In this document: one piece after another, positions 1-55,233 of the stretch
Numbering within the stretch: position 1 is the stretch's first letter
How the letters are laid out: every line of letters begins with the position of its first letter
Assembly (NCBI GenBank): GCA_001938485.1
Contig: MQRK01233649.1
Span: forward strand, 1 to 55,233
DNA length: 55,233 nt
Origin: Girardia tigrina
Taxonomy: Eukaryota
Reading direction: 5' to 3'
Made by a program: the position numbers and the translations under genes
The notes under the pieces: generated by a model
Told to the model about the DNA's origin: nothing
Database searches by the model: none
What the model saw: only the letters and a program-made list of their open reading frames with translations

Positions 1-468
1 TTTGGTGGTCCGTATTTCCAAATCCATTTGTCTAGTAAGACCTTTCGCATGGTTCTCTCGTCTTGATGAGCTACTGCGTTCAAACTGATGTATCTGCTAA
101 ATTGATCGATTATCGCTAGCATGTATTGACATCCATTAATATTTCTTTTAAAAGGTCCGCAGAAATCCATATATATTTTTTCGAATGGTTCATCAGCAGA
201 TTGTTTAATATGTTTCTCTTTTGTTTTTGTTGTTAAGGTNNNNNNNNNNNNNNNNNNNNNNNAACTTTGCACAATTTCTTTTACCGTTTTTCTCATATCT
301 TCCATATCGAAATCATCCTTCAAATAATTATAAACCTTCTTGCTACCAGCGTGACACAGCATCTTGTGTATTTCTTCCACGAATTCAGTCCTTTTACCTT
401 TTGGAATCCAGTATTTGTTATCCATTGTCGTCACGACATCATCTTTCAGTAACCATTTCTTTGTTTTC
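1..468 (-). pseudogene. Gypsy integrase, zinc-binding domain and start of the DDE core (partial)
   Basis: Minus-strand translation gives KWLLKDDVVTTMDNKYWIPKGKRTEFVEEIHKMLCHAGSKKV...PFEKIYMDFCGP...YMLAIIDQFSRYI...KWIWKYGPPK. It rejoins 1452 in frame (IKTG|KTKKWLL) once the 474-1451 insert is removed. Confidence 0.9.
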
Positions 469-882
469 CCAGTTGGTTGGGAATCCGTGTCTCCACGTTG
501 TTATTTTGTAGAGAGAACTGTTTTTCAACAATATCATCATTAAATTCAGCGAATCCAGCGCGCCTCCTTCAGCATTTTTGGTTTGACAAAGATTTAGTGT
601 TAAATTTTTAATATCATTTTGAATATTTGTCAACTCATTAATTCGTTCCTGATAATTGATCAAATCGCTTTGTAAATTTTCTATAACAACTTTATTAGCT
701 ATGTTAAAGTGGGTTTCAGATCGCTTTATTGAATTGTTTTCAGTNNTATTAAAAGTTAGCAGTTCCTCATTTATCTGTTGATTTATGTGATTTAGTTTTG
801 ATAGTTCTTCATCTTTGATACCGATCATTTGACGAATTTCATTTAAAAACACATTTTCTTTTAATCCAAATTGAAAAGACAT
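439..882 (-). CDS. Coiled-coil hypothetical protein that starts inside the 474-1451 insertion and runs off its end
   Basis: 147-aa ORF with a heptad-like L/I/N/E/Q pattern; no stop codon before the element boundary at 474. Confidence 0.4.
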   Translation of the reverse strand: MSFQFGLKENVFLNEIRQMIGIKDEELSKLNHINQQINEELLTFNXTENNSIKRSETHFNIANKVVIENLQSDLINYQERINELTNIQNDIKNLTLNLCQTKNAEGGALDSLNLMMILLKNSSLYKITTWRHGFPTNWENKEMVTER

Positions 883-1451
883 TTTTATTGAACACGTTTT
901 TATTTTTTTTTAAATTGGAATTGTGATTGAATTTCACAATTAAACACAAACCGACACACACTCAATTTTTCAATCCAATCAGTTACATTTCATTAACACA
1001 CAAACACATGCATGCAGACATATTCACAATCATACACAGAAAGAGACTCACCATCTGTCTGGAGAAATCACATCTTTGATTGCACACTCATTCAGCAATC
1101 GATCGACTATCACATACACAATTGTATAATGAGTGTCACTGCCGTGCTACGACATTCGCTGTCTGATCACTGGTGTAGGAGCACAATCATACAAGATTTA
1201 GTCACCGAATAAAATTTTAACCATTTATTTAATTTATTTATTTTGATTTTCTATTAATTTAATTTAATGAAATTTATTTATTTAATTTATTTACTTTCTT
1301 TAATTATTTTAATTCTTTAATTTAATTAATTATTTAATTTATTTATATATTTTTTTTATTTAATTTAATTTATTTTAATTATATATTTTTATTTATATAT
1401 TGAAAACTGGCAAAATAAATGTTCGGTCAAAATTGGCAATTCTCCGCTCCA
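474..1451 (-). mobile_element. TG..CA insertion of about 978 bp with a 5-bp TSD (solo-LTR-like) inside Gypsy pol
   Basis: CCAGT at 469-473 and 1452-1456; termini TGGTTGGG...CCGCTCCA; removal restores the pol frame. A similar terminus occurs at about 30773. Confidence 0.8.
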
Positions 1452-2032
1452 CCAGTTTTTATATCTGATCTAATTTGTTTTATCTCGTCATTATCTTTCT
1501 GCCATTTGAATCCTTTGGATTCATCGTCTAACGCTAAGATTCTTGTTTTAACTTTACCCTTCTTAGCTTCATCATGCATAGTTTGACATTGTACACACAT
1601 TTCACAGGAATTTCTCGACATTGCATCGGCGTTAGAGTGTTTTTCACCTTTCCGGTATTCCATTGTCATATCCAATCCACTTAGAAAATTTATCCAAGTT
1701 TGAAATTGCGGAGTGATTGGGTTCTTTGTCGTCATCATAAAGGTAAGGGCTTTATGATCCGTTCTTAATAGAAATTTCTTGCCGTACAAATAGTGCTTGA
1801 AGTGTTATGTAAAATAGTAGATTGCCAGCAGTTCTTTTCTCATAATACAGTATCCCAATTCATGTTTGTTCATTTTGTGAGATCCATATGTAATCACTCT
1901 TTCTCTTCCATATATATCTTTCTGTGATAGCACCGCGCCAATGGTGTCAAAACTAGCGTCAGTGTCCAATATGAATTCTTTTCCGAAACCTGGGTATGCT
2001 AGCTAGTATTGGTGTATTGATCATCTTTTCCT
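1452..2032 (-). pseudogene. Gypsy RNase H and linker (frameshifted)
   Basis: EFILDTDASFDTIGAVLSQ, YCIMRKELLAIYYF, YGKKFLLRTDHKAL, EYRKGEKHSNADAMSR. Confidence 0.9.
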
Positions 2033-2900
2033 TTAATTTTTGAAACGCTTCATTGCATTCTTCCGTCCATATAAGCTTTTTTTCTTCATTCTTTCCGCAA
2101 AGTCCTTCCAATACTTTTGAATACTTTGCATAATCTTTTTTAAGAATTTCCTGTAATAGTTCGTTAAATCATAAAAGCTTCTCAAATGTTTTACACATGA
2201 AGGATTCTGAAACTTGCTAATCGCATCAATCTTTGTCTGATCTGTTTCTATGCCATCTCTACTGATCACATATCCCAAAAACTTTGTCTTTTCCACCAAA
2301 AAGTGATATTTATTTGGATTAATTCTCAGACCCGATTGCTTTATTTTACTAAATACGTGTTCAATTCGTTTGATGTGTTCTTCCTTGTCTTTTGCGAAAA
2401 TTAAAATATCGTCTAAATACACAACTGCCTCTTTCCAATTTAATTCACCCAAAACTCTTACCATCAGTTCTTGAAACGTTGCTGGTGCCACCGCAATTCT
2501 AAATGGCATTCTCTTGAAACAGTATTGGCCATCCTTTGTTGAAAATGCTGTTTTGACTTTTGATTCATCTTCAAGTTCCACTTGATGGTATGCGTTTCCT
2601 AAATCGATTGTGCTAAAATACTTTGCACCATTTAGTGTATTCAACATTTCCTCAATATTCGGCATTGGGAATGTCGGTCTAACGGTGATTTTATTCAATT
2701 GTCGAAAATCTACACACACTCGAATGTCCTGTTTCTCCTTTTCCAAACATAAATTAAAGGGAAATTCCACGGTGAACTGCATTTCTCTATAATATCGTTT
2801 TCTTCATAATTTCGAATAATATCGTCTAGTTTTTCCTTGAAATGTTTTGGTTGTCGATATGGTTTCACTAAAACCTTTTCTCCATGCGTTTCGATCTTGT
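2033..2900 (-). pseudogene. Gypsy reverse transcriptase (frameshifted)
   Basis: RVCVDFRQLNKIT, FSTIDLGNAYHQV, KTAFST, MPFRIAVAPATFQ, VVYLDDILIF, KFLGYVIS. Confidence 0.95.
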
Positions 2901-2906
2901 GTTTGT

Positions 2907-3670
2907 TCAGTGACGTCCTTCAATATCCCATTTGTCGGCCATAAATATTGATTTAAATTGTGTTAAAAGTTCCATTAGTTGGTTGTCAATTTTGTTTTCA
3001 AACAGCTCTTTTATTCTCCTCAATCTATCCTCGTCTGATGGATTGTCTCGTATTACCAGTAACTCATCAGTATTTGATGGTTCTCTCTTTAACTTAATCC
3101 TGAATTTGTCCAAGAAATCTATTCCTGCAATCATTTCTGAATCTAAATCTTTGACCACAAAGAAATCCACTGTTTTCTGCATTCTTTCAATTATCACTTT
3201 AAGTTGAACAATACCATAGTTTATAAGTTCTGAATCATTCGCACAATGTATTCGTCTTTTAGTTTCTTTGATCTTGACATCTTTCATATCTTTAATTACT
3301 TCTGTTTTAATAACGTTGACTCGAGCTCCTGTATCTAGCAGGCAATTGATATTTTTATTCTTTATTCGGAACTCTATACTTGGTCACCTTTCAATTCTTT
3401 ATAATTTATGTTAAACTTCGGTAATATCAAAACATCTTCAGCATTCTTTTTAATTTTTTTCTCATTTTCTATATCCATATTAGCACATATTTCATCGTGT
3501 CCTTCAGGTTCATTATCTAATCTGCACATCTCCAGAGGAATATTTTCAAACACATCATCAAACATACAATCACAAACACATTCATACATACAATCAATCA
3601 TACACCTACATTGAGTTCCTATTGTAGCACACTGATCACATCTCCCTGTGATCGTGCGTCCTCGTTTCCC
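2907..3670 (-). pseudogene. Gypsy pol N-terminus and aspartic protease
   Basis: IEFRIKNKNINCLLDTGARVNVI (about 3310-3375) and MIAGIDFL; a Cys-rich leader follows the frameshift site. Confidence 0.85.
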
Positions 3671-4785
3671 TGATCATTTCTGAATTTTCTGTTACCAACG
3701 TGAGATTCCAGTCTTTTTTCATCTTCTCTTCTATACGTTCCTTCAGAATAGTCCCCTTTTCTAGAGTCTTCTCTTATGTACAATTCATCATCTAGTTCGT
3801 CCACTTCTGCTACTGGATATTTCCTATTCATGTATGTTGGCCGTTCTCTATACCGTTGATTTGAGTAATTTTGCAAGTTATTCCATTGATTATTTCCATT
3901 ATTCCTTTTCCATTGATCACGCACCCTAAATCTATTAGGGTTTTCATAACACTGTGTTCTTAAATGCCCTTTTCTATTATAATGACTACACTTCACATTA
4001 TGGCACTCTCTTCTAACATGTCCTTCTTCGTGGCATGCCCAACAGGTAATTTTTCGAACTTTAAAATTTCTTCTTGTTTCTTGTTCTATGAATTTCTCGT
4101 TCTGTTGCCTTGGTGTTCTTTTTTTATTTTCTACTGTTCTCCATTCATTTTCTCTTTTTGTGTTATATACCGCTACAGGAGCATTTCTTTTCTTTTTATC
4201 AAATTTTAACATTCTCGTTTGAATATCTTCAATCTCTTCAGATTTCTTGACATCTCTAACAGCTATTTCTTTCTGTACGTTTTCGTCATCTATCAGATTA
4301 GCGTAAACTAAATTTGATATTTCCTTTTTACCCAACTTTTTCTCAATTAACTTTTCAATGATTTCATCAGCCTTTCTAAATATTATTGTTGGGTCGCTAG
4401 ATCCAATTCTCATTTCTACCAGTTCCTTCATTAGATCCAGGAGAGATTTCTCTTTTGAAAATGCGGATCTTAGTTTCTCTTCACATGTTTCACCTGCCGC
4501 TGCTTCATATTTGATTATGGCATCCGGAGTCATATATGGTGTTGCTAATAAGATTTTCCTCTCCTCTGAACATCCCATTATCTTTGCATACCTGTTAAAG
4601 CTCGTTATGAATGCCTCAACTTTTGTTTCTGATCCATCCAAAATCTTCGGACCTCTGATGTTCGGAATCACGTGGTCGTGTGTCGCCATATTAAGAACAC
4701 CAACATGGGTTTTCAAACTTTTATTCTCATTACAATCAGAATTGTCTTTTGGACAACTCTCAGCAAAACTCTCGTCATTCGACAT
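3619..4785 (-). CDS. gag: Gypsy Gag (388 aa) with two zinc knuckles
   Basis: Intact ORF; CWACHEEGHVRREC and CSHYNRKGHLRTQC (second knuckle has C>Y); lies directly upstream of pol. Confidence 0.9.
   Translation of the reverse strand: MSNDESFAESCPKDNSDCNENKSLKTHVGVLNMATHDHVIPNIRGPKILDGSETKVEAFITSFNRYAKIMGCSEERKILLATPYMTPDAIIKYEAAAGETCEEKLRSAFSKEKSLLDLMKELVEMRIGSSDPTIIFRKADEIIEKLIEKKLGKKEISNLVYANLIDDENVQKEIAVRDVKKSEEIEDIQTRMLKFDKKKRNAPVAVYNTKRENEWRTVENKKRTPRQQNEKFIEQETRRNFKVRKITCWACHEEGHVRRECHNVKCSHYNRKGHLRTQCYENPNRFRVRDQWKRNNGNNQWNNLQNYSNQRYRERPTYMNRKYPVAEVDELDDELYIREDSRKGDYSEGTYRREDEKRLESHVGNRKFRNDQGNEDARSQGDVISVLQ
3627..3670 (-). promoter_or_regulatory. -1 programmed ribosomal frameshift signal (slippery site G GGA AAC plus downstream hairpin)
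   Basis: G-GGA-AAC in the gag frame at 3670-3664, a 6-nt spacer, then the stem GCAC-GATCACA/TGTGATC-A-GTGT. The -1 frame reads through without stops into the MIDCMYEC pol ORF (3601). Confidence 0.8.
4671..4688 (-). promoter_or_regulatory. Primer-binding site (TGGCGACA...)
   Basis: TGGCGAC immediately follows the LTR 3' end, which is defined by the solo-LTR copies. The priming tRNA was not determined. Confidence 0.7.
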
Positions 4786-4946
4786 CGTTCTAAATTGATA
4801 ATTTTTTGTTAATGTTTGTTAATAAAGAATTATTCGAACAAATTTTTCATTATTTTCTGATTTTATTTTTAAAATTCAAATTTTGTAGTTTTAGTATTAA
4901 ATTTTATTTACATATTAATTTTATTTAAAATTTATTTTATGTAAAG

Positions 4947-6964
4947 TGTTGGGTGGGATATTGTTGGTGCTGGATTTTATATTATTATTTAAATTTTATT
5001 AATTTAAATTCATGTGTTTCTTGTTATGCTTTAGCATCTTAGTTTATTTTGACCCAACATATTATTTAGATATGTCTCTCCTCTAAGGGCCTCTAACTCA
5101 CACTTATTAGAGATCCATATCGTAACCCATCAACCCCATCTGGCCCTTTGATCTCGCCAGTGAAGTTGATGAAGTACCTACTGGGGTCCTACATTATATT
5201 TAAATTTATTAGGTCTATGAAAGTTGACTTATGCCACTTCTATTTAATTAACTGATTATCTTATTTTTTCTCAACATGTTTCCTTTTTATATGATTATTA
5301 TATTGCTTATTATGAGTTTATCAATTTCATATTAAAGTTAAAAGAACATGAACAAAACTTTGCATATTAAAGATTTATTAAAAATTGAAATCATCCAATA
5401 AGTCAATTAATCNNNNNNNNNNNNNNNNNNNNNNNNNNNNNNNNNNNNNNNNNNNNNNNNNNNNNNNNNNNNNNNNNNNNNNNNNNNNNNNNNNNNNNNN
5501 NNNNNNNNNNNNNNNNNNNNNNNNNNNNNNNNNNNNNNNNNNNNNNNNNNNNNNNNNNNNNNNNNNNNNNNNNNNNNNNNNNNNNNNNNNNNNNNNNNNN
5601 NNNNNNNNNNNNNNNNNNNNNNNNNNNNNNNNNNNNNNNNTAGCAATGGATTGTTCATTTACATTAAAGCAAGGAGTCTCTTCTAATTCTAAGTCACTTT
5701 GCCGGGTATGTTTCTGCTTCTTTTGGTATGAATCGGGATGGTCTGAACCTTGAATCTCTTTTAATTACATTTCTGCTTGTTGAAATAGTTGCGCCTTTCG
5801 TTTTCTTTGCTGGCGCCTTTTTTTTGTTCGGCTCATTTTGCTGGTCATTGATGCCATCATATCTTCCTTTGTGATAGACGCATGAATTGTAGAAGATGAA
5901 GCAAGGTTTACATCTTTCGCATCCATGGGTTCTTTTGCTGCAATTCTAGAAGCAGTCTCCAAGATCATCGCATGATCTTCTTGGGAAATTTTTTTTATTA
6001 TCTTTTTGTGGTACTCCAACATATTTTGTTGAATCCTCGACTCGGTAATTTCAGCTTGTAAGGCCTTTATTTTTGTTGCGATTACAGATATTTTTCCACC
6101 ATCGGTTTGTGTACGGATAAAGAAACGGAAATTCTTCTGTATTCCTTGAGCTCTGTTGTTTTTTCGGACAACTCTTTTGTATTTCTGTCGATTTCTTCTC
6201 TCCTTTTCTGAAGCTCACGAACAACCCTCTATCTTCTTTTTCATAAATCGGTCGATTCATTACTAAATGAGGATGAGAAGTGGATTCATTGATGTAATAA
6301 AACAAAAAAATAGTTGATGGAGATAAGTAAAGACAAATCCNNNNNNNNNNNNNNNNNNNNNNNNNNNNNNNNNNNNNNNNNNNNNNNNNNNNNNNNNNNN
6401 NNNNNNNNNNNNNNNNNNNNNNNNNNNNNNNNNNNNNNNNNNNNNNNNNNNNNNNNNNNNNNNNNNNNNNNNNNNNNNNNNNNNNNNNNNNNNNNNNNNN
6501 NNNNNNNNNNNNNNNNNNNNNNNNNNNNNNNNNNNNNNNNNNNNNNNNNNNNNNNNNNNNNNNNNNNNNNNNNNNNNNNNNNNNNNNNNNNNNNNNNNNN
6601 NNNNNNNNNNNNNNNNNNNNNNNNNNNNNNNNNNNNNNNNNNNNNNNNNNNNNNNNNNNNNNNNNNNNNNNNNNNNNNNNNNNNNNNNNNNNNNNNNNNN
6701 NNNNNNNNNNNNNNNNNNNNNNNNNNNNNNNNNNNNNNNNNNNNNNNNNNNNNNNNNNNNNNNNNNNNNNNNNNNNNNNNNNNNNNNNNNNNNNNNNNNN
6801 NNNNNNATTAAAAGTTTCTATTTTTTAATTAATTAATTATAAATTATAATATTTTTTATTTTTTGTTTTTTTAGATTTAGGGAGTTTTTCCTTTGCCTGC
6901 CTCGGTGCCGGTGCAATGAATAGGCTCGGGACTGACGCGAAGGAAAAACTTACGGGTCCCAACA
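4947..6964 (-). mobile_element. TGTTGGG..CCCAACA element of about 2 kb with 4-bp TSD (large solo LTR or Ginger-like non-autonomous element), copy 1
   Basis: AAAG TSD at 4943-4946 and 6965-6968; 7-bp terminal inverted repeat; near-identical inverted copy at 45626-47671. Confidence 0.9.
5641..6260 (-). pseudogene. Coiled-coil/basic (NLS-like) protein carried by the 2-kb element, copy 1 (disrupted)
   Basis: MNRPIYEKEDRG...MLEYHKKIIKK...SRTKKRRQQRKRKAQ; its disruptions differ from those in copy 2. Confidence 0.6.
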
Positions 6965-7314
6965 AAAGAAAGAACATTTAATTAATTCAAAACTTAGTTA
7001 AAACTATTTATTTTATTTAAATTTTTATATGAAGATTTGAAAAGATTTAATATTTTTAATGTTTTTTAAATATCTTATGCTGTACTTTTAAATATAAATT
7101 ATACTCGAATAATTATTTATCGTGAACATCTAAAATATCAATTTTCCATCTGGGTGGGAGAAACACATTTCCAAATACTCAACTCAACATACAAAATTTA
7201 AAATATTCCTCACAAATACAACAGCCAAAGACTTGTTGTGTTGGTTCAATTTAACATCAAATTTATATTTTATCGTAAAAATAGATATTTGCCAACTAAT
7301 CCAAATACCTATTT

Positions 7315-7902
7315 TACAGTAACTGTTATTTCCTCTTTACTGCTTTTTAGTAACAATCGATCATTTCTATGCCCCACGTTTTAGGTTAGGTATAAAATTT
7401 CACACATGTCTAGAAAAAAAATTATTTTCCTCTTTTTAGTGCATTGGTAATGCTTGAAAAACGTGGTTGTTTTTATAAAAATTTTTTTATTAATAATATT
7501 ATTTAACTATTTTTATTATTAATAATATTATTTAACTATTTTTAGTTTTCATTTAGGAATTCAAATCTTTCGTTTGATTTCTAATAACAGAAATGATAAT
7601 AAAACCAAAATAACAAAGTTTTATTTTAATAAAAGCAAGTTTTATTTCAAAATAATTTTTAAACCTAATTTTAATACTTCTACACTTAATTATCACTTGG
7701 TTTTCACAATATTTGTTCAATTTATTAATTTTTTCCGTACATTCGTAAAGTAAATGTTTTAAAATATTGTATTGTCATCGGAAGCAAGCCTGTATAAAAA
7801 ATTCAGCTCAATTGGATGACTGAAAGTGGTCGAAAAATCAATCGCAAGATTTGTTCCAGACAGACAGACAGACAAGAAACCAAGCTAAGAAAAACGTGGT
7901 AA
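7315..7902 (-). mobile_element. DINE-1/Helentron-like non-autonomous element
   Basis: Subterminal CCACGTTTT/AAAACGTGG repeats, a (CAGA)n microsatellite and an AAATTCAGCTCAATTGG core; a second copy lies at 30955-31500. Confidence 0.6.
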
Positions 7903-8023
7903 TGATGTACAAAAAAAACAGTAAATTTTATCTTCTGAAACAGATTAAACGAGTCATTTCCTTTTAATGCGTCTTTTATTAATTATCTTTATTAATTATG
8001 TAAAACTTAGCAATCTATTAGAG

Positions 8024-9850
8024 CAGAGGTGCCAAAATGCGGCTCTTTGAGGGGTTTCGTGCAGCTTCTTTTTATATAACGTGAAAATTTTAGAATTTAT
8101 TTTATTCATGCTTTATTATTAATCATGAAAATTAGATATTCATGTAAAAATAATAAATCTTTCTCTAAATAGAAAATACATACTACAATGGCTTATCGTC
8201 ATTCAGGCTATTTTTTTATAATTTAGATGGTGTTTCATTGAAAGAAAATTTAAATTAATATTTAAATTATATCATGTTATTGTTATTTGTTAATTATTTT
8301 CATTCTTTTTTTGATTGAATTTTTTATGCACTATATTAAATAAAAAATATTTTTAAAGTGTAAATTAAATTTTGTAAGTAAAATTTACAAATTATATTTT
8401 TATTTACCAAATTAGATTTACAATTGAAAATAATTTTAATTTGATTTGTTTTATTGTTACAAAAGTATTTTTTTGAATTGATTTAATTGAATATTATTTG
8501 AAATAATGACTTCGCAAAATAGGAAAAAAGTAAATATCAAGAAGAAAATAGATTGTTTCAAGACGAATGGACAGAAAATTTTGCTTTTATTATCAGTAAT
8601 GAAAAGTCTTTGAGTCTTATTTTTAAAACTACAATATAAAATAACAAAGTAAGCAATTTACGTCGACATTACGAAGGAGCTCATCCTCACTTTTCTACTG
8701 AAGACCCTCGCAATTCACATCTAAGAAGTGAGAAACTAAAGGCTTTGCAATCCAATCTAAAAAAGAACATGAATGTTATCTTTTAGTCGGGAAAATGATA
8801 TAGTAAATGAAGCTAGTTTTACGATTACTTAGAATATATCTCTTGTCGAGCGACCCTATACAGAAGGTGCATTTATTAAAACAAATTTGGAAGAAGTAGC
8901 TAAGATTTGAACCCTAGTAATGCAAACTTACAAAAATTAATATCGCAGCTTCCGATGTCACGACAGACTACTCAACGTCATATAACTGCTATTTGTAAAA
9001 ATGTTGAAATTTGTTTGAAGTGTGAAACTAAACAGCATTTAGTTTATCACTCAATGAATCTACAGGCATTACAGGTGTTTCACAATTGGCAATCTTTGTT
9101 CACTATATATGTGCAAACGTATGTGTAAAGGAAGAACTGTTAGACCTAGTAGTTTTTATAGAAACAACTAGCGGTATTGATATTAAAATGCTCTAGATGA
9201 AGTATTAAGCAAATTTAAATTACCACTTAATCAGCTAGTTAGTGTAGCTACTGACGGCGCACCTTCAATGACAAGGAAATATCAAGGTCTCATCGGTCTT
9301 TTAAATAAGGATTCAAAAATTCTTCATTACATTCCTCTTCATTGTATTATTCGCCGTGAACATCTTATAACGAAATACTTTAAAAAAGAAAACGTGTGGA
9401 ATATTGTTTTAATCGTAGTAAATTTTATTTGAACAAATGGTAAAACAAACCGTCAGTTTAAATTGTTTTTAAATGAGTTGCAAGATAATGATGAAACACT
9501 TCAATTTCCATGTGATTTATCTTTATGTTGTATTGTAAGATGGCTATCAACTTACAATTTTATGAGCCGTTTTGTCGAACTAATAAATCCCATAATAATA
9601 TTTACGAAAGAAAAAAAGCATTAACCTCAATTAGAAAATGAAATTTGACTCTGTGACTTGATGTTCCTCACAGACACATTATAATATTTACAAACACATA
9701 ATTTGGTTCTACAGAGAAAGAATAAAAATATTATTGATTTATCGCAAGCTTTATTTAGTTTCGAGTCTAAGCTACAACTTTTTGCGAATAATCTAAAACA
9801 TAAAATACTTAACCATTTCCCATGACTTAAAGAAAACATAAATTATATGA
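8024..9850 (+). mobile_element. hAT transposon of the Buster/Charlie/SPIN (GTF2IRD2-like) group, 3'-truncated
   Basis: Probable 5' TIR CAGAGGTGCC at 8024, followed by a decayed transposase. Confidence 0.85.
8506..9850 (+). pseudogene. hAT (GTF2IRD2/Buster-type) transposase with many stops and frameshifts
   Basis: ENRLFQDEWTENFAF, NLRRHY, SLNESTGITGVSQLAIFV, VSVATDGAPSM, PLHCIIRREHL, VRWLS, DLMFLTD, NHFP. Confidence 0.9.
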
Positions 9851-9852
9851 AG

Positions 9853-10591
9853 GGCAACAACCTGTTTTAAGTGCAATAAACGAGGACACATAGCAAAAGG
9901 CTGTTATAAAAATGCCATCTGTGAGCGGTGCGGCAGAACCGGTCATACTCGAGCAGTTTGTAGATCAAGTGGAAATAATCCAAACCGAAATAATTATCGA
10001 TATACGGAAAATCCTCAAAATTATCCTAGAATGATGTCGCCAAGTGCGAAAGTTAACACAGTACTGACAGTCATATGTTACAGGGAGATACGCGTGAACA
10101 GCATCAAAAAACCTGGGAACATTTTGAAGGAGAATTTAAAAGTATTAGAAGAGGGTGGATTCAAAAACAAATAAATCAAGGAGAAAATGTTCACCAAATC
10201 TATATGCTTACGCAAGATAACGAGGAGAATAACCATTTTCAATCCTTATTTACTTACTTTTCAATCCTTATAGGCGAAACAATATCCGACGATAAAAATG
10301 ATGACAAATGATTCCGACGGAGAATACTATTACGTTGAAAACAAGCATGACGAACAGGAGGAAATAGAGATTGACAATGCTGATAATGAAAGTGAAATCG
10401 AGGAAGATAGCGAATTCGAATATGCACCTGTAGAATCCTGGAAGACGAAAGAACCAATAAAAAACAACGAAAATCAGATAAACGCATTGATAGCTGACAA
10501 ATCGAAAGTATATCTCACAAGTTTCAATCAAACATTTTATCAGATCTTAATTAACAAAAAATGTAATTATAAGAAAAATGAAATATGTTAG
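9853..10591 (+). pseudogene. Gag-like fragment with two CCHC zinc knuckles and an acidic tail
   Basis: TCFKCNKRGHIAKGC..AICERCGRTGHTRAVC at about 9860-9961, followed by fragmented ORFs. Confidence 0.75.
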
Positions 10592-10599
10592 TAAGCTAA

Positions 10600-11760
10600 T
10601 TATATTTTATTTATAAAAATTAAATTTGTTTGTTCTGTTTCAAATAAATTGTTCAATGAAATATAAAATAATATTATTTTTTTAAAATATTTGTCATTTA
10701 AATTTATTATTTTAGTGATGCGCATTAATTAATTTTAAGCTTAATTTATTAATTGGAAATGAAAAAATAAAAGATTTAGTATAAAAGATCAATTTATAAA
10801 TATTATAAAATTATAATAATTTTTCAAGTATGTTTAATGTCATATTTATATTATTAATTTTTGTAACATTTATCATATTTAATTTTTTTCTGTCTTCAAA
10901 TAAACTTTTCAGTAATAACAATACATGTAATTTTAATTATTTATTAATAATTCAAAATTCATTATATTAATATTAAAAAAATAATAATATCTTGTTGGTT
11001 TATATATTATCACTTTACTTAGAAATATAATTTCTAACTTTTAATAAAGGTTTTATATTCCTAGAAAAAGTTTTATGTACTTTACAAATCGACTGATTTC
11101 TGAATTAAATAAACTTTTAAAATTATTAATAATGTAAAAACATATAGGTAAAAATATTTTCAAGGGGATCTAAAACAATCAGTCGTTTGTTCCACCAAAT
11201 TCCATTAACTTTTTGTAGAGTGTCGAGAGATGTCTGTGAAGAGAAATGCACAAAAATATTACTGTAATATTAATTATTATTATCTTAATAATAAAATTAC
11301 AATATTTTTTAAAAATGTATTTCTAACTATATTTAATTTCTACGGTAAAACTGTATTCGTCAGGTCGCCAAGAAAAATTTTAATTTTAAAAATATTTTCA
11401 TGTATACAAATTAATTTGGTCAGCAATATGTAATTAAGTCATCTAAACCCTTCTAATAGTCTTGTTGAGAGAATTATTTCCACATTGACATTACGATACT
11501 GATAGTTATTAAAATTTGTTTTCAATAATTACTTATGTTGATATTTATATAAGAGTTGCAAACCTTTCTGTGTTTTGTCATATTACTTCCACTCACATTG
11601 TGACAGTGTTCTTGAAAATTTCAAAAATGATAATCGGAAGTCTCTCCGAATAATTTTGGCATTACACTCATTAAATGTATATGCATGTTTTTTGTACATC
11701 TAATAATGATAATTATACCATAGAAATTAATTGTCTTTGAAAATAAAAGGTTTTTTTATT
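10600..11760. repeat. Diverged duplicated segment (copy A) containing a degenerate minus-strand exon-like region
   Basis: Colinear similarity to about 39875-40980 (e.g. TTTGTTCTG.TTCAAATAAATTGTTCAATGAAA, CTCACATTGTGACAGT, CGGAAGTCTCT). Confidence 0.7.
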
Positions 11761-11848
11761 TTTAAAGAATTACATTTATTTTCAATATTTATTTCTCATG
11801 ATTTCCATAATGTAAATCGAAATTCTGTTATAATCGATTTGTTATTAT

Positions 11849-13235
11849 CTGGGGTGGAGCCCATACGGGCCGGGCGTCAATTTACGGGCTACGGGCTACA
11901 TTACAATGCAACTTTTACATTTTTAGTTATCATTCATTTGCAGAATTTTAAATCATTGGAATGCTGTCATTTTAATTTTTAAATTAATTATGTCTTGCCA
12001 TGTTTTTGTTTAGCATTTACCCCCCATTTGATTACCTTTCATAAATTTTGAATAATATTCATACATTCATATAAAAAAACTAAGTACAAATTTTTATTCA
12101 AAATCAACGTACAAAGAAAACGTTTTCACTTGTCGCCATCATCCTCATCAATGGGAAACAATCGAATTTACTACTGTCTTCAGTAATTAATGTCATATTT
12201 AAAGGAGTGATTATATCGAATAAAACGAATGTGAACCACAACTACATTCGACATAATCTCTTTCAAAGGAGAATGAATACATTTGTGGACACTAAAACAC
12301 CTCTCCCCAGCTTTCCTTTCATTTTGAGTTTATGTTCCATAAATAGATTCAATCACCTCGGAATGATTGCATTTGAATGGATTTCGTGTTCGCAAACGTA
12401 TTGATGGTATTCCAGAACTTTAAGAGGGTCCAACCACTTGTGAAACCTACCTTCAGAAGCTTCAAATAGCTGTGTTTACTCATTCACAAAAAAATCAAGG
12501 TGAAAAACTGGATACATTAGTAAATGTCTGCAATTTTCAGCCACCATTACCAAGTAGTCCAACCGGATTCAGAGGTCTTTGTTATTGCTTTGAAGAACTC
12601 TTTGTACAACGTCAGTCAATCACAACCGTCTTTTTGAGCAACATTGAGTACATAAATGAAAGCAGACAAAGTTGCTATTGTGTTCTCAATGTGAACATAC
12701 ATATCAAAATTGGATTATTTCAAAATTATTTAAAATAAAATAATGAAAAAAATTAATTTTTAATTTTTCAAAATTATTTTATAAGAAATTAATTATTTAA
12801 TTTTTTTTATAAATTTTATTGTTGTGGTACTTTTCTATTGAATTAAATGTTTTGGTATTATTTGGTATACTAAAGTTAAAAAACTTAAATTGAATAATTA
12901 AAAAAAACGTTTGTGATTCAATATTAATTTCCATTAATAATAAAAAGTTAAAATAAAAAATATTTCAATTTAATATTCATTTTAATTTTAAATATTTTGG
13001 ATTAAATATTTTAGTATTAAATTTCGCGCTATTAACTGTCACACACTGTAATTATAAGTGCTTACTATAACGTTTTATTCAGTTTTTTAGTATTTAAAAT
13101 TTTGTGTATGTCCAAACAATATTAGAAAAGGAAAGAGCTAATTTATATTTTGGAGCTCGTACCTCGGGCCGGGCGGATAGGTACGGGCACGGGCCGGGCG
13201 GAAAGGTACGGGCTACGGGTTTGGCCCCACCCCAG
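11849..13235 (-). mobile_element. Non-autonomous hAT element with an 8-bp TSD
   Basis: TSD GTTATTAT (11841-11848 and 13236-13243); TIR CTGGGGTGG(A/G)GCC; subterminal CGGGCCGGGCG repeats; internal hATC remnants (DPLKFW, ERCFS). Confidence 0.9.
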
Positions 13236-14007
13236 GTTATTATGATTTTATTTTAAAAAATACATAAATTTACTATCTTTTTTTATTTTATCATTTCAAA
13301 ACAAGTAAAAAACGAATAAAAATATTTAATAAAATTTAGATTAATTATTTATTCCTTCGATTTCAATATTATTTGTTAACAATTTTCATTTTGCACATTT
13401 GCTATTATAAAATATAAATATTATTTATTTTTAAATTTTTTTAAAAATATAAAATATTAAAATTAAAATTATTTAAATCATCTTTTTTTAAACAAAAAAA
13501 TAAAAAGCTTTTTTACAACTATTGTAACTTTATGACAATTACTAAATAAGTATATATACGACAAAATTTGCTAAAGACCAAAAATATTGACGAAAACGTG
13601 GTTAGCATGACATACTCCAGTCACCGACAGTTGGCACAAAACCTAACCATACGTACTTACTGTCAGTTGCAAGTATGTTGTAAGACATAATGTGATAAAA
13701 AATACATGTCACAGGCCATTACCGTATTTATAATCAAGGAAGAAAATTCTTTTAAATATTCAATTATCAATTATTACCCCATAATCAATCAAAAACACTT
13801 TGTATTTCGATCGACAAAAGCAATATTAAAATTTACGAAATTCATTCGAATACAAAGTCTTGTTATAAAGGCAAGAAAATAGACATTATTCTAAGAATTG
13901 TTTTTTCTATAGACCATATGTCTTCGTTCCGGCAAATTTCAGGGTTGCTTGAAGATTTTTCTTGCTCATCGAGATCATTTGAAAACGACAATTTGAATCA
14001 AATTATA

Positions 14008-14749
14008 CAGGGTGGGCCAAAAGTAGGGTTACAGTTAACACTTAAACATTTTATCTTTATTAGAAATTTAGACATTTATTTACATACATTATATTTACAT
14101 AATAAACATTTTACATTGAACATTTAATCTCTCAAGTGCTCAAAATGTCCACCTTCAACCTTGCAACAATCTCTATATGTGTCCAAAACACTCTGACACA
14201 CAGTACGACACAAATTCCGATCTCCATCAATTTCAGTGAATGCATCTGAAATGTAATCTTTCGATTCATTCACTGTGTGGGGATTCCTCTCATAAACCTT
14301 GATCTTGACTACACCCCAAAAAAAGAAATCCATTAGTGTCTTGTCAGGTGAACGTGGTGGCCATTCAATGCAGCCCCGCCTTCCAAACCAATGCTGCGGA
14401 AAGACTTGATGAAGATACTCTCTTACTGTCTTCGCATAATGTGGAGGTGCTCCATCTTGCTGGNNNNNNNNNNNNNNNNNNNNNNNNNNNNNNNNNNNNN
14501 GTGGTACTACCACGTCACGAAGCATTTCCAAATAATTGTCTCCAGTAACAGTTCCATCAAAGAACACGGACCCGATAACACCTTCACTGGACAATGCACC
14601 CCACGTCGTAACGCCAGGCTGGTTCAGTTTGGACTCAATAGTCAAATGTGGATTCTTATCAGTCCAGTACACACAGTTATGCCTATTCACGTGTCCGGAC
14701 AATTTGAAACAAGCCTCATCGGACCAGATTATCTTATCTAGAAGGTCTG
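14008..14749 (-). mobile_element. Tc1/mariner DD41D (rosa/VS-type) transposon, 3' part; the rest is in the N gap
   Basis: TA followed by CAGGGTGGGCCAAAAGT TIR; ORF 14124-14702 with GHVNRHNCVYW, QQDGAPPHY, WPPRSPDKTLMDFFFWG (41 residues between the last two D). Confidence 0.9.
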
Positions 14750-15614
14750 NNNNNNNNNNNNNNNNNNNNNNNNNNNNNNNNNNNNNNNNNNNNNNNNNNN
14801 NNNNNNNNNNNNNNNNNNNNNNNNNNNNNNNNNNNNNNNNNNNNNNNNNNNNNNNNNNNNNNNNNNNNNNNNNNNNNNNNNNNNNNNNNNNNNNNNNNNN
14901 NNNNNNNNNNNNNNNNNNNNNNNNNNNNNNNNNNNNNNNNNNNNNNNNNNNNNNNNNNNNNNNNNNNNNNNNNNNNNNNNNNNNNNNNNNNNNNNNNNNN
15001 NNNNNNNNNNNNNNNNNNNNNNNNNNNNNNNNNNNNNNNNNNNNNNNNNNNNNNNNNNNNNNNNNNNNNNNNNNNNNNNNNNNNNNNNNNNNNNNNNNNN
15101 NNNNNNNNNNNNNNNNNNNNNNNNNNNNNNNNNNNNNNNNNNNNNNNNNNNNNNNNNNNNNNNNNNNNNNNNNNNNNNNNNNNNNNNNNNNNNNNNNNNN
15201 NNNNNNNNNNNNNNNNNNNNNNNNNNNNNNNNNNNNNNNNNNNNNNNNNNNNNNNNNNNNNNNNNNNNNNNNNNNNNNNNNNNNNNNNNNNNNNNNNNNN
15301 NNNNNNNNNNNNNNNNNNNNNNNNNNNNNNNNNNNNNNNNNNNNNNNNNNNNNNNNNNNNNNNNNNNNNNNNNNNNNNNNNNNNNNNNNNNNNNNNNNNN
15401 NNNNNNNNNNNNNNNNNNNNNNNNNNNNNNNNNNNNNNNNNNNNNNNNNNNNNNNNNNNNNNNNNNNNNNNNNNNNNNNNNNNNNNNNNNNNNNNNNNNN
15501 NNNNNNNNNNNNNNNNNNNNNNNNNNNNNNNNNNNNNNNNNNNNNNNNNNNNNNNNNNNNNNNNNNNNNNNNNNNNNNNNNNNNNNNNNNNNATATATAT
15601 ATATAAATAATATA

Positions 15615-16951
15615 CAGGGGTGGCCATAAGTCGCTTTACTCGGTTTTAATAATAATAAACACAAAATTCTAAATGATGTATAAACAAAAATCAGATAATT
15701 TTTTTTTGTTTTAATAATTATTTATTTAAAGATTTTTAAAATTATTTCATTTTGTTCATTGTTGTTGCCAATATTGGCATGGCACGACAATTAACACTTC
15801 AGCAACGAATTTTTATAGTAAATAAGCGAATAAAGCATGATAGAAATTCAAGAGCTGTAGCTGCAACATTTGCAAAAGAGTATCCTAATGACGTTCCTCC
15901 ATCACGACAATCAATGCATGTTTTGGCTAAAAACTTTCACGAGACCGGCTCTGTAACCGACAAGAAAAGAAGTGGGCGCCCTTACAATATGAATACCGAT
16001 GAAAATAAAGAAAATGTTAGAAATTTCTATCAGAATGCGCCATCAACATCTGCAGTTCGTGCAAGTTTGCAGTTGCATATACCACGCAAAAGTTTACGTA
16101 GAATAATGAAGGACATTGAGTTGAAAGTTTGGCGGCCTCGTTTGCTCCATCAAATGAATGATGACGATTATGACAGGCGCATAGAATTTTGCGAATGATT
16201 ACAGCAACAACTCCTGAGAACATTGACATCATGGACAGAATAATTTGAACCGACGAAGCTTCATTTAAGTTAAATGGTCACGTTAATTTGCATTATGCCG
16301 TGTACTACTCCACTGAGAATTCTCATCTGGTATGGGAGATCAACAATCTTTCTCCATGAATTTGTGTGTGTGGGGAGGAATACGTTCAACTGGTGTGCTG
16401 GGTTCATATTTCTTTGATGGAACGATCAATTCTCAGCTATATCTCGACATGCTGCGTGATTTTGCCGTACCTCAGCTTGACACAGCTAACGACGTTTGGA
16501 TACAAGACGGTGCTCCCCTCATTATGGTAGAAATGTACGCGACTTTTTGGATAACACTTTTGAGATGTGGATCGGCAGGAGAGGAACCACTGAATGACCT
16601 CTACGATCACCGGACCTGACACCTTGTGATTATTCAATGTGGGGTATCCTGAAGGAACGCGTTTACTCACAAAATTTTCTAACCATATCCGAGTTGAAGG
16701 AAAGAATTACTGCAGAATTTGCAGCCTTGAACAACGATAAAGACTTGTACCGACGAATCTGTCACTCTGTTCAGAGAAGAATCCAGTTATGTATTAAATC
16801 TGAAGGACAACACTTTGAAGATAAGATTTAATTGTTTTCAAGTTTTTGTTTTGAAATTATTATTGTACGCTGATTAAATAAAAGTTGTATCATTTAGAAT
16901 TTTGTGTTTATTATTATTAAAACTGGGTAAAGCGATTTATGGTCACCCCTA
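15615..16951 (+). mobile_element. Full-length Tc1/mariner DD40/41D-type transposon with a disrupted transposase (15780-16831)
   Basis: TIRs of about 60 bp (CAGGGGTGGCCATAAGTCGCTTTAC...) flanked by TA; motifs RSGRP, TDEASF, QDGAP, RSPDLTPCDYSMWG, EGQHFE. Confidence 0.92.
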
Positions 16952-18003
16952 TATATATATACATTCTCAAAAAAATAAATAATTCAAATGTTTATTTTAT
17001 CACAGGAATTCTTTCAATCAATTCACGTCGACAAAAAATTGCAATTTCAAATGATAAAATCACTTGAAAAAAATATTTGGAACGTTTTAAATCATATATA
17101 TTTCAACTCGTTTTTTTTCAATTCAAAATTCATTATCAATTTCGAGACCTTCTCAATTCAAATATCATTATAAGTTTCGTCACTTTCAAATCGTAACTAA
17201 TCATAATTACAGTCATTAATCTGATCAATTAGACTGATCAATCAATCATAAAATAAGAAATACAATCGTCACAAAATATTAGTCATCAACAAAATCATAA
17301 TTCGTAAAAATTTCATCGAGAGCAAGAGAATTTAACTAAAAATGTAATTTTTAATCACTCAAAATTCAGTCTCTTTCTTTGCTTATTCTGATTGGGTAAC
17401 CAACGACCAATCGGAGTGAACCATTTCATCTAATCCAAAACACTTTCGCTCCAAGTTCCGGCATACATACTGGCCGTTAATTACACAACGGCTACACACG
17501 CAATAATAAGACGGTGGTAGCGAATTTATTAACAAAAACAAATCAAAGAGTCACATGACTCTAATTAATAATTCAAAATTCACTGAGTAAAACTCAGTTT
17601 TCAATCAAAATTTCATTTCTTACTTTATTTTATTTTTAATTTTAGTGAATCTTTTTTTAATTATTTTATATACATATTTATTTGGTGTGCCCAATAAGTA
17701 CCCCGACTAAGTAAAAAAGCAAAATAATAGGAGCCTCGTATTATAACACAGGAAAAATAATCATGTTGCAGTAGCAGCGCAGTGGAAGCTTATATCATCT
17801 CCGCGGGTCATCAAGGAGAGGGAAGTGGGTTTGATAATGATTTTCTCTAATTTATTATTATTATTGTTTTTATCTCTATTATTGTTACTGTTAATTTGTC
17901 CTTATTGCTTTTATTCTTATTTTTATTATTTTTGTTAATACTTTTACTATTATTTTTACTGTTATTTTTATTATTATTTTTACATTTGCTGATATCTATT
18001 TTA

Positions 18004-18005
<2 letters not shown>

Positions 18006-18047
<42 letters not shown>
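18006..18047. repeat. (TA)n microsatellite
   Basis: Direct reading. Confidence 0.95.
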
Positions 18048-18049
<2 letters not shown>

Positions 18050-18319
18050 CATAAATTTATCTGTTTTCGCAAGTCTTTGATTCCGTCTCAAAAATTCGCG
18101 TCCGTCGCACGTTATCCACATTAAAAACGGATTTTTCGAATTTATTTTCGTTTGGAATTCAGTAATCAAATCTTTGCTTTGGTTGACCATTTCTATTATT
18201 GCTGCTCGTAGCGGATCAAAAGATCCGATAAAAAATCGATTTCCCCTTGAAACATGAAAGAACCAGTAATATTCGACATTAAAAATCGAACATTTGAAAC
18301 GTTTTTCGTCGTCTTATGT

Positions 18320-18420
18320 TTAAATAGATTCAGGACAGAACCAATGTTCACAATCCGACAATCCGGTCACTTTGTATTCATTTATATGCTTGTTGCATTT
18401 CTGGCATGACTTAGAACCTA
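18320..18420 (-). pseudogene. RING/PHD-like zinc-finger fragment
   Basis: KSCQKCNKHINEYKVTGLSDCEHWFCPES* resembles a C3HC4 RING start with the last cysteines lost. Confidence 0.4.
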
Positions 18421-18884
18421 CAGTTTAAGTTTTTTTGGAATTATTTTGATTGTTATTTACGTTTTCGTAACCGTCAACTTCCAATGAGTTCTTATCAGTA
18501 ATTTTACTTCTCTTAATAAAACATTCATTTTTTATTTGAGTATCAAAATCGGTTGTACCCAGTCGCTCTCCTACCTAAATATTCAGAATTCAATTTCAGT
18601 ATTAAATTATTTTATTGATTTATTTTACCATACAATTCTACCAATTACGGAGTTACCGTAATTGGTTTAAACAAAACTAAACTTCCAACGAATATATAAA
18701 TATGTATATATACTCAATTTCTCTATATAAATATATATATATCGTTAAATTTTTTTAACTAGTTTTTTTATTTTATTTAATTAACTCAAATTTAATTTAC
18801 AAAATTCTAAATTTATTGAAACATAAAATTTACTTATTTAAATTCCAATCTTAACGAAACCGAACAAATCATATAAAGGTACTA

Positions 18885-19782
18885 CTGTCGTTTTCAAGTT
18901 TTTAAACATTTATTGCACTGTTTAAAGCCTGCCGCATCATCTACCAATTATATCCAACTTAATCGATATAGATGCAGTCAGAATCATCTATTCCGGATCT
19001 TAAATAATTCACTGCGTATTCTTTTCGCAGTGATTTTACTCGATCACAGTTCTTCACCTGGATATTCGCTCTGATCTTCTTGATGGTGTAGCATTTTTGA
19101 TGCATGATGCGGTCCATTGTTGATGATGAGCACTTCACATTGCACTGGAATAGAAATTTGATAATCTTATTTCCAATGTCCTCTGTAATAATGGAAGGTC
19201 TAGGGCATCCCCATTTCTTTGCAGCAACAGATTCTGTTTTCTTGTATCTCTGGATTATGCTTTTTGTTGTTTCTTTGCCTATGTCTAACTGAGAGGCTAA
19301 CAAAAAGTACTCCTGATTGTTGATGAATGAGTCATTTATCCAAATTTTGTCTAATTGCAATATTCTATAAATTAATAAATTTGGATTTTAATAAATAAAA
19401 AATCACGATTCTTATTTATTTGCCTTAAAGGTATGGTTTCTCCTGCAGTTTAGGAGTCATTATAAAATATATTTAACATTAATTTAATTAAAATCGTTTA
19501 CTTTTCATTTAAATCTTGTACTGAAGGCCTTGAATCCTCCGAAATATCCGAATTATAAAATAAAATACCACAATTTATAAATTAAAATGGGTTTTAAAAA
19601 GTGGTAAAGGTTTTAAATAGTGATAAAAACTTTGGTGTTTTTAATGTGCATGTGAATTTCTGATTCGCTGATTTTATGCGTCGTATGTATGCACATTTCT
19701 GTGTATGTGTGTGCATGCATCTAGCTTATATTTTCAGGTCTTAAACAGTGATACGTGGTTTTAAACAGTGGAAAAGTAACTG
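18885..19782 (-). mobile_element. Internally deleted Tc1/IS630-like transposon
   Basis: ORF 18959-19360 with an HTH (LASQLDIGKETTKSIIQRY), CSSSTMDRIM, and RVKSLRKEY...CIYID (first catalytic D); degenerate TIRs containing CACTGTTTAA, flanked by TA. Confidence 0.7.
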
Positions 19783-20883
19783 TATAAAAGTAATTTTGAT
19801 TGGTTAATGTTATTATAATTCTATTTTTGGGTATAATTATATATAGCGGATGTGAAGGACAGACTCACTCTAAAAAAATTTGAAATAATTAATTTTTATA
19901 AAGAATTTTCTAAAATAAGGGAATATTTAAAATCAAAAGTTTTCTAAGTAATTATAATGTAAAAATATATCTTAATTAATTTTAAAAAGTTATTTTCGGA
20001 AATAATCAAATATTAATTGTAGAGTAAAAACTTAAAATGAAATTAATTGGGAAATAATGGATTTTTAAATAATTGATTTAAAAGAAATATATAAAGACAA
20101 GGATAATAATTAAAAATAATTATATTTGTACTAATTTTAAAAGTTATTCTAAAAAATAAAATAATGAACTTTGTTGCCAGAGATGTAAATAAAAAAAACA
20201 GATAATTTTAAATTTTAAAGTCAGTTTGAAATTCTGCAAATTAAAGATTTGACAAATACTTAATTCTATACAGTTTCGTAAAAAAAATAATTAAGACTTT
20301 TATCATTAACGTATCGTAATAATAATAAAAATTTGTAAATTACTATTAAATATTATAAATTATTTTTGTATTTAAATTTTATCTAAAACAAATTGTATTT
20401 AAAATTGTATATTTTGGTATTTAAAATATTTTTAGGTAATAAAAAATTTTAAACTGAAATATTGATAATAAAGAAGACGTTAAAATATTTTATTAATTAA
20501 AAAAAACGTTTTCATAAATAAAAGAAAATAACATTAAGTTAATTCTAAAATAATAACAAATCATTTTGTTAATTAAGTAAAAATATGACTACAATAAATT
20601 ATGTTGGTTTTAAATTAAATTAAATTGCAAAATAGTGGAATGTAAATTTTCAAAATAAAGAGAATAAAAAATTTCAATTTTAAAATAGCTTATAATTTTA
20701 TATTTTATATGAAAATCGGGTCATAAAGAAAACAAAGAAAAGTTACTCAACAAAAAATTGTTTGAATAATTGTTATTTGTGAAAGAAATAAAATTTGGTG
20801 TTCATGGGTTATAATTTTGATCAAGAACCCAACAGTGGGTTTTAAACTTTGATAAAGTAGGACTTAAACACTGCAAACGACAG

Positions 20884-22525
20884 TATTTCTCAACATAAGA
20901 CCCTTCATGAGTCACAGACTTCTATCAACTATCAACAAGTTCCAAGAAAGTATTTTTATAAAATTGGTGGCTGCCTTTTCAGAATAATCTTCCACACTCT
21001 AACGCAGATCATCAGCATTTTCAAACTTTTGGCCTCTCAAATATATTTTCATGTTACTAAATATGTAGAAATCACTTGTTGCGAGATCGGGACTGTATAG
21101 AAGGTGATCCAGCAACACAAATCCACTTTTCGATTTTTGCCATTGATCCAGCATTGTTTTTGTGAATAGGAGCATTATCTTGTAATAGCCTCTGTGGATA
21201 GTAACATGGCTTTGGTCGAGCACGTCTGCACTTCTGAATAAGATCACTATAGTACGTGGAGTTTATGTGAACATCTTTTCAAGAAAAATCGACTAATAAG
21301 ACACGAATATAATCCCAGAAAATGCTCAGATTCACAGATTTCCGATGGGATGTACCAGATCATAGCTTCTTGGAAACAGATTCGTCCGGAAATTTCCATT
21401 CAGCTGATTTTCTTTTAGACTGTAGAAGCACGTTTCGACAAAACGAATGGCAGTGATGCTTCATTCTCAGTGAGGATATCCTTCAAGAAATAGTCCCCAT
21501 GCTGATCAAAGAGGCAAAAATTTGCAGTATTCCAGTCTTTTTTGACACGTCTTTATAGTGAGAAAGCATAGAACGAATCTGGATACCAATTTCTGAATTT
21601 CAAAATCACTCAAAATGGTTCCCACACTTTCTTTACTTATAATCAATATCTCCAACAGCTTTATTGGGGTAATTTGTCGCTCCTCCCTCTCAATCCTGGT
21701 ACAAAACGCTTTCTTTTCGTTAGAAATTTCACATAGACGCCCACACTTTTCATCATCAAACACTGATTCTCGCCCATGTCTAAACTGACTAATCCAAGAA
21801 TAGATGGTAGTGCGTGAAGGGTAAGTATTCCCATAAGTTTCCATCAACTAAGTTCAAAACTTTTCATTCTTCTTATTAAGAACATTAATTGAATTTTCAT
21901 TACATTTATTTGCATCACAATCTGAATTGTTACTAGAACAATTCTCCCTAAAACTTGCGTAGCTCGACATCGTTCTTGATTGATAATTTTTTGAATAATA
22001 TTCTTTAACGTCTTATTATTCGAACAAATTTAAATAAAAATTTCATTATTACAGAAATAATTTATACTTTAAATTAAAATAAATTTTATTTATTATAAGA
22101 AAATTATTATTAAACTATTATTTATGAAATATTAATTTAATTTTAACATAGGTAGTTTAACTTTTAATAATTGATTAAATAATCCGACGTTTTAAAAAAT
22201 TTAAAATATCAATCTTCCATCTGGGTGGGAAAAACACAATCCTAAAACAACATACCAAACAACATACAATAAGCACCATTCAAAAATATTCCTCACACTT
22301 CTCACATCGCAAAATGAATAATTTTATAACTCTGTGATATTCTACTGGATGTAGCATGCTTTGGTTAAAATTTTGAAATGACACTCTGCAAAAAAATAAA
22401 GAATTATTCAATAAAACAAAAATATTTTAATAACCTATCATTATTTATACAAGTCATGATAACAAAAATAATTATTAAAAAATATTCTTTCACATGTAGT
22501 CCCGGTACTTAATGATCACACCACG
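20884..22525 (-). mobile_element. Mariner (DD34D) transposon, decayed and interrupted by a Gypsy solo LTR
   Basis: ATG at 22357; TIYSWISQFRHGRESVFDDEKCGR, SRFVLCFLT (WVPHEL-like), YSPDLATSDF, GSYVEK; 5' TIR ...CACACCACG|TA at 22525. Confidence 0.88.
21874..22297 (-). mobile_element. Gypsy solo LTR (diverged subfamily) with 5-bp TSD CTTCT
   Basis: Ends TGTGAGGAATA...TGTTCTTAATA; CCATCTGGGTGGGA core shared with 7146 and 37553; CTTCT at 21869-21873 and 22298-22302. Confidence 0.9.
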
Positions 22526-23529
22526 TATATAAAAAGGCAAGCGAACAGGCGATAAAGAATTTAAGAGATTGTCATTCATTTTTAATTTGATCTTGAACTT
22601 CTCGAGATAATAGACATGGAGAGGCATGGGATTCAATATAAATAATAATAAATATAATATATACATAACGTTAATATTTGAATCCCGAACAGTCTATATT
22701 CAATTGTTGTCGAACGACAAACAGTTGAATATCGTAAAGTATCTTGTTACGCATTTCGCTTTCATTATAACATCTGGTTCTCGGTGTAGACATAAAATTT
22801 TGACCACAAAGGCTGGGTGAATTTTCGATTTTGTCCGGAAGTACGTTTCGACAAAACAAAGTCAAACAATCAACATTTAGCACCCTAAATAGGGCCGTTA
22901 ACCATTCTCAAATCGGAAGATTTGTTAGACCTGACCGACGAAAATCATTTTCTTCATTTTGCATCCCTTTTTCCTGTACAAAGAGAGCGGAAATTCTAAA
23001 CTGTTTTCGGAACGTCCTTTTCATTTAATTTTAACGTTATTCGGCCGAGATTCCCCTCGTCGGAAACGATTTCAGCATGCATTTCAGAACCAATTCATAA
23101 AATAATTCAAAAGATTTAAAAACTATTTATTTTCTCTCATTTCAAAAAGAATTTCGTCTCCAACTTAAACTTGATTGAAACAAACATAAAACAAAAACCT
23201 TTTTTTTAAAACTGTAAACTGATTTTTGTATTAGGAATTTTGCTTTGTATTTACAAGTTTATTTACACATTTTTATACAAAGCGAAATTCCTTAAAACTT
23301 CTTTTAATTTATTTTATGTATGTTAAGAAGAATATAAGTATTATAAATTATTATTATCAAATTATTGTTTAGAATTATTATTCAAATCTTTATTAATTTA
23401 TTTAAAATTAATTAAATATGGTTCCAATTATTCCATAATTATTTCTCTCATGTTTATGTTTTTGTTTTAATCAAAATAAAGTTTTGGTAACAGTTTGAAT
23501 TCGTATTATTAATTAAATTTAGATGTCAA

Positions 23530-24558
23530 CTAACAATGAACAAAATCAAATACAGTCTCCTGTTGTATCTCCGCAGAGGTTCTTAATTTTTTAAATTGTA
23601 TATTTTGAGAAATGTGATCAAAAGATTTCAAAAATATATCAAACAGGAATTTCATATCTTTATTTGTTTTCACTTTAATANNNNNNNNNNNNNNNNNNNN
23701 NNNNNNNNNNNNNNNNNNNNNNNNNNNNNNNNNNNNNNNNNNNNNNNNNNNNNNNNNNNNNNNNNNNNNNNNNNCTTCAACTTTTTGGAAAAAATTAAAT
23801 AAGGACAAACCATTGTCATTGTTGGCGCTCATCAACAATGCAAACAATACAAAACACTCTCTCTCGAAAGCCTCGAAATTGAAAACACAACCGGAATCCA
23901 TTGTTGTTATCAAATCGCATTCAAAACTGATTACGACTCTGGAAAACTCAATCAATAAGCTGGCCATTAACATAACCATTTTTGGCGTCAAAGATGATTG
24001 ATCATTCAACCCATGCAATCCTTGAGCATCAAAAATTTGAAACAAACAACCGATCACAACTGATTTGGCTCGGGAATCACCGACTTTCAAAAACGCAAGC
24101 AAATCATCTATAACATCCGTATTGACCATTTGATACCGCAATAAATCTGGCATCGACTCCACCACAACGATTTTACTATCTATTTCTGCGATTTGAGTGA
24201 TAGAAAAACAATTTAATAGTTCTCCAAAACTGACAAAAACGCCATCAATGATCGATAGATAAACGGTCAATCCCTGTCTCATCGACAATCGAATCAAGGA
24301 ATTGACAAAATTAATCATTTTGGTGTGAAATTCATTTTTGTTAGAAGTTTTAATTTTATTTGAATCTATTATCGTTCGTGGATGAAGATTTGAGTCTCTA
24401 ATAATTTGTTCAGGCGATGGTGAACCGGTTTCTAACACTAATGGCGAGCCAAACGAAATACTGTGACGTGAAGAAAATCGAAATGAGTTTTGCGATTTAA
24501 AAAATGATGACATTTTGAAATTTTTTTTTAATACAGACAAAACGGTTGAAATATTCAA
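23530..24558 (-). CDS. Hypothetical helical protein (about 327-342 aa; likely ATG at 24513)
   Basis: Long open frame in very AT-rich DNA, spanning a 94-nt N gap; no recognisable motif. Confidence 0.5.
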   Translation of the reverse strand: MNISTVLSVLKKNFKMSSFFKSQNSFRFSSRHSISFGSPLVLETGSPSPEQIIRDSNLHPRTIIDSNKIKTSNKNEFHTKMINFVNSLIRLSMRQGLTVYLSIIDGVFVSFGELLNCFSITQIAEIDSKIVVVESMPDLLRYQMVNTDVIDDLLAFLKVGDSRAKSVVIGCLFQIFDAQGLHGLNDQSSLTPKMVMLMASLLIEFSRVVISFECDLITTMDSGCVFNFEAFERECFVLFALLMSANNDNGLSLFNFFQKVEXXXXXXXXXXXXXXXXXXXXXXXXXXXXXXXXIKVKTNKDMKFLFDIFLKSFDHISQNIQFKKLRTSAEIQQETVFDFVHC

Positions 24559-25339
24559 ATTGTTTATTTTTTTTTAATTCTCAGTTAATTGTGATAACGA
24601 TCATTCACAAAAAAAATCATACACACATACTTTCTTTTCTTTCTCTCTGTTCAATCATATTAACACATTCACTGTATGTACACACATCGACAATTATATT
24701 TCATTACACAAAACAAATTCACACAACACACAAACACATCTTACTGGTAAAATACCTAATTCAAATATTGATTTGACTATATATTGATCAACTATTTTAA
24801 ATAAACAATAACAAAAAGAGAACATATTTCAAGGTGAAGGATATTTCCACCTATAAGTTAATAATCAATACGGCACCAGGAGATTGAAATCATTTTGAAA
24901 AGTCATGGAACATACAATAATGAACTGAAACTGAATATATTTCACAATCATAACATCTGCTCATAAATCGAGTCTTTGATTTCAGTTTTTTGTTAGATTA
25001 AAGAAGGATTTTAAATCATTCAGAGATCGATAAAATTTTGCAAATGTTTTCTGAGAAAATACATTTCCAATAAAATTTTATTTTTCAACAGCGCGATTTA
25101 GACGAAAGAAAAGCAAAAATTGACTCATATGGTATTTGCATCATCACAAAACCATATGAACGTGATGATTTCATATTCACTTATTTACATATATTTATAT
25201 ATTTAATTTTTTTTAAGTATTAATTTATTTTAATTATTTTTAATCAATTATTTTAATTAAATTATTATATTTTTAACAAATGGGTTCAAAAAAAGAGTAA
25301 AAATGGAATCGCAACGCGACCATCTCCCATCCTTGAGCT

Positions 25340-26465
25340 GCCATACTTGGTTCCAAAAAAATGGTGGTTTAACGATACCTCTCTGAACCATCATAATTTG
25401 TCGGCTTATCAAGATTTCAAAGAATTATTTTCTATCATTAATTTTACTTATTTCAGAGGTTTTATAAAATCTATTAATGAGAGTGATTCGGTCTTGAACC
25501 AATTTTTAAATTTTGTCTTCAATTTTAACCCCCAAATGTCGTGTTATTTTTCAATGGCTATTCTCATCACCAACAGTTCAAAACCACATATACCAGAAAA
25601 TCTTATATTTGTTTTAAATTAATACAGTTTATTTTGGTTTAAAATAGTTTGTGATAAACGGCTGGTGTTAATTGCTAAGTGCCAAATGATTATTTACAGC
25701 TGAAAACTTTTAAGCCACAGAAACTTTTTCATCCGTCATAAATAAGAATTGCATTTTTGGATCATTTCGCATTCTTAGCAGTTGCGAAAAGTATTGTACT
25801 TTCGTCGTCTGAATCTTCATTAGCGTTAATGTCATCATCATCACTTTCTAAAAGAGAAATTACAAAATTTCTAAAAATATTGAAAAAATTCTTCATCCTA
25901 CAGTGTATTATGTACCTACCTTGAACTAGGTTCGATAAGCTCTATTTCTTCTGTTGGTGCAGTCTCATCAACTGCAACAATTTCTTCAAAAGACATAGTA
26001 TTTTCATCTGGCATTTCTAGCATCATCCAAACACCTTGTAGTTCTTGCCCATTAGGTCATGTAGAAGACTGAATTACAGTATTGTCACAAGAAATGATTC
26101 CAGTATGTCTCAAACAATCTGTAATGGTGTCGTTCATATTCATATTTTTAAGGCATCAGTATCTCATTTGACTACATTAATATTCAATTCTAATTTCATT
26201 GATCACCACATTTTTTTCTCAAAGATGATCTTACAAATCTTCGGCAAGTAGTACATCATTCAAATACATTCTATACATTCTATACACATGTCAATTTGTG
26301 AAAAAAATTACACACACATTGGTGGTTTAACGAGAGATCCATATATTTTTGTTCCTATTTTGTATTTGTGGTTCACAGAGGTTTTCAATTGTTTTTAAAA
26401 CGCTTCCGGAAATTTCTTGGCGATAAGCGAGGGTGGTGGTTTAACGAGTGGCGGCTATACAAGTG

Positions 26466-26471
<6 letters not shown>
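25340..26471 (-). mobile_element. Pogo/Tigger-like transposon remnant
   Basis: Repeated GGTGGTTTAACGA motifs (about 25363, 26321, 26436); terminus abuts (TA)n; minus-strand DTITDCLRHTG plus an acidic tail typical of pogo C-termini. Confidence 0.45.
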
Positions 26472-26528
<57 letters not shown>

Positions 26529-26600
26529 NNNNNNNNNNNNNNNNNNNNNNNNNNNNNNNNNNNNNNNNNNNNNNNNNNTATATATATATATATATATATA
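26471..26600. repeat. (TA)n microsatellite with an internal gap
   Basis: Direct reading. Confidence 0.95.
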
Positions 26601-27494
26601 AACGAAACTTTCCCGACGGTCTCCGAACATCTATCTATTCCTGAACCTGTATCATAAATAAATAAAGTAAAGTAAAAATTTAGATTAGCCACTGTGCAAA
26701 ATGTTAATGATAGAGCAAAACTTATTTTATTTTCCTGTCCTAATTTTGTATGGGTTATATCACTATAAAACTAAACTCAAAGTGAGGTAAGTAACGTTTA
26801 TAGGATTTACCCAATTTTCAAAGTTTATTCTACGCATAATATATTGTTTTGTAGACCGGTTGTTGGACATTTGTGTTGAATAATTACAAATAATATATTA
26901 CCTGAAGGTAATAATTTATATTTCTTTAAAATAGGCATTTTTCTTAATTTGTTTAATAATCATAATTATTCTTTAGAATTTGCGATCATCCACCAAGTCA
27001 AACTATTTAAAATTATTTTGTTTTGCAAATTAATGCCGTTTAAATTTATAAAACTGTCAAAACATATTAATTCAATTTTTTATTAAGATATGTAATTTTT
27101 TTTTGTATTTGTGTAAATTTTCTAAATGTGTGTGGGGTTAGATGCTACAGCGTCTTGTAAAATGTGGTTTGCTATCATTTAATAAAAATCAATGTTTTAC
27201 TAAACGTTTTATATGTAGTTTGATAATAAAATACTCTAATGAGACTCTTATAATTTTATTAATTTTATTTAGCAAAAAATTATCCCAGGCTTGTCCCCTG
27301 GATACGCCCTTAACACATTTAACTTAATTATCTGCATTTAAAATTTATTTTTTTTTATTTTTTGTATTCAATTTATTTTTTGACAAAATGATACTTAACA
27401 TTTCGGGGTCATTAATTGAAGAATAAACGTTTTCGCTCTTTTTTGAACACCACTTCCTGCGGATAGTTTATAACCTAAATATTTTATTTTAGAA

Positions 27495-28430
27495 ATGGAT
27501 CACTTTCCAAATTATTACAAAGTTTGGGGAAAGGTTAATTTTGGATTGCTGACCCTTCTTAGCTTTTTAGGAATAATTGGTAATTTCCTAGTTTTTATGA
27601 TAGTTCTAAAGGACAGAGCCATTCGAAATTTTACAAAAGTTTTACTTATCAATAATTGTATTTATGATTTCTTATGTATCATTTTTCCGGGAATTAATTT
27701 GATGTATTTTTTATTTCAGTTATCAGACATGAAACTAGGTAATCCGCTTTTATGTGGAATATTGAATATTTTTATATATATGTTTTCGTATGGACCTATA
27801 CTTTGTACATCTTTAGTGTCTGTAGAAAGATTTCTGATGGTTCACTTTCCAACGAGTATTTTTCTTAGATCATTGAAGCTGTGGCACGGAATTATTGTCG
27901 TCCTTTTAATAACAGTTTTTAACTTTGGTTTTTTTGGAAATTATTATCAAAGTATTGATATATCTATATTATGTTTTGCTATTTCAATATTCTATTTGGG
28001 AAATAATTGTTCTATTCTGATTATATATGGTATTGTACCCTTTTTGATTAATTTAGTATCTGCTGTATACCTGCTTAAAGTTATAGGAAAAAGTCTCAAA
28101 ACTTCAAACCAAACAAATGTGAAGGACAACATTGTCAATCGACAGAGGTGGACAATCAAAACGACCATCGTAGTTTCTCTAAACTCTTTATTTACATATA
28201 CTCCTTACATAATTTTATTATTTTTACATAATACTAGGTATATATCACCAACATACAATATACAAATTTTTACTTATTCAGCTAATATTTTATTAATTAG
28301 TAATTCTTGCATAAAAATTTTTTTCTATATGTTCACAAAACATTTTCGGTTGAGTTTGTTGAAGCTAGTTTGTCCGGAAAGATACTCGACGAGTCAAGCC
28401 CAACTGACCACCATCCAAAGAAATACCTAA
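27495..28430 (+). CDS. Rhodopsin-like (class A) orphan GPCR, intronless, paralogue 1
   Basis: 311 aa with seven hydrophobic segments; TM1 GN, TM2 D, TM3 Cys and SVERF (DRY equivalent), TM5 P, TM6 TPY, TM7 NSCIKIFFY, helix 8 FR. Confidence 0.92.
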   Translation: MDHFPNYYKVWGKVNFGLLTLLSFLGIIGNFLVFMIVLKDRAIRNFTKVLLINNCIYDFLCIIFPGINLMYFLFQLSDMKLGNPLLCGILNIFIYMFSYGPILCTSLVSVERFLMVHFPTSIFLRSLKLWHGIIVVLLITVFNFGFFGNYYQSIDISILCFAISIFYLGNNCSILIIYGIVPFLINLVSAVYLLKVIGKSLKTSNQTNVKDNIVNRQRWTIKTTIVVSLNSLFTYTPYIILLFLHNTRYISPTYNIQIFTYSANILLISNSCIKIFFYMFTKHFRLSLLKLVCPERYSTSQAQLTTIQRNT

Positions 28431-30772
28431 TTAATTCACACTGTTATTTGAAACAAACTTTGAAAATTTACAATGACAAAAGATTTGTTTAACGAATTGA
28501 TTCTTTGTAGTTTTATTTAATGTTCGAATAAAATAAAATCTCAAGTTAACTTTTATTATGAAATAAAATATTTAAAAATTCCGAATTTGTGATTGAAACT
28601 ATAAATAAATAAATTTATCTCTAATTAGTAATTACAAATTGATTTTTATATTTTTTGAGTTTCTTGGAAGTCTTGACTCAGATTTCCCAGAGTTTTTCTT
28701 ATTTTGTCCTAACAAATTGTTATTTTTTACATCAGGATTTTAGACGGTCTAAAGTGTTGTTTGTATCCGGTGATTTATGGAATGGAAAATTTTACGAACG
28801 AAAATTTATGCCTATGCGTTATATCCAAACAAAAGTCAGAAATGGTACATTGAATTCTTAAAAGCATTAGAAAGTAAAAACCTGGAGAATTACTGTTATA
28901 AATAGTGAATGGAATACGTAGGATTATCTAATGCTCTTGAATTTGTAGACTATTTTGAAGATATCTTAAATCGTAATTGTTATTTATATAATTGATTTCT
29001 ATTTCCGTGTTATAAACTTCAGCTTTGAAATTACTAGGAATCTGACACGCTTAAACTACCAAAAATAAATAATTTGATTGAGGGTTTGTATCAAGGCTTC
29101 TTTTCTCTAATTTCAGTACAATACAAACAAATGTCAATTTATTAGTGCAGTTAAATGTGAGCAAATTTTAAATGAGCTTCAAGTGTTGATTATGTGTCTC
29201 TATGACACAAGAAAAAGAATATTAGAAATATTTGGAAAGTTTATCTCGAGATTTAGAAACTTTTGCAAAATGGCAAATAAATGGAATATTTACGTGAATT
29301 GTCTTATAAAAATTAATTTCAAATATGGTAGGTGGTTCAAAATCCTTTCCGAAAATGATTATGAGGGGTTAGTTTAAATTTAAGTTTCGCCAAAATAGTT
29401 TATTATTTTTTTAATTTGAAAATTTAAAGGAAATAAATTAAAAAATAAAATGTAGAGTAAAAATATGTTAAAATAAATAATTAACGGATTAATATTTTAA
29501 GAAATAATTTTTTTAATAAAACGTCTATTGTAAATTTAAATTAATTAGTTTTTATGATAAAGTTTTGTAAAAAATGTAAAATTATTTTAAGGATTTAATT
29601 TCTTAAAAGTTCGTAAAAAAATGTTAAATAATTTATGGTTTAAATTTCGTAAATTTTCAAAATTTAATCTAAACAAATTTAATGAATTAATTTTGGGTGA
29701 AATAATTGAATTAACATGAAATTTGTTTAAATATGTGAATTGTTGATATTAATAAATTTTGTGGTGTTAAATTATGACTTCGGAATTTGATGATAATAAA
29801 AGTTGCATAAACGCTACTTACAATGATGATGTGAGTTCAACATTCTGGATAACCCCAATCCTGAATTCTTCTCATGATTTAGATAATGTAAATCTAAATT
29901 CCAATACTGAAGGTTTAAAGGAAGACGGTAGGTCAACTGGATTCCATATCAGTTATGTCAAACAAATCAATATACCTCTTTTTCAGAATGTTAAGATTTA
30001 GTCTAATCGATTAATCCCTTTTTTCATAATTTTTTATATGTATAATAATTATGGTCATTCTCTCGTACTGATAGAGTGTACAGGAATAACAATCTGTATT
30101 ACCGTTGCCAAAAAGAGTCATACACAATTGACTCTTTAACTATATAACCCTTGTCTAGTTATAGATCATGAGAACCCAATCATAACGAGTAATGACTTAA
30201 TCTAGTCTACCCACCTCTAAGTTATACATGTAACTAACCTAAACATTAATTATATATAGCAATAGAAATGTCTGAAAAATAAAAGGAAATATTATGTAAG
30301 ACCTTCAAGAAGTAATATTCTATCATTACTGCGCTCCTAATAGAAAATTTAGCAACCAGTACAAAGTCTAGTATGCCCCCCTTCTTACTCTGCACATGGT
30401 GAATCATCGACTACTGATATATTTTTATGCATTCGGAAGCCCATGATGACCTCCCCTGACACTTCAAACTAATTTGTTTTAGCTGTATTATTTGTTTCTC
30501 AAAATATTAAATTAAAATATATTTTACAACTATATAATAGCAATCAAAACCTTAGTTATTGTCAATAACAATGTATTACTGACACTATATTACAATATCA
30601 TTGTGTTTCATACAGAATAATTAAATTTTCGTAAAATGGTTTTTTTTTAATTGATATTTTATTAAAACATTAAAGTATTGAAATCATCATTCCAAAAATT
30701 TAATATTTAATGGTTGAGTAAGTGAAATTAAAATTCTTGAAAGGATAAACATAAAAATATAATTAACAAATC

Positions 30773-30880
30773 TGGAGCGGAAAATTTTGCCGAACATTTT
30801 GCCAGTTTAGGAAAAATACATAAATCATTATATAAACTATATAATTAATAAAAATAATTAAAAAAAATTATCTTAAATAA
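30773..30880 (+). repeat. Short fragment resembling the terminus of the 474-1451 element
   Basis: TGGAGCGGAAAATTTTGCCGAACATTTTGCCAGTTT resembles the reverse complement of about 1403-1451. Confidence 0.5.
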
Positions 30881-30954
30881 AGAAAGGAGAGAACTGTTAG
30901 GGTTCCGAAATATACATACGAACACTTTTAATAAAATTTTATATAGGAAAATTT

Positions 30955-31660
30955 TTTACCACGTTTTTATAAGCCCTCTTTCTTGTCTGTTTGTCTGTCT
31001 GGAACAAATCTTGCGATTGATTTTTCGACCACTTTCAGTCATCCAATTGAGCTGAATTTTTTTATACAGGCTTGCTTCCGATGACAATACAATTTGATAA
31101 AAAATTTTGAAAAAATATAATTTTTTTGCAAAAAACCACTTACGATTATCTACAAATTTATACACTGTATTAAATAGCAATCTTTTCGTTCATTTTCATG
31201 AATGAAGTTTTATACAGGCTTGCTTCCGATGACAATACAATTNNNNNNNNNNNNNNNNNNNNNNNNNNNNNNNNNNNNNNNNNNNNNNNNNNATGATAAC
31301 TAAAAATAGTTAAATAATATTATTAATAAAAAATTTTTTTATAAAAACAACCACGTTTTTCAAGCATTACCAATGCACTAAAAAGAGGAAAATAATTTTT
31401 TTTCTAGACATTTAAGAAATTTTATACCTAACCAAAAACGTGGGGCATAGAAATGATCGATTGTTACTAAAAAGCAGTAAAGAGGAAAAAGCAGTTACTA
31501 ATAGCAGTAATTCAGAAATCCGCCCCACGTTTTTATTTAGGTATAAAATTTCTCACATGTCTAGAAAAAAATTATTTTCCTTTTATTAGTGCATTGGTAA
31601 TGCTTGAAAAACGTGGTTGTTTTTATAAAAAAAAATTTTTATTAATAATATTATTAATAA
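30955..31660 (+). mobile_element. DINE-1/Helentron-like element plus an inverted partial second copy
   Basis: Reverse complement of 7315-7902; internal duplication at about 31210-31242; about 31523-31650 is an inverted copy of about 31315-31446. Confidence 0.65.
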
Positions 31661-32599
31661 TTTTTTTAGTAAAATTATTAATTTCAAACAAAATAATATT
31701 TAGTTTAACAAAATTTGGAATCTAAAATTAAAAATATTTTAGTCTTTGTTTTAATTGATCAATTTTCAAGGCTGATGAAAATTACTATATAAACAGCAGC
31801 AAATATAATTTTAGTTTGCCCAAAAATATTTGCTGAAAAATTCGCCTAAGAAGAGTTCACGTAATCAAGTAAAGTGAATACCAAATTTATTTAATTTTTA
31901 TTTTATTCTTTAAAATATTGTTTTATTAATGAAACCATAAGTATCCCGTATGGGAGAAAAAGGTTGTTAAATTTTAATCAAATCATCGTTCGTTTTTGGA
32001 GATTTACAGTTTTTACTGTAATCTGTTAACTCGTACGAAATATTTATTTGTGTTTTTGTTTTGTCATCAAGAATTGAATTATTATTTTTGACTTGTTAAT
32101 TTTTGTTATTTGAAATAAAGTTTCATAAAAGAATTTGTGTTCATTGTCTATATATTTATGTTGGAAGTCCTTTCTGATTAATTGGAGTCAGATGAAAGAT
32201 TAAAGATTTCACATTGAACATTATTGAATAAAGATTAAAGAATAGAGATTTACGATTAAAGATTTAAGATTTGTGTTTTAAAAAGTAAATAATTATATTT
32301 AAGATTTCTAATACCCAACAGAACCAATATATTGAGGTATTAATTATCAAATAAAAATTATTTGGTTGTGTTATTGTCGTGAAATCGATTTGAGTGTATT
32401 TTTATCGATTTTGTGACTGATATATATTTGTTCATTTTGGCGCAATATTTTAATTATTGGTTTTCTGTTTTGTCTTTTCTTCTTTTTGGATCTTTTGTCA
32501 ATTCTGCTTTTTTATTATTTTTAATTTGAGAATTTATTTGAATTGATTTGGTTATTATTAATCATGGGGATTAATTAATTAATCAAAGATATATTAATG

Positions 32600-33130
32600 T
32601 GACTCAAAGTAGCTGCAGTCGATGATTTTTCAATTCATTTAACCGTCGAAGAAAGTCATCAGATTTGATGTTATTAGTGATGTCACTTTCATACGAGAGC
32701 AATACAAGGTTTGCTTTATGAGAATGGGTCATAGATGTACGAAAGGGAGTTAGAACACAATATAAAGTACTAAAAATCGCCTCACATGTGGCAGTTGAAG
32801 CACTGAGTGTGAGTGCAAAGCTGCAAGAAGATAAACAGATGGAAATACCTCTAGGTAAGAGTACAGTTCTTGCACTAACTGATGAACTTTTGTCACAGTA
32901 CTAGTCTTCTTCAATAGGAATATCTTTGCAGTTTCAAACTCATGTTGGGTTTTGCTTAGGTCTACACCACACAAATTCGCTAATGTCTTTAGCTCTTCAA
33001 TATTTAAAAAATTTTGGTGATTAGTCTTTAAACATACAGGAGACTTGTAAAGGATTCTCTTACTGACACTGAAGTGTTTTGTTAATTCCAGGAGAGTTCT
33101 GTCAACGACTTCGTAATACATCTGGCGATA
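32600..33130 (-). pseudogene. hAT transposase C-terminal (dimerisation) fragment, ZMYM1/Tip100-like
   Basis: YYEVVDRTLLELTKHFS, FPSVYLLA..ALTLSASTATCEAIFSTL, FRTSMT, NLVLLSYESDI. Confidence 0.8.
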
Positions 33131-34742
33131 TGCGATGTCATAAGTGAAAATCAGTTATTTCATTTCTAAAAAAATCAAGAACATTGCTGTTTTATTGTGG
33201 CGATAATATAGCTCAAATCTTTCTCAAGTAGAGAATTTAGTGGCTATCAATAGAAGAAAAATTTACGCAGCGCACATTGATACCTAAAAAGAATTCATAA
33301 ATACAGTATAAGATGAATGCAGAAATGATTATGACATTAGAATCGCTTGTCCAGGTCTCATTGAGAGTATCGCTCGTATTGACGCAAAAAGAGGACCCAT
33401 AAAATATATATTAATGTTAGATGGTTACCCTTTTTAAAGAAAATCTTTTTGAGATTTGCATTTTTTGTTATTTAAAAAATTATGTAATTATATTTTAACT
33501 AGGTTATACAGAAAATTTTAAATAATATTGATATTACATTATGCCAAATCTGTTTTGTTTTGAAAATCTTAAAAAAGTATTTCAATTTTTATTTTTCATA
33601 TTCTTATTGTTAAATCTACTCAATGTATAGATCAGTTACATGTAAAATTTAAAGCAACGTTGGTTTGATAAATTTTTTAAAACGTGAAATAATATGAACA
33701 AAAAGTATTAACGGATGCAACTGTCTTAAAATAGGTTATTTATTAGTTTTAATTATTATTATAAACAAATATTTTTACTTTTTTAATGTATTGTAAAATT
33801 ATTTACCCATGTAAAATTTATAAATCTTTAAACTCGGCTTTCATTGCAATAAATGTGTTTGATATTTAAATTTTTTTCTAAAAAATGTTTTAACAGAAAT
33901 TATTTAGCAAGTGAATCAATTAGTAAATCAAAAAGCATATGAGATGACGTACGAAATTCTGTAGATTAAAACTGCAAAATGAGCAGTAAAATCTTAAATT
34001 TATGTATTTCTGAGGTACTACATAAAGGCTACTATTATTTAATATAATTATTGTTAAATAATTCGTCCGGGGGACGCCTATATGCTCCAGGAGAAATGGA
34101 TTATAAATTAACAAAATCGCAAAGAGAATCTGAAACCCGTCCATGAGTCTCGCTGTGCATTCCTATTTGGGGAATGCATCGAGAAGATTTGCTACTGATT
34201 GAAATTATTGAGTTAGACCCATGGTTAAGTGTTTTCTAGTTTTTTTGTGTTCAGAATGGTTCTACAGTCATTATTGATAGTTGTATTGACATTACCTTCG
34301 ATGAATTTTGATTCAAGATTAGACTTCATAATTTCACAGAAAAAATTATTCATGAAAATAACGCAAAAATTTAAACAAATATCTTCTCGATAATTTAATC
34401 ATTTAGCCAAAATCCATTTATTAAATTTTCTTTAAAATCAAATTTCTACTTTTGTAAAAATTTATTATTTTTTCACTATGTAAAATTTATCCCTGAAATT
34501 TACTTTTTTGTAAAAATATTTAACTTATTTTAAATTTAATTTATGATAAACCTTTTTAAAAATAATTTTGTTAAAAAATTATTTAACTTACTCTAACTTT
34601 AATTTATTTAAAGTAATTTTTATCATCATTTTTTTTATTTTTTACCCAATTTATTGTTTTTATAAAAATCAATTTAACTTCTTTATTTTAAAAGTTTTAC
34701 TAATTATATTTTATAAATATATCGATTTTAAATAATCTAAAC

Positions 34743-34914
34743 CAAACGTTCCCAAACTTTTTTCACACGTAGACCCTTTGCCATGATTTTCGGTTTTTGG
34801 TAGATCCCCTGCTAAGAAAGACAACAGATCACTAATTTTCTTTTCACTCTCGTAGACCCCTTGGAGGTCTATATCGACCCCTGGGGTTGATATAGACTTC
34901 TTTGGGAACCTAGG
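34743..34914. mobile_element. hAT-type MITE (172 bp)
   Basis: TIR cores GTTCCCAAA/TTTGGGAAC; 8-bp TSD ATCTAAAC/AGCTAAAC; internal GTAGACCC repeats. Confidence 0.8.
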
Positions 34915-35186
34915 AGCTAAACTATTCTTGTTTATTTTAATTATTATAAAGTTTTTTTAGCTTTTTAAAAAGTCACTTTTTTACTTTATAGTTTTTTTCA
35001 GTTTATGTACTTTTTTGTTTTACATAATTATTTACTTGGTTTTTTGTTTTTTAAAAAATCCTTTTTTCACTTTTGTTTGTTTTATAAATCTGATATATTT
35101 TAATGTTTTACGTAATTGATATAACAAAATCCGGACGACAATTTTCTTTTAATAACAACACTCATGCATTTAAAAATATATTTCAA

Positions 35187-35225
35187 GACAATATATTTCG
35201 ACGGATCTACCGTCATCTTCAGGTC
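35187..35225 (-). ncRNA. Minimal type-I hammerhead ribozyme in the Penelope pLTR
   Basis: GAC CUGAAGA U GACGG-UAGAU-CCGUC GAAA UAUA UU GUC: conserved core, stem II, palindromic stem III and a 3-bp stem I. Confidence 0.8.
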
Positions 35226-35887
35226 ACTAATTAATAATCAATTCACCTGTATATAAATACAAAAAGGATGATTATGTAATCGATTGCATGAAATCATGTT
35301 AATCAAAAATTCTCAATAAGCTGGTTGAGACTGCCGATTGAACATTGATTTTAGGGCAACGTGACCTAATTAACAATGCTTCATACGACACTTTCTCCCA
35401 ATAACTGTCAAAATACTTACACAGAATTTTAAAATTATCAAAATTAACATCACATTTACATTTTTTTCCTATGTTCTGCAATATTACTCTTATTCTCTTT
35501 TCGACTATGTTCTTGAATTCGTTTACAGAGATAACGGGCAGTCTATCCAATGTATGTGGCATCGCACCCATTACATTTATATTCATAAACAATATCAGAA
35601 CAAAGTGTTAAAGGGGTAATAGATTTATTACTGAACATATTTTGAATTTTATGAGATCGAGATATAATTTTTAAATTTAATTCATTGTTAGTTGCTTTTA
35701 ACAATGCATTTTTAAAGTTTTTAAATCCTTCAGAATAAGATACAATTAAACAATATTTAGGTATGTTATTAATATCTAATGATCCTTCGATTTCTTTCTT
35801 AGATCCATCAGGAAAAACCAAACTCTGATTTTTCGAAAAATCTTTCAAAAGTATTTTATCTACTAATGCTTATTAATTACTTATTAT

Positions 35888-36747
35888 TAGACGTAGGCAC
35901 GTTTTAAAATTTTCTAAACGTTTAAACGGTTTTTGTTTAGCAAATTAAACGTTTAAACGATCTCTAATTTCATGGAAAAACATCGCGACAACTCTTTATT
36001 TTCTTCAAAACCTATTCATTTAGAAATTTCAATGAATAACAATTTTTTAGCATAAAATGTTTACAAGGAATTCCTAAAAAAACAATGAAGTTCGAACAGT
36101 TGATACAAAAATAATGGTATAGTCACAATAATCATATTGTTTTTACATATCTATCACATTCAATGAATGTGATTTTCCATTCAAAGAGTTTTCTTTGGTA
36201 AATACGGCCTTCAATTTTCTTTATAATTTTTATCATCTGTCTACATATTTTTTTATTGCTGAATATATTTTCCTTCCAAGCTTTATAGTATGCTGTTCGA
36301 AACTTTTTAATTGTAAAATAGAATCTTAAAATGTTTTTGTATTAGAAGTAGAATTTTCAATTTAATTTTTTTTAATCCCAAAAAACTAAATATATATTTT
36401 TATATACATGAAACCAATCATAATAACTACTGAGCTAATTATTACAATGAAAAAAAATTTAAATTTTGTGCTTCCTCAAAAACCAATACATTTTCTTCAA
36501 TACAATACATCTGGTTTTCAAACTTTTTGTCTCAAAAAATATAGAACATCAACAAATATAATTTAAATGATTTTACGCCTAACAAAAAAAATTACCGCAA
36601 ATTATATAAATTGATGTAGTTCATAATAAGTTTTAAAAATACGAACTTACGAATAATACGCTCGTTCATAAATCGCTAAACGTTTAAACGTCTTAAAAAT
36701 CGAAAACGTTTAAACGGTCATTTAAACGCGAAACGTGCCCACCTCTA
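35888..36747. mobile_element. hAT-type MITE inserted in the Penelope ORF
   Basis: TIR TAGA(C/G)GT(A/G)GGCACGTTT; TSD CTTATTAT/CTTATTAG; subterminal AAACGTTTAAACG repeats. Confidence 0.85.
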
Positions 36748-37391
36748 CTTATTAGCCTTTATTAATTTTTCTAGAAAAGATTTAGAATAACCATTCTGAT
36801 TTAACATAGAACTTAGTTTATTAATACTTTCTACAGATTTAACAAAAGTGGAGGACAACGACCAGGAGCGATAAATTAAACCTTTAATCATGTTTTTTTT
36901 TACTTAAGTTCCCAAAAACTGTCTGATGAAGTATATAAACATGTATCAGTTTGCTTCCTATAAATTCCAGTCTCGTAACTAAAAGACTTTCTTTCAACCA
37001 AAAGATCCAGAAAAGGTAAGACTCCATTCTTTTCATTTTCAACTGTAAAAGTAACATTTGAATGTAACGAATTCATAAAATTTAAAAATGGAAGTACATA
37101 GAAGTACATTAAAAACTAGAAATATATCATCAACGTATCGTTTATATACTAAAGGTTGATTTCCATCAAACAGTTTAATTTTATTTTTCAATCTTTGAAA
37201 GATAAAAAGAAGATAAAGTTTTTGTTAACGGTGAACCCATAGCAACCCCATTAGTTTACTTATACCACTCATTATTAAAAAGAAAATGAACATTTGATGT
37301 TGCAAAAATCTAAATACTCACAAAACCCAACCTCTTCGACAATATGATGTTCTGAATGATTTATATACAGATGAATTGATTATTAATTAGT

Positions 37392-37430
37392 GGCCTGAAG
37401 ATGACGGTAGATCCGTCAAAATATATTGTC
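37392..37430 (+). ncRNA. Second hammerhead copy with a core mutation (GAAA>AAAA)
   Basis: GGC CUGAAGA U GACGG UAGAU CCGUC AAAA UAUA UU GUC. Confidence 0.7.
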
Positions 37431-37469
37431 TTGAAATATATTTTTACGTAATTATTTAATTTTTAATAG

Positions 37470-37981
37470 TAATAGGAATATTTTAAATTTGGTATGTTGA
37501 AATTGGTTTGTTGAATTTTGTATGTTGCGTTTAGTAGTTGGAAATGTGTTTCTCCCACCCAGATGGAAAATTGATATTTTGGATGTTCACGATAGATAAT
37601 TATTCGAGTATAATTTACATTTTCAAGTACAGCATAACATATTTAAAAACATTAAAAATATTAAATCGTTTCAAATTTTCATATTAAAATTTAAATAAAA
37701 TAAATAGTTTTAACTAAGTTTTGAATTAAATAAATGTTCTTTCTTTCCATAAAATAATTTTTAAATAAAATTAATACTCAAATTACAAAATTTAAACTTT
37801 AAAAATAAAATCTGAAAATAATGAAAAATTTGTTCGTATAATTGTTTATTAAAAGCATTAATAAAAAATTATCAATTTAGAACGATGTCGAATGATGAGA
37901 GTTTTGCTGAGAGTTGTCCAAAAGACAATTCTGATTGTAATGAAAATAAAAGTTTGAAAACCCATGTTGGTGTTCTTAATA
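37470..37981 (+). mobile_element. Gypsy solo LTR, same subfamily as 4689-7214
   Basis: Colinear match to the split LTR; ends in ...TGTTCTTAATA; flanks AATAG/AATAA form an imperfect TSD. Confidence 0.88.
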
Positions 37982-37989
37982 AATAAAAT

Positions 37990-39460
37990 TCGGTCCATGA
38001 CAAAACGCCACTAATAAAAATACATCGAACAAAGACACTGCATACAAAAAACACCGAATTTAATAATTAAATTATTAACACATTAATATTTTTAAAATGA
38101 ATATTATTAATTGAAAATATTTCGGAGAAAAAGCGTTGTCTGAGCTCTCAAATTTCAGTATTTAACTTTATATCTTTTAAAAAAAGATGCATTACTTAAC
38201 ATTCAGGTCCATTGAACCCGTGACTAACATTAACGAATAAATAAACTGGATATGTAAGTCTTAAAAATTAAAAAAACTAAATAATTTAATAGTGTAATGT
38301 TTTGCATAATACGTTTGTAGATGTAATGTCAATATTTTGTTTTTAAGAAAATATTCTACCGGATTAAAAATATTTTTGATAAAACTGTATAAAAATATTA
38401 TTTTATTCTTAGTTTTGGAATTATTCTTATAATAATATTGAAAAAAACATAATTAATGTTTATTCAATTTATTTTAAATTTTAGCATTAATTTATTTAAC
38501 ATTAAAAAAATATAAATTAAGACAAAATAAAGACAATGATTTATTTTTAATAAAACACTTTAGAAAATTAAAATATAATGAAAATCAGATAAAAGTATAA
38601 ACATTTATAAAAATTTTTTCAATTACTTTTACAAAAAATATTAATCTGCTAGTAATTAATAATTATGAAATTTAAGAAATCACGAAGGACTAAATGAAAA
38701 TTTTAGTACACTGACATGATCATGGTATACAGATGTAAATTACCTCTTCATTATTCCACAATGTTTCTCTCTCCATGATTTTGCACAATTTTCAATAATC
38801 TTCTCCCATTATCTTTATAATGTTTTCTTTCCCTGACTCGTTTCCATACTTGAAATTGCTTGATCAAACTTTATTTCTTTTAAATACTGCTCTTTCTGCA
38901 AGCTCTCAATGAAGTTCCAAATATTTCGATGGTTTGAACTTAAGAGATAGCTGAAGTATCTGTGTCACCCACCGATTTTATTTGAAGTTATCCATGAAAT
39001 TTATTTTGATGAAAAGTTTTTCGATGAAAGCATTGACACCGATATAAAAAATTTCAATTTTTTATAAAAATATAAAATTATTAATAATAATGGTAATTTT
39101 TAGTAAAAACAGAAAATTGTTGCAAATCATTATCAATCTGAATGCAGACCAATACTGTTTGAAACGAAATCGCCTATTTTGAAAAGGAATTTTTCACTAT
39201 TTAAAAAGCATAAAATAGTTTTAACCCTTTTGAAGAAGTATTTTATTTTTTTAAATTATCAAAAATTAACTAAATGGTTATAAAAATATTTCCTTTTATG
39301 AATGCTTTTAAAGAAGAAATAACACCTTAAAAATAGTAATATTTATTAGTAATAATTTAATAATTAAATTATTAAACTCTACATTTTTGTTCGCGGCATT
39401 TTTATCTGCGCAATTTTTAACACACGGCGTTTTTGTTCACAGCGTTTTGTCCTGATAATT
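37990..39460 (-). mobile_element. Mutator/MULE (Phantom-like) remnant
   Basis: Minus strand 38730-38975 gives HRYFSYLLSSNHRNIWNFIESLQKEQ (compare the EGWH..F...HPNIWKFI..LKKEQ motif); GACAAAACGC-type subterminal repeats are inverted at both ends. Confidence 0.65.
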
Positions 39461-39874
39461 TAGAATTGTAAATTTAAAATTTTTATAAATTATTTGGCAA
39501 ATTGAAAATTTTAAATAAACTCTTATCTTTTGTATTTGGCTTTTCATCTTTGTGCTGAAACTGATGATGAAAGATTCTTTTATCTTAATTTATCTCAATT
39601 TTCAAATTCTGATTAAATTTTTAAAAATTCTAACATAATAATTAAATCGATTAAAAAAATTTTCTAAGATAATCTTTTTTCATATTAAAAACATTTTTAT
39701 TACTAAATATTAAAACCCTTATTATTATTATTATTATTATTATTACAGTACAAGAAATAAAAAATGAGTATTTTTCACTCAGTACAATTTAAATAGTAGA
39801 ACATATATTCTAAAATTATCATTTACATTATAAAATTGCTAATAAAAATAAAATATGATACAAAAATAATTACA

Positions 39875-40980
39875 TTTATTTGTAAAAAAATAATTTATTT
39901 GTTCTGCTTCAAATAAATTGTTCAATGAAACATAAAATATAATTATATTTTATGAAATATTTTTCAAATAAATTTAATAATTTTTGGTGATGCGAATTGA
40001 TTAATTTTAAGCCTAATTTATTAATAGGAACTATAAAATATAAACTTTAGTATTAAAGATTAATTTAAAAATATTAAAAATTATAATATTATACTTTCAA
40101 GTATGTTTAATGTCATGTTTAAATTATTAATTCTTATAATATTAAAAATATTTAAATTTTTCTGTGGGAAAAAATAATTTTAATCGTACAAAATATATTA
40201 ATATAAATTTATTAATTAATTATTAATTTAAAATTTACTACGTTATGATTAATTTATATCATCATTATTTGTTTTTAATTTATCATTTATATTTGAATTT
40301 AAATGGAATTTATATTTTAGTAACAGGTTTAAATGCTTAGAAAAAATTATATACATTACAAATTGGCAGATTTCTGAAATAATTAACTTTTAAAATTATT
40401 TAAATTATGTAGAAACATGAAGGTTAATGTGTAATCTTGGGGATCCCAAAAATTATAACGTTTGTCCCATTTAATTCATTAAACGCTTTATTTAATGTCC
40501 AAATGTATATTTTTGTTTCCCGGGTGCTTTTTGATGCGTTTGAGATAAGAGATTCACAAAACATTTTGCTTTGATAGGAATAATTAACGTTATGGTAAAA
40601 ATTAAAATACAAATTTTCATGAAGAAAACTATTTTTAAAGTTCAACGCCATAAATGTTTTCCTAAGGTCATTAAGAGAAACTCAAATTTCAAATAGTTTC
40701 ACAACTATGTCATCTGAACCCATATAATAAAGTTGTTTTGAGAACAATTTGCACATTAAATTATGTTTCAGTAGTAAATTCCGTTTTTTTCTGTCAATTT
40801 ACTTTCGCTCACATTGTGACAGTTTCATCTGATTTTACTCAAGAGATGAACGGAAGTCTCTTCAATGTTTGTGGCATTTCACCCATCATATTCCCATTGA
40901 TATTCATGCTTCTATGATGACCTGACAATGATGATTGTACCGTAGAAATTATCCTTGAAAAGGAAACGTTTTTTAAATTA
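39875..40980. repeat. Diverged duplicated segment (copy B) with a degenerate minus-strand exon-like frame at 40424-40955
   Basis: Matches 10600-11760. One frame of about 175 codons with a few stops follows a TTTTCAAG acceptor-like site. Confidence 0.7.
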
Positions 40981-41800
40981 TATTTTAATTTTAAAGCAAA
41001 AAATATTGGTTATATTTGATCGGTCATTACAATTAATTAATAATTTTCTTTCAAATAATATATTAATTTAATATAATTTTCATATATCTCTCTTTTCAGT
41101 AAAAGTAAAAAAAATTCCCTTCTTTTTTATTATTATTCGAAAATAATATTATTTTATTTTTCAACAAACGGAAAGAATTTAAGTTTTAATTATTTTTAAA
41201 TGGTATCAGATGAATAATATTAATCGAACATTAAAATGTTTTAAATATTTAACTTTCGTTATTGCTTTAAAAAACCGATTTTTATAATGAATGATTAAAA
41301 AATAATAACAAAATATAAATATCGCATTTTTTTGTAAAGCAAAGTTGAGTTAATTTTTACATTCGATCAGAGAGAAAAACAAAATAAAATTGCAAGGAGA
41401 CTTTTTGTAATTTTAATAACATGATTTTATTAATAATAATTATGCGAACAAATTTTAATTTAAAAACATGAATCAGAAAAATTAATTACAAAATATTGCG
41501 TCCTTAAATATTTTTTTAGAAGTATTCTTTTTATTTTTCTTATACTCTTTTTTCCGATTGACCAAAATACATTGTAAATTAATTCTATTTATTTTAGATT
41601 TTTAATTTTTGGTATTAGATTTATTATTTTGATAAAATTATACTTAATGTAAATGTACGGATGTGTCACGTTAAAAGTTTATGTCTATTGTGATATTGTA
41701 AATCCTATTTTTCTTTATATTTTTTTATTTAAGAATTTTAAGGTATCTTTGTAGGGGAAAAATGGGCATTCTCCGGCACCCCCCGGAGGGATCGTAACTA

Positions 41801-42035
41801 GTTACCGCGCGGTTACCGTGGCAACGTAACCAGTTACCGCGCGCGGTTACCCTGGCAATGGTCACTGTTGCCATGGCAACGGTCGCGGTTACCATAGTAA
41901 CGGTTGCGATCACCTTAGCAATGCTTCTGATTGGTTCCTTGGTTCCCTAGCAACGGTCACGATTACCTAAAAACACTTCTGATTGGTCAGTAACCACCTA
42001 GCAACGGTGGCGATCACCACAATGGTTACCGTAAC
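41801..42035. promoter_or_regulatory. Array of RFX X-box-like palindromes (21-bp period) with two inverted CCAAT boxes
   Basis: GTTACCGTGGCAAC 41812, GTTACCCTGGCAAT 41846, GTTGCCATGGCAAC 41867, GTTACCATAGTAAC 41888, GTTCCCTAGCAAC 41942; CTGATTGG at 41927 and 41979. The motifs are read directly; function is inferred. Confidence 0.6.
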
Positions 42036-42251
42036 CATGATACATTACATTTTAATATTATATATATATATATATATTTAATATGGATATATAGTCGAAA
42101 ATACCTTAGATATCATCACTGCTATTTCTAAAACCATGAAAATACCTTAAAAATCATCGAAAGCATGTAAAAACCATCAAAATTACACAAAAAGTGCAAA
42201 AAATCAATTCTGAACATGTGCTAATCAATACTGCACATGTGCTTATCAATA

Positions 42252-42491
42252 CTATACATGTGCAAGTGTGTGAAATAATAAGTTCACAATTGTACAAAGT
42301 GCAATGTATTCATGTTTTAATATAAAATAGTGTAAAGTGGGGTTGAACACACATATGGTATAAAGAGCGAAGCAAGCAAAATATTGAAAATCTGCCTGAA
42401 CACATTGATAGTAACTCATATATGAATATTCAGAATATGATCTTAGATTTTTGAAAAAATCAATAAGTGGTGCTTTTTCGAACATATGCAC
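42252..42491 (-). CDS. Small Tyr/Cys/Phe-rich ORF in the left TIR (one repeat unit)
   Basis: Open in both TIRs; counterpart of 49374-49709. Confidence 0.3.
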   Translation of the reverse strand: MHMFEKAPLIDFFKNLRSYSEYSYMSYYQCVQADFQYFACFALYTICVFNPTLHYFILKHEYIALCTIVNLLFHTLAHV

Positions 42492-45400
42492 ATTATATAT
42501 GCAAATATTATAGATATGTATTATATTATGATATTATACTATGTTATCAGCCAATGTCGTGCCAACCATTTAAAACATGGCCAAGGAGATATCGTCATGC
42601 ATTCATCATGTCAACGTATTGTATATATCATGTCAACGTATTGCATTCATAATGTCAACATAATGTACAGTTGAATATTTTGTATCTTATATAGTTTTAT
42701 ATTATATATTTTATATGTTATTTTATATCTTATATATTTTTATATTATATATTTAATATGTTATTTTCTATAACAAAAGTTGTTTTTTACAAGTTTATGA
42801 ATAAAGACAGGTATAAGACAAGTATTTTTAACAAACATTTTTTTTACATATGTACAATATTTACAAGTATATCATTCACAAAAGATAATATCCATGAGGT
42901 AATGTACTTATTCCATCTGACAAAATATGTCGTTTATCGTCAAACCAGTCAAGGCTTTTCTTTCGCATTATGGTATTCTCTTGATTAGGTCCTTCGAATT
43001 TTACAATGATTATAAACAACACCAATTCGAAAAAGAATATATTCAAAGAAATAATGTCGAAGATGATTCAACAATGTCCTTTATACAGATGTTGTATGGC
43101 AAATTTTCATAGTTCGCAAAATTTTCATGATACAATGCATCATTACTATGTTTATGCTTTCAACTGATGCGAGTATTACATTTGTCCAGTGTGTCAAAAT
43201 GCAAGTAGTGGTGACTATCATTAATTTTATGATAACCACAAGGACCATTTGTTTGACTTTTCAAACAAGTCTAAGAAGACTATTTTCCAATCATCAGCGT
43301 ATCCAGCAATTGAGAAGAATGTTTCAATTGAGAAAAATAGTTCAAATAAGGTAAAAGTTCCTTTAAAACATGTAAATGTTACAAATTTTTCAATGCAGAT
43401 ACCTGTTTCAAATACAGTCAACGCAACCAAGGCAGCCAATGCTTCAAATATTACATCAAAACGTGCAAATGATACAAATATCAAAAATATTCCATCAAAA
43501 TGTTCAAGACAGAGACTAATTCATAAAGCTTCATTGAATAAGAAGGTGCGTCAATATGTTATAAAGGCTCCCCAGGCTAACCTAGACAGCCTTGGCAGCC
43601 TAGGCTGCAAGGTTACAAGTCTCCATGAGTTTCTGGAATATTCCAAGAAGGAAACTATGGAGATTCTACAAGATAACATGGTTGATTTCAAGGCTATCAA
43701 AGTCAATCTTAAATTTGAGGCAACATTCACCAATGTCGATGATGAATTATCACATAGAGCCTTCAAGACAAAAAATAGGCCAATATTAGAATCTGATGAT
43801 ATTTTGGAGTGGTTCAGTGAAGAACATACCCAAATAATAAAGGAAGCCAATGAAAGCAAGGAAAAGAAGAGTGGATGATATATTGCATCTGTAAATCAGT
43901 TGATAATTCATGTTCATAAATACTCATCAATGAGAGGTAGCTCCTACATTCTGCTTCCTGAATGGATAGTCAAGAAAAAGGCATGCATCAATGCTCACAA
44001 TGAAAACAACATGTGCTTCAAGTATGCTATGCTGTCGAACTTCGTGGAAGATCAACAAACTGCAAAACGAGTATCAAAATACAACAATCTGCAGTACACA
44101 TATGACTTCAACTGCATAAAATTCCCACCAAGCCTTAAAGAAGTCACTAAATTTGGAAGCCACAACAATGTATCAATCAACATATTTGGATTAGAGAATG
44201 AAAAATTTTATCCCTTACTTGTATATAAGGAAGAACTGGAAGATCATATGGATTTGCTCTTCCTAGATGATGGAGAAAAGAGACACTTCATCTGGATCAA
44301 AAAATTTGAACGTCTTCTTAGATCCCAAATATCGAAACATCATGGAAGTATCGAGATTTGTAAAGGATGCTTTACATATTTCAATAGAGATGATGCAACA
44401 AACAAGTATGAAGAACACAAGGCCTATTGCAATAACATTCATTGTATCAGAGCGGAATTTCCCAAGGAAGATTATATCGAATTCAAAGAATATGAAAAGA
44501 TGCAGAAAGTTCCCATTATAATATATTGTGACTTTGAAGCTATTCTAAGCCCAATCCAAACAAGCAATCCGGATCCACAACTTAGCAGTACGACAGCATA
44601 CCAGTATCATGAGCTATCATTATACTGTATGTATGCATTGGGTATTATCAAGGAGCCATTTTTATATAGAGGTTCAGATGCAGCAGAACATTTTATGCAA
44701 CGTATGGAGACTTATGCCCACACAATTAAAGACATGTTGCAGCAACACAAGTTCAACATGATAATGACATGGCAAGAAAAATGTGAATGGAACATGGCAA
44801 CACAATGCTACTTGTGTGAAAAACCATTCACAAAAGACAATTACAAAGTCAAGACCATTGTCATTTTACTGGAAAATATTGAGGAGCAGCATTCAATAAC
44901 TGTAATTTGCGATGTAAAACATCTATAAATGTTCCTGTTGTTTTCTACAATTTTAGTGGATATGACTCCCATTTCATAGTAAGAGAATTGGGAAAAATCA
45001 AAGGGAACATAGATGTTATTCCAAATAGTGAGGAAAAATACATCACATTTACCAAGCATGTGGAAAGAATTAAGCTCCTATTCATCGATAGTTTCCGGTT
45101 CATGTCATCATCGTTGCATAGCCTTGTCAAGAATCTTCCAGCAGATGAACTAAAGGAAACAAAAAAGTTCTTCCCAAATACATTTGATTTGGTCAAAAGG
45201 AAAGGAGTATTCCCATATGACTATATAACATCATGGAGATAGCTGGATGAAACAACATTGCCAGCAAAAGAGGCATTTTACAACAAATTGAACGACACCG
45301 ACATAAGTGATGCTGATTATCAACATGCACAAAATGTCTGACAAGCTTTCAAATGCCAAACACTTGGAGAATATAGTGATGTATACCTCAAAACAGATGT

Positions 45401-45625
45401 GCTGCTTCTTACGGATGTCTTTGAGAGCTTTCGGGATGTGACACTTAAGAGCCACAAGTTGGATCCAACTCATTTCTTTATATCACCAGGTATGAGTTGG
45501 GCAGCAATGTTGAAATATGCAGGCATAAGGCTTCAAATCCTGAAAGATTACGACATGATCCTCATGCTGGAAAAAGAAATCCGAGGTGGAATCTGTCAGT
45601 CTATTCATCGGTATGGTGAGGCAAA

Positions 45626-47671
45626 TGTTGGGACCAGTGAGTTTTTCCTTCACGTCAGCGTCGGGCCTATTCATTGCACCGGCACCGAGGCAGGCAAAGG
45701 AAAAACTCCCTAAATCTAAAAAAACAAAAAATAAAAAATATTATAATTTATAATTAATTAATTAAAAAATAGAAACTTTTAATTGGTTTTGATCCTTGGA
45801 TCCTGTTGATTTGAATATTTTCTTGTGGGAATTTGATGGCCTGATTTGTTGACGTGGGTTTGATCGGAATTTTGGCCATCTCCAGGTTGTTTCTACCTGA
45901 GGACTGTTGACTTAGTGATGGATGATTGAAAGTTGACTGTGAGAATTGTCTGCTTGCTGGTTCTGTGAGTTTTTGTGACGAAAGATTGGTATGAATTCGT
46001 TTGAATTGTACACTCTACCAGAAATTTTTTATCATCAAATATATTTTAAACAAAGAATTTGACTTGGTAAATTTTACCTTTTATTTTTTTTGTTGTTGAT
46101 GGAGGTTTTGAGATGTCTTCATGGTTGCCGATCAATCGATGGGTAACGGCAGGTGCTGATAGTGCCTGCCGAGACTGTTGACGATCAGGCAGTAAATATT
46201 TCTCGAGGATATTTGAAAACTACCAACCTGTCAATAAGGAACGGCGGGTTCTTTTAGTGCCTGCCGGGCCTGTCGAGGATCTGGTTGTGAAAAGACGTTA
46301 TCGTTAAACTGAGGATTTGTCTTTACTTATCTCCATCAACTATTTTTTTCGTTTTATTACATCAATGAATGAACTTCTCATCCTAATTTAGTTAATGAAT
46401 CGACCGATTTATGAAAAGGAAGATAGAGGGTTGCTTCGTGATCTTCAGAAAAGGAGGGAAGAAATCGACAGAATTACAAAAGAGTTGTTCGAAAAAACAA
46501 CAGAGCTCGAGGAATACAGAAGAATTTCCGTTCCTTTATCCGTACACAAACCAATGGTGGACAAATATATGTTATCGTAACAAAAAATAAAGGCCTTACA
46601 AGCTGAAATTACCGAGTCGAGGATTCAACAAAATATGTTGAAGTACCACAAAAAGATAATAAAGAAAATTTCCCAAGAAGATCCTGTGATGATCTTGGAG
46701 ACTGCTTCTAGAATTGCAGCAAAAGAACCCATGGATGCGAAAGATGTAAACCTTGCTTCATCTTCTACAATTCATGCGTCTATCACAAAGGAAGATATGA
46801 TGGCATCAATGACCAGCAAAATGAGCCGAACAAAGAAAAGGCGCCAGCAAAGAAAACGAAAGGCGCAACTATTCCAACAAGCAGAAATTGAATTAAAAGA
46901 GATTCAAGGTTCAGACCATCCCGATTCATACCAAAAGAAGCAGAAACATACCCGGCAAAGTGACTTAGAATTAGAANNNNNNNNNNNNNNNNNNNNNNNN
47001 NNNNNNNNNNNNNNNNNNNNNNNNNNNNNNNNNNNNNNNNNNNNNNNNNNNNNNNNNNNNNNNNNNNNNNNNNNNNNNNNNNNNNNNNNNNNNNNNNNNN
47101 NNNNNNNNNNNNNNNNNNNNNNNNNNNNNNNNNNNNNNNNNNNNNNNNNNNNNNNNNNNNNNNNNNNNNNNNNNNNNNNNNNNNNNNNNNNGACTTATTG
47201 GATGATTTCAATTTTTAATAAATCTTTAATATGCAAAGTTTTGTTCATGTTCTTTTAACTTTAATATGAAATTGATAAACTCATAATAAGCAATATAATA
47301 ATCAAATAAAAAGGAAACATGTTGAAAAAGAATAAGATAATCAATCAATTAAATAGAAGTGGCATAAGTCAACTTTCATAGACCTAATAAATTTAAATAT
47401 AATGTAGGACTCCAGTAGGTACTTCATCAACTTCACTGGCGAGATCAAAGGGCCAGATGGGGTTGATGGGGTACGATATGTATCTCTAATAAGTGTGAGT
47501 TAGAGGCCCTTAGAGGAGAGACATATCTAAATAATATGTTGGAGAGACATATCTAAATAATATGTTGGGTCAAAATAAACTAAGATTCTAAAGCATAACC
47601 TGTTAACATAAATTTAAATAAATAAAATTTAAATAATAATATAAATTCCAGCACCAACAATATCACCACCA
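45626..47671 (+). mobile_element. TG..CA element of about 2 kb, copy 2, inserted in pPolB with 4-bp TSD CAAA
   Basis: CAAA at 45622-45625 and 47672-47675; removal restores YGEANNKYMKNYDPSK; inverted copy of 4947-6964. Confidence 0.92.
46395..46976 (+). pseudogene. Coiled-coil/basic protein of the 2-kb element, copy 2 (one in-frame TAA at 46578; runs into the N gap)
   Basis: ORFs 46395-46580 and 46635 onward are in one frame, separated by a single stop that reads CAA in copy 1. Confidence 0.65.
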
Positions 47672-48789
47672 CAAACAACAAATACATGAAAAATTATGAT
47701 CCATCCAAGGCATCTTCATACATAACATACTTGGATGCCAACAATCTGTGTGGATTGGCAATGAGTGTTCCATTACCTTTTGATAATTTTAAAACAGTGG
47801 ATCAACCGAAAGAAATTCGAATAGAAAAACTGAATCCTAATAAAGATGTGGGTTACATATTGGAAGTGGATGTTGATTATCCAAAATCCATCCATTCAAG
47901 ACATGAGCAGCTACCTTTCCTGTCTGAAAGCAAATGTCCACCAAATGGAAAACATAATAAGCTGCTCTGTCACTTGGAAAATAAATAAAAATATGTGGCC
48001 CATTACATCAATCTACAACAAACTGTAAAGAATGGGCTCATAATCCCAAAAATCTATCGTGCACTTCAGTTTAATCAATAAAAAATGGCTTAAGCCATAT
48101 ATTGACTTTAACACCAATCTGAGGACCAATGCCAAAAATGACTTTGAAAAGGATCAGTTCAAATTGTAAAATAACAGCGTTTTTGGTAAAACGATGGAGA
48201 ATATCCGCAACAGAATCAACCTCGAGCTGGCATGTGATTGGAAGCGGCAAAGAAACTCATTAACAAATCAAATTTCCACAGTAGCGTCATATACACTGAA
48301 AACTTTGTGAGTTTACACATGCTGAAAACATCACTGACGTTTAATAAACCGATATATGTGGGGATGTCAATTCTGAATCTATCCAAGACCTTGATGTAGG
48401 ACTTCCACTATGACATCATGGTCCCTAAATTCAACCACAATTTACAGCTAATGTATATGGATACTGATAGCTTTGTCTATCAGATTCATACAGAAGATCT
48501 GTTTGCGGAGTTTTTTTCAAATGGCTACAACATATGGATATCTCAGATTATCTAAAGGACCATCCAAATTATTGAATATCAAATTGAATATCAAAATGTC
48601 CTTGGGAAGTTTAAGGATGAAGTCAATGGTCAAATCATCTCTAGATTCGTGGCACTACGATCTAAGATGTATGCCATTGATGTGGATGGTAAGATCAAAA
48701 AGAAGACAAAGGGAGTTCAACTGGCAACGTTAGCAAACCAAATCGGATTCCATGATTATATGACAGTGCTACGGGAACAATTCAATATA

Positions 48790-49906
48790 ATTTCTTAAAT
48801 GCAAAGGATCCAATCAAGAGAACATCAAGTCTCCACATTAATGATGCAGAAGAAAAGCCTTGACTGGTTTGATGATAAACGACATATTTGTCAGATGGAA
48901 TAAGTACATTACCTCATGGATATTATCTTTTGTGAATGATATACTTGTAAATATTGTACATATGTAAATAAATGTTTATTGAAAATACTTGTCTTATACC
49001 TGTCTTTATTCATAAACTTGTAAAAAACCACTTTTGTTATAGAAAATAACATATAAAATATATAATATAAAAATATATAAGATATAAAATAACATATAAA
49101 ATATATAATATAAAACTATATAAGATACAAAATATTCAACTGTACATTATGTTGATATTATGAATGCAATACGTTGACATGATGGATGTATGACGATATC
49201 TCCTTGGATACGGCCATGTTTTAAATGGTTGACACGATATTGGCTGATAACATAGTATAATATCATAATAAAATACATATTTATAATATTTGCATATATA
49301 ATGTACATATGTTCGAAAAGCACAACCTATTGATTTTTTCAAAAATCTAAGATCATATTCTGAATATTCATATATGAGTTACTATCAATGTGTGCAGTCA
49401 GATTTTTCATATTATGCTTGCTGCGACCTGTATACCATATGGGCATTCGACCCCACTTTACACTATAATACACAAGATATCAATAAAGCACTATGTTTTG
49501 ATTTTTTCGAGAATCTAAGATCATATTCCGATTATTTACCTATGGATTACTATACATGTGTTCAGGCAGATTTTCGATATTTTGCTTGCTTCGCCCTTTA
49601 TACCATATGTATGTTCGGCCCCACTTTACACTATATTATATTAAAACATGAATTCATTGCACTTTGTACAATTGTGAACTTATTATTTCACACACTTGCA
49701 CATGTATAGTATTGATAAGCACATATGTATCCTAGACAGCCTGCCTAGGTTTAGTGCAGTATTGCTTAGCACATGTGCAGTATTGATTTTTTGCACTTTT
49801 TGTTTAATTTTTATGGTTTTTACATGTTTTCGATGATTTTTAAGGTATTTGTCATGGTTTTAGAGATAGCAGTGATGGTTTCTTAGGTGTTTTCGACTAT
49901 ATATCC

Positions 49907-49946
<40 letters not shown>

Positions 49947-50433
49947 TGTTATGTATCATGGTTACGGTTACCATAATACTTAAGTTATGGTTAGGCTGAG
50001 GTACATTAGATGATTATACATATGTTATGTATTATATTGATGCATGCTTGAAGTACAATAGGAGTTTTTACATGTAAAATAAAATGTTATGTATCTTGGT
50101 TACGGTAACCATGGTACTTGTAATTATACTTGTGTACATTAAGAGATTCATGATGTATTGTTTGATTGTTAACAACATACATATATCATATGGGTTTCAG
50201 ATATATATATACGAAAAAATAGATTTTTGAGCACTTTTTTGAAAATTTCAGAAATTTTCGAAAAAATCGATTTATCAGCACTTTTATGAAAATGTTAGGG
50301 AACCAATCAGAAGCGTTGCTAAAGTGATCGCGACCGTTACTATTGTGATAGGGACCGTTGCCATGGTAACCGCGTGGCAGCTAGTTATGAGCCCCTTCGA
50401 GGGGGTGCCGGAAAATGCCCATTTTACCCCTAC
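48790..50433 (-). repeat. Right terminal inverted repeat (about 1.64 kb), including the pPolB 3' end
   Basis: Inverted match to the left arm, plus an extra tandem unit of about 168 bp and an extra segment at about 49975-50290. Confidence 0.9.
49374..49709 (+). CDS. Small Tyr/Cys/Phe-rich ORF in the right TIR with an internal repeat of about 56 aa
   Basis: 111-aa ORF; the unit DFF.NLRSYS.Y..M.YY.CVQ.DF.Y.AC..LYTI..F.PTLHY is repeated in frame. Confidence 0.35.
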   Translation: MSYYQCVQSDFSYYACCDLYTIWAFDPTLHYNTQDINKALCFDFFENLRSYSDYLPMDYYTCVQADFRYFACFALYTICMFGPTLHYIILKHEFIALCTIVNLLFHTLAHV

Positions 50434-51228
50434 TATGTTTATTTTTATTTGCCTCTTGGGAGGTATATTTTATTCCTTAACCTTTAGTTAACACATTTTC
50501 CTTTTTTTAATAGTCAAAAAAAACAGATCGAGAAAAGTGAAATGTCAATTTTATTTTCGATAAGAAAAAGACTTGTCAAGAAAAATAAATTATTTATGAT
50601 TTCCATTTCCACATATTACGAAAGAAATGAAAATTGAAATTCAAAATTTAAATAAAATAAATTAAAAATATTAATTAGTTAGATAGAAATATTGTCTAAT
50701 ATAAAATTATTACGTCAAACTTACCATTACAATTCTGTCCAGAATTCTAATAACAGACTACGATAAATTCCATTCCATTTTCTATTATTTCAGTCAAAAC
50801 AAACAATTTATCACTTCCAAATCATCCATATTATTCGAAAAATTTATATATCACTAATCAGTTCAAAGTTTTGATTCTGTTATTACAAAATATTGTTATT
50901 GCAAATTATTGGATAAAGAAGATTGACAACAATTTTGTTATATCACTGTTATTTAAAACTGATCTGCTGATTAATCAGATGTATATTATTTTTAGTTTTG
51001 TTATTAATACATTTTAATAACTAAAAGTCATTATTTTCATTACTAAAATACTATTGTTATAATCTAGCTGCTTTCCTTTGTGTACCATTTCATAGAACAA
51101 TCAAAGGAAATCCTTTAGCATTATACACTTAACATTGCGGTGTCATTGATTGAATAATACACATTTTCGCTCTTTTTTGAACATCACTTCCTGTGGAAAG
51201 TTTATAACCTAAATATTTTATTTTAGAA

Positions 51229-52167
51229 ATGGATGACTTTCCAAATTATTACAAAGTTTGGGGAAAGGTTAATTTTGGATTACTGGCCCTTCTTAGTTTT
51301 TTAGGAATAATTGGAAATTTCCTAGTTTTCATGATAGTTCTAAAGGACAGAGCCATTCGAAATTTTACAAAAGTTTTATTGATAAGTAATTGTATTTATG
51401 ATTTCTTGTGTATCATTTTTGCGGGAATCAATTCGATGTATATTTTTTTTCAGTTATCAGACATGAAACTAGGTAATCCGCTTTTATGTGGAATATGGAA
51501 TATTTTTATGTATGTGTTTTTGTATGGACCTATACTTTGTACATCTTTAGTGTCTGTAGAAAGATTTCTGATGGTTCACTTTCCCACAAGTATTTTTCTT
51601 CGATCATTGAAGCTGTGGCACGGAATTATTGTCGTCCTTTTAATAACAGTTTTTAACTTTGGTTTTTTTGGAAATTATTATCAAAGTGTTGATGTATTCA
51701 TATATTGTTTATCTATTTCAATATTCTATTTGGGAAATAATTGTGCTATTCTGATTATATATGGTATTTTACCTTTTTTGATTAATTTAGGATCCGCTGT
51801 TTACCTTCTTAAAGTCATAGGTAAAAGTCTTAAAGCTTCAAACAACACAAATGTGAAGAACAACATTGTCAATCGACAGAGGTGGACAATAAAAACGACC
51901 ATCATAGTTTCTCTAAACTCTTTATTTACATTTACTCCTTACATAATTATATTATTTTTATATAATACTGGATATATTTATCCCACATATGTTGTACAAA
52001 TTATAACTAATTCAGCTAATATTTTATTAATTAGTAATTCTTGTATAAAATTTTTTTTCTATATGTTCACAAAACATTTTCGGTTGAATTTGTTGAAGCT
52101 AGTTTGTCCGGGGAGATACTCGACGAGTCAAGCCCAACTGACCACCATCCAAACAAATACCTATTAA
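51229..52167 (+). CDS. Rhodopsin-like (class A) orphan GPCR, intronless, paralogue 2
   Basis: 312 aa; about 37 substitutions versus 27495-28430; flanks are also homologous (about 51125-52600 vs 27390-28880). Confidence 0.92.
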   Translation: MDDFPNYYKVWGKVNFGLLALLSFLGIIGNFLVFMIVLKDRAIRNFTKVLLISNCIYDFLCIIFAGINSMYIFFQLSDMKLGNPLLCGIWNIFMYVFLYGPILCTSLVSVERFLMVHFPTSIFLRSLKLWHGIIVVLLITVFNFGFFGNYYQSVDVFIYCLSISIFYLGNNCAILIIYGILPFLINLGSAVYLLKVIGKSLKASNNTNVKNNIVNRQRWTIKTTIIVSLNSLFTFTPYIIILFLYNTGYIYPTYVVQIITNSANILLISNSCIKFFFYMFTKHFRLNLLKLVCPGRYSTSQAQLTTIQTNTY

Positions 52168-54589
52168 ATTCTCACTGTTATTTGAAACAAACTTTGAAAA
52201 TTCACAATGAAAAAAGATTTGTTAGACGAATTGATTCTTTGTAGTTTTATTTAATGTTCGAATAAAATAAAACCTCAAGTTAACTTTTATTATGAAATAA
52301 AATATTTAAAATTCCGAATTCGTGATCGAAACTGTAAATAAATAGATTTATCTTTAATTACAAATTGATTTTTATATTTTTAGAGTTTCTTGAAATTCCT
52401 CAAACCATTTCCAAGAGTTTTTCATATTTTTCCCTAAAGAATAGCAATCTTTTTACATCAGGATTTTAGAGGGTCTAAAGTGTTGTTTGTATCCGGTGAT
52501 TTATGGAATGGAAAATTTCACTAACGAAAAATTTTTAATTGTGTGTTACATCCAAACAAAAGTCAGAAATGGTACATTAAATTCTTAAAGACATTGAAAC
52601 AATTAGAACTGGGAATGAATTCTACTGATAGATTTTCACCAAGCATTAATAAATGTTTGATATATAAAATTTTTCCTTTCTATTAAAGATGGATGTTTTT
52701 TGTTAATGCCATTAGAATAAATAGTCCCAAAAAAGAATATAACTCTGACTAGATATGTGCACTTATAATAAGAACCAACATACATCTGACACTGAGGTGA
52801 CCCATCCACATGTACATTCTTTATAAATCTTCCATATTCCTTCTGCTCAATGAATTCTTGCAACGCGATTGAAGCTTTTTCGGATTTTTATTTCTTTGTT
52901 TTACAGTCTCTTTTAGATTTTGGTTACAGGGCTTTTAAGCAGATGTTGCAATTTCTCATCGTTGTATATAACCTCTCTCGAATTTAAGCACTCTCTATAT
53001 TCTGCCAAGTCTTTTTTGTTGTTGAAGATCCGAAGCATTTCACAATCAACACACTTTTTCATCAGTTGCTTTTAATGGCTGCTGACTCTCCTGTTTATCC
53101 GAACCAATTCAGAGTTTAAAACTCTTTTGACTTCATTCAAGCCCTTCCCTTTTTTTTCTTTTAGTCCTTCTCCTATCAGATGAGTATAAATAAATTGTAT
53201 TCAATTTAAAAAAAGACTCATTTATTGCAAATCATGGTATTTTAAGAAACTGGTATTTGTCAGTTATTAAAACAAATTAAATAAAAATTAAACTACTTAA
53301 TACAATAACATTTTACAGTTTTTTAAGCGAATATTTCATACCGGAAACATATTTATATACAAGGAAACACAGAAAGTATTCGAACACCACATATCTCTGT
53401 CGTTTGGAAAGAAAGCTGGTGGTGTTAAAGATTTGTTGTCCCATAGTTTTTGTCGCGTGCCTGTTTTTGTAAATGGAATCTCTGTATATGTCTTAAACTC
53501 TCTGTGGGCGTAAATTATGGTGATAATGGGTGTTAGAGGGTTGCTCTAGTTGCACCATATCGTGGTAATGTTAAGTCTCGTCTAATGTATCGTCTGTAGT
53601 CATACTATTCGGGTTTGTGGTTTCATTTGGTGATGACAACGGTAGGAAGTAGTATTAATGAGATAGTATAGTCATCCTCGCTGAGATAGCCCATTGTTGT
53701 AAGTGTATTCAATTTTTTGCAGGTGGGTTCGATTTATTTTTCTAATGTTTACCTAGTATTTTATTGATTTAGTGAATATTTGCGAGTATTTTCAATAATT
53801 TGAGCATCTGTTTGAATATTTTTTAATTTGAAAAAATTATTTTTTTATAATAATATTTTTCGATTATTGAAGAGGCTTATTTCGAACGATTTTCAGCAAT
53901 TTTTGGAGACAAATATTTTTGAAATTTTTTGAGAAGAAAATTTAAAAAGTCGAATTTGTTTGGGTTTATTTGATGAATGATTATATAACGTAAAACAATG
54001 TTCATGGTGGCAAAGTGGTCTAAGATGGTGAAATGAAAAAAAATTTAAATTGATTTATTTTCTGGACACCCTACGATGAAAATTATATTAACGTTTTACA
54101 TGAAATAGAAGATTTACCAAATAGTTCACCAAACTAGATAAATCCAAATCTAAGTGGATCAAAGTAGGTGCCAAAAAGCCAGGCAAAGTCCAGGAATTGT
54201 ATTTAAATGTTAATAAAAAGTTTTCTTTGTAGTTTTTAATATTGATAGATAGAAATAATTTTTTTTATAATTTATAAAGTATATTTTTTAAAGATTCTAA
54301 ATTTTAAGGAATAAGTATATTATTAATATTATTATTTTTCTTATCAATATCATTGATTTTTCCGACCTGTTTTTCAAATTTTTCTAATATTTACTTACTC
54401 TTTAGAAATTCCTCTTCAGAGATAAACACGTAGCACAAAGTCTTTTTATGAAACAAGAATAATTCATAATATTTTTCTAATACTTTTAAATAATCTTTAT
54501 ACTTTTTATTTTTTTGTATATAATAATATTAAAACTGTTATCCATTTTTTTTGAGAAAAAATTTCAAGTTGAAATATGTAAACATATCC

Positions 54590-55233
54590 TGGGATATACA
54601 TTAGATGCTCGAAGCTATGGTCGCTGTATAGAGCATCTTTGACTTGTGTTATTTTTATTGTTATCATCCGGCTACTGGTGCATATGCCGTGACTGTGTCG
54701 GTAAGATTTGTTGTCACTGCATTTGACATCAGTGGGTTATATTGACCGGTATTGTGTTTATGCCATGTCGAGTTGGAATATTTGATATTCGACACTATGC
54801 ACATTTTGGTTAAATTTTTTATAGTTGTATCTGAAAGATGTAATTTGTTTTTAAGCAGGTTATCATTATCGGCGGGCCAAGATCCTAAACAGCCGACAAC
54901 AATTTCTCCTAATATTACAGTCCATCCTTTATGAGCCGCCTTTGCTTCAGTTAGCAGGCTTTTATATTTCTTTTTGTTGTTATCTCTGGCATCTTTAAGT
55001 GCTTTGACAGTGTCATAAGGGGTTTTTATATCTATAAGCCAGAGTTCTTTGGTTCCATGGTTATAAACTTGTAAATCAACCCGGCTTCCCGACACAGACC
55101 AATCACACTCTCGGTTCATGATGATTTTTAAAATTGGTTTCTCTGCAAGTAAAGCATCTGTGACGATTTCTGCGATTGCATTATGTCTCGCCTGTATCAG
55201 AGTGCTGTTGGGTTTACACCAACATAGAACATG
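54590..55233 (-). mobile_element. 3' end of an RLE-type non-LTR retrotransposon (R2/R4/NeSL-like group), frameshifted
   Basis: HVLCWC (end of CCHC), ARHNAI, RVDLQV...LIDIKTPYD...KKKY, IVVGCLGSW; stop at 54664; 3' UTR hairpin AGATGCTC/GAGCATCT. Confidence 0.88.

Follow-up and report, generated by a model that had tools for sequence, protein, structure and literature searches.

The locus described here is most closely related to the Polintons or Mavericks (polintoviruses, adintoviruses) with a pPolB of the EndoVII/HNH type, with which it shares ends of the AG...CT type, terminal inverted repeats (TIRs), a 6-bp target duplication, and the succession of TP, vOTU, exonuclease and polymerase (the duplication of such elements being 5−8 bp long); it differs from them in having no integrase, ATPase, protease or capsid genes, and in an inverted repeat that extends into the polymerase gene. 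Short, TIR-bounded, non-autonomous elements moved in trans are known as the Polinton-N families of Repbase, and these are essentially non-coding, whereas the present element carries pPolB; in copy-back defective viral genomes, both ends derive from one end. Regarding size, Polintons span 13−25 kb (10.1101/2023.08.22.554363), against 6.6 kb for the element.

Pieris butterfly Polintons have TIRs expanded to ∼2 kb by gene capture, and copies without a core gene, with TE cargo, are still amplified; in these Pieris copies polB is lost and the structural genes are kept, the mirror image of the present element, and mobility is shown by multiple insertions (10.1101/2025.02.07.637071). The fungal cytoplasmic linear plasmids (pGKL type) are capsid-less TP-vOTU-pPolB replicons with TIRs (PMC11161782, PMC11071308); their gene content is larger and they do not insert with a 6-bp duplication, whereas the element is known here only as inserted DNA. 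As for Galileo, its TIRs are extended by copying from the other end; in the "2RT" copies, with arms of ∼1.2 kb and tandem-repeat length differences, the internal sequence beside one TIR is inverted at the other end, and the authors propose a repair templated on the opposite TIR (PMC3573991). Galileo is a P-element-type transposon whose longest-TIR copies have no transposase (PMC3573991), while the present element keeps its replication gene.

The window, a stretch of 55,233 nucleotides from Girardia tigrina (contig MQRK01233649.1), contains a single Polinton/Maverick insertion at 41751−50434, with a complete but dead polymerase and a later nested insert. This element was probably produced by one end-replacement (template-switch) event in an ordinary Polinton. 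The symmetrical ends of the original prediction are both present, GTAGGGG at 41751 and CCCCTAC at 50427−50433, the latter followed by T at 50434, and they are bordered by the following sequences:

41745−41750, + strand: left target-site duplication (ATCTTT), matching 50435−50440 at five of six bases
50435−50440, + strand: right target-site duplication (ATGTTT), pairing with ATCTTT with one mismatch

The flanking duplication had been given as near-perfect over 7 bp; this length did not hold, and the 6-bp version stands, provided that the left end lost its terminal A, which is absent from the otherwise AG...CT-type ends. Random AT-rich flank pairs equal this match in 1.8−2.4% of cases. Both flanks match adjacent stretches upstream of a paralogous GPCR gene with a score of 69 (at most 51 in 200 shuffles and at most 44 in 32 other windows), which favors one insertion in continuous host DNA; the GPCR paralogue is without the stretch around the insertion, and it gave no empty site at nucleotide resolution. 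Without the 2046-bp nested insert the element measures ∼6.63 kb, and its arms, spanning 1251 bp (left) and 1638 bp (right), make up about 43% of it, in agreement with the predicted lengths and share of more than 40%. Its gene content is one gene, the dead pPolB, and a spacer of 52 nt is the sole unassigned interior.

The pPolB gene and its interruption are arranged as follows:

43054−45625, + strand: 5′ part of the pPolB pseudogene, with two degenerate C2H2-like fingers, TP, vOTU, exonuclease with EndoVII/HNH, and the start of the polymerase
∼43534−43929, + strand: TP domain
∼43951−44304, + strand: vOTU domain
∼44790−44910, + strand: EndoVII/HNH insert within the exonuclease region, placed by alignment
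45626−47671, + strand: nested insert of the TG...CA kind, probably a solo LTR; 4-bp duplication CAAA, assembly gap at 46977−47191
47672−48935, + strand: 3′ part of the pPolB pseudogene, with polymerase motifs A, B and C and the stop at 48933−48935 inside the right arm (tblastn to all full-length homologues; translation)

The gene is full-length, and it matches homologues of 1175−1393 aa from about 43350−43690 through their C-termini; as predicted, the copy is dead, with 10 stops, several frameshifts and the 2.05-kb insert, across which the gene resumes exactly with the 4-bp duplication. Pfam, supplied with the correct piece, matched PF03175 on 44832−45626 (E = 7e-11). In the structure model, residues 177−308 match Y-family little-finger folds (Z 9.3, rmsd 3.4, 116 aligned) and residues 316−433 match OTU proteases (Z 6.6, rmsd 3.7, 100 aligned); the encoded protein is a protein-primed family B polymerase with TP and vOTU domains, though the gene is a pseudogene. 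The TP/vOTU/EndoVII layout that had been proposed is borne out by alignment and fold matches, and region 43050−43900, for which the original prediction proposed an HHpred search, is no other gene but the N-terminus of the polymerase, with its zinc-finger-like part, linker and TP domain. Pfam detected EndoVII in all five intact homologues scanned; in the pPolB of the window this domain is split by a frameshift and visible only by alignment.

Relatives are 59−85% identical to the 5′ part, and the nearest complete proteins are 28−36% identical across the N-terminal open frame. In a tree built without labeled reference group-1 or group-2 sequences, pPolB groups with P0007, P0001−P0004 and a Bemisia tabaci protein (97/90 support), and this group adjoins a sister clade containing the complete Polinton L004. 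Compared with the sequences of solved structures, the C-terminal part gave no matches, and an atlas look-up of the N-terminal open frame and of the ORF of the nested insert gave no usable match.

As for the other Polinton genes, the polymerase-only content is confirmed as far as the searches reach. Pfam found no rve match in the 24 frame translations of the element, a search of low power in which the polymerase itself was missed, and neither Pfam on these frames nor tblastn detected packaging ATPase, protease, or major or minor capsid genes; the integrase or capsid remnants that the original prediction had named as contrary evidence were thus not found by either method. The tblastn queries were 589 ORFs from 40 related loci, including integrases recognized by Pfam, and no non-polymerase match was obtained in the element; in the positive controls, the related Polintons L004 and L020, ATPase, protease (weakly) and major capsid were recognized. 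A profile search with one non-polymerase frame of the element gave no matches, a weak negative for a hidden gene there, and Rfam gave none in 41000−51500.

The arms and the spacer consist of the following parts:

41751−41940, + strand: left terminal block, native TIR, GC-rich, with internal repeats and no terminal A; 18 mismatches in 135 columns against 50297−50433, with a 55-nt length difference
41940−42021, + strand: left-only block, mostly one additional, diverged unit of the array of terminal subrepeats, unmatched in the right arm and aligning to a unit within 41861−41940
42022−42965, + strand: left middle arm, apparent inverted copy of right subterminal 48846−49974, with 37 mismatches in 913 columns and gaps of 168, 29 and 22 nt
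42876−43001, − strand: inverted copy of the pPolB 3′ coding end and its stop codon (42876−42878); tblastn frame −2, five of nine homologues
43002−43053, + strand: 52-nt spacer, neither arm nor assigned to the gene; it includes TATAAA (43011) and an ATG in frame (43006) and matches nothing else in the window
48797−49974, + strand: right subterminal region, putative template for the left arm; it takes in the final ∼139 nt of pPolB, and two diverged 168-bp units lie in tandem at 49317−49638
49975−50296, + strand: right-only block of 322 bp, with a second copy of a 33-bp motif where the middle arm begins
50297−50434, + strand: right terminal block, ending in ...CCCCTACT

The long TIRs of the original prediction stand as spans and not as continuous near-perfect repeats, the arms being composite with only about 1080 aligned columns and with private blocks of 82 bp (left) and 322 bp (right). 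Judged from its sequence, the left arm duplicates the right end in inverted orientation, reaching into the final ∼139 nt of the polymerase gene: the polymerase 3′ end is found inverted in it (tblastn frame −2 matches, 42968−42891), almost no left-specific sequence is present, the 82-bp block being TIR subrepeat, and the inverted copy ends and the gene-upstream sequence begins at one junction, 43001/43002. Copying of the right end accounts for the long arms better than native long TIRs would.

Divergence between the arms amounts to 13.3% in the terminal block (18/135 columns), 4.1% in the middle block (37/913) and 19% in the innermost 31 nt (42971−43001; 6/31), which sit past a 14-nt gap and whose 25 matches were reached by none of 2000 shuffles. 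In divergence the innermost block resembles the termini (P 0.40) and exceeds the middle (P 0.002); this suggests that the junction is old, and it sits poorly with an origin that was late and purely chromosomal. The terminal and middle blocks differ significantly over all columns (P 7e-5), but not when base composition and CpG sites are taken into account (P 0.14). The ten stops of pPolB imply about 4.5−4.9% decay, and 9−10 stops are expected at the divergence of the terminal block against about 5 at that of the middle block (P 0.03−0.05); the better fit to the terminal value indicates that the last homogenization of the middle arms postdates the onset of gene decay. Compared with shuffles, the left terminus shows only a modest gain in folding (z −2.3).

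The complete related Polintons L004 and L020 have the gene order protease, ATPase, capsid, PLA2, integrase, pPolB; in both, pPolB closes the series and is preceded by about 9 kb of genes. On this model, the parent of the element would have been a Polinton with integrase and capsid genes and with pPolB in last place, facing the right end. Synthesis would have begun in the left terminal repeat, with the right end as template, paired via the shared TIR; copying would have proceeded ∼1 kb inward, reaching the last ∼139 nt of pPolB, and the new strand would then have been joined back to the molecule a short way ahead of the pPolB start. The same event would have lengthened the inverted repeat and removed a block of roughly 9−10 kb with the integrase, capsid, ATPase and protease genes, and the middle of the arms would later have been partly re-homogenized. 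We infer the parent gene order, the single event and the later re-homogenization; no close full-length parent was available and L004 belongs only to a sister clade, so that both the gene order and the native TIR length are extrapolated. A difficulty for end-replacement is the 322-bp right-only block, which calls for additional deletions or another template switch. Regarding timing, chromosomal repair after insertion and a defective linear genome inserted by a helper integrase are almost evenly balanced, with a slight lean to the former; the clues to the date are weak and conflicting.

The spacer separates the left arm from the probable pPolB start codon (ATG at 43054). Its TATAAA is within chance, a TATA-like hexamer being present in 27% of shuffles, as are its 17 stop-free codons in frame, equalled in 17%; it may be a putative promoter or the clipped 5′ end of pPolB. 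A homologue search with the N-terminal 216 codons returned one protein (P0016) among 60 candidates, and this stops short of the first ∼130 codons, so that the true start of pPolB is placed from distant relatives only.

The first alternative to end-replacement, a parent with a native long TIR (1.2−1.6 kb, overlapping the pPolB 3′ end) that lost its interior genes by ordinary deletion, is unlikely. Intact vertebrate Mavericks have TIRs of 46−1,447 bp, and 96% of copies are degraded (PMC8097293), so that arm length alone requires no special event. The old-looking innermost 31 nt also suit a native repeat: homologues give the older state at three of the six differences, and the gene copy keeps it at all three (chance 1 in 8). 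Moreover, in the relative P0011 the vOTU region jumps directly to the polymerase C-terminal region, hence internal deletions occur among pPolB relatives of the element. However, the deletion would need breakpoints at the inner arm edge and within ∼52 nt of the start codon while sparing all polymerase domains, and in none of 20 related loci of at least 6 kb, all distant relatives, does the polymerase end lie in an inverted repeat.

Slightly less likely still is a 6.6-kb polymerase-only satellite lineage, copying itself via TP-vOTU-pPolB and borrowing integrase and perhaps capsids from helper Polintons. Its content is minimal and clean, with both termini and a polymerase with all domains, and the junction looks old, the inverted fragment perhaps having decayed while the gene was under selection. 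In other systems, polB-less Pieris copies show that Polintons without a core gene can stay mobile (10.1101/2025.02.07.637071), and cytoplasmic linear plasmids arose from proto-polintons with loss of the morphogenetic module (PMC11071308). Set against this, the element is a single copy, with no further TIR match in the 55-kb window and no such layout in the same 20 loci; the promoter is putative and the gene may be 5′-clipped; a cis-only parasite has no need of a polymerase; and a replicating panhandle genome should keep its arms uniform, whereas these show large block differences. The replication-competent satellite mobilized in trans of the original prediction is therefore not upheld, with one copy only and with arms better read as a copied right end, possibly copied in the chromosome; the one-off event, offered there as the alternative, is at least as likely. 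It is correspondingly doubtful that animals harbor capsid-less, integrase-less Polinton satellites (two right ends and one TP-vOTU-pPolB) as helper-inserted nuclear linear plasmids, with this locus as a fossil of a reduction of the fungal-plasmid type.

Finally, a chimera of two recombined inverted or nested Polintons, or of different copies joined by the assembler, is highly improbable: the draft assembly has 10 N gaps, one within the element, convergent and inverted Polintons occur at the related loci L029/L034, and Polinton-mediated rearrangements are documented in C. elegans (10.1101/2024.01.15.575659), but the junction lies in gap-free sequence, pPolB continues across the insert, the target duplication and collinear host flanks fit one insertion, and the 4−19% divergence of the arms speaks against a collapsed or chimeric read and rules out an amplification chimera.

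If one-off, the end-replacement event is a clean worked example of how one end-to-end copying event grows Polinton TIRs and loses genes, and it cautions that what looks like a very long "TIR" may be a captured gene end. Recurrence of the junction at independent sites would show that a polymerase-only Polinton is able to propagate, and would open the proposed virus-to-plasmid reduction, and the existence of a free replicating Polinton stage in animals, to direct testing. A mobile polymerase-only family has a slim chance. A nematode survey required five core genes (10.1101/2023.08.22.554363) and a vertebrate survey defined "intact" as eight or seven intact ORFs (PMC8097293); as these filters are described, both would miss polymerase-only elements or fold them into the degraded class. 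No polymerase-only Polinton appeared in the titles and abstract openings of the literature searched (Repbase, subscription papers and supplements being outside its scope), and the terms "mini-Polinton" and "pPolB only" had no occurrence in a subset of the retrieved literature.

DNA similarity of the element to the 40 related loci is confined to the polymerase region; the subrepeat motifs and palindrome of the window were not found in them, and short end motifs occur there only at internal, apparently chance positions. As for the nested insert, a twin lies at 4952−6964 on the − strand, with 46 mismatches in 1270 columns; this copy has a 4-bp duplication of its own, which rules it out as an LTR of the neighboring gypsy element.

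The element at 41751-50434 is a genuine Polinton derivative with clear boundaries, now dead and reduced to its polymerase, and its long arms stem from a copied right end. Regarding its boundaries, the ends are as originally predicted, GTAGGGG from 41751 and CCCCTAC up to 50433, followed by T; reading the right end as ...CCCCTACT leaves the left end without its first A and gives the flanks ATCTTT and ATGTTT, which form a 6-bp duplication differing at one base; 1.8-2.4% of random local host sequence pairs match equally well (200,000 draws). The length is 8684 bp, or ~6.63 kb without the nested insert. Upstream of a paralogous GPCR gene, two adjoining stretches correspond to the flanks: 27312-27398 to the left flank (41566-41647; score 69, where 200 shuffles gave no more than 51 and 32 other host windows no more than 44), and the sequence from 27393 to the right flank, which is matched from 51127 on. 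This speaks for a single insertion into uninterrupted host DNA and for sound scaffolding over the internal gap, the paralogue match itself not being an empty site.

As for gene content, Pfam searches of 24 frame translations of the element returned nothing relevant, though they missed the polymerase too. The stronger test was a tblastn search of the window with 589 ORFs from 40 related pPolB loci, including Pfam-recognised integrases, ATPases, proteases and capsid proteins: each of the 176 matches in the window lies within polymerase sequence (159 share its strand, 13 are shadow frames antisense to it and 4 concern the inverted copy of its end), and with these ORFs no integrase, ATPase, protease or capsid gene was found in the element. 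Only 52 nt of the interior lie outside the arms and the gene, which settles the absence of other genes and bears out the claim of polymerase-only content. The 40 loci came from a scan of genome contigs and, although in prokaryotic genome bins, appear to be eukaryotic or viral contigs that were binned wrongly. Two of them, L004 and L020, look like complete Polintons, in which genes for protease, ATPase, capsid, PLA2 and integrase span ~9 kb; there pPolB is terminal, downstream of this block, and points toward the right end. Gene order differs in other loci, for example L017 and L037.

A homologue search with a 349-codon open frame of pPolB found nine longer proteins among 817 candidates (28-36% identity), and a second search found eight among 417, five of them fragments, 66-87% identical, on short contigs; none of these extends upstream of 43270. 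In tblastn, full-length homologues covered the gene from about 43350-43690 to their C-termini, continuing past the nested insert. Translation probably begins at 43054 or 43063, judging by a loose alignment of 43054-43200 to the first two C2H2 fingers in the homologues P0001-P0003. The 52-nt spacer upstream contains TATAAA (27% by chance) as well as 17 open codons in the frame of the gene (17% by chance), so that survival of a promoter and truncation of the gene at its 5' end are equally possible.

In a structure model of 43006-44853, computed with stops read as X (mean pLDDT 59.6, first 179 residues unreliable), residues 177-308 match Y-family polymerase little-finger folds (best Z 9.3, rmsd 3.4, 116 aligned; Foldseek E 4e-4) and residues 316-433 match OTU proteases (Z 6.6, rmsd 3.7, 100 aligned), a score that is middling by itself, yet the list holds many OTU chains. 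These folds correspond to the TP and vOTU assignments in PMC11161782. PF03175 matches 44832-45626 (E 7e-11), and PF02945 is present in five of five intact homologues scanned. The gene is indeed dead, with 10 stops within 3786 aligned nt, frame changes near 44850, 48080, 48250, 48520-48590 and 48890, and a nested insert that has a twin in the window:

45626-47671: nested insert; TG start, CA end, 4-bp duplication
4952-6964, minus strand: twin of the insert; own 4-bp duplication, 46 of 1270 columns different

Both ~2-kb copies have an assembly gap at the identical internal position, and their ORF of 130+ codons has no convincing Pfam match and no Atlas match. The nested insert arrived later and is unrelated to the Polinton; it is most likely a solo LTR, the ~2-kb element being either a solo LTR that carries an ORF or a non-autonomous transposon of the integrase type.

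The long TIRs of the original prediction hold insofar as extended inverted arms lie at both ends, but these are composite, and the left arm is in essence copied from the right end. This reading rests on the matching arm blocks and on the inverted polymerase tail: read on the opposite strand, the inner ~126 nt of the left arm correspond to the final ~139 coding nt of the polymerase, its stop codon among them. Mismatches affect 18 of 135 columns in the terminal GC-rich blocks and 37 of 913 in the middle block, which also has indels of 168, 29 and 22 nt; the innermost block, past a 14-nt gap, has 25 of 31 nt identical, a value reached by 0 of 2000 shuffles. The left arm has an additional 82-bp block, mostly another subrepeat unit, and the right arm a private block of 322 bp.

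Synthesis would have begun in the left terminal repeat with the right end as template, proceeded inward from that end into the pPolB tail, and rejoined upstream of the pPolB start (the left arm joins 52 nt before its probable position), with loss of the intervening block; a single template switch would thus explain both the lengthened arms and the missing genes. Copying of this kind is the explanation offered for Galileo copies with extended TIRs in PMC3573991, which also mentions reported inverted-repeat expansion in Polintons. Pieris Polintons carry whole genes inside 2-kb TIRs, and polB-less copies were nonetheless amplified (10.1101/2025.02.07.637071). Among the 20 loci that are at least 6 kb long, not one carries an inverted copy of the polymerase end. 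Inverted repeats of 0.7-1.9 kb occur in related Polintons whose contigs share a bin, L014 (13471-15355 / 21398-23264), L039, L029 and L034; one pair contains two integrase copies, and two polymerase genes converge across an inverted repeat. Ordinary internal deletions happen among relatives too, as shown by P0011, a derivative of the same family in which the vOTU region is joined to the polymerase C-terminal region.

Regarding timing, the ten stops correspond to a decay of 4.5-4.9% (95% interval 2-9%); they fit the 9-10 expected by the terminal-block clock and exceed the about 5 expected by the middle-block clock (P 0.03-0.05). At columns where four relatives agree, the window deviates at 12 of 99; its three nearest relatives do so at 2-4 of about 90, and P0012, which is further removed, at 17 of 104. 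From the stop count and the deviations of the window, the latest equalisation of the middle arms probably took place in the chromosome, once gene decay had begun, but the contrast between terminal and middle blocks weakens from P 7e-5 to P 0.14 after base composition and CpG are allowed for. In divergence the innermost 31 nt resemble the termini (P 0.40) and surpass the middle block (P 0.002), and at the three differences there that homologues can polarise the gene copy has the older state in all three (chance 1 in 8); both hint at a junction as old as the insertion, or older, a pattern that mutation clusters at a repair junction would resemble.

A midpoint-rooted tree of 42 rows was built on one 265-codon segment, with 32 loci and nine proteins kept and no reference group labels; 9 of the 40 loci lacked a long-enough match or were duplicates. 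The window pairs with the protein P0007 (95/87) within an 8-row clade (97/90) to which a Bemisia tabaci protein also belongs; its sister is the clade with L004 (99/96).

Non-autonomous Polinton families are present in Repbase, and copy-back genomes are known in viruses. The element has the polymerase, TIR and duplication of a Polinton, from which it is derived, and lacks the integrase and morphogenesis genes; therefore it is not an autonomous member. That the polymerase-only form was mobile as a satellite, as had been proposed, is unlikely, and one copy cannot demonstrate mobility. The literature records Polintons that have lost the capsid module, in that nine elements with no major capsid gene had neither protease nor ATPase (PMC4028283); vertebrate copies are mostly degraded (PMC8097293); C. 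elegans has partial remnants of the polymerase end (10.1101/2024.01.15.575659); non-autonomous Polintons were not seen in an anole survey (PMC3014272); and general context is found in PMC13215967 and 10.1101/2023.08.22.554363. No description of a polymerase-only Polinton was found among the literature listings covered.

The window is an AT-rich draft assembly from an animal-like eukaryote with 10 N gaps, and also carries intronless rhodopsin-type GPCR duplicates, gypsy remnants and Tc1-like remnants. Two intact intronless 7tm_1 GPCR genes (27495-28430 and 51229-52167) are ~8% diverged over a 1.5-kb duplication, and the Polinton lies ~800 bp upstream of the second. Degraded Ty3/gypsy-type pieces (gag, protease, reverse transcriptase, RNase H) occupy 439-4818 on the minus strand; remnants of Tc1/mariner-like transposases, along with a short foldback inverted repeat, occur at 14124-16198, 18959-19387 and 31299-31670; and a 347-codon open frame at 23530-24573, minus strand, contains an N gap and has no Pfam match. 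Finally, CpG observed/expected is 0.40 in the polymerase region (43054-48935) versus 0.94 in the whole window, a depletion possibly due to methylation targeted to the element or to inheritance from an earlier host.

Follow-up and report, generated by a model that had tools for sequence, protein, structure and literature searches.

Here we asked whether the array of RFX-like X-boxes and CCAAT boxes in the terminal inverted repeats (TIRs) of one mobile element in Girardia tigrina is a real feature and what it might do. The window, the whole stretch of DNA that was analysed, is 55,233 nucleotides long (contig MQRK01233649.1). An initial annotation had placed the boxes, and we found its box coordinates, the 21-bp spacing, the CCAAT sites and the right-arm boxes at 50315, 50336 and 50357 with the motif at 50303 all to be correct (Table 1). 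The gaps between successive left boxes are 34, 21, 21 and 21 bp; CTGATTGG occurs at 41927 and 41979, and CCAATCAG at 50303 in the right arm. The right end does mirror the left in having an array with 21-bp gaps, but this is shorter, with three boxes and one CCAAT box. The description of the boxes as 14-bp palindromes holds fully for 41867, the sole perfect one, the five left boxes being self-complementary at 10, 8, 14, 12 and 6 of 14 positions. The island is GC-rich in AT-rich DNA, as had been said (GC is 0.53 for 41751-42035, but only 0.19 over the 500 bp leftward and 0.26 inward).

Table 1. Coordinates of the element and its terminal motifs in the window
Feature	Position	Strand	Remarks
Degraded Polinton/Maverick-type element, TIR-pPolB-TIR	41751..50434	.	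by comparison of ends with other copies
Target-site duplication, left copy, 6 bp	41745..41750	.	5/6 identical to right copy
Target-site duplication, right copy, 6 bp	50435..50440	.	
Left TIR arm, ~1.2 kb	41751..42971	+	innermost part repeats the pPolB 3' end in inverted orientation
Sub-terminal C-run/G-run hairpin region	41768..41800	+	hypervariable among copies
Core X-box array, 14-bp boxes at 41812, 41846, 41867, 41888, 41909	41812..41922	.	four boxes fit the strict RFX consensus
First inverted CCAAT (Y) box	41927..41936	+	
Between the CCAAT boxes: X-box variant of 13 bp (41942), degenerate unit (41962)	41942..41974	+	degenerate consensus only
Second inverted CCAAT (Y) box	41979..41988	+	
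Distal 13-bp degenerate X-box	41993..42005	+	degenerate consensus only
Protein-primed DNA polymerase B gene (pPolB), broken	43054..48935	+	several stops and frameshifts, one insertion
Unrelated ~2 kb repeat inside pPolB	45626..47671	.	includes a 215-N gap; second copy inverted at 4952-6964
Right TIR arm	48841..50434	-	starts within the last ~95 bp of pPolB
Right-arm array, shortened: X-boxes at 50315, 50336, 50357 and CCAAT box at 50303	50303..50370	-	only 50357 strict

Boxes were scored against the strict (RTNRCC N1-3 RGYAAC) and degenerate (RYYNYY N1-3 RRNRAC) RFX consensus sequences given in the cited part of PMC2375033. The strict consensus is matched by 41812, 41846, 41867, 41888 and 50357, which are all five strict sites of the 55-kb window, every one of them in the TIRs; boxes 41909 and 50336 match neither published consensus in the window copy. 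Sites that the initial annotation had called partial, at 41942 and about 41990 (in fact 41993), are present but fit the degenerate consensus only, as do 41962 and 50315; the window holds 77 degenerate sites. When 41751-42035 was shuffled 2000 times with dinucleotides preserved, the mean was 0.011 strict sites (4 observed) and 0.0085 CCAAT boxes (2 observed), and no shuffle reached either observed count. The motifs are real, but the test says nothing on whether they work, because any repeated unit beats such shuffles.

The array was found throughout a large family. The genome assembly contains 4,219 exact terminal 17-mers, 16,643 X-box pairs exactly 21 bp apart and 2,744 X-CCAAT-X modules, with the reversed-pattern control scoring 0 for both patterns. 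The number of elements is uncertain, in the low thousands, because some contigs are duplicates; 29 pPolB 3' pieces are 0.92-1.0 identical in pairwise comparison (median 0.955). We took the first 40 plus-strand termini listed, found by the terminal 17-mer only, skipped some near-duplicates and kept 38 distinct ones. Eighteen were too short (<110 nt) for a box count, and all 20 of at least 110 nt carry at least two strict X-boxes. Over all samples, 48 of the 50 termini of at least 200 nt have at least two strict boxes and 44 have TGATTGG. Right half-sites 17-25 bp apart are separated by 21 bp in 240/268 cases and by 24 bp in 22/268. Both the motif and the 21-bp phase are therefore kept across family copies, a check that had been proposed for this locus. 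The number of X-box units differs among copies, and one subfamily keeps both boxes and the spacer length although the 7-bp spacer itself is different. A general claim of helical phasing was rejected, since the signal beyond the 21-bp class is weak (resultant 0.20) and 15- and 34-bp gaps are common.

We compared the ends of the element with those of other copies. The left end in the window is one base short of their 5'-AGTAG terminus, and the right end matches them; in a TIR search, 29 of 29 other loci had an A at the position missing from the left end of the window copy. A delimitation with a GTAG end and a 7-bp target-site duplication (TSD) was rejected, as the same 29/29 loci start with AGTAG or AATAG. 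The 6-bp TSD is perfect around copies L081 and L071 and matches at 5 of 6 positions in the window copy; none is evident for copy L072. These three are short, internally deleted copies retaining both ends (L081:57-896, L071:49-5167, L072:46-1900). A candidate for a full element, L070, was rejected as a truncated TIR adjoining a gypsy-type element; the latter (L070:4144-10000) encodes a chuvirus-like fusion glycoprotein (PF24664, E=8.5e-54). The two arms of the window element (1.2-1.6 kb) are 85-90% identical in two main blocks. Among 42 termini the sub-terminal stretch comes with 29 distinct linkers. Folding of 41751-42040 gave z=-2.25, with 4/200 shuffles equally good.

The broken pPolB was the sole gene found in the window element. 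It matches PF03175 (E=6e-8), and the pPolB region of copy L060 matches PF02945. With a natural ORF of copy L102 as query, 5,069 homologues were found at E<=1e-30; these relatives are at most 56% identical, and many are annotated in insects and spiders. Once the inserted repeat is subtracted, the element measures ~6.6 kb. That repeat starts with TG, has a CA end near 47659 and may be LTR-like. When searched with 180 ORFs from 12 full-size Polintons (three own and nine foreign), the window element yielded no integrase, major or minor capsid, ATPase or protease, the only matches being pPolB and its inverted copy. The same ORFs were run against 106 family loci (384 kb) and found other genes only in L054, outside the terminus, together with integrase-like matches in L070 (gypsy) and L057.

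With Polintons/Mavericks (adintoviruses), as described in the cited part of PMC8097293, the element shares a pPolB of the PF03175 type, long TIRs with 5'-AG(T) ends and a 6-bp TSD. Intact vertebrate Polintons are 12.7-24.6 kb long. The window family differs from Polintons further in the integrase, capsid, ATPase and protease that were not found in it, in ending with AGTAG rather than (AGT)2, in having the pPolB 3' end inside the TIR, in its thousands of termini and in the X-box/CCAAT array. Judged by this gene content, the window element is a non-autonomous, polymerase-only Polinton derivative. Bidna-like Vesanto virus is comparable in having ITR-bounded segments of 3.3-5.8 kb, some of them encoding a PolB homologue, but the cited part of PMC8363768 does not describe it as integrating.

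Gene order was examined in further copies, namely the top matches to the window, which biases these counts toward close relatives. The pPolB 3' end runs into a TIR in 22 of 26 informative copies and into unrelated DNA in the remaining four (four further copies were too short or gapped), and a TIR precedes the pPolB 5' end in four of six (three further were too short). Twelve stretches inward of the mid-TIR were inspected for a second segment with a shared TIR: one held pPolB, three were TIR pieces, two were nearly all N, and six had no match to the element. From these flanks the X-box family looks polymerase-only. The last ~95-190 bp of pPolB fall within the TIR and have a mirror copy upstream of the gene (window 41751-50434; L087-L115; L039-L061), which could let a read-through transcript pair with itself.

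Full-size Polintons with integrase, DJR capsid and ATPase occur in the same genome (G000 C234723:60214-76479, C220222:18106-31932, C222998 and C197927). Their pPolB is only ~30% identical to that of the X-box family, and their TIRs start with AGTAGT, the first 166-191 bp being self-complementary and ending in ACTACT. We regard them as plausible integrase donors for the polymerase-only family. Two termini of the X-box family, L054:7058 and L157:5668, fall either within a full-size Polinton or at most ~160 bp away from one, which in a repeat-rich genome may be chance.

The initial annotation had also proposed looking for the array in other Polinton TIRs, and there it failed to appear. Neither strict X-boxes nor CCAAT boxes were found in 4/4 full-size Polinton TIRs of the genome. 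The array and the full GTTRCCNNRGYAAC site were likewise absent from 102 foreign pPolB loci (80 metagenome and 22 viral, 785 kb), most of which lack ends, only L256 and L266 having clear terminal repeats, so that their negative result carries little weight. Scans of viral contigs with the window pPolB piece, with P0001 or with the phased X-box pattern gave no match. As far as seen, the array appears specific to the X-box family. It is a real feature, a family-wide RFX/NF-Y-like module in the ends of a putative polymerase-only Polinton derivative. Foreign loci L182 (3230-3456) and L232 (1750-1810) have GTTAC-type repeats just after the pPolB stop, at the contig end, with 12 in 250 bp in L182; we note this as a lead only.

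Random erosion of the X-boxes among copies had been named as the outcome that would speak for a plain minisatellite. We collected 208 boxes from 63 termini, picked by their spacers alone to avoid circularity. All nine box variants present in at least three termini agree with a published RFX consensus, versus 25 of 47 singletons (p=0.008); for the strict consensus alone the figures were 8/9 and 11/47 (p=0.0004), and the degenerate consensus alone gave p=0.06, all of these p-values overstating independence because recurrent variants descend from few ancestral units. Six variants found in exactly two termini were excluded. A random single change retains the fit to either consensus 56-74% of the time. 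In the eight recurrent 14-bp types, extra alleles number 0 at RFX-fixed and 7 at degenerate positions, compared with 23 and 28 private changes (p=0.035), and the per-position test was not significant (1/7 vs 5/7, p=0.10). Spacer positions 1-3 are invariant at 97-98%, matching the fixed box positions, which is compatible with neutrality because homogenisation alone would yield it. The shared variants thus stay within the RFX consensus, against random erosion, but the spacers are equally conserved and the variants share ancestry. We consider the evidence for selection as an RFX site suggestive, not decisive.

The CCAAT units were also compared. ATTGG is intact in 92/101 of them and is followed by two pyrimidines in 91/92, while the bases beyond vary freely. 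NF-Y boxes follow an RRCCAAT flank rule, and the same 91/92 units have an intact CCAAT with a purine-purine 5' flank. The end of RGYAAC lies 29-32 nt away from the central A in CCAAT in 82 of 93 CCAAT boxes, a geometry that probably arose once. It recalls the MHC class II X-Y enhanceosome (RFX5/CREB/NF-Y), where, in the cited parts of PMC4381081 and PMC4889920, an X-box is followed by a CCAAT box at ~30 bp and the linker from CCAAT to the next box varies in sequence. For MHC II sites the RFX5-CCAAT distance peaks at 29 bp, with edges defined differently from ours (PMC4889920, cited part). There is one X-box there and many here, and the resemblance would be convergent at most.

Host genes for both cognate factors of the RFX/NF-Y reading are encoded in the genome, which bears out that part of the initial annotation. 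In a PF02257 profile search, 32 candidates in the genome were scored and gave six matches of three sequence types, none of which lies in the element family. The host RFX DNA-binding domain is identical at 53/62 positions to that of human RFX1 in PDB 1dp7, and an NF-YA gene is present (PF02045).

The reading that we favour, at a probability of roughly 50%, is that host RFX and NF-Y use the outer TIR as a platform, which would work as promoter/enhancer of pPolB. We prefer it because X-box and CCAAT are a known activating pair and because RFX1 and RFX3 bind the AAV ITR. Phased X-boxes are followed inward by inverted CCAAT boxes, with pPolB directly inside the left TIR and no other gene; since this single gene faces inward from the left TIR, a promoter is needed there or in flanking DNA. 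RFX dimers would load along one face of the helix (21 bp being two turns), NF-Y would bind ~30 bp from an X-box, and the complex would open chromatin and drive inward transcription. The element would then copy itself by protein priming, and a full-size Polinton, which has the same AGTAG end and 6-bp TSD, would provide the integrase in trans. As it lies 1.0-1.25 kb upstream of the pPolB start in the window copy, and ~2.7 kb in copy L059/L060, the array would be no core promoter by itself.

Several published systems bear on this reading. In the cited part of PMC5760533, RFX1/3 bind the AAV ITR at its D-sequence as well as EF-C/EP sites in the enhancers of HBV and polyomavirus, and they regulate expression, so RFX binding at a viral ITR is already known. 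Those are single sites in mammalian viruses, shown by EMSA, whereas here a tandem array of putative RFX sites with CCAAT boxes sits in an integrating invertebrate element. CCAAT boxes beside X-boxes usually signal activation (PMC7498320 and PMC4381081, cited parts), and a lone degenerate X-box is not predictive in Drosophila (PMC2375033, cited part). The NF-Y-driven promoters of LTR12/ERV9 likewise belong to a mobile element with CCAAT boxes and are active in germ cells and embryos, but this is a retroelement LTR, and the cited part of PMC11802806 reports no RFX array in it. NF-Y is tied there to germ cells and LTR12, and to cell-cycle promoters too in the cited part of PMC4889920. By analogy, ciliated or germ cells would be one option among several for use of the switch, and proliferating cells another.

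An extended version of the favoured reading, which we think unlikely as a whole, would make the element a one-gene TIR-pPolB-TIR transposon that parasitises the integrase of full-size Polintons. A convergent MHC-II-like RFX/NF-Y enhanceosome would switch its polymerase on in RFX-rich cells (e.g. the male germline), hence the thousands of copies. The >16,000 seeded phased X-box pairs would titrate RFX in the host and change the control of genes close by, the GPCR next to the window copy being one example.

Other explanations were weighed against a host RFX/NF-Y switch for pPolB. The array could be a neutral or structural minisatellite, in which a 21-bp unit was amplified and homogenised by template switching between TIRs and resembles RFX and NF-Y sites by chance. 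The spacer is indeed conserved as much as the box, unit number differs among copies, the array is missing from 4/4 full-size TIRs, and palindromic GC-rich units are common at replicon ends. We nevertheless hold this unlikely: two independent canonical motifs co-occur at plausible spacing, recurrent changes avoid the fixed positions whereas private ones do not, and the adjoining sub-terminal stretch is hypervariable in the very same copies. Binding of the repeats by an element protein seems improbable, whether that protein is pPolB, through its Cys/His-rich N-terminus, or comes in trans from a full-size Polinton as an integrase or some other factor. The relatives P0018, P0033 and P0003 do have C2H2 fingers, one ORF of the full-size Polintons gives weak HTH and zinc-finger matches, the conserved spacer would suit a longer site, and GTTAC-rich repeats directly follow pPolB in L182, with one similar site in L232. 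Yet the pPolB N-terminus of the family has no Pfam match and its ESM Atlas matches (0.82-0.84) are at chance level; no PF02257 match falls in the family (among the six genome-wide, from 32 candidates), the TIRs of the putative helper Polintons themselves lack the array, and the CCAAT boxes would stay unexplained.

Host RFX and NF-Y might also serve mainly as auxiliaries of protein-primed initiation, like NFI and Oct-1 in adenovirus, an idea raised in the initial annotation. Both ends do carry the array, no more than 250 bp in from the terminus, and the gene-less short TIR-TIR copies L081 and L071 retain it. Adenovirus requires a fixed core-to-NFI spacing, but in the X-box family the distance from the end to the first box is 46-77 nt for 60/66 termini (SD 6.7, continuous spread) and 86-106 nt for the other six, and because it varies freely an origin role is less likely. 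The adenovirus ITR is a precedent for a protein-primed linear replicon that has host-factor sites within its end, with NFI at nt 23-36 in the cited part of PMC6410123; that stretch is hypervariable here, which weakens the proposal, and we give it little credence. It is very unlikely, finally, that host RFX binds in order to repress or to mark against silencing, keeping pPolB off until there is replication stress, for example. RFX1/3 have repression domains and have been suggested to protect against methylation (PMC5760533, cited part), and CpG is not depleted in the termini (median o/e 1.13, n=60). However, 24/60 spacer departures are CpG transitions, so the copies appear methylated, and X-boxes with CCAAT neighbours usually mean activation.

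To our knowledge, gene switching and cell type are largely unstudied for Polintons. A literature search, with Repbase and subscription journals outside its scope, turned up no publication linking RFX or X-boxes to Polinton TIRs and no prior description of a polymerase-only or non-autonomous Polinton. If RFX binds, the family would supply an animal genome with a very large stock of RFX sites, bearing on cilia and germline regulation. Separately, a polymerase-only Polinton at high copy number would demonstrate that partner elements can divide self-synthesis and integration between them. The family also offers a precise and cheap target: natural oligos can be used, and the host RFX domain is almost the same as one that has been crystallised with DNA.

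For enhancer donation to host genes, an idea that would draw on copy number and one neighbouring gene only, the neighbour is an intronless rhodopsin-family GPCR ORF (51208-52167). The right TIR end (50434) lies ~795 bp upstream of its first Met (51229). A paralogue at 27474-28430 is 91% identical and has no X-box upstream. Elsewhere in the window, 2033-4818 on the minus strand contains ORF pieces of a retroelement (reverse transcriptase and zinc finger), and locus L067 contains a duplicated 523-aa ORF (759-2330 and 4630-6198) built of repeated HTH domains.
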